Assembly: GCA_964498785.1 (NCBI GenBank)
Contig: CAZCJL010000021.1
Location: forward strand, 2,818 to 66,817
Direction: 5' to 3'
Length of the DNA: 64,000 bases
DNA from: an uncultured Cytophagia bacterium
GTDB lineage: Bacteria > Zhuqueibacterota > Zhuqueibacteria > Thermofontimicrobiales > Thiofontviventaceae
This document shows, piece after piece, positions 1 through 64,000 of the stretch. Both the position numbers and the translations under genes were made by a program. The notes under the pieces are model-generated. The model did not search any database. It saw nothing but the letters and a program-made list of their open reading frames with translations, and was not told the DNA's origin. How positions within the stretch are numbered: position 1 is the stretch's first letter; the number at the start of each line of letters is the position of its first letter.

Positions 1-88
1 GAAGCCTGATTATTCCCAACGCAGCAACAAACATAAAAGAAGCGCCCAATACCAACAATATTGCTGCAATCCATTCCATAATAATCAT
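1..88 (-). CDS. mrpG: Na+/H+ antiporter subunit G (MrpG/MnhG). The gene is 5'-complete; its 3' end (C-terminus) runs off the window.
   Basis: The reverse strand from ATG at 86-88 reads [29 protein letters not shown]..., a typical MnhG N-terminal TM helix. Its ATG overlaps the mrpF stop (ATGA), and it is the last gene of the mrpA-G operon order. Confidence 0.7.
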
Positions 89-369
89 AACACCCTCTTT
101 TCTAAATATCGTGCAAAGGCAACAGTCCCCAGAAATGTGATAAGAGCTAACAGGACAGTTGCATTCAGATAAACAATTTCTTTGGTTAAAGCGACGTAAC
201 TAATAATAACGCCTAAAATTAACAACGTTATTAAATCCATTGCAACGATTCTGTCGGGCAAGCTCGGGCCAAGTACTAATCGTATAAAAGCTAAAATAAG
301 CGCTACAAATAATATAAACAGAGAGATTGCAGCCGCGTATTCTATCGGTGTAGATAATTCGAAAATCAT
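85..369 (-). CDS. mrpF: Na+/H+ antiporter subunit F (MrpF/MnhF)
   Basis: A 94-aa 3-TM protein with MnhF-like sequence (…[21 protein letters not shown]…). Its position in the operon is consistent. Confidence 0.8.
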
Positions 370-713
370 CGGTATAATTCCAATATTTTTTTTTCTAATC
401 CATTTTTGATTTGCTGTTTTAACTTACCAACATCATGTATGTACATAGCATGAATATATATTACCCTTCGATCTGTTGAAACATCCAGAGATAACGTTCC
501 CGGGGTCATGGTAATCAGATTATTCAATGAAAGAATTTCCATATCAGTATCGACATCCATCGGGATGGCAATTACTCCGGGTTTCATATAATGTTTTGGA
601 GTGAGGATGTCATAAGATATCTGTAAATTTGCCTTAATAACTTCTTTAATGTAAAAAAACAGGAAAAAGATAAACGTTGGAATTTTTAAAATCAGTGAAA
701 TTAATTTTTTCAT
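366..713 (-). CDS. mrpE: Na+/H+ antiporter subunit E (MrpE/MnhE)
   Basis: 115 aa, MnhE-like, and translationally coupled (4-nt overlaps) with mrpD and mrpF. Confidence 0.75.
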
Positions 714-2203
714 AGTTGAACTCCTAATACAGCTTTAATATATTCTGCCGGATGAATGAGTTGTTCTGCCGCTTTTAAAGCGACATTGAAAAAAGGTTCA
801 GTCATTAAACCGATAATGATTGTGATACCCGCCAATAATGCAATCGGAAAGATCAACGAAAATTCCGGTTTCTGAGATGTATCATCATCCGCTTTATTCG
901 GGGCGGCTTTCCAGAATGCTTCGGCCCAGATTTTGGTCATCGAATAGAGCGTTAAAATGCTGACAATGAGCGCCACAATAACGATTGCATATTGCCCGAC
1001 TTCCAAGCCCGCTTTTATTAAAACGAATTTCGCCCAGAATCCTGATAACGGTGGAATGCCAGCAAGTGAGAATGCAGGAATGACAAAGAGCAGGGCTAAA
1101 AAGGGATAGCCTTTATACAAGCCACCGAGTTTTTTTAAGTTATACGTGCCTTTTAAACGGTTCGCAACACCTGCGATCAAAAAGAGGTTCGTTTTTACGA
1201 CAATATGGTGAATGATGTAAAAAACAGATCCTGCAATCGCTAATTTAGTGAAAATACCGAGTCCCATGATCATGTAACCAATTTGGCTAATGATGTGGAA
1301 TGAAAGAATTCGCCGGAATTCGAATTGTGAAGCCGCAGCTAATACGCCGGTAACCATGGTTAGACCGGCAATCCACAGAATCAAGGGGTGGTTGAATCCG
1401 GTATCAACGACAAAGAACAAGGTAAAACTACGGATCATTGCATAGACGCCGACTTTTGTGAGCAACCCGGCAAAAATCGCGGAGATCGCCGCGGGAGGAG
1501 TATGATAGGACGCTGGCAGCCAAAAGAACATGGGAAACGCCGCGGATTTAATTCCGAAAGCAACAAGAAATAGCATTGCAACAATGTTAATGACTTCCGT
1601 ATCAGGCAATGTCCTTATTTTTAATGCAAGATCCGCCATGTTCAATGTACCGATTTGACCGTAAAGGATTCCCAGTCCTGACAGAAAAATCGCCGACGAA
1701 ACAAGATTTATTGTTACATACTTCACGCCGCCTTCCATTTGTTTTTTATCGCCGCCCAGCACCATCAGTACAAATGAAGACATGAGCATCACTTCAAACC
1801 AGACGTAGAGATTAAAGATATCGCCGGTCAGAAAAGCGCCACAAACGCCCATGAGCAAAAAATTGAGCAATGGGAAAAAGCCAAATTTTTGTCTCTCAGG
1901 ATCGATATTAATAATTGAATAGATATTTACCGTGATCCCCATAATTGCAGTGATAATAATCATCACTGCGCTAAATAAATCAGCGACCAGGGTTATACCA
2001 TAAGGCGCCGGCCAGTTTCCCATTTGCACCGCCTGGATACCATGTTCATTTATCTGATTAAACAGTAAAACAGATACGATAAATAACACGGAATTACCAA
2101 TCAGGCTGATATATTTTTGTGAATTTCGCCAGCGATATGAAAATAACAAAATAATTGCTGTGGCTAAAGGAATTAAAATCGGAAGCGGGATCAGCACTTT
2201 CAT
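710..2203 (-). CDS. mrpD: Na+/H+ antiporter subunit D (MrpD, NuoN/NuoM-like proton-pumping subunit)
   Basis: A 497-aa polytopic membrane protein with complex-I antiporter-like motifs (…[31 protein letters not shown]…). Confidence 0.85.
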
Positions 2204-2547
2204 TCATCTGTTCCTTTCATCATATCCAGGTCGTCAGTTCCGATAGTTTGATGCGAGCGGTGCAATAATACTAACATAAAAGCAAGCACGCCAAAGCTAA
2301 TCACAATCGCTGTCAAAATTAGCGCCTGAGGCAACGGATCTGCCGAATTCGCTGAGATTGAGCCTGCGCCTTCGGGAATAAGAGGAGCCACTGCACGTGT
2401 GAGTCCTCCTGCTGTGAAGATGAGCAGATTGGTTGCCTGGCTCAGTAGAATTAAGCCAATAACCAGTTTAATAAAACTACGCCGGAGCATCGAATAGATA
2501 CCTGCGGCGTAGAGTAAGCCAATTAAAAATGCTAACATTACTTCCAT
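2200..2547 (-). CDS. mrpC: Na+/H+ antiporter subunit C (MrpC, NuoK-like)
   Basis: 115 aa, beginning [44 protein letters not shown], a classic MnhC/NuoK fold. Confidence 0.85.
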
Positions 2548-2548
2548 A

Positions 2549-2962
2549 TTATTCCTCCATTAGTAGGAACACCACGTTTAGTAAAACCCCGACGACGACA
2601 AGATAAACGCCGATATCAAAAAACAGTGGCGTGCTTACACCGATTTTCAACAATGAGGGTATGTAAATAACAAAGAATTCAACGGTTTTGAATGGGGTTC
2701 CGGTGAACATGGTTATCGCACCGCTTAACAGTGCTAATGATAAACCGGATCCAATTAAATAAATGGGTTCAATCCGTAATTTACCACGTGCTGATTGTAC
2801 ATCGTACGCAATGGCATACAGGATAAAACCGGCAGCAGCCAGCAGACCACCTACGAATCCACCGCCCGGAGCGTCGTGACCGCGTATCAATGTAATGAAT
2901 GAAAAGAAGACGAACAACGGTAATAAATTTCTGCCAGCAATGCGTAAAATCAGAGATTTCAT
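2549..2962 (-). CDS. mrpB: Na+/H+ antiporter subunit B (MrpB/MnhB)
   Basis: A 137-aa 4-TM protein of the MnhB type, lying between mrpA and mrpC. Confidence 0.8.
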
Positions 2963-5281
2963 TTAATTGTCCTTTTGTTTCGTTTTTAATTTCAGGATTG
3001 CAAATACACCGATTGCCGCAATTGAAAGCACAGTAATTTCGCCCATTGTATCAAATCCCCGGAAGTCCACTAAAATTACGTTCACAATGTTTCTACCATG
3101 TGCTATTTTCAGGCAATTATCATTAAAATATTGTGAAACGCTTTCAGCGATCTGTAGATAATGTGTGGATAGTACCAGTATTGTCATAACAATTCCAATT
3201 GAGGCCGAGACAATGAAATCACGAATTCTTGACTTCCATGCTGATATTCTTGCAAACGAAGGTAAATGATACACTACCAAAAGAAGAAGGATAACCGTCA
3301 ATGTCTCAATCAGGAATTGTGTGATTGCAAGGTCGGGTGCACCGAAAAGGATGAAGATAGTTGCCAGTCCATAACCGACTACCCCCAATGAAATGACAGC
3401 CGTAATTCGGGAACGGGTTAGTATGGATAAGAAGGTGGCGCCAATCATGATGAGGACGAGTATAAACTCGTAGAAATTGACCTCAAATTTTATGTGTGCA
3501 AAAGTTAATCCGCATAGCCTGGAAATTTGTACAGACAACAGAATCGCTGTGCTTAGAAGAATTGTCATTAAATAGTAGCGCAAGTAACCATTTTGTAGAA
3601 TTCGTGTTTGCAAACTGGCAAATGCTAATAGACCATTCAGGCCTTTTTTAAACAGAACTGTCGGGGTAAACGGCTCTGCAAAAGAGAATCTTTTCCGGTT
3701 TTGACGTAAAAAGTTTCGTGCAAAATAAAGCGCTATGCCTAGAATTAACGTAATAACGCTTAATAAAAACACCACATTGATACCGTGCCATAATTTTAAA
3801 TGGACAATGTGTTCTTCCGCGCGAATTGCTGTGACAGAAGATGATATTAACGGAAAAGCGATAAAATGAGGAAATAATCCCAGAATAAGACCAATAAATG
3901 CCAACACCAGTGGACCAAACCATAGTGTGATGGGAGTTTTCTTTGATGTTGCAGGTGTTTGATCATTTTTACAAATAAACGGGCAGATCCCCACACTCGC
4001 AGCAACTGTCACGTTGGCCACATTTGCAATGATACCCGCAATCGTGATAAGGATGGGCGCTGTTTCGATGTAAAGATTAGCCTCATAAAGTAATTCTTTA
4101 GAAATAAATCCCAAAAGCGGGGGAAATCCTGACATGGATAATGCAGCCAATCCTGCGGCGATTGCTGTCATTGGCATGGATTTTACCAATCCCCCCAGAA
4201 CCTGAACATCCCGCGTGCCGGTTTCATGGTCGATAGCGCCGGCAACCATAAATAATGCGCCTTTGTAAAGTGAATGCACAATTAAATAAACCATAGCTGC
4301 TTTTATTGCCATGGTAGTGCCAATTCCCAATAGCATTGTAAGCGCTCCCAGCGCGCTGATTGTCGTGTATGCAAGCAGCTTTTTTAAGTCAACTTGCGGT
4401 AACGCCTGTAACGCGCCGATGAGCATAGTCATTACGCCAATAAAAGTGACTATGTAATGCCACTCCCCCGTGCTTCCTAAAACAGGATGTAATCTGGCTA
4501 ACAGATAAATCCCGGCTTTAACCATTGTTGCTGAGTGCAGGTATGCACTCACCGGCGTTGGCGCTTGCATTGCACCGACCAGCCAAAAATGAAAGGGAAG
4601 CTGAGCCGATTTGGTGAATGCTCCAATCAGAACTAGTAATAAAACAGGCAAATATAATCCGGACGAGCGAAGCACTTCCGGATTTTTCAAAAGTTCAGTA
4701 AATTCATAGGTTCCGGAAACAGTGCCAATTAAAACAAAACCAGCCAGCAGAGCAAGTCCGCCCAATCCGGTCACTAAAAGCGCCTGCAGGGCAGCATATC
4801 GGGATTTCTCACTTTCGTTATTAAATCCAATCAGTAAGTAGGATGTGAAACTGGTCAATTCCCAAAAGATGAAAATGGTGATCAAATTTCCCGCTAAAAC
4901 AACTCCCAACATCGATCCCATAAATAGAAGCAGGTAGATATAAAAACGATTCAAATAGTGATGACCGTGCAAATATCCGCTACCGTAAATAACGATCAAG
5001 GTTCCGATTCCACTGATGAGTAGTCCAAATATCAGGCTTAATCCATCCAAATATAGGGAAAAATAGATCCCCAGGGCGGGAAACCACGATTTTAAAATGT
5101 AGTAAGTTTGAATTTCGGATGAAATACACACTTTTGGGATATAGCTGGTCAAGTAAAGAAAAATGCTCAATGGAAGAATTGCTAAAAGTTTACCGGTTTT
5201 ATCTCTTAACACCCGGTTGATAACCGGGATAAATATGGTGACTATGAATAGAGCGAGAATGGCGCCTATCAGTATACTCAA
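2963..5281 (-). CDS. mrpA: Na+/H+ antiporter subunit A (MrpA, NuoL-like with C-terminal MnhB-like domain)
   Basis: A 772-aa polytopic protein carrying NuoL/ND5-type antiporter motifs. It is the first gene of the operon, sitting downstream of the 880-bp promoter region. Confidence 0.85.
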
Positions 5282-5696
5282 CTTTAGAAACCTCGTATTT
5301 TTTTGAATGATATTTCAATTAATAATTGTTTAAAGGATCATTATTTATTCCATAAGGCTTTTTCATTATCGCATAACCCATTCCTGGCGGATTTATTTTA
5401 TCACAGAGCTGTCGAAAATATAATACTATAATATTGCAAATTTTCGACCTGGAAGCAACTATTTTTGTCAATTGAGATTAATTAATTAATTTTGAATGAA
5501 TCGAAATCTCATTTAATTGGAGCATTTTGATTTTTAATATCACGACCAGGAATTATTAAAAGGTAAATCTACAAAACAAATTTAATAATGTCAATAAAAA
5601 TGTTAGCCTCAATAATTCATACGCCACAAAAACGCAGCGACGCAACGCATTTTTCTTAACACAAGCTCACTACAAATTTTAAAATCTTCTTTGTAT

Positions 5697-5760
5697 TTGA
5701 TAATGATAGCAGATGTTCGCTTTTGTTTTGAATTTATATTTTGATAATTGGAATTTATCA
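5697..5760. promoter_or_regulatory. Two Fur-box-like AT-rich palindromes in the mrpA / giant-surface-protein divergent promoter region
   Basis: The sequence tTGATAATGATAGCagatg at about 5697-5716 matches the first 10-11 nt of the Fur consensus GATAATGATAATCATTATC. A perfect 6-7-6 palindrome TGATAATTGGAATTTATCA lies at about 5742-5760. Both sit in the 880-bp non-coding gap between divergent genes. Confidence 0.3.
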
Positions 5761-6164
5761 CGCCAAAGATGGATGCGTCCTCCGGCGCTTATGTGCTTTG
5801 TTACTTGAAAATTGTAGTATATAAAATTCATTTTAGAATTTTAGGTATTATCAAAATTTTGCAAGGGTTTTTCAACGATTCTTGAGTTTCAGGAAAGCCT
5901 GTAAAGGTTTTGCATTTCAACTGTTGATAAAATAGTACGTTATAATTAGATTGAATATTTCGTTTCGAATTTCAGGTATTAAATGGCGCAAATCAATTTT
6001 CGACTTATATGTTTGATTTTGTTAACTAATATCCGCATTTTACTGATATTGGATGTATTTAACTCTTACCTGTTTGCGAATAACTATTTGCTTGTCAGTG
6101 AAATATAAATTAGCAATCTATTCCGAGAGCCTCGAATCAAGAATGAACTATTTGTGTCTTAGCC

Positions 6165-9100
6165 ATGAAATCACATTGTGTTTTCAAAATCATTATCGCA
6201 TTTTTACTTGTTCTGTATAAAATTGCCATTTCACAGAGTGATTTTAGCTCCTCATCTTCAAATATTAGCTCCACACAATTTATACCTGGTATATATTACA
6301 AGTATTTTCATGGAACCTGGACAAAATTACCGGTTTTTAATGATGAAAAACCGGTGGCGTCCGGAATTATCAATAATTTTGATATTAGCAATCGCCAGCA
6401 GGACGATCATTTTGCTTTTCAATTTCAGGGATATATTCATATTTCACGAGCTGGAAAATATCAATTTTATTTGAAATCTGATGACGGGGCCAAACTTTTT
6501 ATTAACGGAAAATCAATTGTTGATAACGACAACATGCATGTTGCACGAGAACGGAGCGGATCTGTTCAATTAAGCGAAGGCGTGCATTCCATTGAGTTAC
6601 ACTATTTTGAAAGGGAGGGCAGACAAGTATTGGAGCTACGTTACTCTGGTCCCGGAATAAAGAAAACAAAAATACCGGATCAGGTGTTATTCCGGGAGCA
6701 AATTGCAGGTTTTCCCATGCCCTGGCAGAACGAAGATATCGGACGGGTCTCGATTGGTGGTAGTGCATTCTATAACAATGGAAAATTTATTGTAAAAGCC
6801 TCTGGTGATGATATTTGGGGAGATGACGATGAATTTCATTTCGTCTATTGGCCAATGAATGCTGATGTTGAAATTATTGCAAAAATCAACTCAATAACTG
6901 ATACCGACGACTGGGCAAAGTCAGGGATAATGATTCGCGAATCTTTGAAAGATGATTCAAAACATGCTTTTATGCTAGTCACTCCGGATGAAGGATCCGC
7001 ATTTCAACGCCGCATTATAGATAAAAAAAATAGTTATCACTCCGGAAGCAGCGGTTCCGTTCCCATCTGGCTAAAACTGGAACGGATTGGAAATACATTT
7101 ACAGGTTACAAATCCAAAGATAGTCTGAACTGGATTCGGGTGGGAACCGAGCAGATCAAAATGGAGGATGAAACATACGCCGGAATTGCCCTCACCAGTC
7201 ATGATGATAGAAAATTGTGTACGAGCAATGTCCTAATTTATCTAAGTGGTGTTTACGATGATATCATTTTGACGCCTGAATTTCCTGTATTACCAGCAGA
7301 TGGTAAAAGTACAGTGAGCATTAAATCTGATCCATTATACGGATTTAAGGGCACGATCGTACCACAAGGAACACCGGTCACTGTAACCACAGACATGGGT
7401 AAAATTATTTCAATCGATAAAAATACCGAAATTTCAGGCGTGCAGGTGATGACCGATGAGCAGGGCCAAATCAGTTTTGAGTATCAGGCTGCAAATGAAC
7501 CGGGGATTGCGAAAGTATTTGCTAAAAGTGTTTTCGGAGACGCTAGCGGGGAAACGACCGTCGAACTATTGGGAGAAAACATCCAGCTTGTTTCAACAAA
7601 CTCTGACGTGACAGAGTTATCACAGGGACAGAAAAACATTCCTGTTTCAATGCGCATCCGAAATGAGGGTGTAATGACATCGCATCTTAGCGATGCTGAT
7701 TTAATCATATCCGGAACCGGATCGATTTCAGCCAGAAATCATTTTGATGTTCAGCGAACAGACACTCTGTCGATAGTAAGGCCAGCACAATCTGCAGAAT
7801 TGACTTTTATTGTGTCAGCTCATCCGGATGCTGATACAGTTACATATTCCATTGACGGGCGGTTGGTGACCGAAATTGGAACTTACACCAATTGCCTGCA
7901 TCAACACCAATGGCAGGTTGAATCTACACCCGCGTTACGAATTGAATCTATCGACGCGTTTGCAGACGATATATTTCAAGGACAGGACGGGCTAATTGTG
8001 ACGATGGAAGTGGTAAATAATGGTATGGCAACAGTGGATTCAGTTGACGCAGGATTAACATTTTGGCGCCAGGGTAATGATATTAGCCTGGAATATCAGG
8101 TAACACTAAGTGAGGACACTCCTCAAATAATAGATGGCCATTCAAAAATAACGATAATGTTTTTGGTGAATGTCTCCACATCCGCGACTCTTGATACGAT
8201 TGATATTATTGGTCATTTATCCGGTGTGGATGTGAATTCCGGAATAAAATATCACGCAGATTCTGATGATGCAATAGACAGATGGCTTGTTAAACGAGCC
8301 GAAGGTATTCTTTTTCAGGCTATTGATGTTTCGCATAAATACGCGATTATCGGACAGCAGGAGCCCTGGACTATTCGTACTCATGTGAGAAATGTGAGCG
8401 GTGTTGATTTGGAACTGGATAGTGTACAGGTAAAATTCAACATTTTTAATGAAGATGTGACAGATGAATACAATTTTATTTATCCGGAAACATTTTTAGG
8501 AACCCAAACAGTAGCATTTAATAACGAAGCTGAGGACAGTTTGCAAATTCACGTCAATTCATTCGGCGCCTCAGCCGGATTATTGGAAATAACGATTTTC
8601 ATTTATTGTCATGCACGAGATTTTCATTTTACAGTCAATGATTCAAGCCCGCGCGGGCTGGGTTATATTTTCATCTATGGACCGCCGGAACTGCAAATTT
8701 CCACGGAGATTGATAGCTGTTTTCATATTACTGAAAATGGAGACGGGCTTGTTAATCTGGATCAATCATTTGCAGTGAAGGTACTGGTGCGAAATATTGG
8801 AGATGAAGAGTTAAGTAATGTTGGCGTTACCATTTTGTCTAATGAAGAATGTATTTCAATATCAGATACGTCCCAAATTGCATCATCTGTTTTGAAAAAT
8901 CGATCAGCAACGCTTTTTTATAATTATATCGCGCAGGCAAACCTGGTTCCTGCCGTGGAATATTTTAATGTCCGGGTTGATAGTGCTTTTGGTTCAAAAA
9001 GCGGAGAGCCGGCTAAAATTAATCCGCTTTCCGATATGAACGCCCGGGTAACAATATTCCGCCCCGCTGAATTGCACATTACCGCAGATTCTCTGATTGA

Positions 9101-10919
9101 AACGCCAACAGATAAAATTTTTCCGGTCGATGTTACTGTGATTAATCCAAACGGCCATGCACAATGTGATAGCAGTGGCGAACTGACAATTAAATTACCG
9201 GACGGCTATTTTATTCGGGGTGAAAATTTGACGAAACGATTTCTACCGAATAAAAGCATTTCATGGAACGTTCGTTCGCCATCGAACGCGGTTGAAACTG
9301 ATTCAATTTTAATCTTCATCAGCCGGCGTTCCTATGATGTAAATATGCTTACACCGGCGATAGTCGGAACGGATTCTATCTTTGTAAAAGTAAATACACT
9401 TGAATCATTTGTTAATATAAAAAATGTGACGATTAATTCTCCAAATGGCGCGCGTGACGATACGTTATCAACCGGTCAGACATTTCAGGTATCAGCGATC
9501 ATTGGTCAGCAAATGGCAGCAAATATCAACGCAGTGATGGATATTCCGCCAGGTTATTCAATCGTGAGTTCGGAAAAAATTGATGATGACACACTCTTAT
9601 GTACATGGACGCTCACGGCGCCAAACTATCCGCATTACCAGCCAGAGATGTTCATTCTTAATGCAAGCGGAAATTTGGTTACTGATACCACAAAAATTGT
9701 CGGCATCCCGGATTCTTCTTTGTCAGTCGTGACCGTCAATCGAGCCAATCTCACTGTTGAAGCGGAGATTATCGATCCTCCGAAAGCAGTGGAAGGTCAG
9801 GTTCAGCCAGATATGGAATTTGTAATTTGCGGATATGTAAAAAACAACGGAGATGCTTCTATTTACGGCACTGGAAGCTTACGCCTTGATATTGAAGATC
9901 AAACACATTTTCAGATCATTGGGCCGGATGTGTTGCCAGCGAGTGAAGATTCGGTTACCTGGACGATCCGAACAGCAGCCGAATTACCGCAAGATAACTG
10001 GGTATTAAAAGTCAGGCTGCAGGATATTCCAGAAGATATCAATACGAATTCTGATGCATTCGTTGAAAAGGATTATAAAGATATCGCGGTGACCTCTGCC
10101 AGTGGCGGTGTCGGACGGTTGGAATTAATGATAAGGAAAATACCGGATATTGCGCAAACATCCATTGTTGCCGGTGAAACCAAAATTTTACTGGGTATTA
10201 CCTGCACCAACCTGTCGGTGGATAACGAAATTCCGATTCTGCTCCATTCATTTAAATGCGACACTTATGGTGAAAACGGTGATTTAATTTATCCGTTTCA
10301 AACAATGTCGGAAATTCGCATTGTTAATAGCCGAAAGCAAGTGGTTGCTCAAAGCACTGAAATTTATGCCAACCCGGTGACAATCGAATTCCATATACCA
10401 GACACGATTAAGGCGCAGCAATCAGACAGCCTCTTTTTTGAAATTGATTTTAATGAACAACTGGATCGCCGGTTTAAAATTTATATTAAAGACAGTTCGT
10501 ATGTTCGCGCAACATCGATTGTAGATGTTTACATGGTGAATGGTTTGGGGAATTCACACGGGAACTTAGATATTAGCTCGAATTGTCCGGTAATCATTCA
10601 GCGGAATTTGAAGAAATCGTTTCGCTGCTATCCCAATCCGTTTGGAAGCTCGAACAGAAGTAGCACGAATTTTGTGTATTATTTGGATCAAAATACCGCT
10701 GTGCAGCTTAAAATATTTACACTTCTGGGAGAACTGGTCTGGGAAGCGTCTTTTCGCGAAGATGAACCCCAGGCAAAAAAAGGATTACATGCCTCTGATG
10801 ATATTCGATGGGATGCCAAAAATATGCGCGGTAAAGAAGTGTTGAACGGTGTTTATATTGCTTGCATCCGTACTGGCGACGGCAAAACCGCAATCACCAA
10901 AGTTGCAGTCTTGAAATGA
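6165..10919 (+). CDS. Giant secreted cell-surface protein: signal peptide, PA14 domain, ConA-like/jelly-roll domain, multiple CARDB/Ig-like repeats and a C-terminal T9SS (Por) sorting domain
   Basis: - The N-terminus MKSHCVFKIIIAFLLVLYKIAISQ is a signal peptide.
- PA14 motif: GYIHISRAGKYQFYLKSDDGAKLFINGKSIVDND…ELHYFEREG.
- There are repeated '…V.V.N.G…' CARDB-like units.
- The last ~85 aa (CYPNPFGSS…VYIACIRTGDGKTAITKVAVLK) match the T9SS CTD pattern (YPNPF…, terminal beta-strands).
- There is no SD upstream. Confidence 0.8.
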   Translation: MKSHCVFKIIIAFLLVLYKIAISQSDFSSSSSNISSTQFIPGIYYKYFHGTWTKLPVFNDEKPVASGIINNFDISNRQQDDHFAFQFQGYIHISRAGKYQFYLKSDDGAKLFINGKSIVDNDNMHVARERSGSVQLSEGVHSIELHYFEREGRQVLELRYSGPGIKKTKIPDQVLFREQIAGFPMPWQNEDIGRVSIGGSAFYNNGKFIVKASGDDIWGDDDEFHFVYWPMNADVEIIAKINSITDTDDWAKSGIMIRESLKDDSKHAFMLVTPDEGSAFQRRIIDKKNSYHSGSSGSVPIWLKLERIGNTFTGYKSKDSLNWIRVGTEQIKMEDETYAGIALTSHDDRKLCTSNVLIYLSGVYDDIILTPEFPVLPADGKSTVSIKSDPLYGFKGTIVPQGTPVTVTTDMGKIISIDKNTEISGVQVMTDEQGQISFEYQAANEPGIAKVFAKSVFGDASGETTVELLGENIQLVSTNSDVTELSQGQKNIPVSMRIRNEGVMTSHLSDADLIISGTGSISARNHFDVQRTDTLSIVRPAQSAELTFIVSAHPDADTVTYSIDGRLVTEIGTYTNCLHQHQWQVESTPALRIESIDAFADDIFQGQDGLIVTMEVVNNGMATVDSVDAGLTFWRQGNDISLEYQVTLSEDTPQIIDGHSKITIMFLVNVSTSATLDTIDIIGHLSGVDVNSGIKYHADSDDAIDRWLVKRAEGILFQAIDVSHKYAIIGQQEPWTIRTHVRNVSGVDLELDSVQVKFNIFNEDVTDEYNFIYPETFLGTQTVAFNNEAEDSLQIHVNSFGASAGLLEITIFIYCHARDFHFTVNDSSPRGLGYIFIYGPPELQISTEIDSCFHITENGDGLVNLDQSFAVKVLVRNIGDEELSNVGVTILSNEECISISDTSQIASSVLKNRSATLFYNYIAQANLVPAVEYFNVRVDSAFGSKSGEPAKINPLSDMNARVTIFRPAELHITADSLIETPTDKIFPVDVTVINPNGHAQCDSSGELTIKLPDGYFIRGENLTKRFLPNKSISWNVRSPSNAVETDSILIFISRRSYDVNMLTPAIVGTDSIFVKVNTLESFVNIKNVTINSPNGARDDTLSTGQTFQVSAIIGQQMAANINAVMDIPPGYSIVSSEKIDDDTLLCTWTLTAPNYPHYQPEMFILNASGNLVTDTTKIVGIPDSSLSVVTVNRANLTVEAEIIDPPKAVEGQVQPDMEFVICGYVKNNGDASIYGTGSLRLDIEDQTHFQIIGPDVLPASEDSVTWTIRTAAELPQDNWVLKVRLQDIPEDINTNSDAFVEKDYKDIAVTSASGGVGRLELMIRKIPDIAQTSIVAGETKILLGITCTNLSVDNEIPILLHSFKCDTYGENGDLIYPFQTMSEIRIVNSRKQVVAQSTEIYANPVTIEFHIPDTIKAQQSDSLFFEIDFNEQLDRRFKIYIKDSSYVRATSIVDVYMVNGLGNSHGNLDISSNCPVIIQRNLKKSFRCYPNPFGSSNRSSTNFVYYLDQNTAVQLKIFTLLGELVWEASFREDEPQAKKGLHASDDIRWDAKNMRGKEVLNGVYIACIRTGDGKTAITKVAVLK

Positions 10920-11285
10920 AAACCGATTCTATCAATTAGAGGGACAGAATCAGTGGATAGAACAAATCAAATTGCGTTACTGCTTGTTACCTTTTACGCA
11001 TTTTCGATGGCGTCAGCCATCGGAAATAATCTGGTAACTAATTGCTGGCGTTCTGATGAAACGAATATTTAGTCCTGTTATTTTTTTGTGAAGAGAATCA
11101 GGATTCCACGTGAACAAATTATGAAGGCAAATTCAAACGGAGCTAAAAATAATTCGTATGTTATGCTGATCATTAGCGTGCACTGTTCCGAAGTTATTCT
11201 TAAGATAGATATCTGCTGTAGTGGACTTAGATTTATAAAGTACATTTATTTTTCTGTATTATGAATAAAAAGAGACGGCTGAATC

Positions 11286-11831
11286 ATGAAACAATCTTCT
11301 TCAATTATACAAACCTGCCAGGAAAGTGTTACCGCTGAAAATTATTATCACAGAAATCGTGGCTTTAGCTGCGTCGGGCTGGTGAGTCCCAGGGATAAAA
11401 AAAATATTGGCTCGGTGATAAGAGCTGCCGGTTGTTTTAAAGCAGCATTTGTTGCTGTCAGTGGCAGTTCGGTACAGGAAAAATATCTTCGGGCAGATCC
11501 AATGAAGATGAATCGTCATTTGCCTGTGCTGCAAGTTTCAGAAATACACAAAGTGCTTCCATTTCAATGCGTACCGGTTGCAGTGGAGTTGGCAGATCAG
11601 GCGATGTCGTTAGTCGATTATCTGCATCCCGGGCGTGCGTTTTACATTTTTGGTCCGGAAAACGGATCGCTCGGTTCCAAAATTTTAAATTGGTGCCAGG
11701 ATGTTGTTTACATACCGGTATCGAATTGTCTGAACCTGGCTGCTGCGGTGAATGTTGTGCTTTATGACCGTCTCATCAAAATGGAAACCAATCAAGGTAA
11801 AATTATAAATTATTCTGACAAAATAATTTAG
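11286..11831 (+). CDS. SpoU/TrmH-family RNA 2'-O-methyltransferase (SPOUT)
   Basis: Motifs NIGSVIRAAGCFKAAFVAVSG, …FYIFGPENGSLG… and VYIPVSNCLNLAAAVNVVLYD are hallmark SpoU motifs 1-3. Confidence 0.75.
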   Translation: MKQSSSIIQTCQESVTAENYYHRNRGFSCVGLVSPRDKKNIGSVIRAAGCFKAAFVAVSGSSVQEKYLRADPMKMNRHLPVLQVSEIHKVLPFQCVPVAVELADQAMSLVDYLHPGRAFYIFGPENGSLGSKILNWCQDVVYIPVSNCLNLAAAVNVVLYDRLIKMETNQGKIINYSDKII

Positions 11832-12197
11832 CCGTAGAGCTATTTCCATCCATTTCAAACAACTACATGTCTTGAAAAACTTCTTGCAAAATCTGGCCTC
11901 CTTCATGGAAAGAGTTTTCTTTGTTATTTACAGTCTTTTAAGTTTTCAGAATTAACTTTCTTCCTGGTCATTCCGATATAATCTTAAATTGCTCAATCTG
12001 ATTTATAATACGCTGCTACTATGGAATGAATTCTATAACAGTGGACATTTTTCCGCAGTTGTTATGAGATTATGGGACATAACTCCAATAAAAAGTATTT
12101 AAACCTGCAAAAAAAATCAGGAATAAATATTGCATAAAAATGATAACTAATGATAATCTTTAACACTTAAAAAACGCATGAAAGGAGGTGAAAATAT

Positions 12198-12413
12198 ATG
12201 GCAGTAGAAAAAACCATCGCTTCTTCAAGCCTGGTAGAAGTTATCGACAGAGTGCTGGATAAGGGTATTGTAATCGACGCCTGGGCTCGTGTATCTTTAG
12301 TAGGTATTGAATTATTGGCTGTAGAAGCCCGCGTTGTTTTAGCTTCTGTAGAAACATATCTAAAATATGCTGAAGCAATCGGCTTAACAGCTACAGCGGC
12401 ACAACCCGCATAA
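12198..12413 (+). CDS. gvpA: Gas vesicle structural protein GvpA
   Basis: 71 aa: [64 protein letters not shown]. This is near-identical to the canonical cyanobacterial GvpA core. A strong SD (AAAGGAGGTG) lies 7 nt upstream. Confidence 0.97.
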
Positions 12414-12594
12414 GTTCATTCATTTTGTGAATCGGGAATTTTTTGTCGAAGCACCCTGAAAATGTGATTCCCTCCGATTAAAAGGGCTTTTATTAAAGCG
12501 TGTTTCGCCATAGATTTCCTGATTTTTTTTGAATTGATTTTCGGAAAACACAATTTCACTGTCGTTCTTCGAATGCGAAAGGGAAATAAGGTTT

Positions 12595-13230
12595 ATGGAT
12601 TTGATTTACAACGTGCAGAAGCTCACAAAGGAAATGATTACAGGTTATGATTTGCGGGTGGCAAAAATTGAAGAAGTATTAACTTCAGCTTATGATGTAT
12701 TAGAAGATTGTCGGGAAAGTAGAAAGAACGTTCGCGAACAGCTCAAACACAGTCTTGCCAATAAAAACTCGTTGCGCCGAAAAGATTTTGATATGATCGT
12801 ACAAGATTTACATCAATCGCAAGTTGAATGTGAAGCTCGAATCAAAGAAACGGTGCACATATTTACCAGGGAAAATAAATATCTTGCTGGGCAATTTTTC
12901 GAATCATTAATAACCGGCAAAATTGAACAGTCTAAAAAGGCTGTTAACAAAATTGAAAAAAACGGGAAAGAGATTCAGCACACAATTAAAACGTTTCAAC
13001 AAGAACAAAAACAAATTGCAACGGATTTGCATTCGTTTCTGGAAAAATGTGAATCGATCCGTATTAAAGATTTTAAAAAAATGATTGAAAAAATTCGTAT
13101 CCGTCAATGTGAACGCAGTGAAAAGATTAAACAGTTCTTAAAAAAAATATCTGAAGAACATAAGCAAATGCGTGCTGTTTGGCAAAATATATCGACTGAT
13201 AAAGCAAAATCACGTAACACGGATGCGTGA
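12595..13230 (+). CDS. Coiled-coil repeat protein in the gvpC position (candidate GvpC-like gas-vesicle shell or scaffold protein)
   Basis: 211 aa, Lys/Glu/Gln-rich with predicted coiled coil. It has an internal repeat about 95 aa apart (SLRRKDFDMIVQDLHQSQVECEARIKE vs SIRIKDFKKMIEKIRIRQCERSEKIKQ). It lies immediately downstream of gvpA, where gvpC sits in cyanobacterial and Serratia clusters. Confidence 0.45.
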   Translation: MDLIYNVQKLTKEMITGYDLRVAKIEEVLTSAYDVLEDCRESRKNVREQLKHSLANKNSLRRKDFDMIVQDLHQSQVECEARIKETVHIFTRENKYLAGQFFESLITGKIEQSKKAVNKIEKNGKEIQHTIKTFQQEQKQIATDLHSFLEKCESIRIKDFKKMIEKIRIRQCERSEKIKQFLKKISEEHKQMRAVWQNISTDKAKSRNTDA

Positions 13231-13262
13231 TTTTCACAAAATGAAGTTAACGGAGGTACATA

Positions 13263-14618
13263 ATGTCAAATTTAGATGATATGATGCGACTGAAAGAGGA
13301 GATCATCGCTTCGTTTGACGAGCGAATGAATACTCTTGCAAATATAGTTGAATCAACAACTGATCTCGCACAGTCAACACGAGAAATGACTGAACGACAT
13401 CGAAATGATCATCTTCTTATGAAAAATAATTTACAGTCACAATTAAGTGAATTTAGAACAAAATTGAGCGACGATAATTTAAAGCGCCTTGTTGCGACAA
13501 AGCATGAATTTAATGAAAGAATGAGTCAATTAACTGACTTGCTTGCTGCGTTTAAACCGGACGGAAAGTCGGAGTTGACACATTCAGTCAGAGAAACATT
13601 AGAAAAATTTCGTTCGGTGCGACTCGATGAATTCAATGTATTTTTGGAAAAATTACAGCAGCGTATTTATGAAATTAAAGACGAAGTTCATTCGACGATA
13701 GATGGGTTTAAGGAATCTCGGCATGAAATATCTGCCGCATTAGAGCGAAATTTGTCTGAATTTAATAAACAGCTTAAAAATTATCGGTCAACGCTTTCGA
13801 ACAACGAAAATAACAGATATAAGCAGGCGCAGGCAGAAATTCAAGAACGTACCATTTATCTGAATACTCTTTTTGGCGACGTCTCACGTTTGTTAAGCGA
13901 TTTTCGCACGGATCACCAGAAAATGTCGTCGATGTTAAAGGAGATGTTAACATTTAAGGGTTTCAATAACCAGCGGTTGAGCAATTTTCAAAATATGATG
14001 GATAATATTCTGGATCATCAGAAAAAGCGTGTTCACGATACAACCCAAATGATCTCAGGTTTTAATGAGTGGCATGATGATATAAAAAATGAATTGCATG
14101 ATCTGCTTTCTACTGTAAAATTGAATTTAGCGCAATTTAACGATGAACGCGTCAATTTAGCTCATGAAGAAATGAGTGAGCGCGTGGAATATATTTATCA
14201 AATGAAAAAAGACATCTCCACCATGCTGGGAAATTTGCGTAGTGAAAGCCAAAAAGTAGCGGACGAATGGAAGAATATCGCCAGAATAATAGACCAAAAA
14301 AGAAAAAAATCAGAAAAGGAACACATAAAGATTATTTCAGAAGAAGAACCTGAAATAAAAGCGCCAAAACCAGCGCCAGAAATGGAGAAGCAGGAAATTG
14401 TATCGAAAATGTATGCTTCGAAAACAGCGTCTGAAAATGATAACGACCCGAGTGACAAAATACTGGCTATTATCGCGCAACATGCTGATGAGGGAATTAA
14501 ATTGGCTGAAATTGGCAAGATTGTGAATAAAAAATGGCAGTCACTAATTCCTTTTACAAAAACACTTATGGAGCAGGGAAAGATAAAAAAAGAGGATACT
14601 GTGTATTTCCCGAATTAA
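13263..14618 (+). CDS. Large coiled-coil repeat protein (second GvpC-like candidate) with a C-terminal winged-helix-like segment
   Basis: 451 aa. A recurrent x[DEGN]F[RNKQ] motif appears at residues 64, 83, 116, 124, 149, 167, 213, 234, 242, 267 and 292. There is a clear internal duplication of about 118 aa (residues ~116-167 vs ~234-292). A Pro/Lys/Glu linker (EEEPEIKAPKPAPEMEKQE) precedes a C-terminal globular segment (ILAIIAQHADEGIKLAEIGKIVNKKW…). Confidence 0.45.
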   Translation: MSNLDDMMRLKEEIIASFDERMNTLANIVESTTDLAQSTREMTERHRNDHLLMKNNLQSQLSEFRTKLSDDNLKRLVATKHEFNERMSQLTDLLAAFKPDGKSELTHSVRETLEKFRSVRLDEFNVFLEKLQQRIYEIKDEVHSTIDGFKESRHEISAALERNLSEFNKQLKNYRSTLSNNENNRYKQAQAEIQERTIYLNTLFGDVSRLLSDFRTDHQKMSSMLKEMLTFKGFNNQRLSNFQNMMDNILDHQKKRVHDTTQMISGFNEWHDDIKNELHDLLSTVKLNLAQFNDERVNLAHEEMSERVEYIYQMKKDISTMLGNLRSESQKVADEWKNIARIIDQKRKKSEKEHIKIISEEEPEIKAPKPAPEMEKQEIVSKMYASKTASENDNDPSDKILAIIAQHADEGIKLAEIGKIVNKKWQSLIPFTKTLMEQGKIKKEDTVYFPN

Positions 14619-14665
14619 ACTGAGCTGAACCTGAAACCTAATATTACGCCTGGGAGAAATAGTCT

Positions 14666-15580
14666 ATGAACAATAATTCCACCGTCGTTCTTGAGCCGCT
14701 ATTAGATGATGAATATGTAATTACTCCGTATTTGAAAGATATCCTCGAATCAGCAAGCAATTACATGGATGCTGGTTATCCGATTCATTTCTGTGGACCG
14801 GCAGGAACTGGCAAAACATCTCTTGCTATGTATCTGGCAGCAAAATATAACCGACCGATCGTAATGATGCACGGGGATAATGAATTTGTTACCTCAGATT
14901 TAATTGGCGCTGAGCACGGAATTCGATCTCGAAAAGTGGTGGACAATTTTATTCATCATGTTTATAAAACCGAGGAACGCATCGACCGACAGTGGATGGA
15001 TAAACGACTTTCTCTGGCATGTAAAAAAGGTTTCACGTTAATTTATGATGAGTTTACCCGGTCAAAACCAGAGGCCAATAATGTATTGCTTTCAATCCTG
15101 GAAGAAAGAATGCTTGACCTTCCCGCACAAGTGAAGGGGGATGTTTATATAAAAGTACATCCTGAATTCAGGGCAATTTTCACAAGCAATCCGCAGGAAT
15201 ATGTTGGCATACATCGGGCGCAAGATGCATTGTTAGATCGGATGATTACAATTGATTTACAGCATCTTGATTTGGATACGGAAATTCGGATTACACAAAA
15301 AAGAGCTGACCTCACTTATAAGCACGCCAAAAAAATAGTGAATATTGTCCGCAATTTTCATATAAAAAATGGTAATGAAAAAATTTCCACATTGAGAGAT
15401 GCCATAAAAATCGGTAAAATTTCCAAATTGATGAATATCACACCATCTAAATCACAAAATAGATTTCGGAAAATATGTGTTGATATTTTAACATCAGATC
15501 CTCACATTCACAAATTTAATGGCGCTCCAAAATCTCAGTCCTTGAAATTTCTGGATGAACTTATCGAAGTATATTGTTAA
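14666..15580 (+). CDS. gvpN: Gas vesicle protein GvpN (MoxR/CbbQ-type AAA+ ATPase)
   Basis: 304 aa with Walker A (HFCGPAGTGKTSLA), Walker B (LIYDEF) and CbbQ/NirQ/GvpN-type architecture, lying between the gvpA and gvpO/F genes. Confidence 0.9.
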   Translation: MNNNSTVVLEPLLDDEYVITPYLKDILESASNYMDAGYPIHFCGPAGTGKTSLAMYLAAKYNRPIVMMHGDNEFVTSDLIGAEHGIRSRKVVDNFIHHVYKTEERIDRQWMDKRLSLACKKGFTLIYDEFTRSKPEANNVLLSILEERMLDLPAQVKGDVYIKVHPEFRAIFTSNPQEYVGIHRAQDALLDRMITIDLQHLDLDTEIRITQKRADLTYKHAKKIVNIVRNFHIKNGNEKISTLRDAIKIGKISKLMNITPSKSQNRFRKICVDILTSDPHIHKFNGAPKSQSLKFLDELIEVYC

Positions 15581-15601
15581 TATAACAGAAAGGGGTGAAT
15601 T

Positions 15602-15856
15602 ATGGCGCTTCAAAAGGTTATCGCTGCAATTAGCAACTTTTTTGAATCTGTATTAAATAAAAAGGGTCGGGTGATTGAGGTGAAAACTCAGGAGCGCGGC
15701 TGGTCTGCCTTGGTGGAAACAGTGGAAGAAGCCGAGTACATGCGCAAAATTGCCCAGGATGATCTGCTTGCTGTATATGAGGTTCACGTTGATCAAAATT
15801 ATGAAGTGGTTGACTACAGTCGAAAAAGTTTGCGTTCGAGAAAAGAAGCTGCATAA
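15602..15856 (+). CDS. gvpO: Gas vesicle protein GvpO
   Basis: 84 aa. The motif …GRVIEVKTQERGWSALVETVEEAEYMRKIAQDDLLAVYEVHVDQNYEVVDYSRK… matches the GvpO pattern (GW-V-VE-VE…LLA-YEV…G-VV-Y-R). An SD (AAAGGGGTGA) is present. Confidence 0.8.
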   Translation: MALQKVIAAISNFFESVLNKKGRVIEVKTQERGWSALVETVEEAEYMRKIAQDDLLAVYEVHVDQNYEVVDYSRKSLRSRKEAA

Positions 15857-15865
15857 GGTTTAAAA

Positions 15866-16192
15866 TTGAAAGGCGGTATTGGTATGTCACAAATTAAAGG
15901 ATTAAGTAATATTCGCTCCAGCCAGAGAATCCATCTAAGTTCTATTTCTAAAAAAGGACGTTCGAAATTCTTGACGCTGTTTATGTTGGATAATGAACGG
16001 CAATTATTGCAGAAAGATAGTGATATTTTGAAACAACGGCAATCAAGAAATCAGGAGCGGATTAAAGCAATTAACGCTGAGATTAATGAAAAACTGCAGC
16101 ACGATAGTGCAATGATTAATAAAAATGAAAAGGGACATTCTTTGATAAGAAAAATTCCGGAAAAGTGGAAGACTGCAAAAATCGATGTTTAA
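15866..16192 (+). CDS. Small basic coiled-coil protein of unknown function inside the gvp cluster
   Basis: 108 aa (or 102 aa from the second Met, MSQIKGL, at about 15884). It is rich in K/R/Q and sits between gvpO and the first gvpF/L. I recognised no known family. Confidence 0.4.
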   Translation: MKGGIGMSQIKGLSNIRSSQRIHLSSISKKGRSKFLTLFMLDNERQLLQKDSDILKQRQSRNQERIKAINAEINEKLQHDSAMINKNEKGHSLIRKIPEKWKTAKIDV

Positions 16193-16224
16193 AAATAGTG
16201 AAAGCGAAAAGTAATGGTGGAAAA

Positions 16225-17238
16225 ATGGCGGCAAAATATTTATACGGATTTATTGAGACTGATCGTGAGGAGAATTTCGGGAATATAGGCGTCGGTAATC
16301 AGAACAGGGTAACGACAATTCGTTATCGTGATGTTGCAGCAGTTGTTAGTGATCATCCTGTGATACAGTTTGATCAATTAGATGAAAGTCAGTTAACGAA
16401 CTATATTCAAAAACATCAGGTGGTTAATGAAAAGGTGCTGGAAAAACATACCATCATTCCGTTGAGGTTCGGAAACATTGCCCAAAATGCAGCAGATGTT
16501 CTGAAAATATTAAAACATGCTTATATTCAATTTAAAACACAACTGGATCAGTTGCAGGGAAAAATCGAACTTGTCATTCAGGCTACCGCGAACAAACAGG
16601 TCTGGTTGAAGGAGATCGTCGAGACAAATACGACGATAAAAGATTTGACAAAGAAATTGGATAAATCCGATGCGCAGGAGAAAATTCCCATCCAGGTCGA
16701 AATCGGAAAAATAATTCACAATACAATCGTACATAAAGAAAAAGAGATAGTCGTTGATATATTGGCAACACTTCGAAATGGCGGAAGTCCATATAGATCG
16801 GATAAATTACTGACCCAGGATATGATAATGAATATGTCCTTTTTAATTGATAGAACTGCTGAGTCTGCGTTTGATCAAAAATTAAATGAATTAGGGCAAC
16901 GATATGCAAATGATCTCACTTTCAAGTATATTGGCCCGCTACCGCCGTACAGTTTTACACAATTGAATTTAAAAACCACTGATTTGAATTTCATTAATAA
17001 TGCGCGAAAAATGCTGAATTTGCCAGGGAAAGCCTCAAAAAAGGAGATCAAAAAAGCGTATCGAACAATGGCGTCAAAATATCATCCGGATAGGACTGGA
17101 AATGATTCTCAAAAATTTAATGAAATTCACAACGCGTATCGCACTCTGGAAGTGTTTTGCAATAATTACCGCTATTCATTTGATGAAAAAACAATAAGTG
17201 AAACAGTGCTTATTGATGAACATTATAAAGAAGAATAG
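16225..17238 (+). CDS. GvpF/GvpL-family gas vesicle protein fused to a C-terminal DnaJ J-domain
   Basis: The real start is MAAKYLYGFIE at 16225, with a GGTGGA SD 5 nt upstream; the 16165 ORF start is an upstream extension. GvpF/L hallmarks are present: YLYGFI…VTTIRYRDVAAVVS…IPLRFG…KYIGPLPPYSF. The last ~70 aa (LPGKASKKEIKKAYRTMASKYHPDRTGNDSQKFNEIHNAYRTLEVF) form a J-domain with an intact HPD motif. Confidence 0.8.
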   Translation: MAAKYLYGFIETDREENFGNIGVGNQNRVTTIRYRDVAAVVSDHPVIQFDQLDESQLTNYIQKHQVVNEKVLEKHTIIPLRFGNIAQNAADVLKILKHAYIQFKTQLDQLQGKIELVIQATANKQVWLKEIVETNTTIKDLTKKLDKSDAQEKIPIQVEIGKIIHNTIVHKEKEIVVDILATLRNGGSPYRSDKLLTQDMIMNMSFLIDRTAESAFDQKLNELGQRYANDLTFKYIGPLPPYSFTQLNLKTTDLNFINNARKMLNLPGKASKKEIKKAYRTMASKYHPDRTGNDSQKFNEIHNAYRTLEVFCNNYRYSFDEKTISETVLIDEHYKEE

Positions 17239-17242
17239 TAAT

Positions 17243-18004
17243 ATGGGAAAATATATTTACTGCATTGTCGAAAACAGAGACCATCCGCAATTTACATCGA
17301 AAAATATTGGCAAAGAGTATTCTCCTGTTTATACCCTTAAATATAAAGATATTGGGGCAGTTATTAGTGAATCTCCGATTACAAAATATTCGTTTATTAG
17401 TGATAATTATATTGCACATCAAAAAGTAATTGAAGAATCTCAATCATACAATTTAAATCCATTACCAGTTCGGTTTTGCACAATTGCAAATAATGAGGAG
17501 AGCATTTGTGCAATATTAGATAAACGATATGAAGATTTTCAAGCGAATTTAAAACAGATGCAGGGAAAATACGAACTTGGTTTGAAAGTATTTTGGAAAG
17601 ATAATATTGCCTATGATGAAATTTTGCTGAACAATCCATCTATTCAAGCAGAGCGAGATCGATTGAAATCAATGGATCCTGAAAAAACCTATTTTCTACG
17701 TATCCGCGTTGGAGAGCTGGTTGAAAAAGCGATTACTGAAAAACGCGAACGTGAAATGCAAGAATTCATCAATCGTTTTCAGAATATTTGTTATGATTTA
17801 TCCATGGGACGTATCATTGGCGATAAGATGATATTTAACGCAGCATTTTTAGTCGATCGTGGCCAGGAAAAATTATTGGACGAAGAAGTGAATCGAATTG
17901 CTTTTGATAATGAATCTCGTTTGAAAATTAAATATGTTGGACCGGTTCCTCCATATAATTTTGTAGAAATTACGATAAATACGAATGAACTCGGTTTAAA
18001 TTAG
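17243..18004 (+). CDS. gvpF: GvpF/GvpL-family gas vesicle protein (paralog 2)
   Basis: Starts MGKYIYCIVE at 17243, after the upstream stop at 17236-17238. Motifs YIYCIV…YKDIGAVISE…PVRFCT…KYVGPVPPYNF are present. Confidence 0.8.
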   Translation: MGKYIYCIVENRDHPQFTSKNIGKEYSPVYTLKYKDIGAVISESPITKYSFISDNYIAHQKVIEESQSYNLNPLPVRFCTIANNEESICAILDKRYEDFQANLKQMQGKYELGLKVFWKDNIAYDEILLNNPSIQAERDRLKSMDPEKTYFLRIRVGELVEKAITEKREREMQEFINRFQNICYDLSMGRIIGDKMIFNAAFLVDRGQEKLLDEEVNRIAFDNESRLKIKYVGPVPPYNFVEITINTNELGLN

Positions 18005-18018
18005 GGATAAAATAAATA

Positions 18019-18249
18019 ATGGCGTTCATCATCGATGACATTTTATCACTGCCGGTTAAAGGAATCATCGGAATTTTCAAAGAAATTCATAACTACGCAG
18101 ATAAAGAGTTAAACGATATAGATTTCTGGCAACAAAAATTGCTCGAATTACAACTTCGTTATGAAATGGGGGAAATAGAGGAGCTGGAATTTAAACAACA
18201 GGAGAAAGATATTGTACAACGAATTTCCGAAATTCAAGAACGAGGATAA
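18019..18249 (+). CDS. gvpG: Gas vesicle protein GvpG
   Basis: 76 aa. MAFIIDDILSLPVKGIIGIFKEIHNYADKEL… matches the GvpG N-terminal MFLIDDLL…P pattern, and its position after gvpF is canonical. Confidence 0.8.
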   Translation: MAFIIDDILSLPVKGIIGIFKEIHNYADKELNDIDFWQQKLLELQLRYEMGEIEELEFKQQEKDIVQRISEIQERG

Positions 18250-19048
18250 TTTATATCTTTACTGTGTGCGGGAGAGGCGTGCCAATGAATTAAACGTGAC
18301 CGGTATATTTAATCAGGAAAAGGTTTTTTCGATCGTTTGTAAAAATTTAGAAGCAATTGTCAGTATTGTCCCGCAAAATCAATTTGATGATACTGATATA
18401 AAGAAGAAGGCACGGGAAGATATCAACTGGATAAAGGAAAAGGCGCAACTCCACGAGGCAATTGTGGAAAAAGCGATGTATCATTCATCAGAAATATATC
18501 CGGTTATTCCCATGCGGTTTGGAACGATTTTCAAATCAAAAGAAAAAATTAATCACCTGCTAACAAAGCACTACCATCAGTACAGCAATACAATTGCCCG
18601 TCTGACAAAAAAACAGGAATGGAGTGTAAAAGTATATCTGACGCATCAGGATCGGATCACCGATCATGTTGTTAGCACCAACGAATTTATCAAAAAAGAA
18701 CAAGCAGATGTCGCGGTTTTACCAAAAGGAATGGCCTATTTCATGCAAAAAAAACTTAACGAAATGGTAAAAAACGCTGTTGACGACAAAATGAATCAAT
18801 ATGTTCACGATATCATTGAGAGATTGGAAAAACATTCAACAGGACGTCACGAAGGAAAATTACTGGGACCGGAATTTACCGGGAAGAAAGCAACAATGGT
18901 TCTGAATGCAATTCTCCTGATTCATGAGGAAAGTGTTTTGGATTTAATTGAGGCAATACAGAAACTTCAGGATGAAATGAATGTTTTCGGGTTCCGGTTT
19001 GAATATAGCGGTCCGTGGCCTCCGTATCATTTTGTGGAGTCGCAGTAA
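18212..19048 (+). CDS. gvpL: GvpF/GvpL-family gas vesicle protein (paralog 3, GvpL-like)
   Basis: 278 aa with motifs LYLYCV…PMRFGTIF…FEYSGPWPPYHF. Its annotated start overlaps gvpG by 38 nt, so the start is uncertain. Confidence 0.7.
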   Translation: MYNEFPKFKNEDNLYLYCVRERRANELNVTGIFNQEKVFSIVCKNLEAIVSIVPQNQFDDTDIKKKAREDINWIKEKAQLHEAIVEKAMYHSSEIYPVIPMRFGTIFKSKEKINHLLTKHYHQYSNTIARLTKKQEWSVKVYLTHQDRITDHVVSTNEFIKKEQADVAVLPKGMAYFMQKKLNEMVKNAVDDKMNQYVHDIIERLEKHSTGRHEGKLLGPEFTGKKATMVLNAILLIHEESVLDLIEAIQKLQDEMNVFGFRFEYSGPWPPYHFVESQ

Positions 19049-19049
19049 A

Positions 19050-19589
19050 ATGAATAATACTTTTGCAGAAAAAGAGGTGACGCTGCTGGATGCGCTGGAC
19101 AGGGTTATCGAAAATGGTGCGGTCATAAGTGGTGATCTTACATTAAAAATGGCTGATATTGATTTGATCTATATTGGATTGCGGCTTATTGCAACATCCG
19201 TCTCAAAAGTTGAAAGCATGAATGGTTCGTCCCATCAATGCCCGGATCGGGAACCCACGGAACATGAATCAAATTACATACAAAAACTTGACTCTGAAAT
19301 TATAAAAGCAGAGCAGAATATTTCACAGTTGATTGAATTGCAAAATCCTGAAAAAACAGAGCAGGGACTGGCGCAAATAGTTTTGACTCTTGTGGTTTTA
19401 TTAAAAAGACTTATGGAACGGGAAGCCATGCGCAGAATTCAGCGCGGAGCATTATCCAATGTTGCAATTCAGAAACTGGGGTTGACGTTTATGGCGCTTG
19501 ATAAAAAGGTGGACGAACTCAAGTGTGTTTTTGGTCTCAAAGATGATGATTTAAATATTGATTTAGGCCCTTTGGGAAATTTGATGTAG
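19050..19589 (+). CDS. Fusion of a GvpJ/GvpM-like (GvpA-fold) domain and a GvpK domain
   Basis: The real start is probably MNNTFAEKEVTLLDALDRV at 19050, just after the gvpL stop. The N-domain LLDALDRVIENGAVISGDLTLKMADIDLIYIGLRLIATSV is GvpA/J/M-like. The C-domain GLAQIVLTLVVLLKRLMEREAMRRIQRGALSNVAIQKLG…DELKCVFGLKDDD matches the GvpK consensus (LVQLVLTVVELL…LEREAVRR…G.L…E.LG). Confidence 0.7.
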   Translation: MNNTFAEKEVTLLDALDRVIENGAVISGDLTLKMADIDLIYIGLRLIATSVSKVESMNGSSHQCPDREPTEHESNYIQKLDSEIIKAEQNISQLIELQNPEKTEQGLAQIVLTLVVLLKRLMEREAMRRIQRGALSNVAIQKLGLTFMALDKKVDELKCVFGLKDDDLNIDLGPLGNLM

Positions 19590-19629
19590 CAATTATTACT
19601 GCAATTTTGCAGTAAGTCAGGAGATAAAT

Positions 19630-19950
19630 ATGTCGGAACAGATAACCCACGGACTTCATTCCACAAATCTCGCGGATATTTTAGAGAGAGTATTGGATAA
19701 GGGGATTGTAATTGCCGGAGATATCCAAATTAAGCTTGCGGATATTGAGTTGCTAACGATAAAAATACGACTTATGGTGGCGTCTGTAGATAAAGCCGTT
19801 GAAATGGGAATTAATTGGTGGGAAAGTGATCCTTATTTAAATAATAATTCCAACGAATTAATCGAAGAAAATAATCAATTAAAAGAAAAATTAAATAAAA
19901 TTGAACGACAACAACAGCAGCGTAAACGAGGGTTAAAAGATGGAGAATAA
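19630..19950 (+). CDS. gvpJ: Gas vesicle protein GvpJ
   Basis: 106 aa. [57 protein letters not shown] shows a GvpA-fold plus the GvpJ-typical 'WW…DP.L' region and a basic C-tail. Confidence 0.85.
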   Translation: MSEQITHGLHSTNLADILERVLDKGIVIAGDIQIKLADIELLTIKIRLMVASVDKAVEMGINWWESDPYLNNNSNELIEENNQLKEKLNKIERQQQQRKRGLKDGE

Positions 19951-20470
19951 TAAAAAGAAAAAAGAGAAAGAACATGAGGTTAAAATAGATTTTGGGTTAG
20001 GAGGTTTGTTTAAAGGGCTCGGCAATCTGGTTGACCTTGTGTCTGAAATGTCTGAAAAAGGGGAGCAGATCAAGGAAAGAACGCAGGAATTTTCTGGTAA
20101 AGGTCCGTTCAAGGATGTGAACGGAGTTTATGGATTTTCAATTAAAATGGGCGCGAGTGGAAAACCTGAAGTAAATTCTTTTGGAAATGTAAAGAAAAGT
20201 CAAAACGGGCCTGTGGTTGATGAGGTGAGAGAACCGATGGTCGATATTTTTGAGGAAGATGATGAAATTCAGATCATCGCGGAAATGCCAGGTGTGGCTA
20301 AAAATCAAATCAAATTAGAATTGAATGGTGATGTGATGATGATTAGCGCGCAAAATAACAAACGAAAGTACCAGAAAGAGCTATTGTTACCAACACCAGT
20401 GAAAGAGCAGACAGTGGTCTATTCTTATAAAAATGGTATTCTTGAAGTTAAATTGGCGAAAAATTCATAG
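19940..20470 (+). CDS. Hsp20/alpha-crystallin small heat-shock protein (GvpH-like)
   Basis: 176 aa. The alpha-crystallin domain REPMVDIFEEDDEIQIIAEMPGVAKNQIKLELNGDVMMISA…VVYSYKNGILEVKLAK follows a Lys-rich N-terminus. Confidence 0.8.
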   Translation: MENNKKKKEKEHEVKIDFGLGGLFKGLGNLVDLVSEMSEKGEQIKERTQEFSGKGPFKDVNGVYGFSIKMGASGKPEVNSFGNVKKSQNGPVVDEVREPMVDIFEEDDEIQIIAEMPGVAKNQIKLELNGDVMMISAQNNKRKYQKELLLPTPVKEQTVVYSYKNGILEVKLAKNS

Positions 20471-20500
20471 CACTATTGAAAAAAGGATCCGGAGAGTCGA

Positions 20501-22639
20501 ATGGCGGAATCTACTGACAAAACGATTATACGATTGAGGGTAGCCGAATCGATGGCAAAAGATGTTGGCCGCGGGATTGCGCGCATCGACCCTGTTGATA
20601 TGAAGGCAATAAATGCCAGCGTTGGTGATATTGTTGAGATTGCCGGAAAAAGAAAAACAGTTGCCAAACTGATGCCCACGTATTCTGAATATCGGGAAAA
20701 AGGTTTAATCCAAATCGACGGCCTGATTCGAGAAAATGCCAAAGTGGGGCTGGATGAGCGCGTCGGAATCAAAAAAATCGAATCCCAACCGGCGACTAAA
20801 ATAATACTGGATCCGCTGTCCATTATTTCCGGTAGTTTACGAGAAAGCCGTTATATTGGTCGATTAATTGAGGGATTACCATTACAAAAGGGCGACCGCA
20901 TCCGGGCGAATTTAATCGGTTCCCGGTCCCAGGATTTTACTGTCATTGATACGAATCCGGGAGGAGTGGTGATGGTTCAGCCGTCCTCTCTTATTCAGAT
21001 TAAATCCAGAGATGAACAGAAGAAAGCTGGTCAAAAGATATCTTATGAAGATATTGGCGGTCTTCACAAAGAGATTCAACGAATCCGCGAAATGATTGAG
21101 CTTCCGCTAAAATATCCTCAAATTTTCCAACGGCTGGGAATTGACCCGCCAAAAGGAGTGCTGTTACTGGGGCCACCGGGAACCGGAAAAACGCTAATTG
21201 CCAGGGCGGTTGCAAACGAAACAGAAGCCTCATTTTTTGCGATCAATGGTCCGGAAGTGATTCATAAGTTTTACGGTGAAAGTGAAGCAAAACTACGCAG
21301 CATTTTTGAACAGGCAAATAAACAAGCGCCGAGCATCATTTTTCTCGACGAAATTGATGCGATATCACCAAAACGTGAATCTGTGGTTGGTGATGTTGAA
21401 AAAAGAGTTGTGGCTCAATTATTAGCTCTTATGGATGGACTTGCCAGCCGGGGACAGATTATCGTAATTGGCGCGACAAATATTCCCAATGCAATAGACC
21501 CGGCACTGCGCCGCCCCGGACGGTTTGATAGGGAAATCACCATTGGTGTTCCCGATAAAAAGGGGAGAGAACAGGTTCTGGAAATTCATACTCGTGGTAT
21601 GCCTCTGGCGGCAGATATTGATTTAAAAAGACTTGCCGAAATGACCCATGGCTTTGTCGGTGCAGATTTAGCAGCGCTATGCCGCGAATCGGCAATGAGC
21701 GCTTTGCGTACTATTTTCCCTAAAATCGATTTTGGTATGGATTCCATTCCCTATGAGACTATCCTGGAACTGGAAATAAACATGGACCACTTTTATGAGG
21801 CAATGAAAGAGGTAGAACCCTCTGCCACCCGTGAGGTATCTGTAGAAGTACCGAATGTCCGTTGGGATCAGGTTGGAGGATTGCAGGACGTAAAACAAAA
21901 ATTAATTGAAGCAATTGAGTGGCCGTTAAAATATGCGGAATTATTCGAAATTGCCAAAACGACTCCGCCGAAAGGAATTGTTTTACACGGACAACCGGGG
22001 ACCGGGAAAACATTATTGGCTAAAGCAGTGGCCACAGAAAGCGAGGTGAATTTTATTTCCATCAAAGGGCCGGAATTATTATCGAAATGGGTTGGTGAAA
22101 GCGAAAAGGGCGTTCGGGAGCTTTTTAAAAAAGCACGCCAGGCGGCTCCGTGCATACTCTTTTTTGACGAAATTGACGCCATTGCACCGGTTCGAGGCAG
22201 TGGCGGCTCAGATTCGCATGTTACAGAAAGAGTTATTAGTCAATTGCTCACTGAATTGGACGGTATCGAGGGCTTAAAAAACGTTGTCGTGATTGCGGCA
22301 ACAAACAGAATCGATATTATTGATGCGGCAGTATTACGACCGGGTCGATTTGATTTTTTGATCGAGCTTCCGGTGCCGGATCCTGAATCCAGAACAAAAA
22401 TATTCAATGTTCATTTGCATGATAAACCATTAGATAAAGATGTGAAGATTTCGAATTTGGTCAATGATACAGAAGGATTTGTAGGAGCAGACATCGAATC
22501 AATTTGTCGATATGCTTCCATGCTGGCAATTCGTGATGTAGTGGAGTCGCAAAAAGGGGATCAATTTGATTTAGAAAAGCTTCGATTAACTATGAAACAT
22601 TTTAAAATAGCGATTAACGATGCCGGTCAAAGGACTTAA
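20501..22639 (+). CDS. CDC48/VCP/VAT-type AAA+ ATPase (N-domain plus tandem D1 and D2 rings)
   Basis: 712 aa with an N-terminal double-psi-barrel-like segment. There are two Walker A sites ([22 protein letters not shown]), two Walker B sites ([18 protein letters not shown]) and second-region-of-homology motifs. Confidence 0.85.
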
Positions 22640-23105
22640 ACAGATAAAAACGCTTTCTTCAACTCGTCGAATTTCTGATAAAAATGGTCTCAATAAAATC
22701 AGTTCTTTAACAGTTATCAGGCACGTTCAAGCTCCTCCTGTAAAGAATCACCAGTCATATTCGCCAAAGACATGGGTTTTTATTGCAGAGCCAAAATTTG
22801 TGCGTTACCGGCAAAGTTTGCTTATCGAACGCTCTGAGGAACCTATGACTGAACTTTTCCAGGAAGCAGAAGCTGTTATTGTTATCGCTGAAATTCCGGG
22901 TGTTGCAGGAACAGACGATTTGAAATTAACGGTGGAAGGGGATATTTTAATTCTTGAAGCAATGGTCCGGGGGAAACAGGCCAATCGAAAATATTTTAAA
23001 GAAATCATCATCCCATTTCAAATAAATGAACGAGATATTGTTTTTTCATTAAACAACGGACTATTTGAAATTAAGTTATTTCCCCTAACCAGGAGGCATA
23101 AATGA
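22620..23105 (+). CDS. Divergent Hsp20/alpha-crystallin-like protein
   Basis: The C-terminal ~85 aa resemble an alpha-crystallin domain ([37 protein letters not shown]…[14 protein letters not shown]). The annotated N-terminus overlaps the AAA+ gene by 20 nt, so the true start may be internal (e.g. MTELF at about 22845). Confidence 0.55.
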
Positions 23106-23491
23106 GTTATATAAAAGTAATGGTCGTTGATGATAACGATGAAATACTTGATTTATTTAAAGATTTATTTCAAGAATTAAAATACCATGTGATGCTGGCA
23201 CATGATGGTAATGAGGCATTGCAATTATTCAAAAAAGAACAACCAGATGTAATTTTTCTGGATATTAGGATGCCTGGCCCGGATGGTATCGAAACACTTA
23301 AAAAATTAAAGCAAATTGATAATGGTAATAATGCAACAGTTGTGATGATAACAGGTTACGGTGATATTGAAACAGCCAGGCAGGCGATGCAATTGGGCGC
23401 TTACGAGTATCTTACAAAACCAATTGATTTGAATGCAATCAAGTCGATCTGTGAAGAAGTTATAGAAGAAACGGTGGTTGTGAATGCCTGA
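23102..23491 (+). CDS. Stand-alone response-regulator receiver domain (CheY-like)
   Basis: 129 aa. VMVVDDNDEILDL…DVIFLDIRMPGPDG…MITGYGD…KP shows the Asp pocket, the phospho-acceptor D in LDIRMP and the conserved K. There is no output domain. Confidence 0.85.
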   Translation: MSYIKVMVVDDNDEILDLFKDLFQELKYHVMLAHDGNEALQLFKKEQPDVIFLDIRMPGPDGIETLKKLKQIDNGNNATVVMITGYGDIETARQAMQLGAYEYLTKPIDLNAIKSICEEVIEETVVVNA

Positions 23492-24110
23492 TTTGATTTA
23501 TGTGCCAATCGTTCATACAGAAGCAGATTTGGGTACTCTTGCCAAATCGTTCAAAAATGAATATACGAAAAAATATTCAAGGCAGCGTTATGAAAACCAT
23601 GTTCAGACTATTCAGAGAATGTGGGATGAAATTAGTGTTTCATTATTAAAGATGGATCTGGAATGGCACAAAATACGGATATATCAGGATGGCCTTCCGG
23701 TATGTGGAAAAGAAGCTGAAATTGTCACAGAATTAGCCGCGCAGGGAAGCCGAAATCATCAATTAGTATTATTACTGATTGAAAAAGGTGCTCATTTAGA
23801 GGGAACTGAAGACAAAAAATTGCTATTAGAGGAATATCAGCATTATCAGAATATTTTTAATGCCAAAAGTCCTGTTATAAAAAACAGGTTGCTACACAAT
23901 TATCAAAAGAAAAGCGAGAAATTGTTGTACCAGCGGGATCAATTTGTTGCGAAACAAATTACAAACACACTGCGAGCGGGTGAAACCGCAATCCTGTTTA
24001 TGGGAATGCTCCATCATGTTGAACAATTTCTTGATAAAAAGATTCGTATTCAATACCTGATCCGCAGGCTTCCGTTGCATAAAAATGCTCGGTTAACAAC
24101 TGTCGAGTAA
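23484..24110 (+). CDS. Hypothetical protein of unknown family, translationally coupled to the receiver gene
   Basis: 208 aa with an 8-nt overlap with the receiver gene. I recognised no motif. It is the last gene of the plus-strand gvp block. Confidence 0.4.
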   Translation: MPDLIYVPIVHTEADLGTLAKSFKNEYTKKYSRQRYENHVQTIQRMWDEISVSLLKMDLEWHKIRIYQDGLPVCGKEAEIVTELAAQGSRNHQLVLLLIEKGAHLEGTEDKKLLLEEYQHYQNIFNAKSPVIKNRLLHNYQKKSEKLLYQRDQFVAKQITNTLRAGETAILFMGMLHHVEQFLDKKIRIQYLIRRLPLHKNARLTTVE

Positions 24111-24112
24111 AA

Positions 24113-24556
24113 TTATGGTTCAGTTTTTCTTTTCTGAAACGCTTTGTTTAAGATAATCTGAGTGGCTTCGGGAATATCGATAGATATTAATTCGTCATGC
24201 GAAAACCATCTGGCGTCTTTAGCGTCTGTATCAGCAGAAAGTTCACCATTTAGATAGATCGCCTCATAATCGACTAAAATATAGTGATATTGCACAGTTC
24301 CATTTTCATCTTTCAGAATCAAATCCAAGACGTCAATCACCTCGCCAATAGTTACTTTGATATTACATTCTTCCATAATTTCGCGTGCACAGGCTTTTTT
24401 TAGTTCTTCGCCAAGTTCAACAAGGCCGCCAGGCAAAGCCCAGAGACCAGCGCTTGGATCTTTACTTCGCTGGATTAATAATACTTTCTCGTTTTTATTG
24501 AATACAACGGCGCCAACGCCAACCATCGGATAGTCCGGATATGCGCGTCCTTTCAT
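24113..24556 (-). CDS. NUDIX hydrolase
   Basis: The Nudix box GGLVELGEELKKACAREIMEECNI matches GX5EX7REUXEEXGU. Confidence 0.85.
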   Translation of the reverse strand: MKGRAYPDYPMVGVGAVVFNKNEKVLLIQRSKDPSAGLWALPGGLVELGEELKKACAREIMEECNIKVTIGEVIDVLDLILKDENGTVQYHYILVDYEAIYLNGELSADTDAKDARWFSHDELISIDIPEATQIILNKAFQKRKTEP

Positions 24557-25230
24557 GAAAACATTCTCCGAAATTTTTTATAATCCGGAATGATTACTTT
24601 TCGACCTTCCCGAATAATGAGTTTTTCGTCTTCTAAATATTTAAATACCCTGGAAATAGTTTCCCGGGATGTGCCCGACATATTCGCCATGTCTTGTTGG
24701 AGCGGAATACGCGGAATTTCCATAGTGTTCTGTTTTCCTTTACCTTGATCTTCCGCCAGCATTGACAGGGTGGAGGCTACCCGTCCCATTGCATCTTGTA
24801 GCGAAAGGCTTTTAATTTGCGTATCACTTCGCCTGATTCTGGCAGCCAACTCTTTTAACAAACCAATCGCGATTTGCGGATAATCTTCCATTAACTTTAA
24901 AAAATCTCCCCTGCGTAGAATAAGTACTTGAGAATCTTCAACTGCGGTGACACTGGCAGACCGTGACTTCCCATCGAGCAAAGACATTTCACCAAAAAAG
25001 CCACCACTCTCTAAAATGGATAAAATAACCTCCCGTCCGTCATCGCTCATGCGGGAAACCTTCACACGTCCCTTCTGAATAAGAAACATTGAATTACCCG
25101 GATCTTCCTCAATTAAAATTATGCGATCCTTTTCATATTTTTTGCTGACACATAGATTACGGATTTGTTCAAGTTCTTCTTCATCTAATTGAGAAAAAAT
25201 AGGCACTCGTTTAAGAAGTGACGTCTCCAT
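24553..25230 (-). CDS. Crp/Fnr-family transcriptional regulator (cNMP-binding domain plus C-terminal HTH)
   Basis: 225 aa with a cNMP-binding beta-roll (…FFGEMSLLDG…RSASVTA…) and a C-terminal HTH (SGTSRETISRVFKYLEDEKLI). Confidence 0.85.
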   Translation of the reverse strand: METSLLKRVPIFSQLDEEELEQIRNLCVSKKYEKDRIILIEEDPGNSMFLIQKGRVKVSRMSDDGREVILSILESGGFFGEMSLLDGKSRSASVTAVEDSQVLILRRGDFLKLMEDYPQIAIGLLKELAARIRRSDTQIKSLSLQDAMGRVASTLSMLAEDQGKGKQNTMEIPRIPLQQDMANMSGTSRETISRVFKYLEDEKLIIREGRKVIIPDYKKFRRMFS

Positions 25231-25266
25231 AATTTTAAAGCCTCCCCTTTTTTTTTGATTAAACGC

Positions 25267-25896
25267 TTATCTTTTTTGTGATATTTCGTTTACCAATTCA
25301 TACACCTTTTCCATTGCGTCATCAGCTTGTTTTTGTAAGATTCCTTTTCGATCTTTTGAAATCTGGTCAATATTTTCTAAATAAAAAGGTTTACCAATTT
25401 TAACGGAAACTTTCACTGGTTTGGGGAACTTTGCTCCGGGAGGAAGAACTTGATCGGTTCCATAAATTGCAACTGGTACAATCGGACAATTTGCATGTTG
25501 GGCCAGGCGTACAAATCCTGTTCGAATACGGTGTTTTTTCCCTTCTATTCGTTTTCGGGTCCCTTCTGGCGCCATAAATAAAATTTCATCTTGTTTGAGG
25601 ATATTTACTGCACGATTGAAGGCCTCCTTATCAGAGGAATCTCGCACAACCGGGAAAATACTTACTGCTTGTAACCACCAACGAAGCAAGGGAACTTTGA
25701 ATAACGAATCTTTTGCCATTGTGTGAACACGGTGTTTTATACCTACAGAAAGCGCTACGATATCCATGTTGCTATTGTGGTTGAAAATGCCAATGAAGGG
25801 ACCTTTGGGGGGATAATTTTCAAGACCGGTAACAGTTGCGCGTAAGTAAATTCGAGCTACAAATCTGAGAATAAAGGCAGAAATCCAATATATCAT
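25267..25896 (-). CDS. plsC: 1-acyl-sn-glycerol-3-phosphate acyltransferase
   Basis: Carries the HX4D motif (FNHNSNMD) and FMAPEGTR motifs of LPLAT/PlsC acyltransferases. Confidence 0.8.
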   Translation of the reverse strand: MIYWISAFILRFVARIYLRATVTGLENYPPKGPFIGIFNHNSNMDIVALSVGIKHRVHTMAKDSLFKVPLLRWWLQAVSIFPVVRDSSDKEAFNRAVNILKQDEILFMAPEGTRKRIEGKKHRIRTGFVRLAQHANCPIVPVAIYGTDQVLPPGAKFPKPVKVSVKIGKPFYLENIDQISKDRKGILQKQADDAMEKVYELVNEISQKR

Positions 25897-25949
25897 TTAT
25901 TCCTCATACGTATTAAATTTTTTTAAAATACAATATAAAAGTGTGAAAA

Positions 25950-26543
25950 TCAAGATTTATTTTTATAGAGATTATTTTCATAAATAAGAGTTTCAACGTG
26001 CGGTGGAATCATGTACTTGACAGATTGTCCGTTACGAATCCGACGCCGGATATCTGAGCTTGAAATAGCAATCAGCGGATTATCCATGATTTTCATTTTC
26101 GTAACATATTCATTCGGCGCGTCTGCAATTATAGTTCCGGGGCGGCGGTAAACAACGACATGACACGCGTTCAGGATTTCGTCGGGTTTATACCAGCTTG
26201 AAAAATTCTCCAGATTATCTGCTCCGATGAGAAAAAATAAGTTTTCCCGGGATATTTTTAAAGTACGACGATAATGTAAAATCGTCTTTAGCGAGTATGA
26301 GACGTTTTTATTTTTTAATTCAAAATCAGAAATATTAAATGAGGGATTTCCCTGAATAGACAACTGAAGCATTTGCCAGCGAATATCAGCGGGTGTGATT
26401 CTCTTATCTTGTTTATGAGGTGGAATAGCAGCCGGGATAAAGATAATTTTACGAAGATCTAATTCATCGCGAATCCATTCTGCTAATAGTAAATGTCCGA
26501 TATGAACAGGATCAAAGGTTCCCCCGTATAAACAAATTTTCAT
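25950..26543 (-). CDS. nadD: Nicotinate-nucleotide adenylyltransferase
   Basis: The N-terminus MKICLYGGTFDPVHIGHLLLAE carries the (H/T)xGH motif of the nucleotidyltransferase superfamily. The length and …ISSSDIRRRI… region fit NadD. Confidence 0.85.
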   Translation of the reverse strand: MKICLYGGTFDPVHIGHLLLAEWIRDELDLRKIIFIPAAIPPHKQDKRITPADIRWQMLQLSIQGNPSFNISDFELKNKNVSYSLKTILHYRRTLKISRENLFFLIGADNLENFSSWYKPDEILNACHVVVYRRPGTIIADAPNEYVTKMKIMDNPLIAISSSDIRRRIRNGQSVKYMIPPHVETLIYENNLYKNKS

Positions 26544-26559
26544 CTCACAATCCTTGGTG

Positions 26560-27363
26560 CTAGTTCTCCTTTATGTCGTTATTTGATTGTTTTTCAGCGA
26601 GTTCCTGGAGTGAAATCTTAACACCAGGTACTCGTTTGCCTTTCGGATATTTAGAAAGATAACGTTTGTATTCTGCCAGTGCTCGATCATACTCGCCTTC
26701 TTTTTTCAAGCACACTGCTAACCAGTATTGCGCTTCTTTTGCCCAACTTGTATCATAATAATTATTCACAACACTCTCATAATATAAAATAGCTGCATCG
26801 TAGTATGTCAATTTACGATAGAGTTCTCCGTTTTTGTATTCTTTCTTTGCCAGCTTTTCTCGACATCTCGTCATAATATCATTCGCTTCATCCTTATAAT
26901 CACCATCCGGGAATTCTTCCATAAAGTGTTGCAGCTTTTCTATCGCCTGCAATGTATATGTCTGATCCAGTGAATATTTGGGCGATAGCTTATAGTTCGA
27001 CAGACCGACTTTATATAATGCATCGTCCTTATAGGAGCTATTCGGGAACATACGCACTAATTTTTCATATTCAGCAATTGCCAAAATATATTCTTTTAAT
27101 TTAAAATGACATTCTGCCAAATAATATTGGGCTTTATCGACGACATTGTGGCCAGGGAAATTTAATACAATAATTCGAAATTCAGTTTTTGCATCCAAAT
27201 AGTCGCCATCGTCAAATTTTTTAATGGCATAGTTTATTCTTTCCTCCGCGGATAAGTCTTTTTTAGGACGGTTGCTTCCGCAAGAAATGATGATGATACC
27301 AGATAGAAAAATTAAAAAGAATCGTTTTAACATGAAATAATCCTCATTTGCTTCTAAACGCAT
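26560..27363 (-). CDS. BamD/YfiO-like TPR lipoprotein (outer-membrane assembly factor)
   Basis: There is a lipoprotein signal (…LSGIIIISC) and TPR repeats with a BamD-like pattern (…YYLAECHFKLKEY…AEYEKLVRMFPNS…). The probable true start is MLKRFF at about 27333. Confidence 0.65.
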   Translation of the reverse strand: MRLEANEDYFMLKRFFLIFLSGIIIISCGSNRPKKDLSAEERINYAIKKFDDGDYLDAKTEFRIIVLNFPGHNVVDKAQYYLAECHFKLKEYILAIAEYEKLVRMFPNSSYKDDALYKVGLSNYKLSPKYSLDQTYTLQAIEKLQHFMEEFPDGDYKDEANDIMTRCREKLAKKEYKNGELYRKLTYYDAAILYYESVVNNYYDTSWAKEAQYWLAVCLKKEGEYDRALAEYKRYLSKYPKGKRVPGVKISLQELAEKQSNNDIKEN

Positions 27364-28015
27364 AAAACATATAAATAATAACTCCTGAAATCCCCATAAT
27401 AAAAACCGGTTCTAAAACCTTTTTATAGCCGTTAAATTCAGGAACCGGTGCTAATGTAAATGAAATGTGCGTATTTTGGAGTTCGGAAATCGTTTTTCGG
27501 TCTACATAATCTGAATACGAATCCGTACATTCTCCCATCCAAATGATTTTGCTATTATTCTTAAGACGTGAAAACTTTGTCCAAAGTTTTAGTATAAATT
27601 TTCGTTGAACAGGATTAGATTTCCAGAAGGTATCGTTACTTAAATAATTAACATTCAGTTTAATAATTTTATATTCAATAACAATGGAATTTTGATTTAA
27701 TCCCGCACCAGAGTCGTTTAGTGTGGCAATCGAGTCACAGTGCATCTTTTGCAGAGATTTAATATACCAATTTTCTATAAACCATCCGTTTGCATTTTCA
27801 GGATCAGCGTTTCGCACATAAATTGTTTTATCGTGGCATAAAATTCCGGAACTATCGATAGTTTCACTTACCACGTTCTCGGCAAGCAGGTTGAATATTT
27901 TATAATTATCCATTTCCTCAACAGGTTCCTGGCCGATCACTGATCCGAAAAAAAATAGAACAGTTATAAAAAAATATGCCATATAAAGTTGGTTTTTCTG
28001 ATACGAAAACAACAT
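27344..28015 (-). CDS. Hypothetical secreted protein
   Basis: The ORF was trimmed to the first Met that does not overlap the upstream gene (MLFSYQ at 28015, or MAYFF at 27982). An N-terminal hydrophobic signal follows. No family was recognised. Confidence 0.4.
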   Translation of the reverse strand: MLFSYQKNQLYMAYFFITVLFFFGSVIGQEPVEEMDNYKIFNLLAENVVSETIDSSGILCHDKTIYVRNADPENANGWFIENWYIKSLQKMHCDSIATLNDSGAGLNQNSIVIEYKIIKLNVNYLSNDTFWKSNPVQRKFILKLWTKFSRLKNNSKIIWMGECTDSYSDYVDRKTISELQNTHISFTLAPVPEFNGYKKVLEPVFIMGISGVIIYMFYAFRSK

Positions 28016-28046
28016 TTCATATACTCTTTTGCTTGTTTGAAGTTCC

Positions 28047-29075
28047 CTATAAATGAAACAGCAGCGAAAAGAAATGCCAGCGATTAAAGCTGTGTTCTTT
28101 TTCTTGATAAACAAACGAGTACTGGAGAGAATAATTATGATGACCAAACTCATTTTGTTTTTTGTGAAATAGCTTTGAATCGATTAAACCGACTCCAAAT
28201 GAATAATTATTATGCTTGGTATAATTTTCTTGAAAATATCCGCCTTGAATCGCTGCAATACCCCAGAAAGTTTGTTCAAAGCCGAAGTGCACTTCCCTGA
28301 CGTTTTCTTTGTTTTCTTCTGTAAGATTGCGGACATCCAGAGAAAACGTGGCGCCGGAAAAAGGTCGGTAAGAAATTCCGATATTCATGGTTTCATCGAA
28401 CATTCGTTCCACCGGTGTTCTGTAATTTGGTAATTCTTTGGGAAAATCAATATACGATAGGCCGACATTTATATGTGGATTTGGTTTCATCAAAATCCCG
28501 TAGCCAAACCCAAATCCGCGTTCTAATCCATTTTCGGTTTCTTTATAATAAAATGTACCGCTAAATCCCATTGAAACTTTTGATGCCAACTCAATATGTG
28601 AAAAGACTGTATGCGAACTGTTATTCCATAAATCGTTGAAATTAAAAAACTCAACCTGCTGCCTGGCCAAAACGTTGTTTAATGACTCTTCTCCGAATAT
28701 GATCCCGACAGTTAAAAACTTTGCAGTGAAAATCGCCGACTTTATGAGCAGGGCGGAGGCATTTAGCAAATTCGCATTTTCGATCTTTTCGGTAAAATTA
28801 TTAGAGTAATGTCTGGAAGACACAAGAGATGATATTGGATTTAGAAAAACCGTTAATCGATATTGTTTTTCCGTTTCATAGAGATTAAATGCTCCGGGAT
28901 TATAAAACACTGCTTCCAGGTCGTCTTCAACAGAAGTAAAAGCGCCTCCCATTGCCAGAGGTCGTTGTTTTACATTGCTCAACGTTCCAAAATAATGTGT
29001 TTGCGCATTACTTGCGTGAATATTAAACCAGAATAAAATGATTGTCAGAAAAAAAAAGACGGGGTAATTATTCAT
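28047..29075 (-). CDS. FadL/PorV-like outer-membrane beta-barrel protein (NPA-hatch motif family)
   Basis: It has a signal peptide and then RPLAMGGAFTSVEDDLEAVFYNPGAF, the GxGGA…D…NPAG hatch signature of FadL/TodX/PorV-type OM channels. An aromatic C-terminus (…HFFSLLFHL) is also present. Confidence 0.55.
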   Translation of the reverse strand: MNNYPVFFFLTIILFWFNIHASNAQTHYFGTLSNVKQRPLAMGGAFTSVEDDLEAVFYNPGAFNLYETEKQYRLTVFLNPISSLVSSRHYSNNFTEKIENANLLNASALLIKSAIFTAKFLTVGIIFGEESLNNVLARQQVEFFNFNDLWNNSSHTVFSHIELASKVSMGFSGTFYYKETENGLERGFGFGYGILMKPNPHINVGLSYIDFPKELPNYRTPVERMFDETMNIGISYRPFSGATFSLDVRNLTEENKENVREVHFGFEQTFWGIAAIQGGYFQENYTKHNNYSFGVGLIDSKLFHKKQNEFGHHNYSLQYSFVYQEKEHSFNRWHFFSLLFHL

Positions 29076-30612
29076 TTATCACCCCCTGGTTTTTTTTGAA
29101 TAAGGCAATAGACAGCGGAACTAAATTTAGGATAGAAATAGCCATCGAAAAGATATTACCATGTATCGTAAAAAACGTGTGTTCATTTCTTAACTGAACG
29201 TCATTTACCAGAAACAAACGTTCAAAAATTGGCGATTGATCAGATATCCTGCCATAAGTATCAATGAACATTGAAACGCCGGTATTCGCACATCTGGCAA
29301 TACTAATTCTGTTTTCGATTGCTCTGAAAACAGCAGCTTGCGCGTGATGATAGGGGGCAGAACTTCGCTTGAACCACCCATCATTTGTAATGATGGTAAG
29401 CAGTTGAGCGTTGCCATCTGTTACAAATCGTCGAACCAGTTCCGGAAATAATGATTCAAAACAAATGATAAGCGAAATCCTGATTTCTTTTTGTTGTGAT
29501 GTGTTTTTGTCTGTAATCGGAACGAAAAATGTTTTTATGGATTCTCCGGGAGAAAAATTACCTTCGCCCATTTCAAGGCTCTCTAAAAAATCCCGAAACT
29601 TTGGGAATACTTCTGTAAACGGCACTCTTTCTCCAAAGGGAACGAGGTGGAGCTTGGCATAACTTTCCAATAACTGTTTGTTTGGTTCCACCAGAAAAGC
29701 AGAATTGAACGTTTTATAATCTTGATTAGAATAGAATTGATAATCGTGGGCGCCTGTTAGCAGGGGGATGTTAATCGTATTTACTAAATTTCTTATGTTC
29801 GATAAATAGCTGTGATCGTATCGTAGATATGTAGGCACAGCAGTTTCCGGCCAGATGATTATCTCCGGATTGAGATGCGCGGCTGCCTGCGTGAGACTGT
29901 CATAAATTGCATAATTTTCTGACCAGAAATCAGAATCGTTTTTTAAAAACGGATCAATATTTCCCTGAATAAGCGCAACTCGTATTTTTTCGTGCAGTTG
30001 ATTGTCCGGCCTGGGAATCACCCATTTGCCGTATAGCCATGGAAAAATGAATAATACGATTAAACACAAGTAGAGTGCAATTGCATAAGTTAACTTACGA
30101 TGATTATAAAAAATCGCCATAATAACCACGTTTATGCACACAATCCAAAATGACACTCCATAAACACTCGTAAAGCTGGCATATTGAATCAGGGAGAGAT
30201 AATACGTTTGTGAGTAGGCCAGAGATGTCCAGGGAAATCCCAATACTCCGAGTGATCGGATATATTCAATTCCGGTCCATAAAAAAGGAATAGAAAGAAA
30301 TAAATAATTCATACCGAGACGTTGACGAAGGAATGTATAAAAAATGGCAAATAAGATAAAATAGACCGGCAAATAAAGGATTGCCGCGATACTTCCGGGG
30401 ATAGTGACCCAGTTAATCCAGTACAGGGTGCCCATGTTAAAAAAGAGACCGGACAAATATCCCCATTTGATTGCGCCTTTATAATTTTCGTTATTTAAGA
30501 GAACAAAAAGAGGTATTAATCCAAAATAAGCCAGAAAACCTAGTTTAAAAGGTGGAAATGAAAGCGAAAGAACTATTCCACAGAGTAATGCCAAAAATAA
30601 ATTTTTATACAT
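29068..30612 (-). CDS. lnt: Apolipoprotein N-acyltransferase
   Basis: 514 aa with N-terminal polytopic TM segments and a C-terminal CN-hydrolase domain (…ALIQGNI…IIWPETA…). Confidence 0.85.
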   Translation of the reverse strand: MYKNLFLALLCGIVLSLSFPPFKLGFLAYFGLIPLFVLLNNENYKGAIKWGYLSGLFFNMGTLYWINWVTIPGSIAAILYLPVYFILFAIFYTFLRQRLGMNYLFLSIPFLWTGIEYIRSLGVLGFPWTSLAYSQTYYLSLIQYASFTSVYGVSFWIVCINVVIMAIFYNHRKLTYAIALYLCLIVLFIFPWLYGKWVIPRPDNQLHEKIRVALIQGNIDPFLKNDSDFWSENYAIYDSLTQAAAHLNPEIIIWPETAVPTYLRYDHSYLSNIRNLVNTINIPLLTGAHDYQFYSNQDYKTFNSAFLVEPNKQLLESYAKLHLVPFGERVPFTEVFPKFRDFLESLEMGEGNFSPGESIKTFFVPITDKNTSQQKEIRISLIICFESLFPELVRRFVTDGNAQLLTIITNDGWFKRSSAPYHHAQAAVFRAIENRISIARCANTGVSMFIDTYGRISDQSPIFERLFLVNDVQLRNEHTFFTIHGNIFSMAISILNLVPLSIALFKKNQGVINE

Positions 30613-30653
30613 AATTTGTTACGAATTCCCGGGAACGATATATTGGTAAAAAA

Positions 30654-30683
30654 TAATCAGATATTTTACAACTCATATCTGAT
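30654..30683. promoter_or_regulatory. Perfect 10-bp inverted repeat (AATCAGATAT-N10-ATATCTGATT) upstream of lnt
   Basis: Read directly from the sequence. It lies 40-70 bp upstream of the lnt start codon inside a 454-bp non-coding gap. Confidence 0.3.
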
Positions 30684-31066
30684 TAAAATTAAATACGAAC
30701 GAATTAAAGGACTCGATTTTTTATAAAGCAACACCAGTCAATAAAAAAAAGGGCTGAAAATTAATGGACGTTTGAACCGTGGAGATGGGTGATCTCTGTA
30801 TAAAGAGCCCGAACAACTGCCATTGTAGTTAGACGCTCAATTATCCGCGATTTTTACATTGCCTTCATCAACATGCGATAAATCTATCAGATCTGGATTT
30901 TGCGTTTACTATACCGATAAATATCAGTTAATACCACAGTCCCTGAGCTGAAGTTTCCGTACTTTCCATTTATGTGGTTACGCTTGGGCAGTACTTCTCA
31001 ACGGATCACTCTTAAAAACTGTAATTCGTCGATGCCCTTAATCCAGCCCTATGCACACTAATTGTG

Positions 31067-31378
31067 TTATGATTCCAGAGGTTGCTTTAATACTTCTTTT
31101 AGTAACTTACCTGCTTTGAAATGCGTTTTTCTCCGCGCCGGAACATAAATTATTTCACCGGTTTTAGGATTGCGGGCTTTAGGCTTTGGTTTTGTTGTTT
31201 TTACTTCAAATACACCAAAATCCCGAATTTCTATCCGCACTTCAGGATCAGCTTCTGCCATAAATTCACGCAGAGTGGTAAAAACGCCATCAACGATTTT
31301 TTCTGTAACATAAATTTTTTCACCGACCAACTTTGCTGTTCGTTTTGAGACATCTTTCTTGGTTATGGTTTGTTTCAT
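31067..31378 (-). CDS. HU/IHF-family DNA-binding protein
   Basis: 103 aa. …IRDFGVFEVKTTKPKPKARNPKTGEIIYVPARRKTHFKAGKLLKE… has the HU/IHF arm motif. Confidence 0.8.
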   Translation of the reverse strand: MKQTITKKDVSKRTAKLVGEKIYVTEKIVDGVFTTLREFMAEADPEVRIEIRDFGVFEVKTTKPKPKARNPKTGEIIYVPARRKTHFKAGKLLKEVLKQPLES

Positions 31379-31414
31379 AACTTCTGCTCCTTTGTTTATT
31401 TAAATTTGATTCAG

Positions 31415-33634
31415 TTACTTTTCAGCTTGATTTAATATGCGGTAATTTCCGTCTATCCGTTGAACACTGATGACTCCTTTTATTTTGCGAACCCGGTTCA
31501 TGATGCGGTTGAGATGGTTTAAATTTAAAACTTCTATTACCATGACATTGCTTGCCAGTGTGTCCTGAGTTTTCAAATCCATGCTTACAATATTTGTGTT
31601 CATCGATATGAGTGAGTCTGTAATATCACGCAAAAATACTCGGTTGTTTTCGGCAATCACATTAATTTTTGCCACAAATTTTTTGCTGTTATTAACCGCC
31701 CATTGCACGTCAATGTTTCTGTCTTCCTCTTCTAACAGTTTTGGTACATTTTTACAATCAGTACGATGGATAACAACGCCGCGTCCTTTTGTAATAAAAC
31801 CAATTATCCGGTCACCTGGAAGTGGTTGACAGCATTTTCCGAAGTTAATGAGTAAATTATCCAACCCCTGTACTTTGACTGTATTATCAATACCCCAGGC
31901 TAATTTGATAAAACGCTTCAGAAAGGAATCAATTTTGTCCGACTGAATGTTATCCGGGGCAATTTTATGTACAATTCTGGTCGGCGTTAAATCTCCTCGT
32001 CCTATGGCTGCATAAAACTTTGCAGCATCATTATAATTAAACTCTTTCGCAATCTGTTTAATTTCATCATTTTTTAACGATATATTAAATTTTATCAGTG
32101 TTTTATTTAATAGTTCTTCTCCCAATTTGCTGCTTTGCGCAAATTGTGTTTCTTTAATCCACCGCTTTATCTTATTTTTTGCTTTATTTGTTTTGACAAA
32201 TTTCAACCAGTCTTGATTTGGATGCTGATTGTTAGATGTAATAATTTCCACCATATCACCATTTTTAAGGCAGTGGTTTAACGGAACCATTTTACCATTC
32301 ACCTTCGCTCCGATGCAATGAAAACCAACATCCGTGTGAATATGAAAAGCAAAATCAATCGGTGTGGAATCATTCTCTAATTGCCAAAGATCATGATCTG
32401 GTGAAAATACAAAAATCTCATTTTGAAATAAATCATCGATTTTTAAGCTCTGGATAAATTTATCCGGGTCCTTTGCATCATCAAAAATTTTCTGTCGTAG
32501 CTGAATTAGCTTTTCTTCAACTTCATCTAATCGTTTCCGGCCTTCTTTGTAGAGCCAATGTGCCGCGATTCCGGTTTCTGCTTCGTCATTCATTTTTTCG
32601 GTTCGAATTTGAACCTCAACCACCTTTTGATTTTCATGGCCATTTGAATTCGGTGTATAAATAACTTTTGCATGGATAGATTGATATCCATTTTCTCGCG
32701 GGTTTTGGATATAATCAGAATAAAGCTCATGTACAGGTACAAATTCATTCTGAACCACAGATAATGCCGCGTAACAATCTTTAAAACGGTCATGTAAAAG
32801 GCCGTCTTTAACAATAATTCGTATTGCTAAAATATCATTTATTTTATCAAATGAGTAACCGCGGTTAATCATTTTTTTATGAATCGAATAAATGCTTTTG
32901 GAACGACCATGCACTTTACATATAATACCGGCCTTGCTTAACCCCTGCTTAACAATTGAAACAATCTGATCAATATGGGTCTCTCGCACTTCCCGGCTTT
33001 CTGCCAGCCGGGTTCTAATATTTTCATACGTTTCAGGTTCAAGGAACTTAAAAGAAAGATCTTCAAGCTCCTGTTTGATTTTTGAAATCCCGAGACGATG
33101 GGCAAGAGGCACGTAAATTGCCATTGCTTTCTCGCCAACATCTTTTATTAGTTTTGAATTTCGCTTTTCTAACGTAGCGTTGATTGCTCGCATATAGATC
33201 AAACGATCAGCAAGTTTAATAATTATCACCCGAATGTCCCGTGCGATTGATAGCACAAGCTTCCTGAGTTTGTCGGTCTGTTTTATATGTTTATTCCGAA
33301 AATGTAATTCACTAATCTGGTAAAGACCAACGACAAGATCATAAATATTTTTTCCAAATTTTTCTTTAATAACCTGTTTATCTGTCTCAGTATCAATCGT
33401 GATGGCGTGCAAGAAACCACCGATCACTGTTTCATAATCCATTCTGAGTTCAATAAGTATGTCTACAACCTTAAGACAATGCTCAAAATAAGGTTCACCG
33501 GAAATATATAATTGATCCTTGTGGGTGTTATAACTAAATTCAAACGCCTGTTTTATTAAATCTTCATTAACGTTATTGCTGTATTGTTTAATTCTGCTGA
33601 CTATCTCGGCAAATTGTTTACGATATTTTTCCAT
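31415..33634 (-). CDS. relA: RelA/SpoT-homolog (RSH) paralog 1 with degenerate hydrolase HD motif and intact synthetase motifs (RelA-like)
   Basis: 739 aa. The HD region reads …SGEPYFEHCLKVVDILIEL…FLHAITIDTETD… (HD replaced by HA) and RLIYMRA replaces RLHNMRT. The synthetase core is intact: HGRSKSIYSIHKKM…DILAIRIIV…YQSIHAKV…VEVQIRTEKMNDEAETGIAAHW. TGS and ACT-like C-terminal domains are present. Confidence 0.85.
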   Translation of the reverse strand: MEKYRKQFAEIVSRIKQYSNNVNEDLIKQAFEFSYNTHKDQLYISGEPYFEHCLKVVDILIELRMDYETVIGGFLHAITIDTETDKQVIKEKFGKNIYDLVVGLYQISELHFRNKHIKQTDKLRKLVLSIARDIRVIIIKLADRLIYMRAINATLEKRNSKLIKDVGEKAMAIYVPLAHRLGISKIKQELEDLSFKFLEPETYENIRTRLAESREVRETHIDQIVSIVKQGLSKAGIICKVHGRSKSIYSIHKKMINRGYSFDKINDILAIRIIVKDGLLHDRFKDCYAALSVVQNEFVPVHELYSDYIQNPRENGYQSIHAKVIYTPNSNGHENQKVVEVQIRTEKMNDEAETGIAAHWLYKEGRKRLDEVEEKLIQLRQKIFDDAKDPDKFIQSLKIDDLFQNEIFVFSPDHDLWQLENDSTPIDFAFHIHTDVGFHCIGAKVNGKMVPLNHCLKNGDMVEIITSNNQHPNQDWLKFVKTNKAKNKIKRWIKETQFAQSSKLGEELLNKTLIKFNISLKNDEIKQIAKEFNYNDAAKFYAAIGRGDLTPTRIVHKIAPDNIQSDKIDSFLKRFIKLAWGIDNTVKVQGLDNLLINFGKCCQPLPGDRIIGFITKGRGVVIHRTDCKNVPKLLEEEDRNIDVQWAVNNSKKFVAKINVIAENNRVFLRDITDSLISMNTNIVSMDLKTQDTLASNVMVIEVLNLNHLNRIMNRVRKIKGVISVQRIDGNYRILNQAEK

Positions 33635-33731
33635 CAGGCTCTTGGTAAATTCTATGATGCTTGCTTTTATTTACAGTACATAAACTATATATTTTTTATT
33701 AAATAATCAAGCTAAAAATAATAAAAATAAA

Positions 33732-35945
33732 TTAATATACCTCTGTTTCCGATTTAATGTCACCGTTCAATCTCTCAACACTTATCATACCATCAATATT
33801 TCGTATTTTATTGATAGCGCGCGTTAATTGATTAAGATTTTTCACTTCAATGACCAGCGTATTATGAATAAAAGCTCCTTCGGTATTTAAGATCATCCGG
33901 ATAATATTTGTTTGAATAGATGCAGTTGACTCAGATATGTCTTTTAAAAAGTTAGGGCGATTGTCGGCAAAAACTTTTAGTTTTACTAAAAATTGCCTGT
34001 CTTTATCCACATCCCATTCAACATGAACCTTTTTTTCCGGGTGTTGAAGTAAATAGCTGATTCGTGTGCAATCACAACGATGGATTTCTATGCCCCGTCC
34101 CCTGGACATAAATCCGAGTATTCGATCTCCGGGAATCGGCTGACAGCAATCTCCAAAAGCGATTAAAAAATTATTTTCCCCTTGAATTCTGATCCCATTT
34201 TTAGATGTTTTCGGATGTTTTGAAGATTTGCCATTATTTTTTTTATTCGATTTATCTGAATGTTGTTCTGGTGAAATTTTTTCCAGAACCTCTTTCACGT
34301 TTAGTTCTGCTTTACCGAGCGCGATATGTAATTGATTGATATCATCTAAGCCATAAGATTGGGCAATTCCTGTAAGATTTAAATCTTGTTCGGAAATATT
34401 TATTTTGTTAAGTTCGATACTTAATAAATCTTTACCGAGTTGTAAGCTCTGTTCGAATATAGCATCCTTAACCCAGCGTTTTATTTTGCTTTTTGCTTTT
34501 GAGGTTTTGATAAACTTCAGCCATTCTGGATTTGGTTGTGCTTTGTTAGATGTCAAAATTTCAACAACATCGCCGTTTTTTAATTGATAATTTAGCGGAA
34601 CGATTTTGCGATTTGTTTTAGCCCCGATGCAATGGTAGCCAACATCAGTATGAACACTAAATGCAAAGTCTACTGCCGTCGATTCGCGCGGCAGGCGGTG
34701 AAGATCTCCATTTGGGGTAAAAACAAAGACTTCATCACGAAAAAGGTCGTTCTTGAGATTTTCCATAAAATCACCAGAATCTTTTGACTCTTGCTGCCAT
34801 TCTAAAATCCGCCTTAGCCAGGCATACTGTTGCTCTATTTCAGATTTATTGATTTTACCTTTGTTTGTGATCCAGTGAAAGGCAATTCCGTTTTCTGCAC
34901 GCAAATCCATGTTTTGAGTACGGATTTGTATGTCCGTCATTTTCCCGTTTGGCCCGATAACAGTTGTATGAAGTGACTGATACAGATTTGATTTTGGTGT
35001 TGCAATATAATCTTTAAAATGATCATGAACCGGCGTGAATAAATTGTGCACCACTCCTAAAACAAAATAACATTGTTCGACTTTGTCTACCAAAATTTTT
35101 ACTGTGAAAGCATCGGTGATCTCCTCGAATGGCAGGTCTCGATATTTCATTTTTTCATATATTTTGAATAAGTTTTTTATTTCACAGAGAATATTAACAT
35201 TTGTAATATCAATTTTTTTAAGATCATTTTTTATCTGTGCACTGATTTTAGCGACATATTGTTCACGCGATGGGGAATCGTCAGAGATTTTCTTTTCGAT
35301 GAAGTCATATTTTTTAGGATGTAATGTTTTAAATACACGATCTTCTAATTCAGATACAATTTTGGTGATACCCAGTCGGTGGGCCAGCGGAGCATAGACA
35401 TCCATGGTTTCCGCTGCGATTCGTTTGCGTTTACGGGAAGGCAAATAGTCGAGAGTGCGCATATTATGTAGTCTGTCTGCAAATTTGATCAGAATTACCC
35501 GAATATCCTTAACCATGGAAATAATCATTTTACGAAAATTTTCCGCCTGCTTTGTTTCAAAGTTTTCGAAATTAATACCACCGATTTTTGTAACACCGTC
35601 GACCAGTAGTGCAATTTCTTCGCCGAATAAATCTTCAACCTCTTCAATTGTTACACCGGAATCCTCTGCAACATCGTGGAGTAGGGCGCTGCATATTGTC
35701 GCGGTATCCATTTGATAATCCGTCAAAATCATAGAGACAGCCAACGGATGTTCAAAAAATGGTTTTCCCGAACTTCGTAATTGATCTTGATGAGCTTTAT
35801 AGGAAAAATTGTAGGCTTTACGAATAAGTTCGACATCTAAAGCATCGTTATAGCGCCGAATTTTTTCGATAAGTTCATTAAATATTTTTATATATTTATT
35901 GTCCATACCAATGTAAATAAAAAAGTGAGAAACAATGGTTCTCAT
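33732..35945 (-). CDS. spoT: RelA/SpoT-homolog paralog 2 with intact HD hydrolase motifs and degenerate synthetase G-R-x-K motif (SpoT-like)
   Basis: 737 aa; the true start is possibly MDNKYIKIF at about 35906. The HD region is intact (…SGKPFFEHPLAVSMIL…LLHDVAEDS…RLHNMRTL). The synthetase region LCEIKNLFKIYEKM…DAFTVKILV lacks the canonical GRxK…DxxAxRII, though YQSLHTTV…IQIRTQNMDLRAENGIAFHW is retained. Confidence 0.85.
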   Translation of the reverse strand: MRTIVSHFFIYIGMDNKYIKIFNELIEKIRRYNDALDVELIRKAYNFSYKAHQDQLRSSGKPFFEHPLAVSMILTDYQMDTATICSALLHDVAEDSGVTIEEVEDLFGEEIALLVDGVTKIGGINFENFETKQAENFRKMIISMVKDIRVILIKFADRLHNMRTLDYLPSRKRKRIAAETMDVYAPLAHRLGITKIVSELEDRVFKTLHPKKYDFIEKKISDDSPSREQYVAKISAQIKNDLKKIDITNVNILCEIKNLFKIYEKMKYRDLPFEEITDAFTVKILVDKVEQCYFVLGVVHNLFTPVHDHFKDYIATPKSNLYQSLHTTVIGPNGKMTDIQIRTQNMDLRAENGIAFHWITNKGKINKSEIEQQYAWLRRILEWQQESKDSGDFMENLKNDLFRDEVFVFTPNGDLHRLPRESTAVDFAFSVHTDVGYHCIGAKTNRKIVPLNYQLKNGDVVEILTSNKAQPNPEWLKFIKTSKAKSKIKRWVKDAIFEQSLQLGKDLLSIELNKINISEQDLNLTGIAQSYGLDDINQLHIALGKAELNVKEVLEKISPEQHSDKSNKKNNGKSSKHPKTSKNGIRIQGENNFLIAFGDCCQPIPGDRILGFMSRGRGIEIHRCDCTRISYLLQHPEKKVHVEWDVDKDRQFLVKLKVFADNRPNFLKDISESTASIQTNIIRMILNTEGAFIHNTLVIEVKNLNQLTRAINKIRNIDGMISVERLNGDIKSETEVY

Positions 35946-36124
35946 GAACCTGTTTATGTCGAATAGTAAAACCGTTAATTTAACGGAAATACTTAGCGCT
36001 TAACCTGTAACACCATAATTTTTTACTGCACAAATTTCTATAAAACATCACTGGTCGAAGATGTTGCGATATCGCGTCGAGGAATTCATAAAAACCGAAT
36101 GATATATTTGGGTCCTGATTCTCA

Positions 36125-37522
36125 TCAAAAAGGAGACTTTGATTTCACAGATTCGACTTCACCGTAATACTCTGTATCCTGGCGCGGCGATAGATCTTCA
36201 AAACTAACAAATTCGTGTTTGAATACCAGTTCCACAGTTCCAATAGGGCCATTTCGTTGTTTACCGATAATAATTTCGGCGATATTTTCTCGTTCTGGCT
36301 CAACAATTCCATAAGCAGCCGGCCGGTAAATAAATAGAACCACATCTGCATCCTGTTCGATTGCGCCGGATTCTCGTAAATCTGAAAGTTGTGGCCGTTT
36401 GTCACCGCCTCGTGATTCAACAGCTCTGGATAACTGGCTCAAAGCCACTACCGGCACATCCAATTCTTTTGCAAGTGCTTTTAGCGACTGAGAAATTTCG
36501 GAAATTTCTTGCTGACGACTATCTGCTCTTTTAGGCCCGCGGATAAGCTGCAAATAGTCAATAACTAACATTTTAACATCTTTCTCATATTTTAAGCGCC
36601 TGGACTTGGCTTTTATTTCCAAAATACTTTGAGCGGGTGTATCATCCACATAAATCGGCGCTTCTGCTAATTGTCCCACTGCAAGGCTCAAATTTGACCA
36701 GAGATTTGGGGGTAATTTACCTGTTCGCACAAGATGTGAATCAACTTTCGCTTCTGCACAGAGCATACGCATGGCTAATTGATACGAAGCCATTTCCAGA
36801 CTAACAATCCCCACACCTGCATTATGCTTCACTGCTGCATTTCGTGCGATATTAAGACAAAACGCTGTTTTACCCATAGAGGGTCTGCCAGCCACGATGA
36901 TTAAATCCGAATTCTGAAAACCGGATGTCAATTCATCTAACCTGGAAAATCCGGTGGATACACCGGTGACGCCACCTTTTGTATGGTGATATAATTCAAT
37001 TTTCTCAAATGTATCTTGCAAAATAGGGTAGATAGAAGCAAACCCTTTTCTCAACCGTCGCTCAGAAAGAGTAAATATTTCTTTTTCTGCGCTATCCACC
37101 AGATCGTGTACATCGTGTGTTGATTCATAGCAACGAGTTGCAATACTCGTGGAAACGCTTAATAATTTTCGAAGCAGTGATTTTTCCAATACAATTTTAG
37201 CGTGGTATTCGACGTTTGCTGCAGAAGGTACTTTTTCTGCCAACTGAATCAAGTAATAATTACCGCCAACTGCTTCCAGATCGCCCGATTTTTGTAATTT
37301 ATCTGCCAACGTAATCACGTCTACTGGCTGCCGTTCTTCATATAAATTGTACGCTGCTTTAAATATTTTTTGATGTGCTGTTCGATAGAAAGCAGATTCA
37401 TCTAAAATTTCGACTGCTTTGCCCACAGCTTCATTTTCGATAAACATTGCTCCTAATACAGCCATCTCTGCATCAATATCCTGTGGCGGAATTCTATCTG
37501 TTTTTGGTTCACTTTTTGACAT
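36125..37522 (-). CDS. dnaB: Replicative DNA helicase
   Basis: 465 aa with an N-terminal DnaB domain (PQDIDAEMAVLGAMF), Walker A (GRPSMGKTAF) and the RecA-like H3/H4 motifs of DnaB. Confidence 0.9.
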   Translation of the reverse strand: MSKSEPKTDRIPPQDIDAEMAVLGAMFIENEAVGKAVEILDESAFYRTAHQKIFKAAYNLYEERQPVDVITLADKLQKSGDLEAVGGNYYLIQLAEKVPSAANVEYHAKIVLEKSLLRKLLSVSTSIATRCYESTHDVHDLVDSAEKEIFTLSERRLRKGFASIYPILQDTFEKIELYHHTKGGVTGVSTGFSRLDELTSGFQNSDLIIVAGRPSMGKTAFCLNIARNAAVKHNAGVGIVSLEMASYQLAMRMLCAEAKVDSHLVRTGKLPPNLWSNLSLAVGQLAEAPIYVDDTPAQSILEIKAKSRRLKYEKDVKMLVIDYLQLIRGPKRADSRQQEISEISQSLKALAKELDVPVVALSQLSRAVESRGGDKRPQLSDLRESGAIEQDADVVLFIYRPAAYGIVEPERENIAEIIIGKQRNGPIGTVELVFKHEFVSFEDLSPRQDTEYYGEVESVKSKSPF

Positions 37523-37531
37523 TTTAAATAT

Positions 37532-38230
37532 TTAATCTTTTTTGTTCAAATACAACATTTGCAATTTTTGTATATCTTCCCACGTTGCCCGTTTCCATTC
37601 CTGATGTCTTAGCAATGCAGCAGGATGATACGTTACTATCAATTTTGCACCCCGGAAATCATATATCTGGCCACGAAGCTGCTGCATCGATTTATCTGTT
37701 TCTAAAAGTACCTGTCCTGCGATCCTTCCCAGAGCCAGGATGAATTTGGGTTGTATAATATCGATCTGCATATCGAGATGTTTTTTACAAACATCGCGTT
37801 CATCAGGCAGCGGGTCTCTGTTCCCAGGCGGACGACATTTTAAAATATTGCTGATAAAAACTTCTTCCCGTTTTAAATCGATCGCCGCTAATATTTTTGT
37901 CAATAATTGACCGGCTGCACCAACAAACGGTTTTCCCTGCATATCTTCATCTGCTCCGGGCGCTTCACCGATCAACATAATATCTGTATTTGGATTACCT
38001 GCTCCGAAAACCGCATTCCGGCGCGTTTTGTAAAGGCCGCATTGTTGACAATTTTTGACTTTTAAAAAAAGTGCGTTTAATTGTTGGGCCTTGCTTTTGG
38101 GCTGTTGAGCAATTTTTGGTAATGTTTTTCTGGTCACATAAATCTCATTTCCATACAAATCTCGTTGATAGTGCAGATAATCGGAAATATCATTGATCAG
38201 TTCACCAGCAGTTCGATTGTCTTTATCCAT
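37532..38230 (-). CDS. Uracil-DNA glycosylase, family 4 (Fe-S type)
   Basis: Motifs [15 protein letters not shown] and the [12 protein letters not shown]…C pattern are typical of UdgA family 4. Confidence 0.8.
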
Positions 38231-39413
38231 TTGAGTTCATTCTTTCAATTGCTTTTTGGATAATTTTTTCAGCGACTTTAAATTTACTCAAAAGCGGTAA
38301 CTTTTCTATCTTTTCTTCACTCTCAATAATCATTACCTGATTTTCATCGCTACCAAATTCCGCACCTTGCTTCATCGGATTATTTAGTACAATAAAATCA
38401 AGGTGCTTTTGTTCTAATTTCTGAAGGGCATTGGACACTTCATTTTCCGTTTCGAGCGCAAAACCAATCAGCAGGGTATTTCTTTTGTTTTCTCCGGCTT
38501 CTGCCAAAATATCAGGTGTTTTTTTTAGTTCAACATGAAAGGAAGCTGCAGACTTTTTTATTTTATGATCACTTACCTGTTTTGGTGAAAAATCAGCAAC
38601 CGCGGCTGCCATAATCAAGATATTTGCATCGGACAATTCGTTTATAACAGCATCTTGCATCTCCTGCGCAGTTTTAACATGCAATAACTCAATTCCGTTA
38701 ATTGCTGTGAGCTGAACCGGACCGCTGATGAGCGTTACTTTTGCACCGTGCATCGCGGCTGCCTCTGCCAGAGCATATCCCATTTTCCCGGAGGAATGAT
38801 TCGTAAAAACCCGAACTGGATCCAGAGGTTCTTGTGTTGGGCCGGCAGTAACAACTACCTTCATATTTTTTAAGGAATTTGAACCGTGAAGAACACAACG
38901 GATTTTAAATAAAATATCTTTTTCCTTAGCCAAACGTCCCCAGCCATATTCACCGCATGCTAATTCGCCATGTCCCGGATCAACAATATGATATCCATGC
39001 TTTTTGAGTTTTTCTAAATTTTCCTGAAAAACTGCATTCTGGTACATTTCCTTGTTCATTGCCGGGCAGAAAATAACCGGAACCGTAGCTGCACTAATTA
39101 ACGTTGTTAGTAAATTATCCGCAATACCATTGGCAACTTTGCTGATAGTATTGGCAGTTGCCGGACAAATAACGATACAATCAGCATCTCGAACCAGATC
39201 GATATGAATTGTGCTATTTTCAAACTGATCCCAGCTAACAGAATTTTCTGATAACGTTTCAAACGTTAACGGAGTTACGAATTGTTTTGCAGCTTTTGTC
39301 ATTACAACTTTTACGTGTGACCCGGATTTTAAAAGGCTTCGGACAAGTTCACACGTTTTGTAAGCTGCAATTCCTCCGGTTATTCCTACTAATATTTTTT
39401 TATCAGTAAACAT
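38223..39413 (-). CDS. coaBC: Bifunctional phosphopantothenoylcysteine decarboxylase / phosphopantothenate-cysteine ligase
   Basis: 396 aa with an N-terminal flavoprotein domain (KILVGITGGIAAYK) and a C-terminal CoaB ligase domain. Confidence 0.85.
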   Translation of the reverse strand: MFTDKKILVGITGGIAAYKTCELVRSLLKSGSHVKVVMTKAAKQFVTPLTFETLSENSVSWDQFENSTIHIDLVRDADCIVICPATANTISKVANGIADNLLTTLISAATVPVIFCPAMNKEMYQNAVFQENLEKLKKHGYHIVDPGHGELACGEYGWGRLAKEKDILFKIRCVLHGSNSLKNMKVVVTAGPTQEPLDPVRVFTNHSSGKMGYALAEAAAMHGAKVTLISGPVQLTAINGIELLHVKTAQEMQDAVINELSDANILIMAAAVADFSPKQVSDHKIKKSAASFHVELKKTPDILAEAGENKRNTLLIGFALETENEVSNALQKLEQKHLDFIVLNNPMKQGAEFGSDENQVMIIESEEKIEKLPLLSKFKVAEKIIQKAIERMNSNG

Positions 39414-39423
39414 ATTGGTGATA

Positions 39424-39717
39424 TTATTCGTCCCGGTTCAGATATTCAAATTTTAGTTGGCCGCTCAAGATTTCTTCCAATGCTATTTTTGTTGGTTTCG
39501 GAAGTTTTAGATATTCTCTTTCCGAGCTACGATCGTTCTCGGATAATTCATCTTCATCATAGGTATCTGACTCATCATCATAGCCATATTCCAGTTCAAT
39601 TAAACGTTTTTGTTCATCATTAATTTGTTTCGCGCGTTTTGCGATGATAATAATTGCTTCGTAAATGCTATCAACATATTTTTCTAATTCATTTAAATGG
39701 ATAGGTGTACTTGGCAT
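39424..39717 (-). CDS. rpoZ: DNA-directed RNA polymerase subunit omega
   Basis: 97 aa. …YEAIIIIAKRAKQIN… is the RpoZ core motif. It is followed by an acidic tail and occupies the conserved gmk-rpoZ position. Confidence 0.7.
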   Translation of the reverse strand: MPSTPIHLNELEKYVDSIYEAIIIIAKRAKQINDEQKRLIELEYGYDDESDTYDEDELSENDRSSEREYLKLPKPTKIALEEILSGQLKFEYLNRDE

Positions 39718-40292
39718 TAACTGTTACCTCCACGATTGATTTTGGTTCGTATAATATTCAATGTTTTTTTTACGGTATTGTCTAAGTTGTTATTTTTAAT
39801 AATAAAATCAAAGTATTTTTTCTTTTCCAATTCAAGAGGAACGCGTTCTAATCGTTTGGCGATCTCCTCCCGGGATTCGGTTTTACGTTTTTTAAGCCGG
39901 TTTATCAATTCATTGACTGACGGTGGCTCCAAAAAAATTGAAATTGCGCGATTATTAAATTTCTGTTGAATGGTTAAAGCGCCATTAACATCAATGTCTA
40001 ATAAGACAACATTGCCCCAAGACAACCATTGTTCAACCAAAACACGGCTGGTGCCATAGTAATAGTGATGAACCTGCTCCCATTCTAAAAATTCGTTTTG
40101 TTCGATTTTTTTTTGAAATTCTTCTTCCGATAAAAAGAAATAATCTTTCCCATCTACTTCGCCTTGACGAGGTTTACGGGTAGTGCAAGACACAGAATAA
40201 ATAAAATCTATTTCATTATGTTTGAGTAATCTTTTTATTACCGTTGATTTTCCCCCGCCCGACGGAGAAGATAAGATCACTAATAAACTCAT
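39717..40292 (-). CDS. gmk: Guanylate kinase
   Basis: A P-loop ILSSPSGGGKST with a guanylate kinase fold, 191 aa. Confidence 0.9.
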   Translation of the reverse strand: MSLLVILSSPSGGGKSTVIKRLLKHNEIDFIYSVSCTTRKPRQGEVDGKDYFFLSEEEFQKKIEQNEFLEWEQVHHYYYGTSRVLVEQWLSWGNVVLLDIDVNGALTIQQKFNNRAISIFLEPPSVNELINRLKKRKTESREEIAKRLERVPLELEKKKYFDFIIKNNNLDNTVKKTLNIIRTKINRGGNS

Positions 40293-40555
40293 TGTACCTG
40301 TATGTCTTTTAAGTGCGATTTGTCTTTCATTGATCGTACACGGTGCGCAATAGTCTCTGGTGTATTTGCCGAAAGAACAATATGATCACTGTTCGTAATA
40401 ATAACTGATTTAGTCTTTTTACCCATTGTTGCGTCGATTAATTTTCCATTTTCACGAGCGCTGGATATAATGCTTTTCACTGGTCGTGATTCCGGAGAAA
40501 TTACAGCGACTATGCGATCGCAGTGTATATAATTTCGATATCCAATACTGAGCAT
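40289..40555 (-). CDS. remA: RemA/YlzA (DUF370) family protein
   Basis: 88 aa. MLSIGYRNYIHCDRIVAVISPESRPVKSII…GKLIDAT.GKKTKSVIITNSDHIVLSA matches DUF370/RemA. It has the conserved location between yicC and gmk. Confidence 0.75.
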   Translation of the reverse strand: MLSIGYRNYIHCDRIVAVISPESRPVKSIISSARENGKLIDATMGKKTKSVIITNSDHIVLSANTPETIAHRVRSMKDKSHLKDIQVQ

Positions 40556-40558
40556 AAT

Positions 40559-41452
40559 TTATTCTATGTTTTGAACCTGTTCTCTGATTTTTTCAACTTC
40601 TTCTTTAAGCATCACAACAACGTGAGATATATCAGCATCATAGGCTTTGGCGCCGATTGTATTGGCTTCCCGCGTCATTTCCTGTAATAAAAAATTTAAT
40701 TTACGGCCAATTGCTTGTTCTGATTCCAGAATCTCCAGAAACATTTTATTATGGCTTTTAAATCGCGTGCATTCTTCGGTCACATCAATTCTCGTGGCTA
40801 ACATCGCAACTTCCATTTCTAACCGCCCCTGATCCATTTCTTCTCCAAAGGAATTGATTGAAGTGAGATTTGCAATTTTTTCCCGCAAGCGTTCCCGTTC
40901 TTTGTTGACACGTAATTCCGCAAGTTCTTCAATTTTATATATGTTCTGATCGAGTATGTTTACACGGTTCTTTAGATCGATACTCAACTGCTGTCCTTCA
41001 TCCTGACGCATTTTATTTACATTTTCCAATGCCTGTTCTATCGAAGATCGCATTTCATCCCACAGTTCAGTCAAGTCTCCGTTCACTTCTTCGAGTAAAA
41101 ATATATCTGAAAACGGTAGCAGATGTTCTACTTTAATTTTCCCGGAAAGGTTCAAATGTTGTTTCAGAAATTTAAGTTGCTTTAAATAGTGCTGAGCCAG
41201 TTCTATATTTACTATCGCTGTTTCAGAGATGTCATTATTCGATTGTTTTACATTAATTGAAATATTAACCCGGCCGCGAACTAAATGTTTTTTCACGATA
41301 TTACGTACTTCGTCTTCAAATTGTGATAAATTTTTGGGCAACCGAACCGAGATATCTAGAAATCTGTTATTTAATGTTCGTATTTCTACAGTTATTTCTT
41401 TGTTGTTTGTCTTTACATCGCTCCGTCCATACCCTGTCATGCTTGTAATCAT
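40559..41452 (-). CDS. yicC: YicC/YloC-family stress-induced protein
   Basis: 297 aa. MITSMTGYGRS…ITVEIRTLNNRFLDISVRLP is the YicC N-terminal signature, and a C-terminal DUF1732-like region is present. Confidence 0.85.
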   Translation of the reverse strand: MITSMTGYGRSDVKTNNKEITVEIRTLNNRFLDISVRLPKNLSQFEDEVRNIVKKHLVRGRVNISINVKQSNNDISETAIVNIELAQHYLKQLKFLKQHLNLSGKIKVEHLLPFSDIFLLEEVNGDLTELWDEMRSSIEQALENVNKMRQDEGQQLSIDLKNRVNILDQNIYKIEELAELRVNKERERLREKIANLTSINSFGEEMDQGRLEMEVAMLATRIDVTEECTRFKSHNKMFLEILESEQAIGRKLNFLLQEMTREANTIGAKAYDADISHVVVMLKEEVEKIREQVQNIE

Positions 41453-41640
41453 GTTCGTTCTTCCAAATCAATAGTAAGTAGTAAATAAAAATTAACTTAG
41501 ATTATACAAAAAAAATTTGAATTTGTCAAACTTTTTTTTTCTTTTTTTATAATAAACAAATAAAAAGGCCTTATAAAAGACCTTAATATAAAAAACATAT
41601 GGATAATTATAAAAAATGACCGCGGGATGTGGGAGATTTA

Positions 41641-42669
41641 TTATTTCATACGACTGAATTTTTTCTCCTGGATTGTCAGGATTAATGAAATACGATGTGT
41701 GCCTCCCAAATCATCATGACTTAGAAATGCATAGTCAATGTTCAATTTTGGTAATTTTATTCCGGCGCCTGCTGAAAAATAGCCAATATCTGATCCCAAC
41801 CGAAGCGCAACTAAATGTTTCAATTCATACTCGATTCCAAAATGTGTATCAAAACTCATGCGCCCGAGATTGAATTGGGCTGAGTAGCGCCGATTTTCGA
41901 AACGGATATCCATATCAAAAGCCGGGATAATTCGTCCTGTGAAGAAGGGAACATCCCATATATAGGCAACTCCTGATTTTACTGTCGGAATGATTGCCTC
42001 ACGGCGACCGGTATCCCAGGCAAGCAATGTGGTTGTAATATCCTGTAAATTTACGCCGATATTCAGATTCGGCAATGCCCGATAAAGAAATCCGACATCA
42101 AAACCAAGTCCCCATGCGGAATTATCACCGATATTTTTGGTAACTATTTTGATATTACTTCCCCATGCCAGTTTTTTCGAGGCGATTTTGGCGTAGGTTA
42201 AATAGAACGCCCATTCGGCATCGTTGATTGTTTTAACGACATACGGCGTATTGATTTTGTTGTTGTCGTAAATTGCGCCCAGTTCCAGGTCGTTGCGCTG
42301 TAATGCTGTTACCGGGATATCATCCACACCAAGTCGGATAATACTCAAACCAAGCGAGGTTTTGGGGCCGGCAGGAAAAGCTGCCGCGCCGTAATTATAG
42401 TTAATGAGGCGTGCGAATCGTTCCGCATACATTCCGCTAATTTGCGGATAACCGAGCTGCGTAAGTCCGGCAGGGTTCCAATAGCCGGCTGTCACATCTT
42501 CTGCAATGGCAACAAACGCGCCACCCATTCCGAGGGCTCGCGCACCGACGCCGGTAGCGATAAATTCACCAGCATATTTTCCTTTTACCAGATCTCCGCT
42601 AAACAGATCGCGGTTTGTTATAAAACCTGTGATTAGGAAGATTATAAGTAATATGGCTTTATTTTTCAT
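41641..42669 (-). CDS. FadL/PorV-like outer-membrane beta-barrel protein (second copy)
   Basis: It has a signal peptide and then ARALGMGGAFVAIAEDVTAGYWNPAGL, the same GMGGA…NPAG hatch signature as the 28047-29075 protein. 342 aa. Confidence 0.55.
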   Translation of the reverse strand: MKNKAILLIIFLITGFITNRDLFSGDLVKGKYAGEFIATGVGARALGMGGAFVAIAEDVTAGYWNPAGLTQLGYPQISGMYAERFARLINYNYGAAAFPAGPKTSLGLSIIRLGVDDIPVTALQRNDLELGAIYDNNKINTPYVVKTINDAEWAFYLTYAKIASKKLAWGSNIKIVTKNIGDNSAWGLGFDVGFLYRALPNLNIGVNLQDITTTLLAWDTGRREAIIPTVKSGVAYIWDVPFFTGRIIPAFDMDIRFENRRYSAQFNLGRMSFDTHFGIEYELKHLVALRLGSDIGYFSAGAGIKLPKLNIDYAFLSHDDLGGTHRISLILTIQEKKFSRMK

Positions 42670-42763
42670 AGAGTTAATTACCTCGGTTAAGTCTGAATTA
42701 AATATATAATTTTTATTTTGTCACATAATATTTTCGGTTTTAAATTATCAAAAAGAATATCAG

Positions 42764-45379
42764 TCAGTTTTTAATCAATTTTTTTAATTTGCTCAGAATG
42801 TTCAGCGCCTCAATCGGTGTTATGTTATTAATATCGACATTATTTATTTCTTCTCTAAGAATATTTTCTTGTTGTACAAAAAAATCAAGTTGTTTAATTG
42901 GTTGCTGCTGGCCATGTTTTAACGCCAGTTTAGGCAGTGCATTTGGTGTCAGCTCTCCTGCTTCCAGGTTTGCTAATACCTCTTTCGCACGTTCAATGAT
43001 TGTTTTAGGCAATCCCGCAAGTTGAGCGACTTGAATGCCGTAGCTATGGTCACAGCCTCCTTCGACTATTTTTCTTAAAAATACGATTTTATCTCCCCAT
43101 TCCTTAACCGCGACATTATAGTTTTTTACACGAGGAAGAATTAATTCAAGTTCCGTTAATTCGTGATAATGGGTGGCAAAAAGTGTCTTTGCGGCAACCT
43201 GGTGGTTGTTGTGCAAATATTCAGCAACAGCCCAGGCAATGGACAGGCCGTCGAAGGTGCTGGTGCCGCGACCGATTTCATCCAGTAAAATTAAACTTTT
43301 TATGGTTGCATTATTTAAAATATTGGCAGCCTCATTCATTTCCATCAAGAATGTGCTTTCACCACCGGCAAGGTTATCCGAAGCACCAACACGGGTAAAG
43401 ATTTTGTCGACTAGTCCGATCTTTGCTGATTTTGCCGGAACAAAACTACCGATTTGCGTCATGAGAACAATCAATCCCACCTGACGTAAGTATGTCGATT
43501 TACCAGCCATGTTCGGACCGGTGATGATATGAATTTGATGCTTGTCATTATCCAGGTGCACATCGTTGGGAATAAATGATTCGCCCGGCGGAAGCAGTCG
43601 TTCCACAACCGGATGACGACCGTCGATAATATGGAGTTCATCGTTGGTATAAATGTCCGGCTTGCAATAATTATTTTCGATTGCTACTTGGGCAAAATTG
43701 GAGAGACAGTCCAGTTGGGCGATAAGGGATGCATTTTTTTGAATCTCAACGATTTTATGTCCCACAAGCTGCCGTACCTGATCAAAAAGCTGGTATTCAA
43801 GGTCGGCAATTTTTTCTTCTGCACCTAATATTTGTTCTTCATATTCTTTTAGCTCCGGTGTGATGAATCGTTCTGCATTTACAAGCGTTTGTTTGCGAAT
43901 ATAATCCTGTGGCACTTTGGGAAGATGCGGTTTTGTAATCTCGATATAATAGCCGAAAACTTTGTTATATTTCACTTTTAAAGATGGAATTCCGGTGCGG
44001 TCTCGTTCCGTTGTCTGCAGTTTGGCAATCCAGTCTTTACCGGAAAAAACGATTTCCCGTAAATGATCAAGCTCGGCATTATGCCCGCGGCGGATAAGCC
44101 CGCCATCCGAGGTAGCCAGCGGTGGGTCATCAACGATTGCCTGTTCGATTTCATTGACTAATAGCGACAGGTCTTCCAGTTCATCCCGAATATGGGAGAT
44201 GTATTCGTCTTCTAAATCTGATAGCGTCACTTTGATGTCAGGGACGTTCTTGAGCGTTTCTTTCAATGAATTTAGGTCCCGGGCGTTCGCGCGGCCGGTA
44301 ATTATTTTGGACGACATGCGCTCCAGGTCTCCAATCGATTTTAGTTTGTCACGAGTTTTTTCTCGTAAATCGGTATCTTTAACAAATTCTCCCACTGCAT
44401 CTAACCGGCGTTTAATCGGAACCGATATTGCCATCGGATGAATCATCCAGTTTACTAATAGCCTGCCGCCCATTGCGGTTTTGGTTTGATCAAGAACTGA
44501 AAACAATGTTGTGCGATCGTTGCGATCATTTAGTGAATGAAGAAGCTCGAGGTTTTTTTGAGTTGTGGGATCAACGGTTAAAAAATCTTCATTATCGCGG
44601 CGGCTGATTTTTGTGATATATTCTATATCAGAGCGCTGATTTTCTTTTACATAATGCAAAATCGCCCCGGCAGCAGTAATGCCAACTGTTAAATTCTCGC
44701 ACCCGAAGCCTTTTAATGAGGCTGTTTTAAAATGCCCTGTCAGTTTTTCATAACCATAATCCCGGGAAAAAATCCAGTCTTCCTTGACAGTCAGAAAAAA
44801 TGTGCTGCCATGATTGATTTGTTCGGTGATGTACTGCTGCTGAGATTCGGGAACAATTACTTCTGCTGGCTCCAGCGATTGCACCTGTTCCCGCATTTTT
44901 TCTTTTGGCATTTCAGAGACAAAATATTCGCCGGTTGACACATCGATGCCAGAGAGGCCGAAATTATTCTTATCAACAGAAATAGCGACCAGAAAGTTGT
45001 TGCGCTTGCTTTGCAAAATTTCATCTGAAAAAGTAGTTCCTGGTGTGACAATTTCCACTATATCGCGTTTTACGATAGTTTTTGCTTTTTTCGGGTCTTC
45101 AACCTGTTCGCAAATTGCCACTCGGTGTCCTGCCTTAATCATTTTGGTCAGATATGTATTCAGCGCGTGATACGGAAATCCGGCCAATGGCACGTCAGCC
45201 GATTTACCGTGTGCGCGAGAAGTGAGCGTAATTCCCAGGACTTCGGATGCGATTGTTGCATCTTCATAGAACATTTCATAGAAATCACCCATCCGAAAAA
45301 AAAGAATAGCGTCTTTGTGTTTGGCTTTTATCGCTAAATATTGCTCCATTAGCGGAGTTGTTTTTGATGGTTTTGTCAT
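42764..45379 (-). CDS. mutS: DNA mismatch repair protein MutS
   Basis: 871 aa. The N-terminus TPLMEQYLAIKAKHKDAILFFRMGDFYEMF contains the mismatch-binding F. There is an ABC ATPase Walker A (GPNMAGKST) and a Walker B (LILLDEIGRGTST). Confidence 0.95.
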   Translation of the reverse strand: MTKPSKTTPLMEQYLAIKAKHKDAILFFRMGDFYEMFYEDATIASEVLGITLTSRAHGKSADVPLAGFPYHALNTYLTKMIKAGHRVAICEQVEDPKKAKTIVKRDIVEIVTPGTTFSDEILQSKRNNFLVAISVDKNNFGLSGIDVSTGEYFVSEMPKEKMREQVQSLEPAEVIVPESQQQYITEQINHGSTFFLTVKEDWIFSRDYGYEKLTGHFKTASLKGFGCENLTVGITAAGAILHYVKENQRSDIEYITKISRRDNEDFLTVDPTTQKNLELLHSLNDRNDRTTLFSVLDQTKTAMGGRLLVNWMIHPMAISVPIKRRLDAVGEFVKDTDLREKTRDKLKSIGDLERMSSKIITGRANARDLNSLKETLKNVPDIKVTLSDLEDEYISHIRDELEDLSLLVNEIEQAIVDDPPLATSDGGLIRRGHNAELDHLREIVFSGKDWIAKLQTTERDRTGIPSLKVKYNKVFGYYIEITKPHLPKVPQDYIRKQTLVNAERFITPELKEYEEQILGAEEKIADLEYQLFDQVRQLVGHKIVEIQKNASLIAQLDCLSNFAQVAIENNYCKPDIYTNDELHIIDGRHPVVERLLPPGESFIPNDVHLDNDKHQIHIITGPNMAGKSTYLRQVGLIVLMTQIGSFVPAKSAKIGLVDKIFTRVGASDNLAGGESTFLMEMNEAANILNNATIKSLILLDEIGRGTSTFDGLSIAWAVAEYLHNNHQVAAKTLFATHYHELTELELILPRVKNYNVAVKEWGDKIVFLRKIVEGGCDHSYGIQVAQLAGLPKTIIERAKEVLANLEAGELTPNALPKLALKHGQQQPIKQLDFFVQQENILREEINNVDINNITPIEALNILSKLKKLIKN

Positions 45380-45393
45380 AATTTATATAAATA

Positions 45394-46266
45394 TCAGTAC
45401 ATACGTTTATCAACGCCCCAGTTCAATTTGGTTCGCAGCAGATTATAAAAATTATTCCCCTTAAATTGAACAGTTTTCGTTTTATAATTCGCTTTTTCAA
45501 TGATGATATATTCATTTATTTTGATATTGTCTGCTACCTGACCATCTGCGTTAAGAGTGGCTTCCTGATTTCTGCCGAGTGGATAAATTTGGATTTTGCT
45601 ATCTCCGGAAATAACCATCGGACGCGCTCCGAGCGAATGCGGACAAATCGGATTGATAATCATCGCATCTACATTTGGCGCGATAATAGGGCCCATCGCC
45701 GATAACGAGTATGCTGTTGAACCGGTGGGGGTCGCGATAATCACACCGTCACAAAGATAAGTTGTTAAAAAATCATCATTAATGGAAATATTAATTCGCA
45801 TTACGCGTGCGGCATTGCTTTTGTCAACGACGATGTCATTCAATCCGTAGAACGTAACGCCATTTTCCCGATTGATGATATGAGCCTTCAGAACCATCCG
45901 CTCCATGATCGTGAAATCATCACGCAGAATATCCTCGATACACTCATAAAGTTGGGAAATGGTTATTTCGGCCAGAAATCCAAGTCCGCCCAGGTTCACC
46001 CCTAAAATCGGCGTGCTGTTAGCGCCTACTGATCGCGCGGTTGAGAGAATCGTCCCGTCACCACCAAAGGCCAATACAATATCACAACTGGCACCAATGC
46101 ATTCGGCCGGACAACTTCGAACCAATTCCTGCTTAAAATCTAAATAATCGAACAGGTTTTCTTCAAGAATATAGTCGATTTTCTGGTTATCAAGCCAGGT
46201 TAAAAGATCAGGGATAACTTTACTTATAACAGGCTTTGTAATATTTCCTATTATACCAAAATTCAT
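45394..46266 (-). CDS. nadK: NAD+ kinase
   Basis: Motifs GGDGTIL, NDG and the DGVIIATPTGSTAYSLSA region of NAD kinases are present. Confidence 0.9.
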   Translation of the reverse strand: MNFGIIGNITKPVISKVIPDLLTWLDNQKIDYILEENLFDYLDFKQELVRSCPAECIGASCDIVLAFGGDGTILSTARSVGANSTPILGVNLGGLGFLAEITISQLYECIEDILRDDFTIMERMVLKAHIINRENGVTFYGLNDIVVDKSNAARVMRINISINDDFLTTYLCDGVIIATPTGSTAYSLSAMGPIIAPNVDAMIINPICPHSLGARPMVISGDSKIQIYPLGRNQEATLNADGQVADNIKINEYIIIEKANYKTKTVQFKGNNFYNLLRTKLNWGVDKRMY

Positions 46267-46283
46267 TTTGATAGTTTCCTATA

Positions 46284-46496
46284 CTAAATGAGTTCTAATT
46301 GGAAACCTTCTTCTTTTTTAACCAATTTTTTTAGCTTTTCCTCGGCCTGGTTCAACTTGTCAAAACAAAACTTCGAGTGTTTTATGCCTTCTTCAAATAT
46401 TTTCAGAGATTCTTCTAATGTCAAGCCTTCCTGTTCCAATTGTTGAACGATCTCTTCAAGACGGCTCATCGCGTGTTCAAATTTTTTTTCTGCCAT
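46284..46496 (-). CDS. xseB: Exodeoxyribonuclease VII small subunit
   Basis: A 70-aa helical protein (…LEEIVQQLEQEGLTLEESLKIFEEGIK…), located just downstream of xseA. Confidence 0.8.
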   Translation of the reverse strand: MAEKKFEHAMSRLEEIVQQLEQEGLTLEESLKIFEEGIKHSKFCFDKLNQAEEKLKKLVKKEEGFQLELI

Positions 46497-46517
46497 TGTA
46501 CCTTTACCCTGTTGGTT

Positions 46518-47759
46518 TTATTCTCCCTTATTTATTTTGTCAACTGTTCCTGAAATTTCTCCGACATTAAATTTAACATTTATCTTTTCGTTCTCAGCGA
46601 GTTGCGAAGCATTACGAACTATTTGATGATCTTGTTCGCGATAACATATACTATATCCGCGTTTTAAAATTGCTTCAGGATTGAGTGCGTTTAATTTTTG
46701 AGTGAGCGAATCTGTTTTTTCTTTAAATAAACGCAACCTGTGTTTTTGAGTTGTTTCCATTGACCGGTTCAGTTCATCCAGGCGTTGTTGATATTGTCGA
46801 ATCATATCGATTGGCCGGCGGAAACCATAGCTATGCATTAAATTTTTCAATTTTTCTTGATTGAATGAAATATCCGAGTGAATAGTGCTCACCATTTTTT
46901 GTAACAGATACCTTATTTTTGCCAGAAGTTCCGTTCGAGCGGGGACAGCTAATTCAGCCGCGGCTGACGGTGTTGGCGCTCGCAGATCAGCGACAAAGTC
47001 ACTGATGCTATAATCAATTTCATGCCCTACTGCGGAAATGACCGGTATCTTTGAATTGAAGATGGCTCTGGCAACAACTTCTTCATTAAATGCCCACAAA
47101 TCTTCAAAAGAACCTCCGCCGCGTCCCACGATTAGCACATCTACCTGTCCGTATTCATTGAATTGTTCAACTGCATGAGCGATTTCCTTTGCCGCATCAT
47201 CGCCCTGAACTTTTACCGGATACAGGATAATTTCCGTGCCCGGAGAACGGCGATTTAAGACAGTCACGAGGTCCTGGATTGCTGCGCCGGTGGGGGAGGT
47301 TATGATACCGATTCGCGCCGGAAATAGCGGGATCGGCTTTTTATGTTCCTCTTCAAACAACCCTTCTTCCTGAAGCTTTTTTTTCAGTTGCTCCAATGCA
47401 AACTGCAATTCGCCGATGCCTGCTGGTTGTATTTTGAAAATATCCAGTTGGTAAGCGCCTCGCTTTTCGTACAGCGAAATTCGACCATGCGCGATGACCT
47501 TCATCCCATCTTCCGGGGAAAATCGCACCATTTGATTTCGCCCGCGCCACATAACACATGGAATTTGCGCGTCCTTATCTTTTAACGAAAAATATAGATG
47601 CCCCGACGAATGCCGCTTAAAATTGGAAATTTCTCCTTCTACCAGAATATATTCAAAATTCGTTTCCAGTAATATCTTAATTTCGTGGGTTATTTCGCTA
47701 ACTGTGAAAACTTTCGGTTCAACGATTTCCGATTCCATGTCTATCATTATTTTATCCAT
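46518..47759 (-). CDS. xseA: Exodeoxyribonuclease VII large subunit
   Basis: 413 aa with an N-terminal OB-fold (…VEGEISNFKRHSSGHLYFSLKD…) and a catalytic region (…GIITSPTGAAIQD…VGRGGGS…). Confidence 0.9.
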   Translation of the reverse strand: MDKIMIDMESEIVEPKVFTVSEITHEIKILLETNFEYILVEGEISNFKRHSSGHLYFSLKDKDAQIPCVMWRGRNQMVRFSPEDGMKVIAHGRISLYEKRGAYQLDIFKIQPAGIGELQFALEQLKKKLQEEGLFEEEHKKPIPLFPARIGIITSPTGAAIQDLVTVLNRRSPGTEIILYPVKVQGDDAAKEIAHAVEQFNEYGQVDVLIVGRGGGSFEDLWAFNEEVVARAIFNSKIPVISAVGHEIDYSISDFVADLRAPTPSAAAELAVPARTELLAKIRYLLQKMVSTIHSDISFNQEKLKNLMHSYGFRRPIDMIRQYQQRLDELNRSMETTQKHRLRLFKEKTDSLTQKLNALNPEAILKRGYSICYREQDHQIVRNASQLAENEKINVKFNVGEISGTVDKINKGE

Positions 47760-47769
47760 TATAAAATTA

Positions 47770-47789
47770 AGCAGAGTAGTGACTCTGCT
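47770..47789 (-). terminator. Rho-independent terminator candidate for the hybrid kinase gene
   Basis: A perfect 8-bp stem AGCAGAGT/ACTCTGCT with a 4-nt loop. On the minus strand it is followed by TAATTTTAT. Confidence 0.45.
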
Positions 47790-47853
47790 TTCAGGTTAAT
47801 ATAAAATGTTACAACAATTTTTAGAATTCGGCAAGACTTTTTTTAAAAAAAAA

Positions 47854-50076
47854 TTAAACTGAGTGGTTTGATGTTTGATTAAAATGCTCAATTTGTTCTC
47901 GAAAGGTATCGATTTTATCAACAATATGCAGATAAAATGAGAAGGTGGTTCCTTCGCCAATTTGACTGTCAACTTTAATATCTCCGCCGTGACTATTAAT
48001 GATTTTCAATGAAATGGGTAACCCTAACCCGGTGCCATCTTTTTTAGTTGTGAAGAATGGTGTAAACAGTTCATCCATTTCGTATGCAGGAATACCGGTA
48101 CCAGTATCACTAATTTGTATTTCGATTTTTTTATCGTTCACATTGCGGGTTGTTATTGATAATTCTCCGCCGTCTGGCATGGAATGAATCGCGTTTTGGC
48201 AAAGATTAAGAAGTACTTGCTTAATTTGTTCCGCATCGAATAGCGTTGGTGGGATTTTATTATCGAGGATGCGTGCAATATGGATATTTTTGGCGCTGAT
48301 TTCTTCCCGCATTTCAAGAAATACGATAATTTCTTCGATTAATGTATTGATATCGCCAGTTGAAACTGCGGGTTTTGACAGTTTGGAAAAATCGAGAATA
48401 TTTGTCAATACGTTTTCCAGGCGTTTCACTTCCTCAGTAATTATTTGTGCAAAGTTAGTGAGACGACTATCCTGGTATTCTGTACGGGTTATTTTCATTA
48501 TATTTCGAGCAAAGCCGCCGATTGCCACCAACGGATTTCTGATTTCATGTGCAACATGTGCTGCCATTTTCCCGATGATTGCTAATTGTTCCGAATGTAA
48601 TAATCGTTTTTGTGTTTCTTTTAATTCCTGATATGCTTTTTCTAACTTGTTTTTTTCTTGTTCCAACTCGGAGTATGCTTCTGCGCGTTCAACTGCAATG
48701 CCTGCTTGTGAGGCAAAAATTGCCATCAAGTGTAGCATTTTATCGTCAAGAGGGCGATTGCTAAATTTATTATCAGCAATAACAACGCCGATGGTTTTGT
48801 CGCGAGCCAAAAGGGGGACAGCTAAAAATTCATCCAGGTTTAATTTCTCAAAAACAGCGTTGTGCATTTGCAAATTTATTGTAGAATGTTCGATTTTTAA
48901 TGGGATTTGTTCGGCTATTACTTTCTGGAAGATGCCATCGTTCTGATTTAGAGGAATCTTGATCTGTTGGACAAGACTCGAAAAATGGGCGTCAGTTGGC
49001 GCTTGCTTCATGCCGTATTTTTGAAGAAAATTTGGCAGGGATATTTGTTCTCTGAGCAGAGCAGACCATATCCGATTGGCTTCTTCCTGAAGGATTGGAC
49101 CAACGCCCATTTTTCCTTCCAGGGTGTTTGTTTTTTTATTGATCAGAAAAATCATTGCACGACTAAAACCAAAGGCACAACCTGCTGTAAGCGCGGTTAA
49201 AATTAAATGTAACGATTGATCCAGGTCTAATGTTCGGTTCATGAAATGGCTGATATGACCAAGCATCGACAGCTCGTGTTCTTTTTGTTCTGATTCGGTA
49301 ATATCTTGGGCAATAATGATTTCTCCGGAAATCGTATCACCTTCAAAAAGAGGGACGGTTTTAAGCTTAAGTGCAATTTGTTCGTTTCGAGCGGTTGTAT
49401 ATTTTAAGCGGTCAATTGTCGTGGACAAACCATTTCGAAGGGTTGTTTCAATATGTTTGTTGGATGTTGGTGATTGAAATAAATTTTGATCGAATAAATT
49501 TTTTCCGACAAATGCATCTGCCTTTTCCCATTTCATGATTTTAGCAAGATGGTTGTTAATTTTCATGATTTTTCCGGTATGGTCGATAGACAAAATGCCA
49601 ATGGGAATGGTATCGATCAATGATTCGAGATAATCTCGTGTCTGCTTGATTTCGTTTTGTAATTGCAGATTTTTATTATTGATATCATTGATAATGAAAA
49701 CATTTTCAATGACATTAATTAATTCCCGCATCCCAAAAGGTTTTTGTAAATAAGCACTTACGCCTACTTTTAGAAATTTCAGTCTGTCTGAAGGGGATAT
49801 TTCTTTCGCAGTGAGAAAGATAACCGGAGTATGGCTAAATTCACCATAGGAAGGATTCGTGGTTAATTCGGCATAAACCTGGCCTCCATCGAGACCGGGC
49901 ATTAAATAGTCCAGAAGGATTAAATCGGGTTTCACATCCTGAACCATATTTAATCCTTCAGCGCCATCTTTTGCACAAATGCATGTATATCCTGCTTTCT
50001 CTAAAAATGATCTTACAAGAGAATGCATTGAAATGGAATCATCAATAAATAAAATTTTTGTCTTATTATTGATCAT
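47854..50076 (-). CDS. Hybrid sensor protein: N-terminal receiver, PAS, GAF, HisKA and HATPase_c histidine kinase
   Basis: 740 aa with no TM segments, so it is cytoplasmic.
- Receiver: …ILFIDDSISM…LILLDYLMPGLDG…
- H-box: HVAHEIRNPLVAIGGFARNI.
- N, G1 and G2 boxes: …NLCQNAIHSM…DTGTGIP…GTGLGLPISLKII. Confidence 0.85.
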   Translation of the reverse strand: MINNKTKILFIDDSISMHSLVRSFLEKAGYTCICAKDGAEGLNMVQDVKPDLILLDYLMPGLDGGQVYAELTTNPSYGEFSHTPVIFLTAKEISPSDRLKFLKVGVSAYLQKPFGMRELINVIENVFIINDINNKNLQLQNEIKQTRDYLESLIDTIPIGILSIDHTGKIMKINNHLAKIMKWEKADAFVGKNLFDQNLFQSPTSNKHIETTLRNGLSTTIDRLKYTTARNEQIALKLKTVPLFEGDTISGEIIIAQDITESEQKEHELSMLGHISHFMNRTLDLDQSLHLILTALTAGCAFGFSRAMIFLINKKTNTLEGKMGVGPILQEEANRIWSALLREQISLPNFLQKYGMKQAPTDAHFSSLVQQIKIPLNQNDGIFQKVIAEQIPLKIEHSTINLQMHNAVFEKLNLDEFLAVPLLARDKTIGVVIADNKFSNRPLDDKMLHLMAIFASQAGIAVERAEAYSELEQEKNKLEKAYQELKETQKRLLHSEQLAIIGKMAAHVAHEIRNPLVAIGGFARNIMKITRTEYQDSRLTNFAQIITEEVKRLENVLTNILDFSKLSKPAVSTGDINTLIEEIIVFLEMREEISAKNIHIARILDNKIPPTLFDAEQIKQVLLNLCQNAIHSMPDGGELSITTRNVNDKKIEIQISDTGTGIPAYEMDELFTPFFTTKKDGTGLGLPISLKIINSHGGDIKVDSQIGEGTTFSFYLHIVDKIDTFREQIEHFNQTSNHSV

Positions 50077-50079
50077 ATA

Positions 50080-50172
50080 TTATTTCTTTTTCTTATGCCG
50101 ATCCTTACGAAGTCGTTTCTTTCGTTTATGAGTTGCTATTTTATGTCGTTTCCGTTTTTTTCCGCTTGGCAT
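50080..50172 (-). CDS. Unannotated 30-aa Lys/Arg-rich small protein (bS22-type small ribosomal-protein-like)
   Basis: Translated by hand: MPSGKKRKRHKIATHKRKKRLRKDRHKKKK*. A perfect SD, GGAGGTGA, lies 6 nt upstream of the ATG. It is absent from the ORF track because it is under 60 aa. Its composition and the KRKRH…KRKKRLRK pattern resemble bS22-type small basic ribosomal proteins. Confidence 0.45.
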   Translation of the reverse strand: MPSGKKRKRHKIATHKRKKRLRKDRHKKKK

Positions 50173-50208
50173 ATTAGTCACCTCCTTCCAAAGCATGCGT
50201 AAAATTAT

Positions 50209-50559
50209 TTATTCTTCTGTGTTGTTTTCATCTGATTCATTAACATAATTTCTAAAATCTTTTGAACATCGAAAAACAGGTGATTTTCGTTTGGGAATAT
50301 GGATTTCTTCCCCGGTTTTCGGATTCCTTCCAACCCGGGCTTTTCGTTCCACAACTTTGAATGTCCCGAATCCCCGGAATTCAACTGATTCTCCCTTTTT
50401 CAAAGCATAACTTAGCGTTGCAATAAATCCATCGACGACTGCTGATGTCTCAACTTTTGTAAGGCCGGTTCCCTCGGCGATGATGTTAATGATATCTGCT
50501 TTTGTCAAGGCGTTGAATCTCCTCTTTTTTCGATTTATTTTTAATAAAAAATTCGACAA
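50209..50559 (-). CDS. HU-family DNA-binding protein (second copy)
   Basis: …LTKADIINIIAEGTGLTKVETSAVVDGF…FRGFGTFKVVERKARVGRNPKTGEEIHIPKRKSPVFRCSKDF is the HU fold. The annotated N-extension of 17 aa may be spurious; an in-frame TTG at L18 is possible. Confidence 0.75.
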   Translation of the reverse strand: MSNFLLKINRKKRRFNALTKADIINIIAEGTGLTKVETSAVVDGFIATLSYALKKGESVEFRGFGTFKVVERKARVGRNPKTGEEIHIPKRKSPVFRCSKDFRNYVNESDENNTEE

Positions 50560-50575
50560 TTCAATTTATTATTTG

Positions 50576-50800
50576 TCAATGACAGGTCGAACAATTATGG
50601 CTACTGCAGGAACTACATGAACTTGATGCGTTTGAATATGCTGAACTCGTTCCTGTTGAAAAACCGAATGCGGACATCTTGCGATTTACATCAGAACCAT
50701 TGCAGTGTGGACAGCGAATGTCTGTTAACCGGGAGTCACCACGAACGAGTTCGTCAAAGATTTTATTGCATTGTTCACATTTAAATTCGTAAATTGGCAT
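50576..50800 (-). CDS. FmdB-family zinc-ribbon regulatory protein
   Basis: MPIYEFKCEQCNKIFDEL…IRCPHCNGSDVNRKMS is the FmdB CxxC…CxxC signature, followed by a Ser/Cys-rich tail. Confidence 0.75.
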   Translation of the reverse strand: MPIYEFKCEQCNKIFDELVRGDSRLTDIRCPHCNGSDVNRKMSAFGFSTGTSSAYSNASSSCSSCSSHNCSTCH

Positions 50801-51687
50801 TACAAAACCACCTGATATTTAATTCTTGGAAATCGTTGTAACAATTCGAAAGCAGACCTGACATCCTGGAATAGCAAATCAAAAAGAGTGATCTTTTGTT
50901 TTCGCTTTTTTATTGTTTTGGGTTTACCGGTTATGCCTGCTGCATCAGCCGCTAAATTGATGGCATCTTCATAAGTTCCCAGCGTATCTATAAAACCGTA
51001 TTCAAAGCCTTGTTGTCCGGTAAATACCCGCCCATCTGCGTATTTTAGCACCTGGCGACGGGAAAGGCCAGTTTCTTTAACAACAACAGTAACAAACTGT
51101 TGATATGCATTATCAATAAGATCTTGCATCAGTTTTCGCTCAGCCGGAGTAATATCTCTGTGCGGAGACCCGGTATCTTTATACTGACCGCTTTTTATTA
51201 CTTCAAATTTGATACCCAGTTTGTTCATCAATTCCCGTGTATTTGGTAATTCCGCAATTACACCAATACTTCCGGTTGTAGTACCCGGATTGGCCATAAT
51301 CGAATCTGTTCCGCATGCAATATAATAACCACCTGATGCAGCAACGCCACCCATGGAAGCAATCACGACTTTTCCTGAATCACGTACTTTCTTCACCTTT
51401 TCGTAAATCTCCTGTGAAGCAGCAATGCCGCCTCCCGGGCTATCAATTCTGAGTACAATCCCTTTTACTGAACTGTCTCTGCTGTATTTATCAAGTTGAC
51501 TGACAATATTTTCCGCGCTATAGATCACACCGGTTACTTCGACCAACGCAATTTTTTCGCCGCCTGCGGATAGATCATAATTACTTCGTGATCCGAGACT
51601 GGAGAGAAACATTGATACGGCAAAAATGAAGAAAAGAATACTGGCCAGAATAATGATTCCAATGAATAGATTTTGTCGTCTACCCAT
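50800..51687 (-). CDS. sppA: Signal peptide peptidase SppA (36K type)
   Basis: It has an N-terminal TM segment and a ClpP/crotonase fold with SppA motifs (…GIVLRIDSPGGGIAAS…ASMGGVAASGGYYIA…GSIGV…). Confidence 0.85.
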   Translation of the reverse strand: MGRRQNLFIGIIILASILFFIFAVSMFLSSLGSRSNYDLSAGGEKIALVEVTGVIYSAENIVSQLDKYSRDSSVKGIVLRIDSPGGGIAASQEIYEKVKKVRDSGKVVIASMGGVAASGGYYIACGTDSIMANPGTTTGSIGVIAELPNTRELMNKLGIKFEVIKSGQYKDTGSPHRDITPAERKLMQDLIDNAYQQFVTVVVKETGLSRRQVLKYADGRVFTGQQGFEYGFIDTLGTYEDAINLAADAAGITGKPKTIKKRKQKITLFDLLFQDVRSAFELLQRFPRIKYQVVL

Positions 51688-52169
51688 ATTTTACCTCGAA
51701 TTGATGATTAATAAATCATTACATAATTACAAATATAAATAGAGAATTATGTATTCTTTTATCTGATATTTTTCAAAAATATTTACCAATTGAACATATT
51801 ATTAAAAAATGTAAGATAATAAAATTAAATTTAAAAGTCAACACCAAAATCGATTTGATTTTTTAGATGTTATATCTCTTTAGAATGTGTTCATTCTTTC
51901 TGTCGCTTTTCATTTGAATGCATAGGTATTTAAAACGCAAATTCTCAAAGCCCGCAGAGTTTCGCAAAGATATCTTTTTAAAAGATTGATTTTTACCTCC
52001 GCGTTACATTGTGCCTTCTGCGGTTTTGTGTTGAATTAGTATCAAAAATCATATTAATTTTTTGATTTCAGAATGTGGCTTAATGATATTAGATTAATGC
52101 GGGTTTTTTAATAGGGCCAATAATCCGTGTAAATATGTGTTCCACATCATTCGGTGAACCAAGAAAGAA

Positions 52170-52197
52170 AGCACGACAATTCAAGAATCATCGTGCT
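52170..52197 (-). terminator. Terminator candidate downstream of ybjQ-like gene
   Basis: A 7-bp stem AGCACGA/TCGTGCT with a 14-nt loop. On the minus strand it is followed by TTCTTTCTT. Confidence 0.3.
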
Positions 52198-52221
52198 CAA
52201 CAAATTTGAGATAAAATCGAA

Positions 52222-52536
52222 TTATTCAACAATGACTGCTGTGCCGTAGGCAAGAATTTCAGATGCAGCGCCCATAATAAAGCTTGTGGTAAATCGAACG
52301 TTGATGATTGCATTTGCACCCATTTCCTCGGCCGAGTTCATCATGCGGTCGAGGGCTTGTTCTCTGGCTTCTGCCATTAATTTTGTATATTCTTCGATTT
52401 CGCCGCCAAATACATTTTTTAAACCAGCCAGAATATCTTTCCCGACATGGCGGGCACGGATGGTATTTCCGCGAACCACCCCCAGCGTTTTAGTAATTTT
52501 TTTGCCGGCTATTGAATCTGTTGTTACGATGATCAT
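52222..52536 (-). CDS. YbjQ/UPF0145 (DUF74) family protein
   Basis: 104 aa. MIIVTTDSIAGKKI…LGVVRGN…LMAEAREQALDRM…EMGANAIINVRF matches the YbjQ family. Confidence 0.75.
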   Translation of the reverse strand: MIIVTTDSIAGKKITKTLGVVRGNTIRARHVGKDILAGLKNVFGGEIEEYTKLMAEAREQALDRMMNSAEEMGANAIINVRFTTSFIMGAASEILAYGTAVIVE

Positions 52537-53000
52537 CTTTGAATCTCCTTATATGGGTCCGTTTTCTTTATGATTAGTTTTTCCCGCAACACGGATACGA
52601 TCAGGATAACAAATCCCGCAAGTGCTAAAACGATTCCTGTTTTTACAACGCCGACGAGCTGCGTATCTGCAAGTATATTTTCCACAGCCTGAAACAGTGC
52701 CCAGGTTATCAAAATAACTGTGCCGATGGATACGAGTACCCAGGCAATGCGACGTTCGATTCGGTTGTAAATATTTACCCAGTATTTATCCCAAATCTCT
52801 TTCGGAGGAGATTTAAAAGCCATTTGTTTTGTCACCTCCTTTAGCTTATGATATTCGTTCCATTCCTTTTTTAACGGAGGATATGTCTGTATCAATTGAT
52901 GTAATTCTTTTGATTCCTGTTGTGTCAGTTCGCCATCAATTTCGCCCATTAATAGAACCTGGAAGCGTTCCTTTTCCAGCGTTGTTATCTGTTTATTCAT
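52533..53000 (-). CDS. Membrane-anchored anti-sigma factor (putative) cognate to the upstream ECF sigma
   Basis: 155 aa with two C-terminal TM helices. It is translationally coupled (8-nt overlap) to the ECF sigma gene. I recognised no family motif. Confidence 0.5.
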   Translation of the reverse strand: MNKQITTLEKERFQVLLMGEIDGELTQQESKELHQLIQTYPPLKKEWNEYHKLKEVTKQMAFKSPPKEIWDKYWVNIYNRIERRIAWVLVSIGTVILITWALFQAVENILADTQLVGVVKTGIVLALAGFVILIVSVLREKLIIKKTDPYKEIQR

Positions 53001-53589
53001 TGAAGCAGCCCTCCAGTTTGCCTTTTAGTGCTTTCCGTGCTGAATACAATCGTGACATTACAGTGCCAATGGGACATTCCAATATGTCGGCGATTTCGTT
53101 GTAAGACATATCCTGAAAATCTTTTAAAATGATAATTTCTTTATAGCTTTCTTTGAGAGAATTAATTGCCCGCCACACGGCTGCTTTCAATTCATCATGC
53201 TCAAGACGATCCGATGCATCTTGTGAGGCGTCAACAATACTCTGGATTTCCTGATAACTGATTTCCGAGAACGGACGCGCGTGACGGGAACGGTCACGAA
53301 GATGATTAAAACAAAGGTTCCGCAATATTTGATAAAACCAGGTGAAAAACTTCCTGCCCGGCTCCAGCTTTTTAATGGAACGGTAGGCGCGAACAAATGC
53401 TTCCTGCGATAAATCCAGTGCTGCATTGTGCGAGCTAACCAAACCAAGCGCAGAATAGTAAGCTCGTTCTTTATAATGCCCAACCAGCAAACCATAAGCA
53501 TGTTTATCGCCCCGCTGGCACAACCGTATGAGCCGTTGTTCTTGAAATTCTTTATCTTCGTCCATTGACCATTCTCTCTTTTCTAACAT
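52993..53589 (-). CDS. ECF-subfamily RNA polymerase sigma-70 factor
   Basis: The sigma-2 region is …AYRSIKKLEPGRKFFTWFYQILRNLCFNHLR… and the sigma-4 HTH is …MSYNEIADILECPIGTVMSRLYSARKAL…. Confidence 0.85.
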   Translation of the reverse strand: MLEKREWSMDEDKEFQEQRLIRLCQRGDKHAYGLLVGHYKERAYYSALGLVSSHNAALDLSQEAFVRAYRSIKKLEPGRKFFTWFYQILRNLCFNHLRDRSRHARPFSEISYQEIQSIVDASQDASDRLEHDELKAAVWRAINSLKESYKEIIILKDFQDMSYNEIADILECPIGTVMSRLYSARKALKGKLEGCFNE

Positions 53590-53773
53590 TAATACACCAA
53601 TGATTCAAAATTATTCGATAAAAATAAAAAAAAATTTTACTACATCCAATAGTTTTTTGATTTTTCTAAGCAAGTTCAATATTGCTCTTGATTCTCTCGA
53701 AAATTCTGATTATATTTAATCTTTAAACGAAAACGTCTCTTTTTATCATCATTTATCGAGAGGAGGATATTTC

Positions 53774-55450
53774 ATGTATCGAATGACTTTCTTTATAACG
53801 TTGATGTTGTTTTCCGTTGTATTATTAACCATGTGCAGCAAAAAGGCGATAAAATCAAAGGCCGAAATTGATTATGTAAAAGGCCAGGTTGAAAAATTCG
53901 CACCTGTACTAATCAAATACGATGCAACTATTCTTGATTCGGGCGAAACAGCCGCTCTGGAAAAAATCGTTGAAGCAGCGAAATACATGGATGAAATATT
54001 TTTGCGCCAGGTATATCATAAAAATATGGCCATTCATGAGGCATTGTTTGCCAGCGCCGATTCTTCTGATATTCCTTATCAGCAGTTATTCACCATTATG
54101 GTCGGTCCGTTTGATCGTCTTGAAGAAGATGACCCGTTTATTAATAATGAAGAAAAACCGGATGGCGCGAATTTCTATCCCGCGGATATGTCAAAAGATG
54201 AATATATTGAATGGATCGAAAAGCATCCCGCGGATAAAGAGAAGTTTGAACACACATTTACGCTGATTCGTCGGGAAAATGGCAAACTCATTGCGGTTCC
54301 TTATTCAGAGGCTTATGCAGAATTGCTGAAGCCAGCCGCGAAGCTCCTGAAACAAGCTGCAGAATTAACAAACAATGAATCGCTGAAAACATACCTGAAT
54401 TCGCGGGCAGACGCCTTTTTAAGTAATGATTATTATCAAAGCGATATGGATTGGATGGATTTGGACAGCCAGATCGAAGTTGTGATCGGTCCGTATGAAG
54501 TGTACGAAGACAAGTTATTCAACTATAAAGCGGCTTTTGAATCGTTTGTTACCATTGTCGACCCTAGAGAGAGCAAGAAGCTGGCAACAGTGGCACAGTA
54601 TTTAACCGAGTTGGAAAACTCCCTGCCCATACCGGATACATATAAAAATTTCGATCGTGGATCAGAATCCCCGGTAAAAGTAGTGCAGGAAGTCTTCAGT
54701 GCGGGTGATACAAAAGCCGGAGTTCAGACACTGGCATTTAACTTACCAAATGATGAACGGGTTCGGGAGGCAAAGGGCAGCAAAAAAGTTATGTTGAAAA
54801 ATATCGCGGAAGCCAAATTCACTAAAATTTACCTGCCCATTTCACAGGTTGTTCTGGATGAATCGATATTGCCTCTTATTTCCTTTGATCGCTGGTTTAC
54901 TCATATTCTTATGCATGAAGTCACCCATGGTCTGGGTCCGGGACAGATTACCCTGGAAGATGGCACAGAAACGACGGTTGCCAGATTATTGAAAGAAACT
55001 TATTCTGCTATCGAGGAATGTAAAGCAGATATCGGTGGATTATACACGTTTTCCTATCTCTGTAAAAAAGGAGTGTTCCCGTTTGAATTGGAAAAAGGAA
55101 TTTACCCCACATTCCTTGCCGGGATTTTTCGCTCTGTGAGATTCGGCGCCGAAGAAGCTCATGGCAAAGCCAATATGATCAGCTTTAATTATATTATCGA
55201 AAAAGGCGGCTTTGAATATGATCCTGAAACAGAAAAGTTTCGCGTAAATAATGATAAAATCAGAACCGCAGTGAGCGACCTGTTGCATGAGTTGTTAACA
55301 CTGCAGGCAGAGGGCGATTATCAGAGGGCTGTGAACATGATTAAACAGTACGGTGAAATGCCGGAAAATATGAAAAACCTGATTGCCAAACTTACAAATG
55401 TTCCAGTGGATATTCGGCCGGAATTTGAAATTTTATCAAAAGTCAAATAA
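53774..55450 (+). CDS. Lipoprotein zinc hydrolase of the dipeptidyl-peptidase III (M49)-like family
   Basis: A lipobox (LLTMCSK) is present. The zinc motifs are HEVTHGLGPG and downstream EECKADIGG, resembling M49 HExxGH / EECRAE but with classical HExxH spacing. Confidence 0.5.
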   Translation: MYRMTFFITLMLFSVVLLTMCSKKAIKSKAEIDYVKGQVEKFAPVLIKYDATILDSGETAALEKIVEAAKYMDEIFLRQVYHKNMAIHEALFASADSSDIPYQQLFTIMVGPFDRLEEDDPFINNEEKPDGANFYPADMSKDEYIEWIEKHPADKEKFEHTFTLIRRENGKLIAVPYSEAYAELLKPAAKLLKQAAELTNNESLKTYLNSRADAFLSNDYYQSDMDWMDLDSQIEVVIGPYEVYEDKLFNYKAAFESFVTIVDPRESKKLATVAQYLTELENSLPIPDTYKNFDRGSESPVKVVQEVFSAGDTKAGVQTLAFNLPNDERVREAKGSKKVMLKNIAEAKFTKIYLPISQVVLDESILPLISFDRWFTHILMHEVTHGLGPGQITLEDGTETTVARLLKETYSAIEECKADIGGLYTFSYLCKKGVFPFELEKGIYPTFLAGIFRSVRFGAEEAHGKANMISFNYIIEKGGFEYDPETEKFRVNNDKIRTAVSDLLHELLTLQAEGDYQRAVNMIKQYGEMPENMKNLIAKLTNVPVDIRPEFEILSKVK

Positions 55451-55467
55451 GAAAAATATTAGGTGCG

Positions 55468-55494
55468 GGCGTGTATAGAGCAAGATTACACGCC
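55468..55494. terminator. Bidirectional terminator candidate between convergent peptidase and CDF genes
   Basis: A perfect 8-bp stem GGCGTGTA/TACACGCC with an 11-nt loop sits in the 60-bp convergent gap. The T-tracts are not immediately adjacent. Confidence 0.35.
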
Positions 55495-55510
55495 TGCTTG
55501 CATTTATCTT

Positions 55511-56395
55511 TTAGCCCCGCATGTAAGGCTCCACATGGATTAATGTGTGAACCGGGTGTGTAATTTTTTCTTCAATGAGCTGTTCAATTTCACGTGTTAA
55601 ATTGTGACTCTCCAAAACCGATAAATTCGGATCAACATGAATGTGAACATCAACGGATATTTCTGCGCCGATTTTTCGGGAACGCAATTTGTGCCAGTCT
55701 TTTATAGATTCATGATTTTTTAGAACTTCTTTAACTACATCGACTAATTTTTCATCAATCGCATGTTCTGTTAATTCTGCCAGTCCTTTTAAAATAATTT
55801 TAACTGCCACAAAAATAATCATCATACCCACAACTAAACCGGCGATTTGATCGCCATGACCGAAACCGAATAAACTCAGGATTCCTCCGATTAAAACCGC
55901 CACTGAGGACAGAGCGTCACTCCGATGATGCCAGGCATTTGCATACAGAGAAGGGCTATTGCGTTTTACGGCAATGTGCTTTGTCAGTTGAAAAAGTATT
56001 TCTTTAGAAATAACAGAAATCAAAGCTACGATAACGACCAACGGACCTGGAAAACTTTCAACGTGTCGATAAAGATTCGTTAGCGCTTGCCACGCAATTC
56101 CTGCCCCGACAATGATCAGAATCAGTCCGATTAATTGCGTTCCGATCGTTTCAAATTTTCCATGGCCATACGGATGCTGAGGATCCGGTGGTTTGCGGGC
56201 GACTCCCGTACTAATGATGACTGTGATATCGGTAATTAAGTCAGTAAAGGAATGGATACCATCTGCTATCAATGCAGTGGAACGGATGAATGCTCCGACA
56301 ATTATTTTTAATATCGAAAGCAATATATTGACGAACATCCCCCAATACGTGATGGAATGGATATTTCTCGTATCTTCGCTTTGATTTTTAATCAT
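55511..56395 (-). CDS. Cation diffusion facilitator (CDF) family metal efflux transporter
   Basis: 6 TM segments with motifs …LIADGIHSFTDL… and …HPYGHGKFE…, plus a C-terminal cytoplasmic domain. Confidence 0.85.
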   Translation of the reverse strand: MIKNQSEDTRNIHSITYWGMFVNILLSILKIIVGAFIRSTALIADGIHSFTDLITDITVIISTGVARKPPDPQHPYGHGKFETIGTQLIGLILIIVGAGIAWQALTNLYRHVESFPGPLVVIVALISVISKEILFQLTKHIAVKRNSPSLYANAWHHRSDALSSVAVLIGGILSLFGFGHGDQIAGLVVGMMIIFVAVKIILKGLAELTEHAIDEKLVDVVKEVLKNHESIKDWHKLRSRKIGAEISVDVHIHVDPNLSVLESHNLTREIEQLIEEKITHPVHTLIHVEPYMRG

Positions 56396-56430
56396 GGCGC
56401 CTGTACTGAATTTTTTATAAAAAGCCGAGT

Positions 56431-56721
56431 TTAAGCTTGTTGTTCAAAAAATTGTTTGATTTTTGTTTCGATAATGTTCCAGGGCAAAAACGCTGGTTTT
56501 TTGATGATGTTCAATGTTATTTCCTGGTTTTGAATGTGATATTCACCTTTAAGACCAAATCCGGAATAACTACCGGATTCATGGTCTCCGTCGAATATGA
56601 TTCCGTTCTGGCTGGCAGCTTCTTTTGCCTGCAATACCAATTTCCTCGGATCATCGTCGAGCGTCGCTGTTATCGTTCGTGCCATTGTTTTCTCCTTCCT
56701 CCGGGATGTACGGTAATTCAA
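56431..56721 (-). CDS. Small hypothetical protein downstream of (and overlapping) the HAMP histidine kinase
   Basis: 96 aa, or 84 aa from MARTITATL. It overlaps the kinase 3' end by 35-70 nt. No family was recognised. Confidence 0.35.
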   Translation of the reverse strand: MNYRTSRRKEKTMARTITATLDDDPRKLVLQAKEAASQNGIIFDGDHESGSYSGFGLKGEYHIQNQEITLNIIKKPAFLPWNIIETKIKQFFEQQA

Positions 56722-58501
56722 TTATAAATTTAGTTCCTTTTCCGATTTCACTTTCAACTTTAATTTCACCGTTGTGCTTTTGAATTATATTATAACTAAT
56801 CGATAGTCCGAGACCAGTACCAACCCCAACCCCCTTGGTAGTAAATCCCGGATCAAAAATTTGCTCCAGATGTTCTGTTTTTATTCCAGGACCGGTATCT
56901 TCAAATTCAATAAATATTCTGGAGTCTTCAAGCCTTGTGCTGATTCGAATTATTCCTTTATCCTTGATAGCCTGAACGCTGTTTGAAATAATATTCATAA
57001 ACACTTGATTTAACTCATCTGGAAAACAAACGATTTTCGGCAGATCAGTATATTTTTTGTGTATAATAATCCTGTTTTTGATTTCGTGCTGCAATAGCAT
57101 TAGCGTGCTGTCAATACCTTCGTGAATATCAACGCTTTGGTAATTCGCTTCATCAAGACGAGCAAAGGTTTTTAGGCTGCGCACAATTTTGACCACCCGG
57201 CTACTGGCTGTGACTGTCAACCGGGTATTTTCTTTCAGTACTTTTAATGCATAGTTAAATTTTTTATCATTCAGCATTTCAGATGATGATCCGATAGATT
57301 CCAGCGCTTCACAGATTTTTTTCACGGCTCGTTGTGATACATCAGCCGCGCTGTTAATCGCACCGATGGGATTATTAATTTCATGCGCAATTCCTGCGGC
57401 TAAATTACCCAGGGACGCCATTTTTGCAGTTTGTACCAGTTTTGCCTGAGTCTCTTTTAACTGACGATGAGATTCCTCCAATGCCTGGTATGCTTTTTGG
57501 AGTTCATGCGCTTTTTCCAATTCAATCGACTTTCTCTCGTTCTCTGCTTGCAATGCCCGGGCTCTTAAATGCGCCACTTCCAAATCTTTTGCTTTGTGTT
57601 CATTTTCTTTTTCGATTCGACGCCGCTCGCGTTCTTCTTCAAGCACAAGCTGTTGTTTTTCCTTGATTGTTTTCACCATTTGATTAAACGCCTCGACGAG
57701 CTGACCGATTTCGTCTTCCGTTTTCACGTCCATTCGATAGTCCCAATTCCCTGCGGCAACGATTTTTGTAGCCCGCACCAGTTCAAGCAGGGGAGAGGTA
57801 ATTCTTCTTGAAAAGAAATAACCCACTGCAATGGAAATGGACGCAATCAGAATAAAAACAATGCTGAACACGATCAAATATGGGCGCTTTGGATCACCGC
57901 CAACAACATTCAAGGTTTTAAACATTTGATTGACTTCGATGATGTGTCGGGCAAATTCAGCAAACTGTTCATCAAGGATTTTAAAAACAGTAATGAATCC
58001 CAGTTTTCGATTATTGATATAAACAGGCGCCGATATAAAAATGGAATTTGGAGTGGTACCCTCGCTGATAAAATCAGCATTTTTACGGGTAAAAAGTGCT
58101 TGCAAAATTTTCGGGGATAGCTCTGGGTATGGATATGCTGTTGAATCCTGAACAGTTGTAATGAGCTCTGACTGTGAATTATAAATAGTGATCTGGCTCA
58201 TTCCATTTTTGCTTAGTTTTTTTAAAAAACCAGCGCTCGGTATTTTCTCCCGGGATACGATTTGTTTTATTTCTGCAGAGTTGGCAATTTGTGAACAAGC
58301 TTTTAGCGCGTCGTCTTTATAAACCGAATGAAGTCTTTTGGAAACCCAGGCACCTTCTTCAACAGCGCGTTCAATTTCATCGTTGAATTTCATACGAATG
58401 CTACTCTCTAACAATCGTTTCACTAAATAATGAGACGGAATGATTAGCAGCAGGGTGGCCAGCAATAATGAAAGCGCCAATTTTGTTTGAATATGATTCA
58501 C
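56651..58501 (-). CDS. Membrane sensor histidine kinase (periplasmic sensor, HAMP, long coiled coil, HisKA, HATPase_c)
   Basis: 616 aa with two TM segments flanking a periplasmic domain of about 180 aa.
- HAMP region: …VAAGNWDYRMDVKTEDEIGQLVEAFNQMV….
- H-box: HEINNPIGAI.
- G2 box: GTGLGLSISYNIIQKHNGEI. Confidence 0.85.
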   Translation of the reverse strand: MNHIQTKLALSLLLATLLLIIPSHYLVKRLLESSIRMKFNDEIERAVEEGAWVSKRLHSVYKDDALKACSQIANSAEIKQIVSREKIPSAGFLKKLSKNGMSQITIYNSQSELITTVQDSTAYPYPELSPKILQALFTRKNADFISEGTTPNSIFISAPVYINNRKLGFITVFKILDEQFAEFARHIIEVNQMFKTLNVVGGDPKRPYLIVFSIVFILIASISIAVGYFFSRRITSPLLELVRATKIVAAGNWDYRMDVKTEDEIGQLVEAFNQMVKTIKEKQQLVLEEERERRRIEKENEHKAKDLEVAHLRARALQAENERKSIELEKAHELQKAYQALEESHRQLKETQAKLVQTAKMASLGNLAAGIAHEINNPIGAINSAADVSQRAVKKICEALESIGSSSEMLNDKKFNYALKVLKENTRLTVTASSRVVKIVRSLKTFARLDEANYQSVDIHEGIDSTLMLLQHEIKNRIIIHKKYTDLPKIVCFPDELNQVFMNIISNSVQAIKDKGIIRISTRLEDSRIFIEFEDTGPGIKTEHLEQIFDPGFTTKGVGVGTGLGLSISYNIIQKHNGEIKVESEIGKGTKFIIELPYIPEEGENNGTNDNSDARR

Positions 58502-59205
58502 TTAAGAATAAGCTTTCCTTTTGTATTTATTGAAAAGTGTCGGGACTTGAACCAATCCGATCTGTGTTGAAGCCGGCTTTTACGGCCAATAAAAAAAGAC
58601 AACATTTTATCGACATTTAATTGAAAACCGCTTGTTCGCCCTCCGGACAATAAAATTTCATCTGGTTGTTCAGGATTGCGCAGCCATTCAACGGCCTTGT
58701 GTCCTTGCTCCGCAGAAATTGGCAAAATCTGCGCACGTATTTTTATATAATAAATCTTACCTGCATCAAGTAAGCCGCTGTGGAATAATTTTAAACCGGA
58801 AATGGCTGAACCATGAGACGTTGCTTGTTCAAATGTGTCAAAATAAATAGTGGTGTCAGATTTTTCTATTTGATAACGCTCGTCCCAGATGTCATAAGAA
58901 ATTGAATATATAATCGATTTATCGAAAATTGTGGGGCCACCAGATTCTGCGACATTGATTTCAAACCGAATGATCGAAGACAGTCCGCTTTGAATTGTGC
59001 TAACTATTTTCCGGGAAAATAAATTTTCAATGGATGCTGAAATAGCAAATTGCTTTTCAATAATTTCCGGTTGAATTTTGGCAACAACAATTTCCGTTTT
59101 ATCACTGGCGTTACCAGGACAATGTGTAATGCTGATAGCCCAGAAACTTAAAAGCAATACGCGCCATATTTTTGTTGTAAATATTATTTTCAGGATAGAT
59201 TTCAT
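58498..59205 (-). CDS. DUF4390-like secreted protein coupled to the sensor kinase
   Basis: 235 aa with a signal peptide and a 4-nt overlap with the kinase start. DUF4390 proteins are typically encoded next to sensor kinases, but I assign the family from memory. Confidence 0.4.
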   Translation of the reverse strand: MKSILKIIFTTKIWRVLLLSFWAISITHCPGNASDKTEIVVAKIQPEIIEKQFAISASIENLFSRKIVSTIQSGLSSIIRFEINVAESGGPTIFDKSIIYSISYDIWDERYQIEKSDTTIYFDTFEQATSHGSAISGLKLFHSGLLDAGKIYYIKIRAQILPISAEQGHKAVEWLRNPEQPDEILLSGGRTSGFQLNVDKMLSFFIGRKSRLQHRSDWFKSRHFSINTKGKLILK

Positions 59206-59213
59206 GCCGCAAC

Positions 59214-60554
59214 CTAAAATGTATTTTCCAAACCGACGTTTAAATAAACCGGGCTTTTGCCAACGCGGTTTATGGGAACAGATAAATCGAAGCGAACAAT
59301 TCCTAGTACCGGTAGCTTGATGCGGTATCCGAGTCCTGTGGCCGCGTGAATGTCATTCAGCCGTGGTTGTTGTTTGGGCGACCAAATTCCGCCAAAATCA
59401 AAAAATGTCACTGCTGTATGTTTATGATTTGGGAAATTTTTCGTTGATAACGGGAGCCGGAGCTCGAACTGAGTGAGCATGAATTTATTGCCCCATCCCA
59501 GCGGAGTCAGGCGACCGAAGGAGTAGCCGCGCAGCGAGTAGGACCCGCCAAGATAAAAGCGCTCGTAAAACGGCGCTCGACTGGTGGTATGGCCGGCTTC
59601 AAAATGAAATGCGAACACTTGCTTATTTCGGAGTGGCCTGTAAATTCGTGCATCAAACGAAAGTTTGGGATAGAAAGTCGATTCAGACAGATTTTTATAA
59701 ATCAACTCTCCGGAGAGTGCTCCCCAATTTCCGGTAACAGGGTAGGCCGAATTATCGCGGGTATCGATTTGATAACCAGCGCCAAAAGCAATTGAGGTTG
59801 TATTTGAAAAGTCTTTTTTAAAAAACGGGTACAATTCTTTAATACGTTCCGGCCTGTTGTGAGAAATTCGTAACAAACCAAAAGCTCCGCGATAAATGTG
59901 AGTGCTCCCTCCAACTTTCATTCGAAATCCAAACGAATTTAAATAGGAAATAGTGTCTTGTGCTTCGTAATAATGAATAAATTCCTGTGATTCTTTATAC
60001 AGTTCAAAATCAATATATCCATTTGAATCGAAAAGATATGGATTGCGATAAGTGATAAAATTGCCGGAAACCCGATCCCCGATTTTCATTTGCCAGCCAA
60101 TGAGATTTCCATGTCCGAAAAAATTGTCAAACCGGAAACTGACGGGAATGATGTACCACCCATTCAAATCACTATGCCCACCTTCAAACCGATAATATGG
60201 CCAGGTGCGCTCCAATATTTCTACGACAACAATCACCAAACCTTTTTGTGAACCAGGCCGGGTATAGATTTCCGCTTCTTTAAAAAAATTGCTCTGCTCT
60301 AATCGTTCGGTATTATCAATTAATTCGGCAGGATTTAGCACATCCCCCGGCTTTATCGTCATTTGCCTGAAAATGACCTCAGGTTTTGTCTTTTTGTTTC
60401 CTTCAATTTCAATGTCTTCAATAATAAGCTCACGGCTCTTTGTTTGCGTTTCACAAAATGCAGAGCTATTCCTGAATAGGCACATCAAAAAAATGAACAA
60501 AAAAATGTATTTGTTTAATAATTTCATAAGCAAACTTGTTGTGATTAATCGCAT
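59214..60554 (-). CDS. Omp85-family outer-membrane protein with a single POTRA domain
   Basis: It has a signal peptide and one POTRA-like unit (ELIIEDIEIEGNKKTKPEVIFRQMTIKPGDVL…). The bacterial-surface-antigen beta-barrel follows, ending in the aromatic C-terminal motif …YLNVGLENTF. Confidence 0.65.
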   Translation of the reverse strand: MRLITTSLLMKLLNKYIFLFIFLMCLFRNSSAFCETQTKSRELIIEDIEIEGNKKTKPEVIFRQMTIKPGDVLNPAELIDNTERLEQSNFFKEAEIYTRPGSQKGLVIVVVEILERTWPYYRFEGGHSDLNGWYIIPVSFRFDNFFGHGNLIGWQMKIGDRVSGNFITYRNPYLFDSNGYIDFELYKESQEFIHYYEAQDTISYLNSFGFRMKVGGSTHIYRGAFGLLRISHNRPERIKELYPFFKKDFSNTTSIAFGAGYQIDTRDNSAYPVTGNWGALSGELIYKNLSESTFYPKLSFDARIYRPLRNKQVFAFHFEAGHTTSRAPFYERFYLGGSYSLRGYSFGRLTPLGWGNKFMLTQFELRLPLSTKNFPNHKHTAVTFFDFGGIWSPKQQPRLNDIHAATGLGYRIKLPVLGIVRFDLSVPINRVGKSPVYLNVGLENTF

Positions 60555-60904
60555 TGCTCAAGTTTTTTCTGATCTGATTGTTTCAATCCCTTTACAACCA
60601 GATTATACGAATCATCGATCATTGTTAATATCATATCTTCATGAATGCTACCATTTAGGATAACAGAATTCCAGTGGTCTTTATTCATGTGATAACCTGG
60701 AATAACGGCGTCATATATCGCACGCAGAGCCAATGCATGTTCCGGATCGCATTTTAAGTTTATGCGCAACGGATTTTCCTGCCAGCCAACAAGGGCATAC
60801 ATTTTTCCCATCACCTTAAATACAAGCGCGGTGGGCCCAAACGGCATTTCTTCGGTGACGCCTTTTTTCGTTAATAAATATGTTCGTAATTGTTCAAGTT
60901 TCAT
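60545..60904 (-). CDS. MmcQ/YjbR-family protein
   Basis: From the internal Met: MKLEQLRTYLLTKKGVTEEMPFGPTALVFKVMGKMYALV… is the YjbR signature. The annotated TTG-initiated N-extension is probably spurious. Confidence 0.65.
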   Translation of the reverse strand: MKLEQLRTYLLTKKGVTEEMPFGPTALVFKVMGKMYALVGWQENPLRINLKCDPEHALALRAIYDAVIPGYHMNKDHWNSVILNGSIHEDMILTMIDDSYNLVVKGLKQSDQKKLEQCD

Positions 60905-61071
60905 GTTAGTGCTATTTGATAATAAATAGAAAATAATACAATATTTCATGAACAATGTCAAGCAAAAAGAAAAGCGATTTAATCGCTCTGGTATACGCTT
61001 TTCAAAAACACCTTGTTTCTGTATCAGAAAATGTTTATATTCGGATTTTTAATGTATACAGGAGTTAATAA

Positions 61072-62397
61072 ATGAATACTGAGAAAATGAAAATGTCACC
61101 TTTCCCGCGCACTTTCTGGGTAAGTAATTCCATGGAAATATTTGAACGCATGGCCTGGTACGGTTTTTGGGCAGTATCAACGCTATATCTCACTGCACCA
61201 GTAGAGGACGGAGGACTTGGATTTTCGTCTGAACAGCGTGGATTGATCCAGGGAATTGTTCCCTTTATTCTTTACCTGCTGCCCGTGTTAACCGGAGCTC
61301 TGGCCGATCGTTATGGTTATAAAAAAACACTGATCATTGCATACTCAATTTTAACGCCAGGTTATTATTTATTAGGCCAATTCACTTCATTTCACGGATT
61401 TTTTCTGATTTTTCTTTTTGTTGCAATTGGCGCTGCTACTTTTAAGCCAATCATTGTGGGAACTATCGCCCGGGTAACAGATAAAAGCAATTCTGCGGTC
61501 GGATTTGGTATTTTTTATCAAATGGTAAACATCGGCGGATTTCTCGGGCCGATTGTCGCTGGTATTGTTCGGGCGATGGCATGGAAATATGTATTTATTG
61601 CTTCAACCGTCTGGATTGGGATTGATTTTCTTTTGGTCACAATTTTCTTCAAAGAACCAACGACAGAATCGGCGTCACAAAACAGGCGCTCGTTAGTGAA
61701 AGTTTTAAAGGACTCGGCATTGGTGTTAAAAAACTGGCGCTTTGTATTGTTCCTGTTTATTCTATCCGGATTCTGGACAGTTTGGAATCAGGTCTTTCTA
61801 TCGATGCCGGAATACATCCGGGATTTTGTCGATACGCGGGATATATTGACAACAGTTCTTGTTGTGACTCGTACTCTTGGCCTTGAAGGATGGTCTGTGG
61901 CGTTACAAAATGCGATAAGCGCCGGGGCACAGGTAAATCCGGAATATATCATTAATGTTGATGCCGGATGTATTATCTTGTTTCAGGTAATTCTTTCCTG
62001 GGCAATTTCCCGTATGAAAGACTTTAATGTTATGATTTTCGGTACGATTCTCGTAGGGGGCGGATTCGCGCTCACTGCATTTATGCAAAGTGGTTGGCCT
62101 CTTGTGTTCGCGATTGTTATTATTGCATTCGGAGAAATGATGGCTTCACCAAAAAGTCAGGAATATACCGGCCACATTGCCCCTGACGATAAAAAAGCCC
62201 TGTATATGGGATATTATTTTGTTTGTATCGCTTTAGGTAATTTGTTCGGCGGTATTCTGAGCGGGCAGCTATATGGCCATTTTGCCAGGGATTTACAGCG
62301 GCCGGATATCATGTGGCTCATTTTCGGATTGTTGGGATTGGGCACGGCATTTGTGTTATTTCTCTATAATCGATTTTTAATTTTAAGAAATAAATAG
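61072..62397 (+). CDS. Proton-dependent oligopeptide transporter (POT/PTR2)-like MFS transporter
   Basis: About 12 TM segments. It has the ExxERFxYYG-like motif (MEIFERMAWYGFW) and a PTR2-type GALADRYGYKKTL motif. Confidence 0.6.
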   Translation: MNTEKMKMSPFPRTFWVSNSMEIFERMAWYGFWAVSTLYLTAPVEDGGLGFSSEQRGLIQGIVPFILYLLPVLTGALADRYGYKKTLIIAYSILTPGYYLLGQFTSFHGFFLIFLFVAIGAATFKPIIVGTIARVTDKSNSAVGFGIFYQMVNIGGFLGPIVAGIVRAMAWKYVFIASTVWIGIDFLLVTIFFKEPTTESASQNRRSLVKVLKDSALVLKNWRFVLFLFILSGFWTVWNQVFLSMPEYIRDFVDTRDILTTVLVVTRTLGLEGWSVALQNAISAGAQVNPEYIINVDAGCIILFQVILSWAISRMKDFNVMIFGTILVGGGFALTAFMQSGWPLVFAIVIIAFGEMMASPKSQEYTGHIAPDDKKALYMGYYFVCIALGNLFGGILSGQLYGHFARDLQRPDIMWLIFGLLGLGTAFVLFLYNRFLILRNK

Positions 62398-62661
62398 TAT
62401 TGTTTCCGTTGAATATGTAAAAGATGTTATATAAAACAACAATAGATCATTGTGTTTAAGATAAATACATTCGTTTCTTAATCAACTTATTAAAAATAAT
62501 AGAAATGAATATTAAACAATGCTTCGGTCGAATATGAAAAATAAAAAGAGGCCTAATTATCTCAAATAAAATATCTTATTTCAAATATTTCGCTTGCATT
62601 TCGTTTTAAAAAAAGTATCTTATGATTGAACAAAATTAATATTTTCGTATCGGAGGAAAAT

Positions 62662-63771
62662 ATGAATATAGGTATCCCGAAAGAGATATCGATTGAAGAA
62701 AAAAGAATATTCCTGGCTCCCCAGGGGATATATTCACTGGTTAAAGAGGGTCATAAGGTGTATATCGAAAAAGGCGCCGGGTTGGATGGTCATTTCTACG
62801 ACGAAGATTTTCAAAAAGTTGGAGCAGAAATTGTTTTTTCACATGAAGAAGCATTTAAAAGAGCCGACCTGGTGGTCAAAGTAATGCCGCCAACAGAGGA
62901 GGAGTGCGAACTGCTTCGTGAAAATCATATTGTTTTCTCTTTCTTGCAATTAGCATTACGCACCGTAAAAGGGATGCAGGCCCTGATCGACAAAAAAATT
63001 ACTTCTATCGGCATAGAATTAATTGAAACAGTTGATGGAAAAAAACCGGTACTTGAAGTGATCGGTGAAATTGCCGGTAGTATGCTGCCGCAAATCGCCG
63101 GACGCTATCTGGAAGGAACCCACGGAGGACGGGGAATTACAATTAGTGGCGTCCCGGGGATACCGCCTGCTTCGATCGTTATTTTAGGCGTCGGAAATAT
63201 TGGTTCTCACGCTGTAGAGGCTTTTTTAGGGCTTGGCGCACAAGTTTATGTGCTGGATACGGACATTCAACAGCTCAGATATATTGATTTGCATTCTCGA
63301 AAACGCGCAATTACGGCGGTATCAAATAGTTTTAATATTGAACGCGCTCTAAAATTTGCTGATGTTGTTATTAGTTCGGTTTATGAATATGGTAAAAAAA
63401 CCCCTGTAATTGTGACAAAAGAGATGCTATCATTCATGAAGCAGGGAGCACTGGTAATCGATGTTGCAATCGATCAGGGAGGGAGCCTTGAAACCAGTCG
63501 TCCCACAACACATTCTGATCCGATCTATAATGTCGATGGAATCATTCATTATTGTGTGCCAAATATTTCATCGGCTGTTTCACGTACTGCTTCGCGTGCT
63601 TTAAATAATGTGATTCTGCCCTATATTTTAGAAATCGGTGAAATTGGTTTGCAGCATGTTTTAAAAACAAATCAGGAATTATTAAAAGGCGTGTTTTCAC
63701 ATGATGGTTATTGTACAAATAAAGGAATTGCCAATATCTTTTCCACCCCGTTTAAGGAACTTAAATTTTAA
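62662..63771 (+). CDS. ald: Alanine dehydrogenase (AlaDH/PNT family)
   Basis: Starts at the second Met (MNIGIPKE) with a GGAGG SD 5 nt upstream. It has an AlaDH/PNT N-domain and the NAD-binding motif ILGVGNIGSHA. Confidence 0.8.
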   Translation: MNIGIPKEISIEEKRIFLAPQGIYSLVKEGHKVYIEKGAGLDGHFYDEDFQKVGAEIVFSHEEAFKRADLVVKVMPPTEEECELLRENHIVFSFLQLALRTVKGMQALIDKKITSIGIELIETVDGKKPVLEVIGEIAGSMLPQIAGRYLEGTHGGRGITISGVPGIPPASIVILGVGNIGSHAVEAFLGLGAQVYVLDTDIQQLRYIDLHSRKRAITAVSNSFNIERALKFADVVISSVYEYGKKTPVIVTKEMLSFMKQGALVIDVAIDQGGSLETSRPTTHSDPIYNVDGIIHYCVPNISSAVSRTASRALNNVILPYILEIGEIGLQHVLKTNQELLKGVFSHDGYCTNKGIANIFSTPFKELKF

Positions 63772-63792
63772 AAAAAATCAAAAGAGTAATAT

Positions 63793-64000
63793 ATGAAGTG
63801 GATTGAGAATTTTAAACAAAAGATTACAACCCCGGAAAACGCTGCTTCGTTGGTAAATAGTGGTGATCGCATATATATATCAGGCAATGCAGCGACGCCT
63901 TATACACTGGTAAAGGCGCTTGCGGCCCGTAAGGACGAGTTACAAGACGTCGATGTGGTACATGTATTATTATTAGGAGACGATCCCCTGTCCCAACCAG
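63793..64000 (+). CDS. Acetyl-CoA hydrolase/transferase family protein (5' fragment, runs off the window)
   Basis: MKWIENFKQKITTPENAASLVNSGDRIYISGNAATPYTLVKALAARKDELQDVDVVHVLLLGD is the N-terminus typical of 4-hydroxybutyrate / acetyl-CoA CoA-transferases. Confidence 0.6.
   Translation, partial: MKWIENFKQKITTPENAASLVNSGDRIYISGNAATPYTLVKALAARKDELQDVDVVHVLLLGDDPLSQP

Follow-up and report, generated by a model that had tools for sequence, protein, structure and literature searches.

A probable gas vesicle operon with its own chaperone genes in an uncultured KSB1-type bacterium

Positions 12198-24110 of the window (the whole 64-kb stretch of DNA analysed) probably contain a gas vesicle biogenesis operon, complete and intact, from an uncultured diderm of the KSB1 type (FCB superphylum). 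The operon belongs to a widespread class of gvp clusters that crosses phyla and has its own proteostasis module. The best reading of this module is a client-dedicated line of holdase, J/Hsp70 and unfoldase for the aggregation-prone GvpA family.

Organization of the locus

The open reading frames show 17 tightly packed genes on the + strand (Table 1), in agreement with the original prediction of a complete gvp cluster on one strand, and profile scores support every assignment named there, including GvpN, GvpO, GvpF, GvpG, GvpJ and GvpK. All 17 reading frames are intact and the catalytic motifs are conserved. From CC1 to U208, no intergenic gap exceeds 47 nt, and the only longer gap in the block is the spacer 3′ of gvpA. 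Five gene pairs overlap, including gvpJ/hsp20a and cdc48/hsp20b, and translation of the chaperone genes is coupled to that of the gvp genes. The starts at 15884 (small basic protein), 16225 (GvpF-J), 17243 (GvpF2) and 19050 (J/M-K fusion) recur in an independent gene prediction for the contig and are likely the true ones.

The structural and core assembly set comprises GvpA, GvpN, GvpO, three GvpF/L proteins, GvpG, GvpJ, an M-like domain fused to GvpK, and two helical proteins at the GvpC position. All eight essential haloarchaeal gvp genes (PMC7688916) have counterparts. Similarity to the KSB1 and Zhuqueibacterota loci starts at gvpA and stops at U208, the flanks are unrelated, and the 64-kb window has no additional gvp genes outside the block.

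Table 1. Features of the gas vesicle locus
Feature	Coordinates	Strand	Evidence
gvpA, major shell protein, 71 aa	12198..12413	+	PF00741, PRK09371; strong GGAGG ribosome-binding site upstream
gvpA-distal spacer, 181 nt, long hairpin then U run	12414..12594	+	sequence, RNA fold
CC1, helical charged protein at gvpC position, 211 aa	12595..13230	+	composition, position
CC2, helical charged protein, 451 aa	13263..14618	+	heptad signal, alignment to CC1
gvpN, AAA+ ATPase	14666..15580	+	TIGR02640, AAA_5
gvpO	15602..15856	+	PF05800
SB102, small basic protein, 102 aa	15884..16192	+	conserved unannotated gvp-linked family
gvpF with C-terminal J domain (GvpF-J), 337 aa	16225..17238	+	GvpL_GvpF + DnaJ
gvpF paralogue 2, 253 aa	17243..18004	+	GvpL_GvpF 208 bits
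gvpG	18019..18249	+	PF05120 57.1 bits vs 30.6
gvpF/L paralogue 3, 278 aa, TTG start, 38-nt overlap with gvpG	18212..19048	+	GvpL_GvpF, NF045778
GvpA-like (J/M-type) domain-GvpK fusion, 179 aa	19050..19589	+	Gas_vesicle + GvpK
gvpJ, 106 aa	19630..19950	+	Gas_vesicle, halo_gas_GvpJ
hsp20a, gvp-linked GvpH-related small heat-shock protein, 11-nt overlap with gvpJ	19940..20470	+	NF041800, HSP20, ArsA_HSP20
Cdc48/VAT-type double-ring AAA+ unfoldase, 712 aa	20501..22639	+	TIGR01243, CDC48_N, CDC48_2
hsp20b, divergent second sHsp, 161 aa, 20-nt overlap with cdc48	22620..23105	+	paralogy to hsp20a
receiver-only (CheY-like) response regulator, 129 aa	23102..23491	+	Response_reg 108 bits
U208, 208 aa, unannotated family, ChaN/TraB/erythromycin-esterase-like fold	23484..24110	+	

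Shell protein and proteins at the gvpC position

GvpA matches PF00741 (57.8 bits) and PRK09371 (133.5 bits, cut-off 100) in Pfam and NCBIfam, and Anabaena flos-aquae GvpA (PDB 8gbs) is a full-length match at 112 bits. The identity of 96% to Zhuqueibacterota GvpA and of about 85% to the GvpAs of other phyla points to purifying selection. The spacer has a hairpin at about 12429-12525, followed by eight U at 12526-12533, and its RNA fold has an energy of -49.9 kcal/mol (z -2.0 against shuffles). The hairpin and U run are possibly a partial terminator that sets the ratio of GvpA to the accessory proteins.

Nearly all related loci have one or two CC1/CC2-type genes after gvpA. CC1 contains 36% charged residues and no proline, matches no Pfam or NCBIfam family, and, from its position only, would have a GvpC-like role. 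It aligns twice onto CC2 (residues 1-173 and 210-367), which thus looks like about two CC1-like modules with a C-terminal tail of ~80 aa. The tail has a faint winged-helix match (B-block_TFIIIC, 20.7 bits, under the cut-off of 22). CC2 has a heptad autocorrelation z of 4.1 and is 41% identical to its Zhuqueibacterota counterpart. The two proteins were initially described as coiled-coil repeat proteins; more precisely, both are helical and charged, CC2 has a heptad signal, and clean GvpC-type 33-residue repeats and a Pfam GvpC match are absent from both.

Core assembly genes

GvpN scores 341.9 bits with TIGR02640 (cut-off 266.8) and 62.7 bits with AAA_5, and its translation has the Walker A motif GPAGTGKT and the Walker B motif DE. 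GvpO scores 33.1 bits with PF05800 (cut-off 25). The three GvpL_GvpF proteins score 184, 208, and 188 bits, and the third scores best with the GvpL model NF045778 (81 bits). The J/M-K fusion combines Gas_vesicle (48.7 bits) and GvpK (93.3 bits) in a single protein. Loci of Chloroflexota, Patescibacteria, Zhuqueibacterota, and Syntrophus have the same fusion; in the KSB1 locus L004, each part has a gene of its own. GvpJ contains a Gas_vesicle domain (65.6 bits) and has halo_gas_GvpJ as its top NCBIfam match.

SB102 is basic, as predicted, with 22 K+R against 11 D+E. Its family has 51 members among 141 loci, mostly immediately 3′ of gvpN, and a common core like S.YL.LYML..EK.RL.KE. Most members end in Y, and the window copy in V. 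SB102 has no Pfam or NCBIfam match, and NCBI labels the family members as 'hypothetical protein'. The family also matches a small ORF adjoining gvpG in the cyanobacterial-type locus L081 (iterated E 1.3e-13), and SB102 may be a counterpart of GvpV or GvpI.

Chaperone and 3′-end genes

GvpF-J comprises a GvpL_GvpF domain and a C-terminal DnaJ domain (51.1 bits), and 27 homologues all have the HPD motif unchanged. In a Foldseek search, the AF2 model (pLDDT 89.4) matches GvpF 6l5d (TM 0.83) and J domains including 5nro_B (1.7 A), and its J domain can be superposed on that of DnaK-bound DnaJ. A DnaK-type Hsp70 paralogue is encoded downstream of the GvpF-J orthologue in 22 loci: it abuts or overlaps GvpF-J in 21 proteobacterial loci and lies ~4.5 kb away in one Bacteroidales locus. 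There is no Hsp70 gene in the cluster or the rest of the 64-kb window, so the DnaK partner is assumed here.

Hsp20a passes the 'archaeal Hsp20' model NF041800 (160.6 bits, cut-off 140) and also matches HSP20 and ArsA_HSP20. A Cdc48-adjacent sHsp from Terriglobia is 41% identical to it over the full length and passes Pfam GvpH (31 bits, cut-off 22). The gvp-linked sHsp family overlaps, and grades into, haloarchaeal GvpH. Hsp20b, a clear paralogue of Hsp20a (E 5e-17), has only weak matches to NF041800 (57.3 bits, E 1.4e-15, below the cut-off) and Pfam HSP20 (E 0.0066), and its KSB1 and Zhuqueibacterota orthologues are 46% identical to it.

Cdc48 scores 954.5 bits with TIGR01243 (cut-off 802.65), and among solved structures it is nearest to VAT, the archaeal unfoldase of Thermoplasma (5g4f, 730 bits). 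It has Walker A and B motifs in both rings and the pore loops KFYG and KWVG. In all 44 gvp-linked homologues, both Walker A/B pairs and the Arg fingers are kept, each ring has an aromatic pore loop, and a C-terminal HbYX is absent, as it is from the window copy. The response regulator has the DD, D54, T, and K positions in its translation, and orthologues with 53% identity occupy the corresponding place in L004 and L020. The U208 family adjoins the response regulator in most loci showing both.

Distribution of the module

The 17-gene order is identical in a Zhuqueibacterota MAG (L020) and nearly identical in a KSB1 MAG (L004). The Hsp20-Cdc48 pair and GvpF-J occur inside gvp clusters of at least 11 phyla, including KSB1, Zhuqueibacterota, Patescibacteria, Chloroflexota, Proteobacteria (Beta- and Gamma-), Bacteroidota, Spirochaetota, and Acidobacteriota. 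Conservation of the module is seen in 56 genome loci from many phyla and in Ktedonobacteraceae, Terriglobia, and Planctomycetota loci, and its components are found in Atribacterota and Thermotogota gvp loci. Among 28 informative GvpA-seeded metagenome loci, Hsp20 and full-length Cdc48 are present in 19 and GvpF-J in 15. The genome and metagenome samples are both biased, one being seeded with GvpF-J and the other being the 80 GvpA sequences most similar to that of the window. Environmental gas vesicle clusters commonly carry this chaperone set.

The chaperone genes most commonly lie between gvpN and gvpF; this position and the coupling indicate that they are made together with the assembly factors. 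GvpF-J is present without Hsp20-Cdc48 in L012 and L049, and Hsp20-Cdc48 with an unfused GvpF in L053/54, L058, and L061. The three parts can thus occur apart and do not have to act in a single pathway.

Comparison with known systems

The published gene lists for haloarchaea (gvpACNO/DEFGHIJKLM, PMC7688916) and Anabaena (gvpACNJKGFVW, PMC11445434) include neither Cdc48 nor the J domain nor the J-K fusion. The predicted departure from the known paradigms holds for these three, but not for Hsp20, which was noted in gvp clusters in 2010, nor for the sHsp family with its overlap with GvpH. The Bacillus and Serratia clusters are not known to have the three either. The literature search found no link of gas vesicles to Cdc48 or a J domain and no description of the chaperone set, and a 2022 gas vesicle review does not mention Hsp20, Cdc48, or DnaJ. 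Identical architectures are in part already common among sequenced genomes, but not among experimentally characterised organisms.

Proposed mechanism

GvpF is the sole binding partner of GvpA (PMC7688916) and has been proposed as a chaperone of GvpA2 (PMC11445434), whose aggregation is proteotoxic in E. coli (PMC12848028). Haloarchaeal GvpH is reported to prevent GvpM aggregation (PMC7688916). In the proposed line, the two GvpH-related sHsps would hold unassembled GvpA, J, and M subunits, which as GvpA-family proteins are extremely hydrophobic and aggregation-prone. The first GvpF paralogue would bind GvpA, as GvpF does in Halobacterium and Bacillus, and its HPD-bearing J domain would switch on the ATPase of DnaK, presumably the housekeeping DnaK here and the dedicated paralogue encoded next door in many Proteobacteria. 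The client would thereby stay soluble and be delivered to GvpG and to the shell as it grows. Cdc48 would thread and extract shell subunits that have aggregated or assembled wrongly, and so take the place of ClpB in the sHsp-DnaK-ClpB disaggregation system; the order holdase, Hsp70, unfoldase is conjectured from that paradigm. GvpN would power shell growth, and the CheY-like regulator would work with the ChaN/TraB-fold protein as a conserved pair in regulation or processing. A distinct chaperoning route for gas vesicles, which we infer from sequence, has much better contextual support now that a DnaK paralogue is seen beside GvpF-J.

Alternative explanations

The original prediction placed such a route in this lineage, and the order Hsp20-Cdc48-Hsp20b-RR-U208 at the 3′ end is indeed seen only in the window, L004, and L020. 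A lineage-specific route can nevertheless hardly be right: the components are common to Patescibacteria, Chloroflexota, Proteobacteria, Bacteroidota, Spirochaetota, Atribacterota, Thermotogota, Acidobacteriota, and others, and the restriction to the lineage is wrong because the module spans at least 11 phyla and 19/28 metagenome loci. Soil actinomycetes with gvp genes but without visible vesicles are a discussed precedent for a cluster that is silent or makes a product other than buoyancy vesicles, and KSB1 is uncultured. The intact frames and motifs, the GvpA identities, and the counterparts of the eight essential genes make this quite improbable. A slightly smaller chance attaches to an ordinary archaeal Hsp20-Cdc48-type stress cassette, travelling or co-regulated with gvp and having no specific vesicle role. 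In some archaea, a heat-shock operon consists of an Hsp20-AAA+ pair. The archaeal affinities of Hsp20a and Cdc48 fit such a cassette, as does a genome paper that took a neighbouring hsp20 as a heat-shock link (PMC7325909). However, at least 11 phyla retain the adjacency although the gene order is rearranged and the flanking genes are not conserved, gvp genes lie on both sides of the pair, the J domain forms a single polypeptide with a Gvp protein, and GvpH, with which the sHsp family overlaps, is itself a recognised Gvp protein.

An unlikely but more serious alternative is that the Cdc48, sHsp, and J/Hsp70 set works in the turnover of vesicles and not in their assembly, with GvpA extracted and recycled from collapsed or surplus vesicles. 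Gas vesicles are otherwise almost indestructible protein sheets, whose shell aggregates resist even SDS (PMC11445434). Cdc48, with its aromatic pore loops in both rings, is a full unfoldase of the type that pulls subunits from stable assemblies, and the literature search gave no other disassembly factor. The translational coupling to the assembly genes and the most common position, between gvpN and gvpF, speak against turnover, and the fusion of a J domain to GvpF, which binds GvpA, suits the delivery of new subunits better than the removal of old ones. Roles in assembly, the preferred reading, and in turnover could both hold. The gas vesicle is a buoyancy organelle, and if the set does serve turnover, the cell could lower its buoyancy or reclaim amino acids.

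Gene content and limits of the gvp block

The gvp block comprises 17 uninterrupted open reading frames, and each gene assignment of the original prediction is backed by profile searches against Pfam and NCBIfam (Table). GvpA, the three GvpF/L proteins, GvpG, GvpJ, GvpK, GvpO, and a second GvpA-like (M-type) domain all score above the Pfam cut-offs. Independent gene calling on this contig in a public read-set assembly recovers the same genes and places the likely starts at 15884, 16225, 17243, and 19050. The contig is also present in run SRR7048224. From CC1, the first of two helical charged proteins 3′ of gvpA (CC1 and CC2, 211 and 451 residues), to U208, the product of the last gene, no gap exceeds 47 nt. 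Five of the gene junctions are overlaps, among them gvpJ/hsp20a (11 nt) and cdc48/hsp20b (20 nt).

Similarity to the two closest relatives, a KSB1 locus (L004) and a Zhuqueibacterota locus (L020), begins with gvpA and ends with U208, exactly at both ends. No flanking gene is shared with L004 or L020. The region is a self-contained block, because the limits of similarity coincide with gvpA and U208 and the flanks differ. The rest of the 64-kb window contains no further gvp gene and no Hsp70.

Counterparts of all the essential haloarchaeal genes, presumably A, F, G, J, K, L, M, and O, are present in the block, with the assignment of L and M among the paralogues uncertain. The number of gvp genes essential in haloarchaea is eight (Offner 2000, via PMC7688916). 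As a gvp cluster the block is ordinary and not special to its lineage.

Table. Positions, strands, and supporting scores of features in the window
Feature	Position	Strand	Evidence
gvp block, gvpA to U208	12198-24110	+	
GvpA		+	PRK09371, 133.5 bits (cut-off 100)
GvpN AAA+ ATPase		+	TIGR02640 equivalog, 341.9 bits (cut-off 266.8)
GvpO		+	PF05800, 33.1 bits (cut-off 25)
Three GvpL_GvpF proteins		+	184, 208, and 188 bits
DnaJ domain of first GvpF (GvpF-J)		+	PF00226, 51.1 bits
GvpG		+	57.1 bits
J/M-K, single protein		+	Gas_vesicle 48.7 bits, GvpK 93.3 bits
GvpJ		+	65.6 bits
Hsp20 (Hsp20a)		+	NF041800, 160.6 bits (cut-off 140)
Cdc48		+	TIGR01243, 954.5 bits (cut-off 802.65); CDC48_N 88.5 bits, CDC48_2 36.1 bits
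Second small heat-shock protein (Hsp20b)		+	Weak family match; Hsp20a paralogue, E 5e-17
Receiver-only response regulator		+	108 bits
U208, 208 residues	23484-24110	+	No family match
Weak sigma-54-like sequence	12041-12056		TGGACATTTTTCCGCA
Gap after gvpA	12414-12594		181 nt
Long hairpin followed by eight U	12429-12533		Fold z -2.0 against shuffles
CC2 C-terminus, last ~80 residues	14370-14615		B-block_TFIIIC winged-helix, 20.7 bits (cut-off 22)
PA14 protein, 1584 residues	6165-10919	+	T9SS type A sorting domain, TIGR04183, 29.3 bits vs 23
RelA/SpoT-family gene, full length	31415-33634	-	TIGR00691, 622 bits
RelA/SpoT-family gene, full length	33732-35945	-	TIGR00691, 725 bits

Distribution of the chaperone module

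The chaperone module consists of the Hsp20-Cdc48 pair and GvpF-J, the first GvpF paralogue, which has a C-terminal J domain. The original prediction read this chaperoning route as specific to the lineage. That reading does not hold, as the same module lies inside the gvp clusters of many phyla; the observation behind it is confirmed and the interpretation is partly supported. A genome scan seeded with GvpF-J (11-sequence alignment, one genome per species) yields 56 loci, whose ORFs were searched iteratively with profiles of all the window proteins. The Hsp20-Cdc48 pair and GvpF-J occur together in a KSB1 gvp cluster and in a Zhuqueibacterota gvp cluster, the latter with the same 17-gene order. 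They are also found in gvp clusters of six Patescibacteria lineages, Dehalococcoidales, Nitrosomonadales, Gallionella, Burkholderiales, the cultured Marinobacter gelidimuriae, Syntrophus, Bacteroidales, and Spirochaetales. A Ktedonobacteraceae (Chloroflexota) contig has Hsp20, Cdc48, GvpF-J, a U208 homologue, GvpF, GvpG, GvpF, J/M-K (a GvpA-like domain of J/M type fused to GvpK), and GvpJ, with GvpA and GvpN divergent to the remaining complement.

The Hsp20-Cdc48 pair accompanies an unfused GvpF in Atribacterota, Petrotogaceae, and one Terriglobia contig. GvpF-J is present without Hsp20-Cdc48, in the stretch examined, in a Patescibacteria MAG (L012) and the cultured Prolixibacteraceae JC049 (L049). 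The parts are thus separable (L012, L049, L053/54, L058, and L061), so that a single obligatory pathway is not established.

A second sample, seeded with GvpA, comprises the best 80 of at least 600 metagenome matches, among which 28 loci extend at least 4 kb beyond gvpN. Hsp20 with full-length Cdc48 is found in at least 19 of the 28, Hsp20 in at least 23, and GvpF-J in at least 15; these are lower bounds because the loci end 10 kb after gvpA, and percentages are not a census since both samples are biased to relatives of the window cluster. Hsp20, Cdc48, and the J domain are absent from all three cyanobacterial-type loci (L081, L130, and L137).

The commonest order is gvpA, one or two helical proteins, gvpN, a small basic protein, Hsp20, Cdc48, GvpF-J, GvpF, GvpG, GvpO, GvpF, J/M-K, and GvpJ. 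The window, KSB1, and Zhuqueibacterota clusters have moved the Hsp20-Cdc48 pair to the 3′ end and have added a second small heat-shock protein (sHsp), a regulator, and U208.

Complete gvp clusters with Hsp20-Cdc48-GvpF-J are present in the Patescibacteria/CPR MAGs L006, L008, L009, L014, L016, and L019. The CPR carriers are Minisyncoccales, Saccharibacteria, Doudnabacteria, Falkowbacteria, and Spechtbacterales. Gas vesicles in such tiny episymbiont-type organisms seem to be little discussed.

GvpF-J and its putative Hsp70 partner

The HPD tripeptide of the J domain (H287-P288-D289, between helices II and III) is invariant in 27/27 GvpF-J fusions, and more than 40 homologues have both domains. 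The predicted structure (pLDDT 89.4) has the GvpF fold, with a TM of 0.83 to Anabaena GvpF 6l5d. Its predicted J domain can be overlaid on J domains of known structure, among them the DnaK-bound 5nro_B (1.7 Å, 52 columns). Judged from sequence and predicted fold, GvpF-J has the exact architecture of a client-specific Hsp70 co-chaperone, in which a J domain is joined to a client-binding domain as in the Hsp40 class C type.

A DnaK-type Hsp70 of 591-598 residues is encoded downstream of GvpF-J in 22 loci. It abuts GvpF-J in the 21 proteobacterial loci, often with a 4-nt overlap, and lies about 4.5 kb downstream in the single Bacteroidales locus. The two genes are located inside complete gvp clusters in Marinobacter, Nitrosomonadales, and Gallionella, and form a stand-alone pair in Methylococcaceae and Thiocapsa. 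Of the evidence that the J domain would act with an Hsp70, this neighbouring gene is the strongest; the window itself has no Hsp70.

Stand-alone GvpF-J genes with an overlapping DnaK paralogue comprise L023, L025, L028, L033-L035, L038-L040, L042, L044, L045, and L047 (e.g., L035:9926-12771). They include the cultured Methylobacter psychrophilus, and the 10 kb to each side of the pair contain no other gvp gene. The Zhuqueibacterota MAG has its GvpF-J orthologue broken into two ORFs of 146 and 197 residues (L020:10118-11493), so that the gene either is a pseudogene or shows a frameshift or an assembly error.

Cdc48

The window Cdc48 is closest to the archaeal unfoldase VAT of Thermoplasma acidophilum (PDB 5g4f; 730 bits, full-length). 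It has an N domain, composed of a double-psi barrel and a beta-clam, followed by the two AAA modules D1 and D2. The gvp-linked copies across phyla share 54-80% identity with it. Walker A/B motifs and Arg fingers are intact in both rings of 44/44 gvp-linked Cdc48s, and all 44 have aromatic pore loops, K[FY]YG in D1 and [KR][YWF][VI]G in D2. The HbYX (hydrophobic-Tyr-X) motif is the 20S proteasome docking motif of archaeal Cdc48. It is absent from the C-terminus of 44/44 gvp-linked Cdc48s, the window protein ending in ...DAGQRT, and this argues for a free unfoldase or segregase (a threading machine) and not a proteasome cap.

Small heat-shock proteins

Hsp20a shares 41% identity over its full length with a Cdc48-adjacent sHsp of Terriglobia, which passes the Pfam GvpH model (PF05455) with 31 bits against a cut-off of 22. 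For this reason the sHsp is read as the counterpart of haloarchaeal GvpH. The GvpH model does not match Hsp20a or Hsp20b of the window even at E ≤ 10, and the two are, by sequence, relatives of GvpH and not demonstrable members. Hsp20a also matches the Pfam family 'HSP20-like domain found in ArsA'.

CC1, CC2, SB102, and U208

CC1 and CC2 are helical and charged and have no family match. CC2 resembles two CC1-like modules with a tail. One or two helical charged genes occur 3′ of gvpA in almost every related locus. The C-terminus of CC2 has a winged-helix hit that falls just under its cut-off (Table). GvpC, the outer scaffold of 33-residue repeats, is not universal among gvp clusters. It was considered for CC1 and CC2 and rejected: there is no Pfam GvpC match at E ≤ 0.01, no clean 33/66/99 periodicity is found in the pair, and the 33-residue period is one of many weak peaks. 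CC1 and CC2 are GvpC-position proteins only.

SB102, the small basic protein of 102 residues, is a member of a well-defined family whose proteins are about 100 residues long and are usually encoded directly after gvpN. It matches a small ORF beside gvpG in a cyanobacterial-type locus, in the position of gvpV, and may correspond to GvpV. The name itself is not adopted, and is kept as a lead, as no Pfam or NCBIfam model fits SB102 or the cyanobacterial-type ORF and the database names are all 'hypothetical'. SB102 is basic like haloarchaeal GvpI and adjoins the GvpH-like gene in the common arrangement; the likeness to GvpI is by analogy only.

U208 has at least 373 homologues, none of them annotated. 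It is gvp-linked in nine lineages, with further examples at L060:8001-8588 and L061:2737-3405. A response regulator (CheY-like or NtrC-type) adjoins U208 in most loci where both are seen. The invariant residues comprise His, Asp, Cys, Glu, and Arg, and the predicted fold is shared with the ChaN/TraB/TIKI/erythromycin-esterase superfamily. H11 and H177, both invariant, stand in the sequence contexts PxxH and GxxH, which may be reminiscent of the GxxH motifs of that superfamily; there is no Pfam or NCBIfam match. U208 is probably an enzyme.

Regulation and host

The only long gap of the block follows gvpA. This spacer contains a long hairpin and then eight U, and the predicted structure may be an attenuator or partial terminator that sets the ratio of shell to accessory protein. 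A scan of 11700-24400 for sigma-70 promoters and intrinsic terminators gives fewer or no more sites than shuffles, and such a scan is uninformative for an FCB-type organism. In about 20 related loci (e.g., L026, L061, L063, L069, L086, L103, and L106), good sigma-54 sites (TGGCAC-N5-TTGC, also given as TTGCT) precede gvpA by 80-125 nt, and many such clusters have NtrC-type regulators. A sigma-54 promoter is not assigned to the window gvpA, where the only candidate is weak, with the GG/GC spacing kept, and the closest relatives lack the site.

The window also encodes MutS, DnaB, Lnt, a BamA-family protein, Mrp antiporter subunits, and two RelA/SpoT proteins, the last in tandem, and is chromosomal DNA of a diderm. 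The PA14 protein has its T9SS sorting domain at the C-terminus, and a SpoU methylase gene lies between its gene and the gvp block. A tRNA scan of the window finds no genes. The description of the host as a T9SS-bearing, non-cyanobacterial diderm is right. Among named relatives, MutS comes closest to candidate division KSB1 (90% and 72% identity), followed by Zhuqueibacterota (70%) and Calditrichaeota (68%). By sequence likeness, the host can be narrowed down to a KSB1-type bacterium within the FCB superphylum.

Comparison with known systems

The window block shares GvpA, N, O, F, L-like, G, J, M-like, and K with the haloarchaeal p-vac/c-vac clusters (gvpACNO and gvpDEFGHIJKLM, Halobacterium salinarum). 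Both have an sHsp-related accessory (GvpH or Hsp20a/b) and a small basic protein (GvpI or, by analogy only, SB102). GvpH acts against the aggregation of a GvpA-family protein, as Hsp20a/b would. In contrast, the window lacks the GvpD and GvpE regulators and a recognisable GvpC, and has in addition Cdc48/VAT, a J domain on GvpF, J/M-K, a third GvpF paralogue, a CheY-like regulator, and U208. GvpN, J, K, F, and G, and a helical protein right after gvpA, are common to the window and the cyanobacterial gvpA-C-N-J-K-F-G-V-W clusters of Anabaena flos-aquae and Microcystis. GvpA is nearly identical to the cyanobacterial protein in length and sequence (8gbs, 112 bits, 71/71 residues), whereas the 33-residue-repeat GvpC is absent from the window. 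The gvp cluster of Serratia sp. ATCC 39006 has GvrA/B/C regulators, three GvpF paralogues, and two-component regulators. The three GvpF paralogues and the presence of two-component regulation are common to both, but the window regulator is receiver-only with no kinase in the cluster, and the window has a weak sigma-54-like match and the chaperone module.

In the sHsp-DnaK/DnaJ-ClpB bi-chaperone disaggregation system, an sHsp is the holdase, a J-domain protein targets Hsp70, and a hexameric double-ring AAA+ protein is the threading machine. The same three functional classes are represented in the window block. Here, however, a Gvp protein specific to the client takes the part of the J protein, the genes of the set all lie in the operon of their own client, and the AAA+ protein is of Cdc48 type and not ClpB, and so has no M domain for DnaK docking. 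By analogy, the set may work like the bi-chaperone disaggregase, but it is not a member of that system. Like archaeal VAT/Cdc48 with Hsp20, the window Cdc48 has an N domain, D1, D2, and aromatic pore loops, and the neighbouring Hsp20 passes the archaeal Hsp20 model. It differs in its bacterial host, the lack of HbYX, and the location of its gene in a gvp operon.

To our knowledge, the published gvp gene lists of Bacillus and Serratia contain no Cdc48, J domain, or DnaK. These are also absent from the published haloarchaeal (PMC7688916) and Anabaena (PMC11445434) lists. The Bacteroidota, Chlorobi, and Geobacter clusters of Castillo and Saier (2010, PMC2963123) resemble the window in having a second ATPase besides GvpN, Hsp20, and multiple GvpF/L. 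Their second ATPase is of the ArsA family, while the window has a double-ring unfoldase of Cdc48/VAT type in its place. Hsp20 and the ArsA-type ATPase were noted in gvp clusters in that work, and the J-domain fusion is not reported there. A 2022 review does not mention Hsp20, Cdc48, or DnaJ. Searches of open-access papers and preprints on gas vesicles with CDC48, DnaJ, J domain, Hsp70, or Patescibacteria yielded no description of the module, and a prior description elsewhere is possible. The window cluster is a clear example of a widespread chaperone-equipped gvp class for which these searches gave no earlier account.

Proposed role of the chaperone module

Gas vesicle assembly raises the question of how the extremely hydrophobic GvpA stays soluble and enters the growing shell. 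When left unassembled, GvpA2 forms aggregates and is lethal to E. coli (PMC12848028). Recent interaction studies go no further than to propose GvpF as the GvpA2 chaperone, from which GvpG would receive its client (PMC11445434). [quoted passage not shown] The gene content, coupling, linkage across phyla, and intact motifs are observed directly, and the chaperone parts look functional and client-directed.

In the proposed route, sHsps would hold GvpA-family subunits, GvpF-J would bind these subunits and activate DnaK, and Cdc48 would extract mis-assembled or aggregated subunits in place of ClpB. In the main rival reading, Cdc48 would instead recycle collapsed shells. It is possible, if not quite probable, that most environmental gvp clusters encode a three-part chaperone line required for efficient vesicle formation, with a GvpH-like sHsp as holdase, GvpF as a J-domain co-chaperone delivering GvpA to DnaK, and Cdc48/VAT as the disaggregase replacing ClpB.

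If true, this three-part line would represent the first case of a bacterial Cdc48 with a function specific to one organelle, and it would supply direct evidence on the role of GvpF; vesicle assembly would be an unusual job for a bacterial Cdc48. The systematic presence of Cdc48/VAT together with sHsps of GvpH-like type suggests that organelle assembly makes use of general proteostasis machines. The architecture of GvpF-J, with its own DnaK paralogue in many Proteobacteria, makes the GvpF-as-chaperone proposal directly testable.

Gas vesicles serve as acoustic reporter genes. The three-part line, if true, would also be a likely reason for the failure of many native clusters in E. coli when their 'non-gvp' genes are left out of the clone. 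In an E. coli screen of clusters picked for the fewest 'non-gvp' genes, 10 of 15 native clusters gave no vesicles (PMC10344784). That Patescibacteria, KSB1, and further uncultured phyla possess complete gvp clusters bears on the positioning of these organisms in stratified waters and sediments, and the chaperone-equipped class provides a concrete, testable handle on gas vesicle assembly.

What the first reader, a model, noticed from the sequence alone, without database searches (positions are those of the whole stretch)
12595..14618. Two internally repeated coiled-coil proteins occupy the gvpC slot: candidate novel gas-vesicle shell-stiffening or scaffold proteins
Directly after gvpA, where cyanobacteria and Serratia encode GvpC, lie a 211-aa and a 451-aa protein. 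Both are K/E/Q-rich, and both have recurring x[DE]F[RNK]xxh motifs and internal duplications (~95-aa and ~118-aa periods). The larger one ends in a Pro/Lys linker plus a compact wHTH-like domain. Neither resembles the 33-aa-repeat GvpC at the sequence level, so they may be a new, analogous class of outer-shell protein. The wHTH-like tail could equally indicate a regulatory role.
Basis: partly seen in the sequence, partly recalled or inferred. Interest (0 to 1): 0.7.

Follow-up and report, generated by a model that had tools for sequence, protein, structure and literature searches.

The report
Divergent GvpC-like gas-vesicle protein pair
The two repeat-rich proteins encoded between gvpA and gvpN are real, conserved paralogs from a large unannotated branch of the GvpC family, the protein that coats and stiffens gas vesicles; the longer one carries a small winged-helix domain on a flexible tether whose partner is unknown.

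Summary
ORF211 (12595-13230) and ORF451 (13263-14618) lie between gvpA and gvpN, are all-helical, and have significant internal duplications (95 aa; 111/118/221 aa). ORF451 ends in a Pro/Lys/Glu linker plus a winged-helix-like domain. No Pfam or NCBIfam model covers either protein.

They are not orphans. An exhaustive profile search found 678 related cluster representatives. In all 34 loci examined the gene sits in a gvp cluster. In 23 of 25 loci with enough upstream sequence the order is gvpA, ORF211-like, ORF451-like, gvpN. The two proteins are paralogs (hhalign 97-98%).

Many relatives have 33-residue repeats. A model built from those repeats scores authentic Nostoc GvpC at 50.6 bits (shuffles at most 6.1, reversed 0.6). 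The reciprocal test also works for 36 of 150 relatives. The window proteins themselves do not match GvpC models directly.

Hydrophobic periodicity is 3.6-3.66 residues, as in GvpC, not the 3.5 of a coiled coil.

Best reading: these are divergent GvpC homologs that bind along GvpA ribs, and the tail is a cytoplasm-facing adaptor. This is a new variant of a known kind. Binding and stiffening are inferred, not shown.

The parts
12198..12413 (+). gvpA, major gas-vesicle shell protein. It is the presumed binding partner; helix alpha2 reads [15 protein letters not shown].
   Evidence: NF006874 2e-39 and PF00741. 83% identical to Nostoc GvpA. Alpha2 is identical except for I/V at one position, and E52 and E59 are conserved.
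12595..13230 (+). ORF211, the short GvpC-like paralog. It is all-helical with an N-cap motif (ITGYDLRV), two units of about 95 aa, and a C-cap (AVWQNI). It has no tail domain.
   Evidence: helices 3-54, 62-107, 112-151, 157-210. Orthologs occur in 23 loci. hhalign to the ORF451 family gives 96.8-98.3%. It scores 23.7 bits against the family 33-unit model, with a shuffle maximum of 8.8.
12658..12885 (+). ORF211 internal repeat, copy 1 (aa 22-97).
   Evidence: Offset-95 self-alignment, score 68 against null 32 +/- 4.4, 18/76 identical.
12943..13170 (+). ORF211 internal repeat, copy 2 (aa 117-192).
   Evidence: Contains the best core motif copy, at aa 125-151.
13263..14618 (+). ORF451, the long GvpC-like paralog. 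It has a helical repeat rod, a linker and a winged-helix tail.
   Evidence: It scores 179.8 bits against the Desulfobacterota-clade profile and 71.4 bits against the family 33-unit model.
13263..13328 (+). Conserved N-cap (MSNLDDMMRLKEEIIASFDERM). It is shared with the ORF211 family and resembles the GvpC N-terminus (IEKIRQEHQSIAEEV).
   Evidence: Invariant columns in A1. Aligned in hhalign to the ORF211 family. Adjacent to the region aligned with Nostoc GvpC.
13266..13547 (+). Long helix 1 (aa 2-95), first super-repeat.
   Evidence: AF2 secondary structure. Hydrophobic period 3.62.
13572..13946 (+). Long helix 2 (aa 104-228), second super-repeat. Core motif copies lie at aa 140-169 and 205-232.
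13968..14324 (+). Long helix 3 (aa 236-354), third super-repeat. A core motif lies at aa 258-287 and the Trp-containing C-cap at aa 316-342 (ADEWKNI).
   Evidence: W336 is nearly invariant across 150 relatives.
14325..14447 (+). Flexible Pro/Lys/Glu-rich linker (aa 355-395).
   Evidence: pLDDT 30-39 with no secondary structure. Poorly conserved and variable in length among orthologs.
14448..14615 (+). C-terminal winged-helix-like domain (aa 396-451).
   Evidence: Three helices in the AF2 model. The family profile best matches MarR wHTH (E = 7.8e-4). 13/150 relatives hit HTH_IclR, 8 hit MarR_2 and 10 hit RPA_C. Top Foldseek hits are Lrp, MarR and RecQ winged helices at 1.7-2 A, but are not significant.
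14666..15580 (+). gvpN, AAA+ gas-vesicle protein that closes the slot.
   Evidence: TIGR02640, 2.4e-102.

Best explanation
ORF211 and ORF451 are paralogous, highly divergent members of the GvpC lineage.

Shown:
- Both are long amphipathic alpha-helical repeat proteins.
- They are co-transcribed in orientation with gvpA and gvpN.
- Their family is found only inside gvp clusters in the loci examined.

Inferred:
- Like GvpC, each helix lies on the outer face of the shell along a GvpA rib. It would insert a conserved Leu/Phe/Met stripe, flanked by Arg/Lys/His, against the alpha2 helices of successive GvpA monomers. The alpha2 helix here is virtually identical to that of cyanobacteria. Such binding would tie neighbouring subunits together and raise collapse pressure.
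- Fully extended, the three 94-125-residue helices of ORF451 (about 53 nm) would span roughly 40 GvpA subunits. ORF211 would span about 25.
- The shared N-cap and Trp-containing C-cap may mediate head-to-tail contacts between molecules.
- The winged-helix domain of ORF451, on a linker of about 40 residues, would project into the cytoplasm as an adaptor for an unknown partner. This parallels the linker plus compact C-terminal domain of haloarchaeal GvpC.
For: Position: both genes sit in the exact gvpC slot between gvpA and gvpN. Nostoc and Halobacterium have the same layout.

Family and context:
- The exhaustive HMM search found 678 representatives at E <= 1e-3 and 195 at E <= 1e-10.
- All 34 loci examined are gvp clusters. 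Of these, 28 were retrieved with a tail-domain peptide pattern alone, without reference to context.
- 23 of 25 loci with informative upstream sequence show gvpA, ORF211-like, ORF451-like, gvpN.
- Among 2934 ORFs in those loci and 390 in the window, the family models hit only these two genes. No canonical GvpC is present.

Paralogy: hhalign of the ORF211 family against the ORF451 family gives 98.3% (E = 1e-14) and 96.8% (E = 2e-10). The alignment runs from the N-cap to the Trp cap. The two models also cross-hit each other's gene, at 28 and 59 bits.

Link to GvpC:
- The dominant repeat lengths in the family are 33 aa (38 proteins), 51 aa (38) and 58 aa (15).
- A model of 49 family 33-mers scores authentic Nostoc GvpC at 50.6 bits (300 shuffles at most 6.1, reversed 0.6) and Anabaena GvpC at 29.3 bits.
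- The whole-protein clade profile scores Nostoc GvpC at 26.8 bits, against a shuffle maximum of 7.7.
- A cyanobacterial repeat model scores 36 of 150 relatives above the best reversed control, up to 39.7 bits.
- One relative exceeds the TIGR02641 cut-off.
- The core consensus L-x-x-F-x-K-x-H-x-E-M-x-x-x-L-R has the same spacing as GvpC L30, F33, K2, L4, E6 and F11 (GvpC residues from PMC9994262).

Physical properties: both proteins are predicted all-helical. Hydrophobic period is 3.60-3.66, against 3.66 for Nostoc GvpC. GvpA alpha2, including E52 and E59, is conserved.

Selection: dN/dS is 0.09 and 0.15. Both genes are constrained but evolve faster than gvpN (0.027), as is known for GvpC.

One relative (P0013) is a fusion of an ORF211-like and an ORF451-like protein.
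Against: No experiment or structure places either protein on a vesicle.

The window proteins do not match GvpC models directly. ORF451 scores 5.7 bits and ORF211 1.7 bits against the cyanobacterial repeat model. TIGR02641 and PF01304 give no hit at E <= 1, and hhalign gives at most 1.3%. The link to GvpC is therefore transitive, through relatives.

Their repeats are 95 and 111-118 aa, not 33 aa.

Order-specific similarity between amphipathic repeats could in principle be convergent.

The AF2 models are low-confidence (pLDDT 58 and 61). The ORF211 model folds as a four-helix arrangement (pTM 0.51), which could be a soluble bundle rather than an extended rod.

Haloarchaeal GvpC shows no sequence similarity (3.2 bits).
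Confidence: 0.6

Rival explanations
1. Assembly-stage scaffold or chaperone. The amphipathic helices would bind newly made, aggregation-prone GvpA, or the growing seam, and hand it to GvpN and GvpF/L. They would not be a stable component of the mature vesicle.
For: The cluster is unusually rich in proteostasis factors: a GvpF/L-DnaJ fusion, an Hsp20, and a CDC48-type AAA+ ATPase. The ORF211 model is a compact four-helix arrangement. An amphipathic helix could shield the hydrophobic face of GvpA.
Against: Repeat expansion and contraction in quantised helical-turn units (33, 40, 51, 58 and 65 aa) is typical of lattice-binding structural proteins. Similarity to GvpC repeats also points to the surface-binding role.
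Confidence: 0.18
2. Positioning or tethering is the primary role. The helical part anchors to the vesicle, and the tail (wHTH, HhH or Lys-rich) binds the nucleoid or another cellular structure. This would space or segregate vesicles, as the PhaF and PhaM phasins do for PHA granules.
For: Three alternative tails occur in the family, and all are nucleic-acid-binding-type modules. The wHTH tail is in the majority. HhH tails occur in P0069, P0077 and P0158. Histone-like Lys/Arg-rich tails occur in P0062, P0097, P0125, P0145 and P0156. The HhH tail of P0069 weakly matches phasin PhaH (E = 1.5e-6, well below cut-off). The window tail has net charge +2.
Against: The wHTH net charge across 127 relatives averages -1.1 and reaches -11. 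That argues against general DNA binding. No DNA-contact residues were tested. ORF211 has no tail at all. No literature links GvpC to the nucleoid.
Confidence: 0.12
3. ORF451 is a transcriptional regulator of the gvp operon. The wHTH would bind DNA and the helical region would act as an oligomerisation or sensor module.
For: The tail profile's best PDB and Pfam matches are MarR and IclR wHTH domains. gvp clusters in other organisms do encode dedicated regulators.
Against: The tail is the least constant part of the architecture: it is swapped in some relatives and absent from the paralog. It is often strongly acidic. All matches fall below family cut-offs. A variable-copy repeat rod of 350 aa is not a regulator architecture. 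The cluster already carries a response regulator.
Confidence: 0.05
4. The proteins are generic coiled-coil, phasin-like or SMC-like proteins that merely happen to be adjacent to gvpA.
For: There are weak compositional hits to apolipoprotein, Baculo_PEP_C, SMC, ZorA and PhaP models.
Against: All of these hits are far below curated cut-offs. The hydrophobic period is 3.6-3.66, not 3.5. Linkage to gvp genes holds in 34 of 34 loci across phyla. Reversed-sequence controls abolish the GvpC similarity.
Confidence: 0.03

Closest known systems
Cyanobacterial GvpC (TIGR02641 / PF01304; Anabaena flos-aquae P09413, Nostoc sphaeroides WP_118171794)
   Same: Same gene slot between gvpA and gvpN. All-alpha tandem repeats. 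Hydrophobic period of about 3.66. A conserved Leu/Phe stripe with flanking basic residue, in the same spacing. A similar N-terminal segment. Many relatives of the window proteins have exactly 33-residue repeats that cross-detect GvpC (50.6 bits forward and 39.7 bits reciprocal).
   Different: The window proteins have 95-aa and 111-118-aa super-repeats built of 53-65-aa sub-repeats, and they fail the curated GvpC models. Two paralogous genes are present instead of one. ORF451 adds a linker and a winged-helix domain. Surface binding and stiffening are demonstrated for GvpC (PMC9994262) but not here.
Haloarchaeal GvpC (Halobacterium salinarum pNRC100, WP_010890518)
   Same: The overall architecture is the same: helical repeats, then an extended linker, then a compact C-terminal domain (review PMC10903477; sequence). 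The gene order gvpA-gvpC-gvpN-gvpO is also the same.
   Different: No detectable sequence similarity (3.2 bits; hhalign at most 1.3%). The haloarchaeal repeats are acidic and 32-38 aa long. Its C-terminal domain is Cys/His-containing rather than a winged helix.
Phasins with DNA-binding tails (PhaF, PhaM, PhaH) of PHA granules
   Same: The modular logic is the same: an amphipathic helical organelle-binding region plus a nucleic-acid-binding-type tail. Some relatives have Lys-rich or HhH tails of the kind found in these phasins.
   Different: No homology to phasin models (PhaP_Bmeg E = 0.35). The organelle is different. DNA binding by the tail is untested, and the charge of many tails makes it unlikely.
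Exchangeable apolipoproteins and apolipophorin-III (amphipathic helical repeat proteins)
   Same: Long amphipathic helices with repeat lengths quantised in whole helical turns. Weak Pfam hits occur in 41/150 and 25/150 relatives.
   Different: All hits are far below cut-off (about 16-29 bits against 90). There is no lipid context. The resemblance is compositional and physical only.

Membership tests
GvpC (cyanobacterial type) | Encoded in a gvp cluster directly downstream of gvpA and upstream of gvpN | tested here: met
   Window order is gvpA, ORF211, ORF451, gvpN, gvpO. This matches Nostoc and Halobacterium and is conserved in 34 loci.
GvpC (cyanobacterial type) | Tandem 33-residue repeats | tested here: not met
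   The window proteins have periods of 95 aa (ORF211) and 111/118/221 aa (ORF451), with sub-repeats of 53-65 aa. At family level, 38 of 150 representatives have a dominant 33-aa period.
GvpC (cyanobacterial type) | Score above the curated cut-off of TIGR02641 (18.8 bits) or a match to PF01304 | tested here: not met
   Neither window protein hits at E <= 1. Three of 150 relatives hit TIGR02641 at E <= 0.01, and one (P0114, 23.5 bits) is above cut-off.
GvpC (cyanobacterial type) | Detectable sequence homology to the GvpC repeat | tested here: inconclusive
   The test is met for the family. The family 33-mer model scores Nostoc GvpC at 50.6 bits (shuffle maximum 6.1, reversed 0.6). The reciprocal model places 36 of 150 relatives above the reversed control. 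hhalign of the clade profile against Nostoc GvpC gives 62% (E = 7e-5). The test is not met for the window proteins directly (5.7 and 1.7 bits). They are linked only through the family core: ORF451 scores 71.4 bits and ORF211 23.7 bits against the family unit model.
GvpC (cyanobacterial type) | All-alpha amphipathic helix with conserved Leu/Phe/Arg residues on one face | tested here: met
   AF2 secondary structure is all-helical. Period is 3.60-3.66, against 3.66 for Nostoc GvpC. The conserved stripe falls at core positions -7, -3, 0, +4, +7, +11, +15, with R/K at +12. Positions -3, 0, +4 and +7 were fixed by the search pattern used to collect the segments, so only the others are independent evidence.
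GvpC (cyanobacterial type) | Bound to the outer vesicle surface, removable by SDS or urea, and raises critical collapse pressure | not testable with these tools
   Requires purified vesicles, proteomics and pressure-collapse assays.
Haloarchaeal GvpC | Repeats, then an extended linker, then a compact C-terminal domain | tested here: met
   ORF451 has a helical rod at aa 1-354, a linker at 355-395 and a domain at 396-451. The haloarchaeal architecture is taken from PMC10903477 and the sequence.
Haloarchaeal GvpC | Sequence similarity to the acidic 32-38-aa repeats or the Cys/His C-terminal domain | tested here: not met
   3.2 bits against a shuffle maximum of 3.8. hhalign probability at most 1.3%.
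MarR/IclR-type wHTH transcription factors | Winged-helix DNA-binding domain that passes the family model | tested here: inconclusive
   The tail profile against PDB gives MarR 5eri_A at E = 7.8e-4. Pfam HTH_IclR and MarR_2 hits occur in 13 and 8 of 150 relatives. For the proteins shown individually these are below cut-off (P0014: MarR_2 20.7 bits against 27; HTH_IclR 17.3 against 22). Foldseek hits to wHTH domains are not significant.
MarR/IclR-type wHTH transcription factors | Dimerisation or ligand-binding domain, and a conserved basic DNA-contact surface | tested here: not met
   No such domain is present. The tail's net charge ranges from -11 to +9 with mean -1.1 across 127 relatives.
Phasins (PhaP family) | Match to phasin models | tested here: not met
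   PhaP_Bmeg gives E = 0.35 (11 bits against a cut-off of 28.3) for ORF451 and no hit for ORF211.
Canonical coiled coil / SMC-like | Heptad (3.5-residue) hydrophobic periodicity, or a match to SMC models | tested here: not met
   Period is 3.60-3.66 in every long helix. Individual SMC scores are about 20-22 bits against cut-offs of 567-729.

The most novel reading that the evidence does not exclude
The pair may be a two-component, GvpC-derived outer scaffold. In this reading the long paralog is a modular adaptor: its rod coats the vesicle, and its tethered wHTH tail couples vesicles to the nucleoid or to another cellular partner. In relatives the tail is an HhH or histone-like Lys-rich segment instead. 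The coupling would control organelle spacing, clustering or inheritance, a function not described for any GvpC.
Probability: 0.15. Interest if true: 0.8.

Novelty: new variant of a known kind. Interest (0 to 1): 0.6.

Why it matters
GvpC is the only known external reinforcing protein of gas vesicles. It is also the main handle for engineering acoustic reporter genes. Reviews describe it essentially for cyanobacteria and haloarchaea.

This analysis indicates a large hidden branch of the lineage: 678 representative clusters, none covered by a Pfam or NCBIfam model. The few members that carry a source name are labelled 'hypothetical protein'. The branch is found in anaerobic Desulfobacterota, Thermodesulfovibrionales, Zhuqueibacterota and others.

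Members differ from known GvpC in three ways:
- Repeat lengths vary in whole helical turns (33, 40, 51, 58 and 65 aa).
- The gene is duplicated into a short and a long paralog.
- The long paralog carries a swappable C-terminal domain on a flexible linker.

These features give three things. First, a natural series for asking how repeat length relates to GvpA lattice binding and stiffness. Second, a ready-made display or adaptor module on the vesicle surface. Third, a testable hypothesis that vesicles are coupled to other cell components.

Naming the family would also improve annotation of gvp clusters in metagenomes.

Tried and rejected
- The word-indexed homolog searches found only 6 and 3 relatives, and 14 with the 150-sequence profile. 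They gave a false impression of orphan genes. The exhaustive HMM search corrected this.
- The first profile comparison of the two proteins used only three ORF211 sequences and gave 20%. Collecting 21 ORF211 homologs from fetched loci raised it to 97-98%.
- hhalign of the messy 150-sequence alignment against a single GvpC gave 7%. Repeat-unit models with shuffled and reversed controls were more informative.
It was used only after it scored 2.6e-59 against TIGR02641. Authentic Nostoc and Halobacterium GvpC were then fetched.
A sub-clade alignment was used instead.
- Foldseek of both low-confidence models against PDB found nothing significant.
- A PDB sequence search with the ORF451 profile found nothing.
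- No family member exists in the plasmid collection.
- I considered whether repeat lengths are commensurate with the 12.1-12.7 A GvpA spacing (33 aa spans 4 subunits; PMC9994262). The fit is good for 33 and 58 aa but poor for 40, 44, 69, 95 and 111 aa. Whole-helical-turn quantisation at 3.64 residues per turn fits the common lengths better, so I did not adopt the spacing idea.
- General DNA binding by the wHTH was rejected as a family-wide property because of the charge spread.
- The promoter and terminator scan around the genes was uninformative, with counts at or below shuffle expectation.
- Literature searches for GvpC together with winged helix, helix-turn-helix or nucleoid found no description of this architecture.
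Full report
**1. Observation**

The window carries a complete gas-vesicle cluster on the + strand:
- gvpA (12198-12413)
- ORF211 (12595-13230)
- ORF451 (13263-14618)
- gvpN (14666-15580)
- gvpO (15602-15856)
- a conserved 108-aa ORF
- a GvpF/L-DnaJ fusion
- GvpF, GvpG and GvpL/F
- a GvpA-like/GvpK fusion
- a GvpJ-like protein
- an Hsp20
- a CDC48-type AAA+ ATPase
- a response regulator

The two ORFs occupy exactly the slot that gvpC holds in Nostoc (gvpA-gvpA-gvpC-gvpN) and Halobacterium (gvpA-gvpC-gvpN-gvpO). Neither ORF passes any Pfam or NCBIfam model.

The internal duplications are well above chance:
- ORF211 offset 95 scores 68, against a shuffled maximum of 32 +/- 4.4.
- ORF451 offsets 111, 221 and 118 score 71, 62 and 51, against 36.8 +/- 4.1.

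AF2 models are low-confidence (pLDDT 58 and 61) but entirely helical:
- ORF451 has three long helices (aa 2-95, 104-228, 236-354). These are separated by the conserved breaks FKPDG and FKGFN.
- A disordered linker follows (aa 355-395), then a three-helix domain (aa 396-451).
- ORF211 has four helices.

Both genes are under purifying selection against a 73-78% identical ortholog. dN/dS is 0.09 and 0.15, compared with 0.027 for gvpN.

**2. They are not orphans**

Word-indexed searches found only 6 and 3 relatives. An exhaustive profile search of 1.84 billion representatives found 678 at E <= 1e-3 and 195 at E <= 1e-10.

The typical architecture is:
- an N-cap (MSNxDDMRRLxEEIxxSYxxRV)
- a variable number of helical repeats
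- a nearly invariant Trp cap
- a Pro/Ala/Glu/Lys-rich linker
- a C-terminal domain of about 55 residues

A profile of that domain best matches MarR wHTH domains in the PDB (E = 7.8e-4). Individual members hit HTH_IclR, MarR_2 and RPA_C. For the members shown individually these hits are below cut-off.

A minority of relatives carry a helix-hairpin-helix tail or a histone-like Lys/Arg-rich tail instead.

No curated model covers the family. The only members with a source name are labelled 'hypothetical protein'.

**3. Genomic context**

Five contigs were reached through proteins. A further 28 genome loci were retrieved with a tail-domain peptide pattern alone, so they were not chosen by context. 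One more ortholog contig was added. These loci come from Desulfobacteraceae, Syntrophales, Desulfatiglandales, Thermodesulfovibrionales, Zhuqueibacterota and other MAGs.

All 34 loci are gvp clusters. In 23 of the 25 with enough upstream sequence the order is gvpA (1-2 copies), ORF211-like, ORF451-like, gvpN. The two exceptions are the HhH-tail variants, which follow gvpA directly.

Among 2934 ORFs in these loci and 390 in the window, the family models hit only these two genes. A cyanobacterial GvpC-repeat model hits nothing. These clusters therefore have no canonical gvpC.

**4. The two proteins are paralogs**

With 21 ORF211 homologs aligned, hhalign against the ORF451 family gives 98.3% (E = 1.2e-14) and 96.8% (E = 2.3e-10). 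The alignment runs from the shared N-cap to the Trp cap. Each family's HMM also finds the other gene in the window (28 and 59 bits).

ORF211 is in effect the rod without the linker and tail. One metagenomic relative (P0013) is a fusion of an ORF211-like and an ORF451-like protein. I could not verify that this fusion is not an assembly artefact.

**5. Relation to GvpC**

Direct tests of the window proteins against GvpC fail:
- TIGR02641 and PF01304 give no hit.
- hhalign gives at most 1.3%.
- ORF451 scores 5.7 bits and ORF211 1.7 bits against a cyanobacterial repeat model.

At family level the link is clear:
- The dominant repeat lengths are 33 aa (38 proteins), 51 aa (38), 58 aa (15), 40 aa (10) and 65 aa (9). 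These are all close to whole numbers of helical turns at 3.64 residues per turn.
- A model of 49 family 33-mers scores authentic Nostoc GvpC at 50.6 bits (300 shuffles at most 6.1, reversed sequence 0.6). It scores Anabaena GvpC at 29.3 bits.
- The whole-protein profile of the Desulfobacterota clade scores Nostoc GvpC at 26.8 bits (shuffles at most 7.7), and hhalign gives 62%.
- Reciprocally, a model of nine cyanobacterial repeats scores 36 of 150 relatives above the best reversed control (8.6 bits), up to 39.7 bits.
- One relative passes the TIGR02641 cut-off.
- The window proteins match the family unit model at 71.4 and 23.7 bits (shuffles at most 8.8).

The chain from the window proteins to the family core to GvpC therefore holds.

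The family core is L-L-x-x-F-x-K-x-H-x-E-M-x-x-x-L-R-x-x-L. It places Leu, Phe, a hydrophobic residue and Leu at the same spacing as the residues shown by mutagenesis to be required for GvpC function (L30, F33, L4, F11; PMC9994262).

Haloarchaeal GvpC shows no sequence similarity. It does share the layout of repeats, linker and compact domain (PMC10903477).

**6. Physical properties and mechanism**

Hydrophobic periodicity is 3.60-3.66 residues in every long helix of both proteins. It is 3.66 in Nostoc GvpC and 3.62-3.66 in relatives. This is the signature of a straight amphipathic stripe, not a 3.5-residue coiled coil.

GvpA here is 83% identical to Nostoc GvpA. Its alpha2 helix is the GvpC docking site according to PMC9994262. 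In the window it is identical to the Nostoc helix apart from one I/V change, and E52 and E59 are conserved.

I infer that both proteins lie along GvpA ribs like GvpC. Extended, ORF451 would span about 40 subunits and ORF211 about 25. I also infer that the tail projects into the cytoplasm.

The tail's function is open. Three alternative tail types, all of nucleic-acid-binding kind, suggest nucleoid or polyanion binding. However, the wHTH net charge ranges from -11 to +9 (mean -1.1; +2 in the window), which argues against general DNA binding.

**7. Rivals and verdict**

- An assembly-chaperone role is possible, given the chaperone-rich cluster.
- A pure regulator role is unlikely.
- A generic coiled-coil or phasin assignment is rejected.

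Searches of the held literature found no description of a GvpC with a winged-helix tail or of this gene pair.

The proteins are best described as a divergent, unannotated, two-gene variant of GvpC, with a novel tethered domain. All functional statements about binding and stiffening are inferences that await experiment.

Noticed in passing
window 16165-17238 (+): A GvpL/GvpF domain (PF06386, 6e-54) is fused to a C-terminal DnaJ J-domain (PF00226, 1.5e-13). The fusion is conserved in the Zhuqueibacterota loci and in L003 and L038. It suggests Hsp70 recruitment during vesicle assembly.
   Followed up: partly
window 18981-19589 (+): One protein combines a GvpA-like Gas_vesicle domain (aa 34-71) with GvpK (aa 122-202). 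The review PMC10903477 notes the same kind of fusion for Anabaena flos-aquae GvpK.
   Followed up: partly
window 19940-23491 (+): The 3' end of the cluster encodes an Hsp20 (19940-20470) and a CDC48-type double AAA+ ATPase (20501-22639). It also encodes a 161-aa protein with no Pfam hit (22620-23105) that overlaps the ATPase gene end, and a stand-alone response-regulator receiver (23102-23491). The arrangement is syntenic in L001 and L002.
   Followed up: partly
window 15866-16192 (+): A 108-aa protein of unknown function lies between gvpO and the GvpF/L-DnaJ gene. It has no Pfam or NCBIfam hit but is conserved at the same position in L001-L003 (tblastn 3e-15 to 5e-27).
   Followed up: partly
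P0013 (519 aa, metagenomic representative): An apparent fusion of an ORF211-like N-terminal half, lacking its Trp cap, with a complete ORF451-like protein. It could be a genuine gene fusion or a gene-calling or assembly artefact.
   Followed up: no
L026 4602-6913 (Thermodesulfovibrionales MAG): A second gvpA copy lies between the ORF211-like and ORF451-like genes (gvpA, ORF211-like, gvpA, ORF451-like). One gvpA reading contained a stop codon at the coordinates I tried.
   Followed up: no
L003, L006, L007, L013, L016, L026: These clusters carry two gvpN paralogs a few kb apart, whereas the window has one.
   Followed up: no
L001 9308-9976 (Ca. Zhuqueibacterota MAG GCA_049322915.1): The ORF211 ortholog is split into two adjacent ORFs (called as 103 and 79 aa). 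It is intact (218 aa) in the near-identical JGI contig L002. The split may be a sequencing error or a recent pseudogenisation.
   Followed up: no
L004 8263-9093 and L039 4405-4698: Other small uncharacterised proteins occupy the gvpA-gvpN interval elsewhere. A 276-aa protein follows the HhH-tail family member in L004. A 97-aa hypothetical protein lies there in the Spartinivicinus ruber plasmid. Neither was compared with the family.
   Followed up: no
window 6165-10919 (+): A very large 1584-aa ORF with a hydrophobic N-terminus lies upstream of the gvp cluster. A SpoU-type methylase follows at 11286-11831. The large ORF was not analysed.
   Followed up: no

Follow-up and report, generated by a model that had tools for sequence, protein, structure and literature searches.

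A gene at 16225-17238 of the window (the whole 64-kb stretch of DNA analysed here) lies in a gas-vesicle (gvp) cluster and encodes a GvpF/L protein that ends in a J-domain. This raises the question of whether such a fusion is genuine and, if so, what a J-domain would do in the making of gas vesicles. The HPD tripeptide of J-domains triggers ATP hydrolysis by Hsp70 and the trapping of a client. GvpA is extremely hydrophobic and prone to aggregation, which poses the question of how it is kept soluble and inserted into the growing shell.

Results and Discussion

A GvpF/L protein with a C-terminal J-domain

The ORF (plus strand) is translated without interruption into 337 amino acids and contains the string KKEIKKAYRTMASKYHPDRTGNDSQKFNEIHNAYRTLE. 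Its domain matches are PF06386 (GvpL_GvpF) and PF00226 (DnaJ) only. The former covers aa 4-245 with 184.3 bits against a Pfam cut-off of 23.6 (E 5e-54) and takes up profile positions 2-244 of 245, which places the protein in the GvpF/L family. The latter covers aa 262-308 with 51.2 bits against a cut-off of 27.8 (E 1.3e-13). The invariant HPD is found as H287-P288-D289, between a helix at 272-286 and a helix at 295-314, and a scan of all six frames with the motif HPD[KRL] gave this gene as its sole occurrence in the window. The C-terminus is a genuine, intact J-domain with HPD, as a sequence-only reading of this DNA had claimed. The same reading had estimated the domain at about 70 aa; the canonical part amounts to about 61 aa (helices I-III), and the last 23 aa are instead a family-specific tail. 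Indeed, the HMM match ends at profile position 53 of 63 (aa 308-309) with helix IV unmatched, and a conserved tail stands in the place of the fourth helix. The tail consensus is Y-C...(Y/C)-S-F...V...hydrophobic strand, i.e. Y311, often C312, then (Y/C)-S-F, V and a terminal hydrophobic strand, all conserved in the wider family. Since it has neither a G/F region nor a zinc finger nor the C-terminal domains of DnaJ, the fusion is by its architecture a class C (type III) J-protein.

The fusion gene is located within a complete gvp cluster (gvpA, N, O, G, K, J-like and two plain F/L genes; Table 1), where it is indeed the first of three GvpF/L paralogs. The surrounding DNA looks like an ordinary chromosome, with genes for MutS, DnaB, two RelA/SpoT proteins and Lnt. 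Those DnaB matches that carry a name, at 72-73% identity, belong to candidate division KSB1, in which this uncultured bacterium is accordingly placed. No Hsp70 signatures were detected in a six-frame search of the 64-kb window. With no Hsp70 encoded in this stretch, we assume that the partner here is the housekeeping DnaK.

Table 1. Features of the gas-vesicle cluster and of the fusion protein (window coordinates).
Feature	Position	Strand	Remarks
gvpA	12198..12413	+	PF00741; major shell protein, presumed ultimate client
Two coiled-coil proteins	between gvpA and gvpN		
gvpN (AAA_5 ATPase)	14666..15580	+	Pfam
gvpO	15602..15856	+	Pfam
Small ORF	between gvpO and fusion gene		no assigned family
GvpF/L-J fusion gene	16225..17238	+	337 aa; GGTGGA ribosome-binding site just 5' of ATG; TAG stop 17236-17238
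GvpF/L domain	aa 4-245, 16234..16959	+	PF06386; Foldseek to GvpF 6L5D, 4QSG
J-domain helices I-III	aa 254-314, 16984..17166	+	PF00226, AF2 model, J-domain structures, gap-free alignment
HPD tripeptide	aa 287-289, 17083..17091	+	Hsp70 ATPase-stimulating motif; motif scan and conservation
Family-specific C-terminal tail	aa 315-337 (23 aa), 17167..17235	+	alignments and AF2 model
Plain GvpF/L paralog 2	17243..18004	+	more GvpF-like; start 5 nt past fusion stop
gvpG	18019..18249	+	Pfam
Plain GvpF/L paralog 3	18212..19048	+	more GvpL-like
GvpJ/M-like + GvpK fusion protein	19050..19589	+	
GvpJ/S-like GvpA-family protein	19630..19950	+	
Hsp20 small heat-shock protein	19940..20470	+	
CDC48-family double-ring AAA+ ATPase	20501..22639	+	TIGR01243, 954 bits, cut-off 803
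Weak Hsp20-like protein	22620..23105	+	17 bits, below cut-off
Response regulator, then ORF without assignment	after Hsp20-like gene		

Predicted structure of the fusion

An AlphaFold (AF2) model built from a 40-sequence alignment reached a pLDDT of 90.8 and a pTM of 0.77. When the first ~255 residues were compared with GvpF crystal structures by Foldseek, E values ranged from 1e-15 to 3e-14 and target TM-scores from 0.80 to 0.84 (6L5D_B: E 1e-15, 0.84; 4QSG: 0.80), and the modelled body thus has the two-domain alpha/beta fold of GvpF. The modelled C-terminus matched solved J-domains with a probability of 1.00 and an rmsd of 1.3-4 A over 48-71 columns; among them were those of Sis1, Ydj1, DNAJA1 and Thermus thermophilus DnaJ, as well as 5NRO_B, a DnaK-bound J-domain. 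A J-domain of four helices had been expected. Three of them are present in the model (helix I 254-263, helix II 272-286, helix III 295-314) and, with their helical hairpin, can be superposed on the solved J-domains. The fourth is not: a short helix (321-325) and a beta-strand (328-332), both part of the modelled tail, replace the canonical helix IV. The modelled J fold is compatible with DnaK binding, and the strands of the tail and of the linker on either side of the J-domain suggest that this domain is tightly coupled to the GvpF/L body.

The fusion is authentic and widespread

The possibility that a frameshift had joined two genes was raised together with the original claim, and it did not hold. 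An identical ORF was called in an independent assembly (Logan, SRR7048224), and NCBI has the sequence too. Both sides of the GvpF/L-J junction are in frame with homologs, and these include hundreds of distant full-length proteins, which together effectively rule out a frameshift or assembly artefact. In a single-protein search both Pfam domains were found in 41 of 46 homologs, down to 28% identity, and the alignment of 40 homologs has no gap at all from the C-terminal GvpF/L motif GPLPPYSF to the HPD.

This fixed spacing was used to design by hand a degenerate DNA pattern (GP.P...F-x34-Y-x7-HPD), with which one genome per GTDB species was scanned. The scan gave at least 119 stretches, at least 117 of them true fusions, defined as a single ORF that matches both an HMM of the GvpF/L part and an HMM of the J-domain plus tail. 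Two matches were left out of all counts, namely L018, the housekeeping dnaK-dnaJ operon of Polynucleobacter, and L116, a chance match. Among the matches listed, the bacterial carriers belong to Bacteroidota, Chlorobiaceae, Nitrospirota, Desulfobacterota, Chloroflexota, Alpha-, Beta- and Gammaproteobacteria, Actinomycetota, Planctomycetota, Lentisphaerota, Spirochaetales and candidate phyla, and the archaeal carriers to three groups (Bathyarchaeota, Halobacteria and Methanomicrobia). Cultured carriers are Prosthecomicrobium pneumaticum (DSM 16268), Chlorobium phaeovibrioides, Desulfoluna spongiiphila, Marinobacter gelidimuriae, Dictyobacter vulcani, D. aurantiacus, Rhodoblastus sphagnicola and Oscillochloris sp., and these could serve as experimental entry points. 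When 1.84 billion representatives were searched exhaustively with the profile, 1431 proteins scored at E<=1e-30; the best 150 of these, each representing one 50%-identity cluster, all align over essentially the whole profile. The database search that the sequence-only reading had proposed for GvpF/L-DnaJ fusions was productive, with at least 117 loci spread over many bacterial phyla and three archaeal groups. The fusion is no one-off curiosity: judged from these comparisons, it is shown to be a large, ancient and conserved subfamily.

The HPD is kept in 38 of the 40 aligned homologs and in 144 of 148 family representatives (97%), the latter not having been selected on HPD. As far as such alignments tell, this motif is shown to be under purifying selection in the family. 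It is lost in two of the aligned homologs (P0042 and P0043) and in four of the representatives, where the motifs are clearly degenerate. With about 3% of the family devoid of HPD, some members may work without stimulating Hsp70.

A separate GvpF/L subfamily

To compare the GvpF/L bodies only, the J-domain was removed and the best match was sought in a different locus. For the fusion bodies it was another fusion in 108 of 108 cases, and for the plain paralogs another plain paralog in 197 of 197. By this test the GvpF/L bodies of the fusions are an orthologous subfamily of their own. The protein in the window falls short of both the GvpF equivalog (NF052351; 77.9 bits, cut-off 350) and the GvpL equivalog (NF045778; 67.5 bits, cut-off 200). 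Since paralog 2 of the window is nearer to GvpF and paralog 3 nearer to GvpL, the fusion would constitute an additional, third type.

According to published data, GvpF is the main or even the sole protein that contacts GvpA directly, with a proposed chaperone-like role, and GvpL is a scaffold for the accessory Gvps (PMC11445434, PMC7688916). Binding of GvpA or accessory Gvps and a requirement in vesicle formation are known for haloarchaeal and Bacillus megaterium paralogs only (PMC7688916, PMC11445434), and GvpF as a GvpA chaperone is put forward in recent interaction studies as a hypothesis only (PMC11445434). Because the fusion subfamily is neither a GvpF nor a GvpL equivalog, its binding of GvpA is extrapolated from these paralogs.

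Gene neighbourhoods of the family

Neighbouring genes were counted at the 117 loci listed as matches. For each locus 8 kb was fetched, and the neighbour counts are therefore lower bounds. An Hsp70 gene was found in the gvp cluster at 14 of the 117 listed loci (12%), and in 12 of these 14 it follows the fusion gene directly and on the same strand, with a start that coincides with the fusion's stop codon or overlaps it. One such pair is found in the cultured Marinobacter gelidimuriae BF04_CF-4. The claim that the J-domain works with an Hsp70 thus gains support from the neighbourhoods, as far as gene order can give it. All five archaeal loci among the matches listed have an adjacent Hsp70 (5/5), although they represent two or three independent lineages only. 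About four lineages contain the fusion-Hsp70 pairs: Bathyarchaeota; Halobacteria and Methanomicrobia; Beta- and Gammaproteobacteria; and Chloroflexota. In the linked lineages the fusion and the Hsp70 co-vary, identities being 62-79% inside a group and 41-55% from one group to another. The cluster-encoded Hsp70s are full length (PF00012, 583-777 bits), with the signatures of the nucleotide-binding domain, the VLLLDV interdomain linker, the substrate-binding domain and the lid all present, and they resemble ordinary DnaK and not the specialised HscA type. No GrpE or other co-chaperone was seen among the ORFs flanking the cluster-encoded Hsp70s; these ORFs encode PAS histidine kinases, a transposase, YkuD, DUF2272 and ArsA.

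Other neighbours also recur among the listed matches. A CDC48-type AAA+ ATPase is encoded at 74 of the 117 loci, and at 61 its gene is the next one upstream of the fusion; an Hsp20 is present at 48 and homologs of the weak Hsp20-like protein at 46. The commonest downstream neighbour of the fusion gene is a plain GvpF/L gene (73 of 117). The window also holds the CDC48, Hsp20 and GvpF/L components, in a different order. By its linkage with CDC48 and Hsp20, the fusion marks a type of gvp cluster that is rich in proteostasis genes. The presence of a CDC48-type unfoldase and of Hsp20 would fit a role in quality control or disassembly as well as one in assembly.

Proposed function

The fusion is probably a class C J-domain co-chaperone in which the GvpF/L fold serves as targeting module and brings Hsp70 to clients of the GvpA family; we give this reading a probability of about 0.7. 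By analogy with published GvpF and GvpL, the GvpF/L body would bind either shell proteins of the GvpA family or the complex of accessory Gvps. The place to which Hsp70 is brought might be the nascent vesicle wall, soluble GvpA/J oligomers, or material that is misassembled or collapsed. The J-domain is predicted to dock on the interface of nucleotide-binding domain and linker of ATP-bound Hsp70 and to trigger ATP hydrolysis, upon which Hsp70 would clamp the hydrophobic client, of the GvpA/J type, to which the GvpF/L body is bound. The aggregation-prone shell protein could in this way be kept soluble and be passed into the growing vesicle or be freed from GvpF/L. In view of gene linkage, the Hsp20 proteins and the CDC48-type AAA+ ATPase of the cluster probably act in the same proteostasis pathway. 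As to the outcome, delivery into the growing shell is the one that we favour, at roughly even odds, and extraction or recycling together with CDC48 and Hsp20 seems rather unlikely.

The direction of the reaction is indeed where the principal alternative departs from this proposal, the recruitment of Hsp70 being common to both. The fusion could act in disassembly or quality control: it would direct Hsp70 at misassembled aggregates or collapsed vesicles, from which GvpA would be extracted, disaggregated or recycled, with Hsp20 as holdase and the CDC48-type unfoldase as partners, like the sHsp-Hsp70-ClpB/Hsp104 triad or the uncoating of clathrin by auxilin and Hsc70. Disassembly is the usual outcome where a J-protein directs Hsp70 to an ordered lattice or to aggregates, and the frequency of CDC48-type and Hsp20 genes beside the listed fusions, as well as the presence of all three components in the cluster of the window, would fit such a pathway. 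However, the fusion gene sits among the core assembly genes (gvpN, O, F/L, G, K and J), its commonest downstream neighbour among the listed matches is another GvpF/L gene, the published functions of GvpF/L concern early assembly, and active recycling of gas-vesicle protein is not known to occur. We thus consider a role in disassembly improbable, if still the strongest of the competing explanations.

Far less credit can be given to the idea that the client of Hsp70 is the fusion protein itself, or the accessory Gvp complex that it nucleates, which would be remodelled or dissociated, for regulation or recycling, with GvpA left untouched. GvpL-type proteins are reported as scaffolds that bind all accessory Gvps, and the tight coupling to the GvpF/L body suggested by the modelled tail and linker strands would suit such a role. 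Yet J-domain proteins usually present a separate client, and the hydrophobic GvpA-family proteins are obvious Hsp70 substrates, which makes this version very improbable. A J-like domain that is independent of Hsp70, either a structural relic or an interaction module, would account for the missing helix IV, for the few homologs without HPD and for a window without Hsp70. It is hard to reconcile with an HPD kept in 97% of the family at a fixed spacing to the GvpF/L C-terminus and with the Hsp70 gene that adjoins the fusion in 12 of the listed loci, and we regard it as the least credible of all. An artefact of assembly or a frameshift is effectively refuted by the identical ORF in an independent assembly and the hundreds of full-length homologs across phyla.

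Novelty and significance

In the full text of about 8 million open papers and preprints, nothing was found that describes the GvpF/L-J fusion, Hsp70 genes within gvp clusters or the linkage with CDC48. Hsp20 and ArsA in gvp clusters were noted in 2010, with neither a J-domain nor Hsp70 (PMC2963123). A mention of Hsp70 in PMC2270826 belongs to an immunology context and is irrelevant to gvp clusters. Existing copies of the fusion are annotated in databases as 'GvpL/GvpF family gas vesicle protein', 'hypothetical protein' or 'DnaJ-domain-containing protein'. The GvpF/L-J fusion is thus apparently a widespread and yet undescribed protein subfamily. It is of interest to both the gas-vesicle and the chaperone fields and involves no new principle.

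A conserved, natural fusion of GvpF/L to a J-domain, with an adjoining Hsp70 gene in some genomes, is independent evolutionary evidence that GvpF/L acts at a chaperone hand-off step, an idea that the fusion makes directly testable. One may speculate that in a large part of the non-model gas-vesicle producers, spread over numerous bacterial phyla and several groups of archaea, shell assembly or turnover is more than self-assembly aided by accessory Gvps and is ATP-driven, by a dedicated proteostasis module encoded within the gvp cluster. This module might, equally tentatively, consist of a GvpF/L-J adaptor that loads Hsp70 on GvpA-family proteins, together with Hsp20 holdases and a CDC48-type unfoldase. 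It is conceivable, again with limited confidence, that gvp clusters entering hosts without a compatible Hsp70 bring their own. If true, this would account for the failure of many gvp clusters in heterologous hosts. Acoustic reporters are being engineered from gas vesicles, and in Escherichia coli the majority of mined clusters fail. A need for the matching set of Hsp70, J-protein, CDC48 and Hsp20 would be a concrete and testable variable in such engineering.

Comparison with known systems

The fusion shares with GvpF and GvpL (PF06386; 4QSG, 6L5D) the same fold and the genomic setting, a gvp cluster in which gvpG, gvpK, gvpJ and two plain paralogs lie nearby. It differs from them by the additional C-terminal J-domain and conserved tail, and by a body that forms its separate orthologous subfamily. 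From helix II through the HPD loop to helix III, the alignment to E. coli DnaJ and human DNAJA1 is gap-free and takes in the conserved KKAYR..A.KYHPD and F..I..AY..L residues; no alignment extends beyond helix III. Canonical DnaJ (type I Hsp40, TIGR02349) is nevertheless a different kind of protein: the fusion scores 44.4 bits against a cut-off of 377.2, over aa 263-309 only, and it has no G/F, CXXCXGXG or C-terminal client-binding domains.

The disaggregases that combine small heat-shock proteins, Hsp70 with a J-protein and an AAA+ ATPase (IbpAB-DnaKJ-ClpB; Hsp104) find a parallel in the fusion-type gvp clusters, which also encode Hsp20 and a double-ring AAA+ ATPase. The latter is of the CDC48 type and not ClpB/Hsp104, and any cooperation between these components is deduced solely from gene linkage.

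A parallel in architecture and, presumably, in function is offered by the dedicated class C J-proteins, in which an HPD J-domain is likewise fused to a module that specifies the client or the site. HscB acts with HscA in Fe-S cluster assembly, auxilin in clathrin uncoating and Mycoplasma TopJ in the assembly of the terminal organelle. Models of TopJ and DjlA, another member of this class, match the fusion weakly and in its J part only, and no report of a GvpF/L fold as targeting module of any J-protein was found in the open literature searched. In contrast to these proteins, the J-domain of the fusion is C-terminal and without the canonical helix IV, and the partner Hsp70s are DnaK-like. As in the HscB-HscA pair, some of the genomes with a fusion encode a dedicated Hsp70 alongside it.

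Genes accompanying the J-domain fusion

It is worth noting that the gene encoding the GvpF/L protein with a C-terminal J-domain (J-fusion) is often accompanied by a gene for a CDC48-family double AAA+ ATPase, as it is in the gas-vesicle (gvp) cluster of the window. Among the matches listed, this ATPase gene was found in 74 of the 117 J-fusion loci, and in 61 of the 117 it lies directly upstream of the fusion gene. No link between a CDC48-type ATPase and gvp clusters was found in the literature searched (open full-text papers and preprints). The window ATPase gene is flanked on both sides by genes for Hsp20 or Hsp20-like proteins, and homologs of these two proteins are present in 46–48 of the 117 loci, again among the matches listed.

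Features of the window (grouped by strand)
Feature	Position	Strand	Remarks
Secreted protein, 1584 aa	6165-10919	+	PA14 domain
Long coiled-coil protein	12595-13230	+	straight after gvpA
Long coiled-coil protein	13263-14618	+	follows the preceding one
Small ORF, 102 aa	15884-16192	+	directly upstream of J-fusion gene
GvpJ/M-like (GvpA-family) + GvpK, one ORF, 179 aa	19050-19589	+	PF00741 + PF05121
Hsp20 protein	19940-20470	+	one side of CDC48 gene
CDC48-family double AAA+ ATPase	20501-22639	+	TIGR01243, 954 bits; within gvp cluster
Second Hsp20-like protein	22620-23105	+	weak match; other side of CDC48 gene
Response regulator	23102-23491		end of gvp cluster
208-aa protein	23484-24110	+	gvp cluster
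RelA/SpoT-family protein, full-length	31415-33634	-	TIGR00691, 622 bits; tandem paralogs
RelA/SpoT-family protein, full-length	33732-35945	-	TIGR00691, 725 bits; tandem paralogs

The 208-aa protein gave no match in Pfam or NCBIfam. Its homologs occur in 16 related J-fusion loci, in 9 of which the gene is directly downstream of the fusion gene (among the matches listed); it is a conserved, uncharacterised gvp-cluster protein. No family match was obtained for the 102-aa ORF, which is kept in 7 related loci among the matches listed, nor for the two coiled-coil proteins, whose homologs were seen in just 2–3 of the 117 loci listed. These two coiled-coil proteins could be outer scaffold proteins of a GvpC-like kind, specific to the lineage. 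The GvpA-family/GvpK ORF constitutes a second domain fusion in this cluster. Elsewhere in the window, the secreted protein has, besides its PA14 domain, a C-terminus similar to the sorting signals of type IX secretion, which is consistent with an FCB-group (KSB1) organism.

Variation among family members and related loci

The HPD tripeptide is lost in a few family members (P0042 and P0043 of the 40-sequence alignment; P0244, P0254, P0276 and P0312 of the 148 representatives), where QPD, AQRG, QRRN, EYRS or EQRS stands in its place. These proteins retain J-like helices and the family-specific tail, and may be natural 'J-dead' variants, of use as evolutionary controls.

The proteobacterial gvp clusters that contain Hsp70 have genes for PAS-domain histidine kinases and for response regulators embedded in them (L083, 1673-3232, minus strand; L031, 757-2265, plus strand); a response regulator likewise stands at the end of the window cluster. 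In a Bathyarchaeota MAG (L005, 3660-5622, minus strand), the Hsp70 gene adjoining the J-fusion is split into two neighbouring ORFs of 230 and 428 aa, which reflects either a frameshift or pseudogene, or else a sequencing error. Finally, an 8-kb Methanomicrobia MAG locus (L086) encodes an ArsA-type ATPase (1-1380, plus strand; PF02374, 313 bits) together with the J-fusion, Hsp70 and Hsp20, which echoes the association of ArsA with gvp genes already noted (PMC2963123).

Follow-up and report, generated by a model that had tools for sequence, protein, structure and literature searches.

The open reading frame at positions 19050-19589 of the window (the whole stretch of DNA analysed here, 64,000 nucleotides in length) very probably encodes one polypeptide, a GvpS(GvpM)-GvpK accessory protein that belongs to a complete gas-vesicle cluster, derives from a merged gvpS and gvpK and does the jobs of both. 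A Pfam scan of the two halves of the protein, as the first-pass annotation had proposed, identifies both domains. The Gas_vesicle family (PF00741) matches residues 11-48 with 48.9 bits (E 7e-13), and the GvpK family (PF05121) matches residues 99-179 (positions 5-85 of the 85 in the profile) with 93.3 bits (E 1e-26). Both scores pass the gathering cutoff of 25 bits, and both matches are far above chance.

The fused gene and the cluster around it

The features of the fused gene and of its cluster are the following.

19050-19589, + strand: gvpS-gvpK fusion ORF, 179 aa and a TAG stop (ORF, sequence, both Pfam domains, identical database protein)
19080-19193, + strand: Gas_vesicle (GvpA-fold) domain of GvpS/GvpM type, residues 11-48 (PF00741, S versus J profiles)
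19218-19343, + strand: connector, conserved, residues 57-98; helix predicted at 71-94 (connector HMM, alignments, AlphaFold2)
19344-19586, + strand: GvpK domain, residues 99-179 (PF05121)
12198-22639, + strand: whole gas-vesicle cluster (Pfam scans, called genes on the source contig)
12198-12413, + strand: gvpA
12595-13230, + strand: probable coiled-coil ORF, 211 aa, charged (no significant Pfam match)
13263-14618, + strand: probable coiled-coil ORF, 451 aa, charged (no significant Pfam match)
14666-15580, + strand: gvpN
15602-15856, + strand: gvpO
16225-17238, + strand: gvpF-DnaJ fusion (Pfam GvpL/GvpF domain, 184 bits; C-terminal DnaJ J-domain, 51 bits)
17243-18004, + strand: gvpF
18019-18249, + strand: gvpG
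18212-19048, + strand: gvpL, of the GvpL/GvpF family (PF06386, 188 bits)
19630-19950, + strand: stand-alone gvpJ (PF00741, 65.6 bits; J profile 122.5 versus S profile 56.2 bits)
19940-20470, + strand: Hsp20/α-crystallin (Pfam)
20501-22639, + strand: CDC48-type double-AAA ATPase (Pfam)

The fused gene starts with the ATG at 19050 and runs for 179 codons without interruption to the TAG at 19587-19589. Its ATG lies 2 nt past the TAA of the upstream GvpL/F-family gene, and a GGAG is found about 10 nt 5' of it, a layout typical of translationally coupled operon genes. A longer mechanical ORF of 202 aa is available from an ATG at 18981. The residue ranges initially assigned to the two domains (about 30-80 and about 120-200) fit this longer ORF and not the 179-aa protein, and both gene callers and homologues start at 19050. 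Searching the 64-kb window with tblastn, we find no further GvpK-like sequence and no second gvpS elsewhere.

The junction between the two domains had been singled out as a place where a frameshift might have created the ORF, and we see no sign of one there. The idea that two genes were joined into one ORF by an error of sequencing or assembly draws on the short A-runs present in the connector DNA and on the existence of one family member that is split by a frameshift, and we consider it extremely improbable. A scan of the window for + strand ORFs of at least 40 aa in another frame spanning the junction returns none. The identical 179-aa protein is present in NCBI and Logan, on three contigs. 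In a database of 5.8 billion proteins, all of the 120 best homologues (177-222 aa, 55-100% identity, several phyla) are two-domain single chains, and the same single ORF appears in well over 100 homologues of independent assemblies as well as in a finished plasmid of the cultured Methylosinus sp. C49. Amino-acid conservation, moreover, runs through the junction and the connector. On these grounds the frameshift reading was rejected. The split member comes from a Bacteroidetes MAG and belongs to the connector-bearing subfamily (L017, 728-1269); its frameshift separates an N-domain ORF from a connector-plus-K ORF, and may reflect an error of assembly, a recent fission or a pseudogene.

The order L-[S-K]-J of the window recurs in a Patescibacteria locus (L085) and in a metagenome locus (L086), and GvpN, GvpO, GvpF-DnaJ, GvpF, GvpG, GvpL, Hsp20 and the CDC48-type AAA ATPase are common to all three. 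In the Patescibacteria locus the accessory genes from GvpN to GvpJ are nearly all present, and the metagenome cluster also has an ArsA ATPase.

Several other aspects of the cluster deserve mention. The two probable coiled-coil ORFs lie between gvpA and gvpN, the place of gvpC-like outer-surface proteins in other clusters. The cluster includes a second fusion, GvpF-DnaJ, for which the mechanical ORF begins at 16165 and which is conserved in the Patescibacteria locus (5026-6093) and in the metagenome locus (5072-6112); this fusion suggests the recruitment of Hsp70 to a GvpF-type GvpA chaperone. The Hsp20 and CDC48-type AAA pair right after gvpJ is also found downstream of the fusion on the Methylosinus plasmid pMSC49b, where the Hsp20 is annotated GvpH. 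Clusters with this pair represent a chaperone-rich cluster type.

The two domains and the connector

Since PF00741 is common to GvpJ, S, M and A, we asked which GvpA paralogue is fused by means of profiles built from position-defined genes. The S and J profiles were made from the S and J genes of unfused loci, S being the gene directly upstream of gvpK. We used 80 loci from a scan of GTDB species genomes, with all ORFs classified by three HMMs, one each for N-terminal domain, connector and K domain. The N-terminal domain of the window protein scores 74.5 bits on the S profile versus 44.5 bits on the J profile, 30 bits apart, while the GvpA of the window scores 36.8 bits on S and 48.8 on J. The gene downstream, which had been annotated as a stand-alone gvpJ, is confirmed as J-type by the scores listed above. 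The same polarity, a fused domain of S type followed by a J-type gene, is present in 21/21 fused loci. Amongst the NCBIfam models, the best for the N-terminal domain is haloarchaeal GvpM (NF046091, E 1e-4), ahead of GvpA and GvpJ; with 21.9 bits versus a cutoff of 109, the protein falls outside that narrow family. The domain also occupies the position of GvpS/GvpM, downstream of gvpL and upstream of a K module that is followed by gvpJ. The family profile aligns to the GvpA structures 8gbs and 7r1c over residues 4-52.

Judged by profile scores and position, the N-terminal domain is a GvpS/GvpM orthologue and not a GvpJ. The original description of the ORF as a GvpJ/M-type domain fused to GvpK was right in that one polypeptide joins a GvpA fold to GvpK, and the GvpJ part of the label has to be dropped. 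One may still want to read the protein as a GvpJ-GvpK fusion, or plainly as GvpJ, following the NCBI pipeline, which names several homologues "gas vesicle protein GvpJ" and could rely on the shared Pfam domain. This reading is very unlikely given the deficit of the J profile and the true J-type gene that comes immediately after the fusion. In addition, the domain sits between L and K, the place of gvpS in unfused clusters, and the NCBIfam model for haloarchaeal GvpJ scores 12.1 bits versus a cutoff of 125. The names of homologues in public databases are inconsistent, either GvpJ or GvpK, and each of these two NCBI names covers half the protein at best; the JGI annotation of one family member already names both domains. 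With an N-terminal domain of S type placed next to K, the event is a fusion of adjacent gvpS and gvpK genes.

The two domains are joined by a connector of 42 residues. In and next to it, the alignments identify as invariant or near-invariant E55, G59, T70, Y76, L80, E83, I84, A87, E88, N90, I91 and I95, and the sole connector indel in a 20-sequence alignment is in frame and six residues long. A connector HMM matches only the subfamily of the window protein (L001-L015, L017 and L019), with 44-85 bits, and detects no counterpart in the tails of stand-alone S proteins or the heads of stand-alone K proteins. The idea that the connector stems recognisably from the tail of an S protein or the head of a K protein was rejected, as no similarity was found.

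A first AlphaFold2 run on 120 close homologues was poor (pLDDT 53.7). With a more diverse alignment, the model reaches a mean pLDDT of 73.1 and a pTM of 0.66. It predicts helix α1 of the S domain at residues 12-21 (pLDDT about 80), a connector helix at residues 71-94 (pLDDT about 84), and a K domain of two long helices at 102-131 and 137-161 (pLDDT 78-91). The S region that corresponds to the β-hairpin of assembled GvpA, at residues 22-50 or so, is modelled as a low-confidence coil (pLDDT 52-63), which would be unsurprising if the S β-hairpin formed only in the shell lattice. Foldseek finds no solved structural relative of the model, and by sequence there is no GvpK homologue in the PDB.

The two halves could end up as separate proteins, by internal initiation or by proteolysis of the connector, and the gene would then amount to an ordinary S and K pair. 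An internal start is available in Met57 (ATG at 19218), which falls within the connector, and residues 59-62 have low confidence in the model and are probably flexible. We regard such a separation as improbable. Of the 20 aligned sequences, just the window protein and the relative nearest to it have Met57, the family consensus connector has no methionine, and no Shine-Dalgarno-like motif precedes the Met57 codon. A connector that is conserved and predicted to be helical is also unlike a disposable spacer.

Distribution and origin

Similar fusions, for which a database search had been recommended, are abundant. An exhaustive phmmer search against 1.84 billion cluster representatives results in 3018 matches at E <= 1e-3, of which 687 are at E <= 1e-10. 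Newly listed cluster representatives at 50% identity number 148; of these, 141 have the S domain first and the K domain second (S→K), and four have the reverse order (K→S). The connectors of the 141 S→K representatives range from 29 to 159 residues, with a median of 77. The Gas_vesicle domains of the four K→S proteins (P0170, P0196, P0221 and P0258) are S-like rather than J-like. Another search, word-based and started from one K→S protein, adds 33 K→S and 70 S→K proteins. The reverse-order family, with GvpK first and Gas_vesicle second, includes the GvpK of Nostoc sphaeroides plasmid p4 (L082, 6031-6504).

The S→K genes occur in genomes labelled Patescibacteria/CPR (Doudnabacteria, Saccharibacteria, Peribacteria), and also in genomes labelled Omnitrophota, Elusimicrobiota, Cloacimonetes, Bacteroidetes, Melioribacteraceae, Pirellulales, Verrucomicrobiota, Syntrophorhabdales, Terriglobia and Chloroflexi. 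A cultured carrier is Methylosinus sp. C49, whose plasmid pMSC49b encodes an S→K protein of 219 aa annotated gvpJ. Members of the fused subfamily have 55-70% identity across phyla, which fits a horizontal spread of the whole cluster as judged from sequence identity. As for the loci we collected, gas-vesicle loci L001, L003, L011, L016, L018, L078 and L085 are in genomes labelled Patescibacteria/CPR, and among the papers searched a single one brings up gas vesicles, gvp and Patescibacteria together. S-K-J gene sets are present in the non-aureus staphylococci Staphylococcus agnetis and S. simulans (L063, L077); a bovine Staphylococcus genome paper also mentions them.

Unfused clusters, as in Bacillaceae, Staphylococcus, Streptomyces, Rhodococcus, Mycobacterium and others, always have gvpK flanked by two Gas_vesicle genes, a small one before it and another after it, which is the S-K-J order of Bacillus megaterium. 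In the 38 unfused loci that we scored, the S-type gene lies directly upstream of K, and overlap is usual. The two genes are in different frames in 30/38 pairs, most of them overlapping, and in the same frame in 8/38; a single stop codon is the divider between S and K in seven of these eight same-frame pairs. In the finished plasmid pA of Spartinivicinus ruber (L084, 3968-4504), gvpS ends in TAA and gvpK follows two codons on in the same frame, such that S and K read through make a stretch of 178 codons that aligns collinearly with the window protein (179 aa). Besides Spartinivicinus, the seven loci with S, stop and K in frame are from Streptomyces, Pseudonocardia, Gemmataceae and Gemmatimonas. 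Programmed stop-codon read-through in the unfused lineages was considered and finds no support, as a same-frame count of 8/38 is not above the one-third expected by chance.

Where S and K overlap or are divided by one in-frame stop, one substitution or small indel suffices to fuse or split the pair. Neighbouring gvpS and gvpK genes would thus have merged into a chain with an S domain, a partly helical connector of about 42 residues, and a two-helix GvpK domain. In a neighbour-joining tree of the 81-aa K domain, built with no bootstraps, the connector-bearing subfamily forms one clade and four other fused proteins fall among the unfused ones. The tree is only suggestive, and the S-K fusion probably arose more than once.

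Function, significance and known systems

Nucleation is the least understood step of gas-vesicle assembly. GvpK is essential, yet we know of no mechanism or solved structure for it. In Bacillus megaterium, GvpS, GvpK and GvpJ are each required for the interaction of GvpA2 with GvpL, all three bind GvpL strongly early on, and the trio has been proposed to seed vesicle formation; GvpJ and GvpS are present in urea-washed bicones, and GvpK is undetected in purified gas vesicles (PMC11445434). In Haloferax, a CBD-GvpK fusion pulled down GvpM, and in a split-GFP assay GvpL was the only partner of GvpK and of GvpM, with no contact between M and K (PMC7688916).

At the very start of assembly, the S-K chain may supply both the GvpS and the GvpK activities. 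Its S domain, which resembles GvpA, would enter the nascent cone tip or nucleus as a minor part of the shell, and the helical K domain would act as a soluble partner of the S domain, or as its organiser or chaperone, together with GvpL and GvpJ. The fusion would fix a 1:1 stoichiometry and the proximity of two proteins already acting together. As GvpK is undetected in vesicles and GvpS is found in bicones, a linked S-K protein must differ in behaviour from at least one of its parts. By analogy with the separate proteins, direct physical contact between S and K is plausible, consistent with the pull-down of GvpM and with the fact that GvpS, K and J are required jointly. The fusion alone is weak proof of such contact because adjacent overlapping genes fuse easily.

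That ease also bears on whether the fusion has any function of its own. It may be neutral, the result of coupled gvpS and gvpK genes merging by stop loss or frameshift and persisting only because both products are needed at similar levels, in which case it would have nothing to say about an S-K interface. We consider this rather unlikely. In its favour, S and K touch or overlap in almost every unfused locus, a single mutation is enough to fuse them in seven of the 38 scored and in Spartinivicinus, and the connector varies widely in length across fused representatives. The split-GFP result without M-K contact goes in the same direction, as does the tolerance of GvpS to bulky fusions at either end, shared by most GvpK constructs (PMC11445434). 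Against neutrality, fusions exist in both orders and apparently stem from several independent events, the fused state has been kept over many phyla with its conserved connector at the identities given above, and GvpM is pulled down by CBD-GvpK. The repeated fusions in both orders may go further and indicate that the nucleus of the gas vesicle has at its core an obligate heterodimer of GvpS and GvpK, a proposal we make only tentatively. If it is true, the seed complex would bring the termini of GvpS and GvpK near one another, the helical connector conserved in this subfamily would be a functional part of the seed, and the 179-aa chain would be a minimal single-chain nucleator suited to structural work.

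Returning to the single-chain GvpS(GvpM)-GvpK protein that we favour, the occurrence of natural S-K chains in both orders speaks for GvpS/M and GvpK working as one unit. Such chains, with their defined stoichiometry, are a target for structural work on the nucleus and offer a way to have fewer genes in engineered acoustic-reporter clusters. On the practical side, GvpJ/GvpK naming is misleading, and the N-terminal domain is better called GvpS/M-type. The advance is incremental, as the idea is in a 2024 review for a cyanobacterial protein and the S→K form was already in public databases; what we add is the S/M assignment, the existence and recurrence of both orders, and the conserved connector helix. 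The fusion is of modest specialist interest and leaves the current picture of gas vesicles unchanged. As a clue to the onset of gas-vesicle formation it is useful, though no surprise.

The first-pass annotation had also stated that J/M and K are separate genes in described clusters. This is true of Halobacterium, B. megaterium and Serratia. Cyanobacteria are an exception, in that their GvpK carries a C-terminal Gas_vesicle domain. The 2024 review describes the GvpK of Anabaena flos-aquae as a probable GvpJ/M/S-GvpK fusion, recommends it for nucleation studies, and reports GvpJ as the only stand-alone GvpA homologue in that type of cluster (PMC10903477). The cyanobacterial and the window proteins are alike in having GvpK and Gas_vesicle domains in one chain, and no separate S/M gene is reported in the cyanobacterial cluster type. 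They differ in order. The GvpK of Nostoc sphaeroides plasmid p4 (WP_118171797.1, 157 aa) has GvpK at 18-99 and then Gas_vesicle at 115-153, whereas the window protein has Gas_vesicle at 11-48 and then GvpK at 99-179. Their connectors are unrelated, and the clusters are arranged differently, A-C-N-J-K-F-G-V-W in cyanobacteria versus A-N-O-F-G-L-SK-J-Hsp20-CDC48 in the window.

The pNL29 cluster of B. megaterium has the same local order as the window, L-S-K-J, and there the S domain is a GvpM homologue. Its gvpS and gvpK overlap by 47 bp (PMC11223475; PMC11445434), and such overlaps are also found in related Bacillaceae loci. B. megaterium makes two polypeptides, whereas in the window the two are covalently joined by the conserved connector. 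In Halobacterium salinarum, GvpM, the source of the best (though sub-cutoff) NCBIfam match to the N-terminal domain, and GvpK are both essential accessory factors and both bind GvpL (PMC7688916). In its gvpFGHIJKLM set, K and M are separate and non-adjacent, with L between them.

The fusion on Methylosinus sp. C49 plasmid pMSC49b, annotated gvpJ (WP_142864684.1), has the domain order of the window protein, with Gas_vesicle at 34-72 and GvpK at 129-204. It is followed, as in the window, by J, GvpH/Hsp20 and a CDC48-type AAA ATPase, and the two clusters have GvpA, GvpN, GvpF and GvpG in common as well. The Methylosinus connector is longer, rich in proline and arginine, and cannot be aligned to that of the window protein; the gene directly upstream of the fusion is GvpG instead of GvpL, and the overall tblastn identity between the two fusions is only 30%. 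In the literature we found no described S→K fusion, only the remark on the reverse-order cyanobacterial protein. Compared at the sequence level with these systems, the window protein is a real, reversed-order form of an already known kind of fusion.
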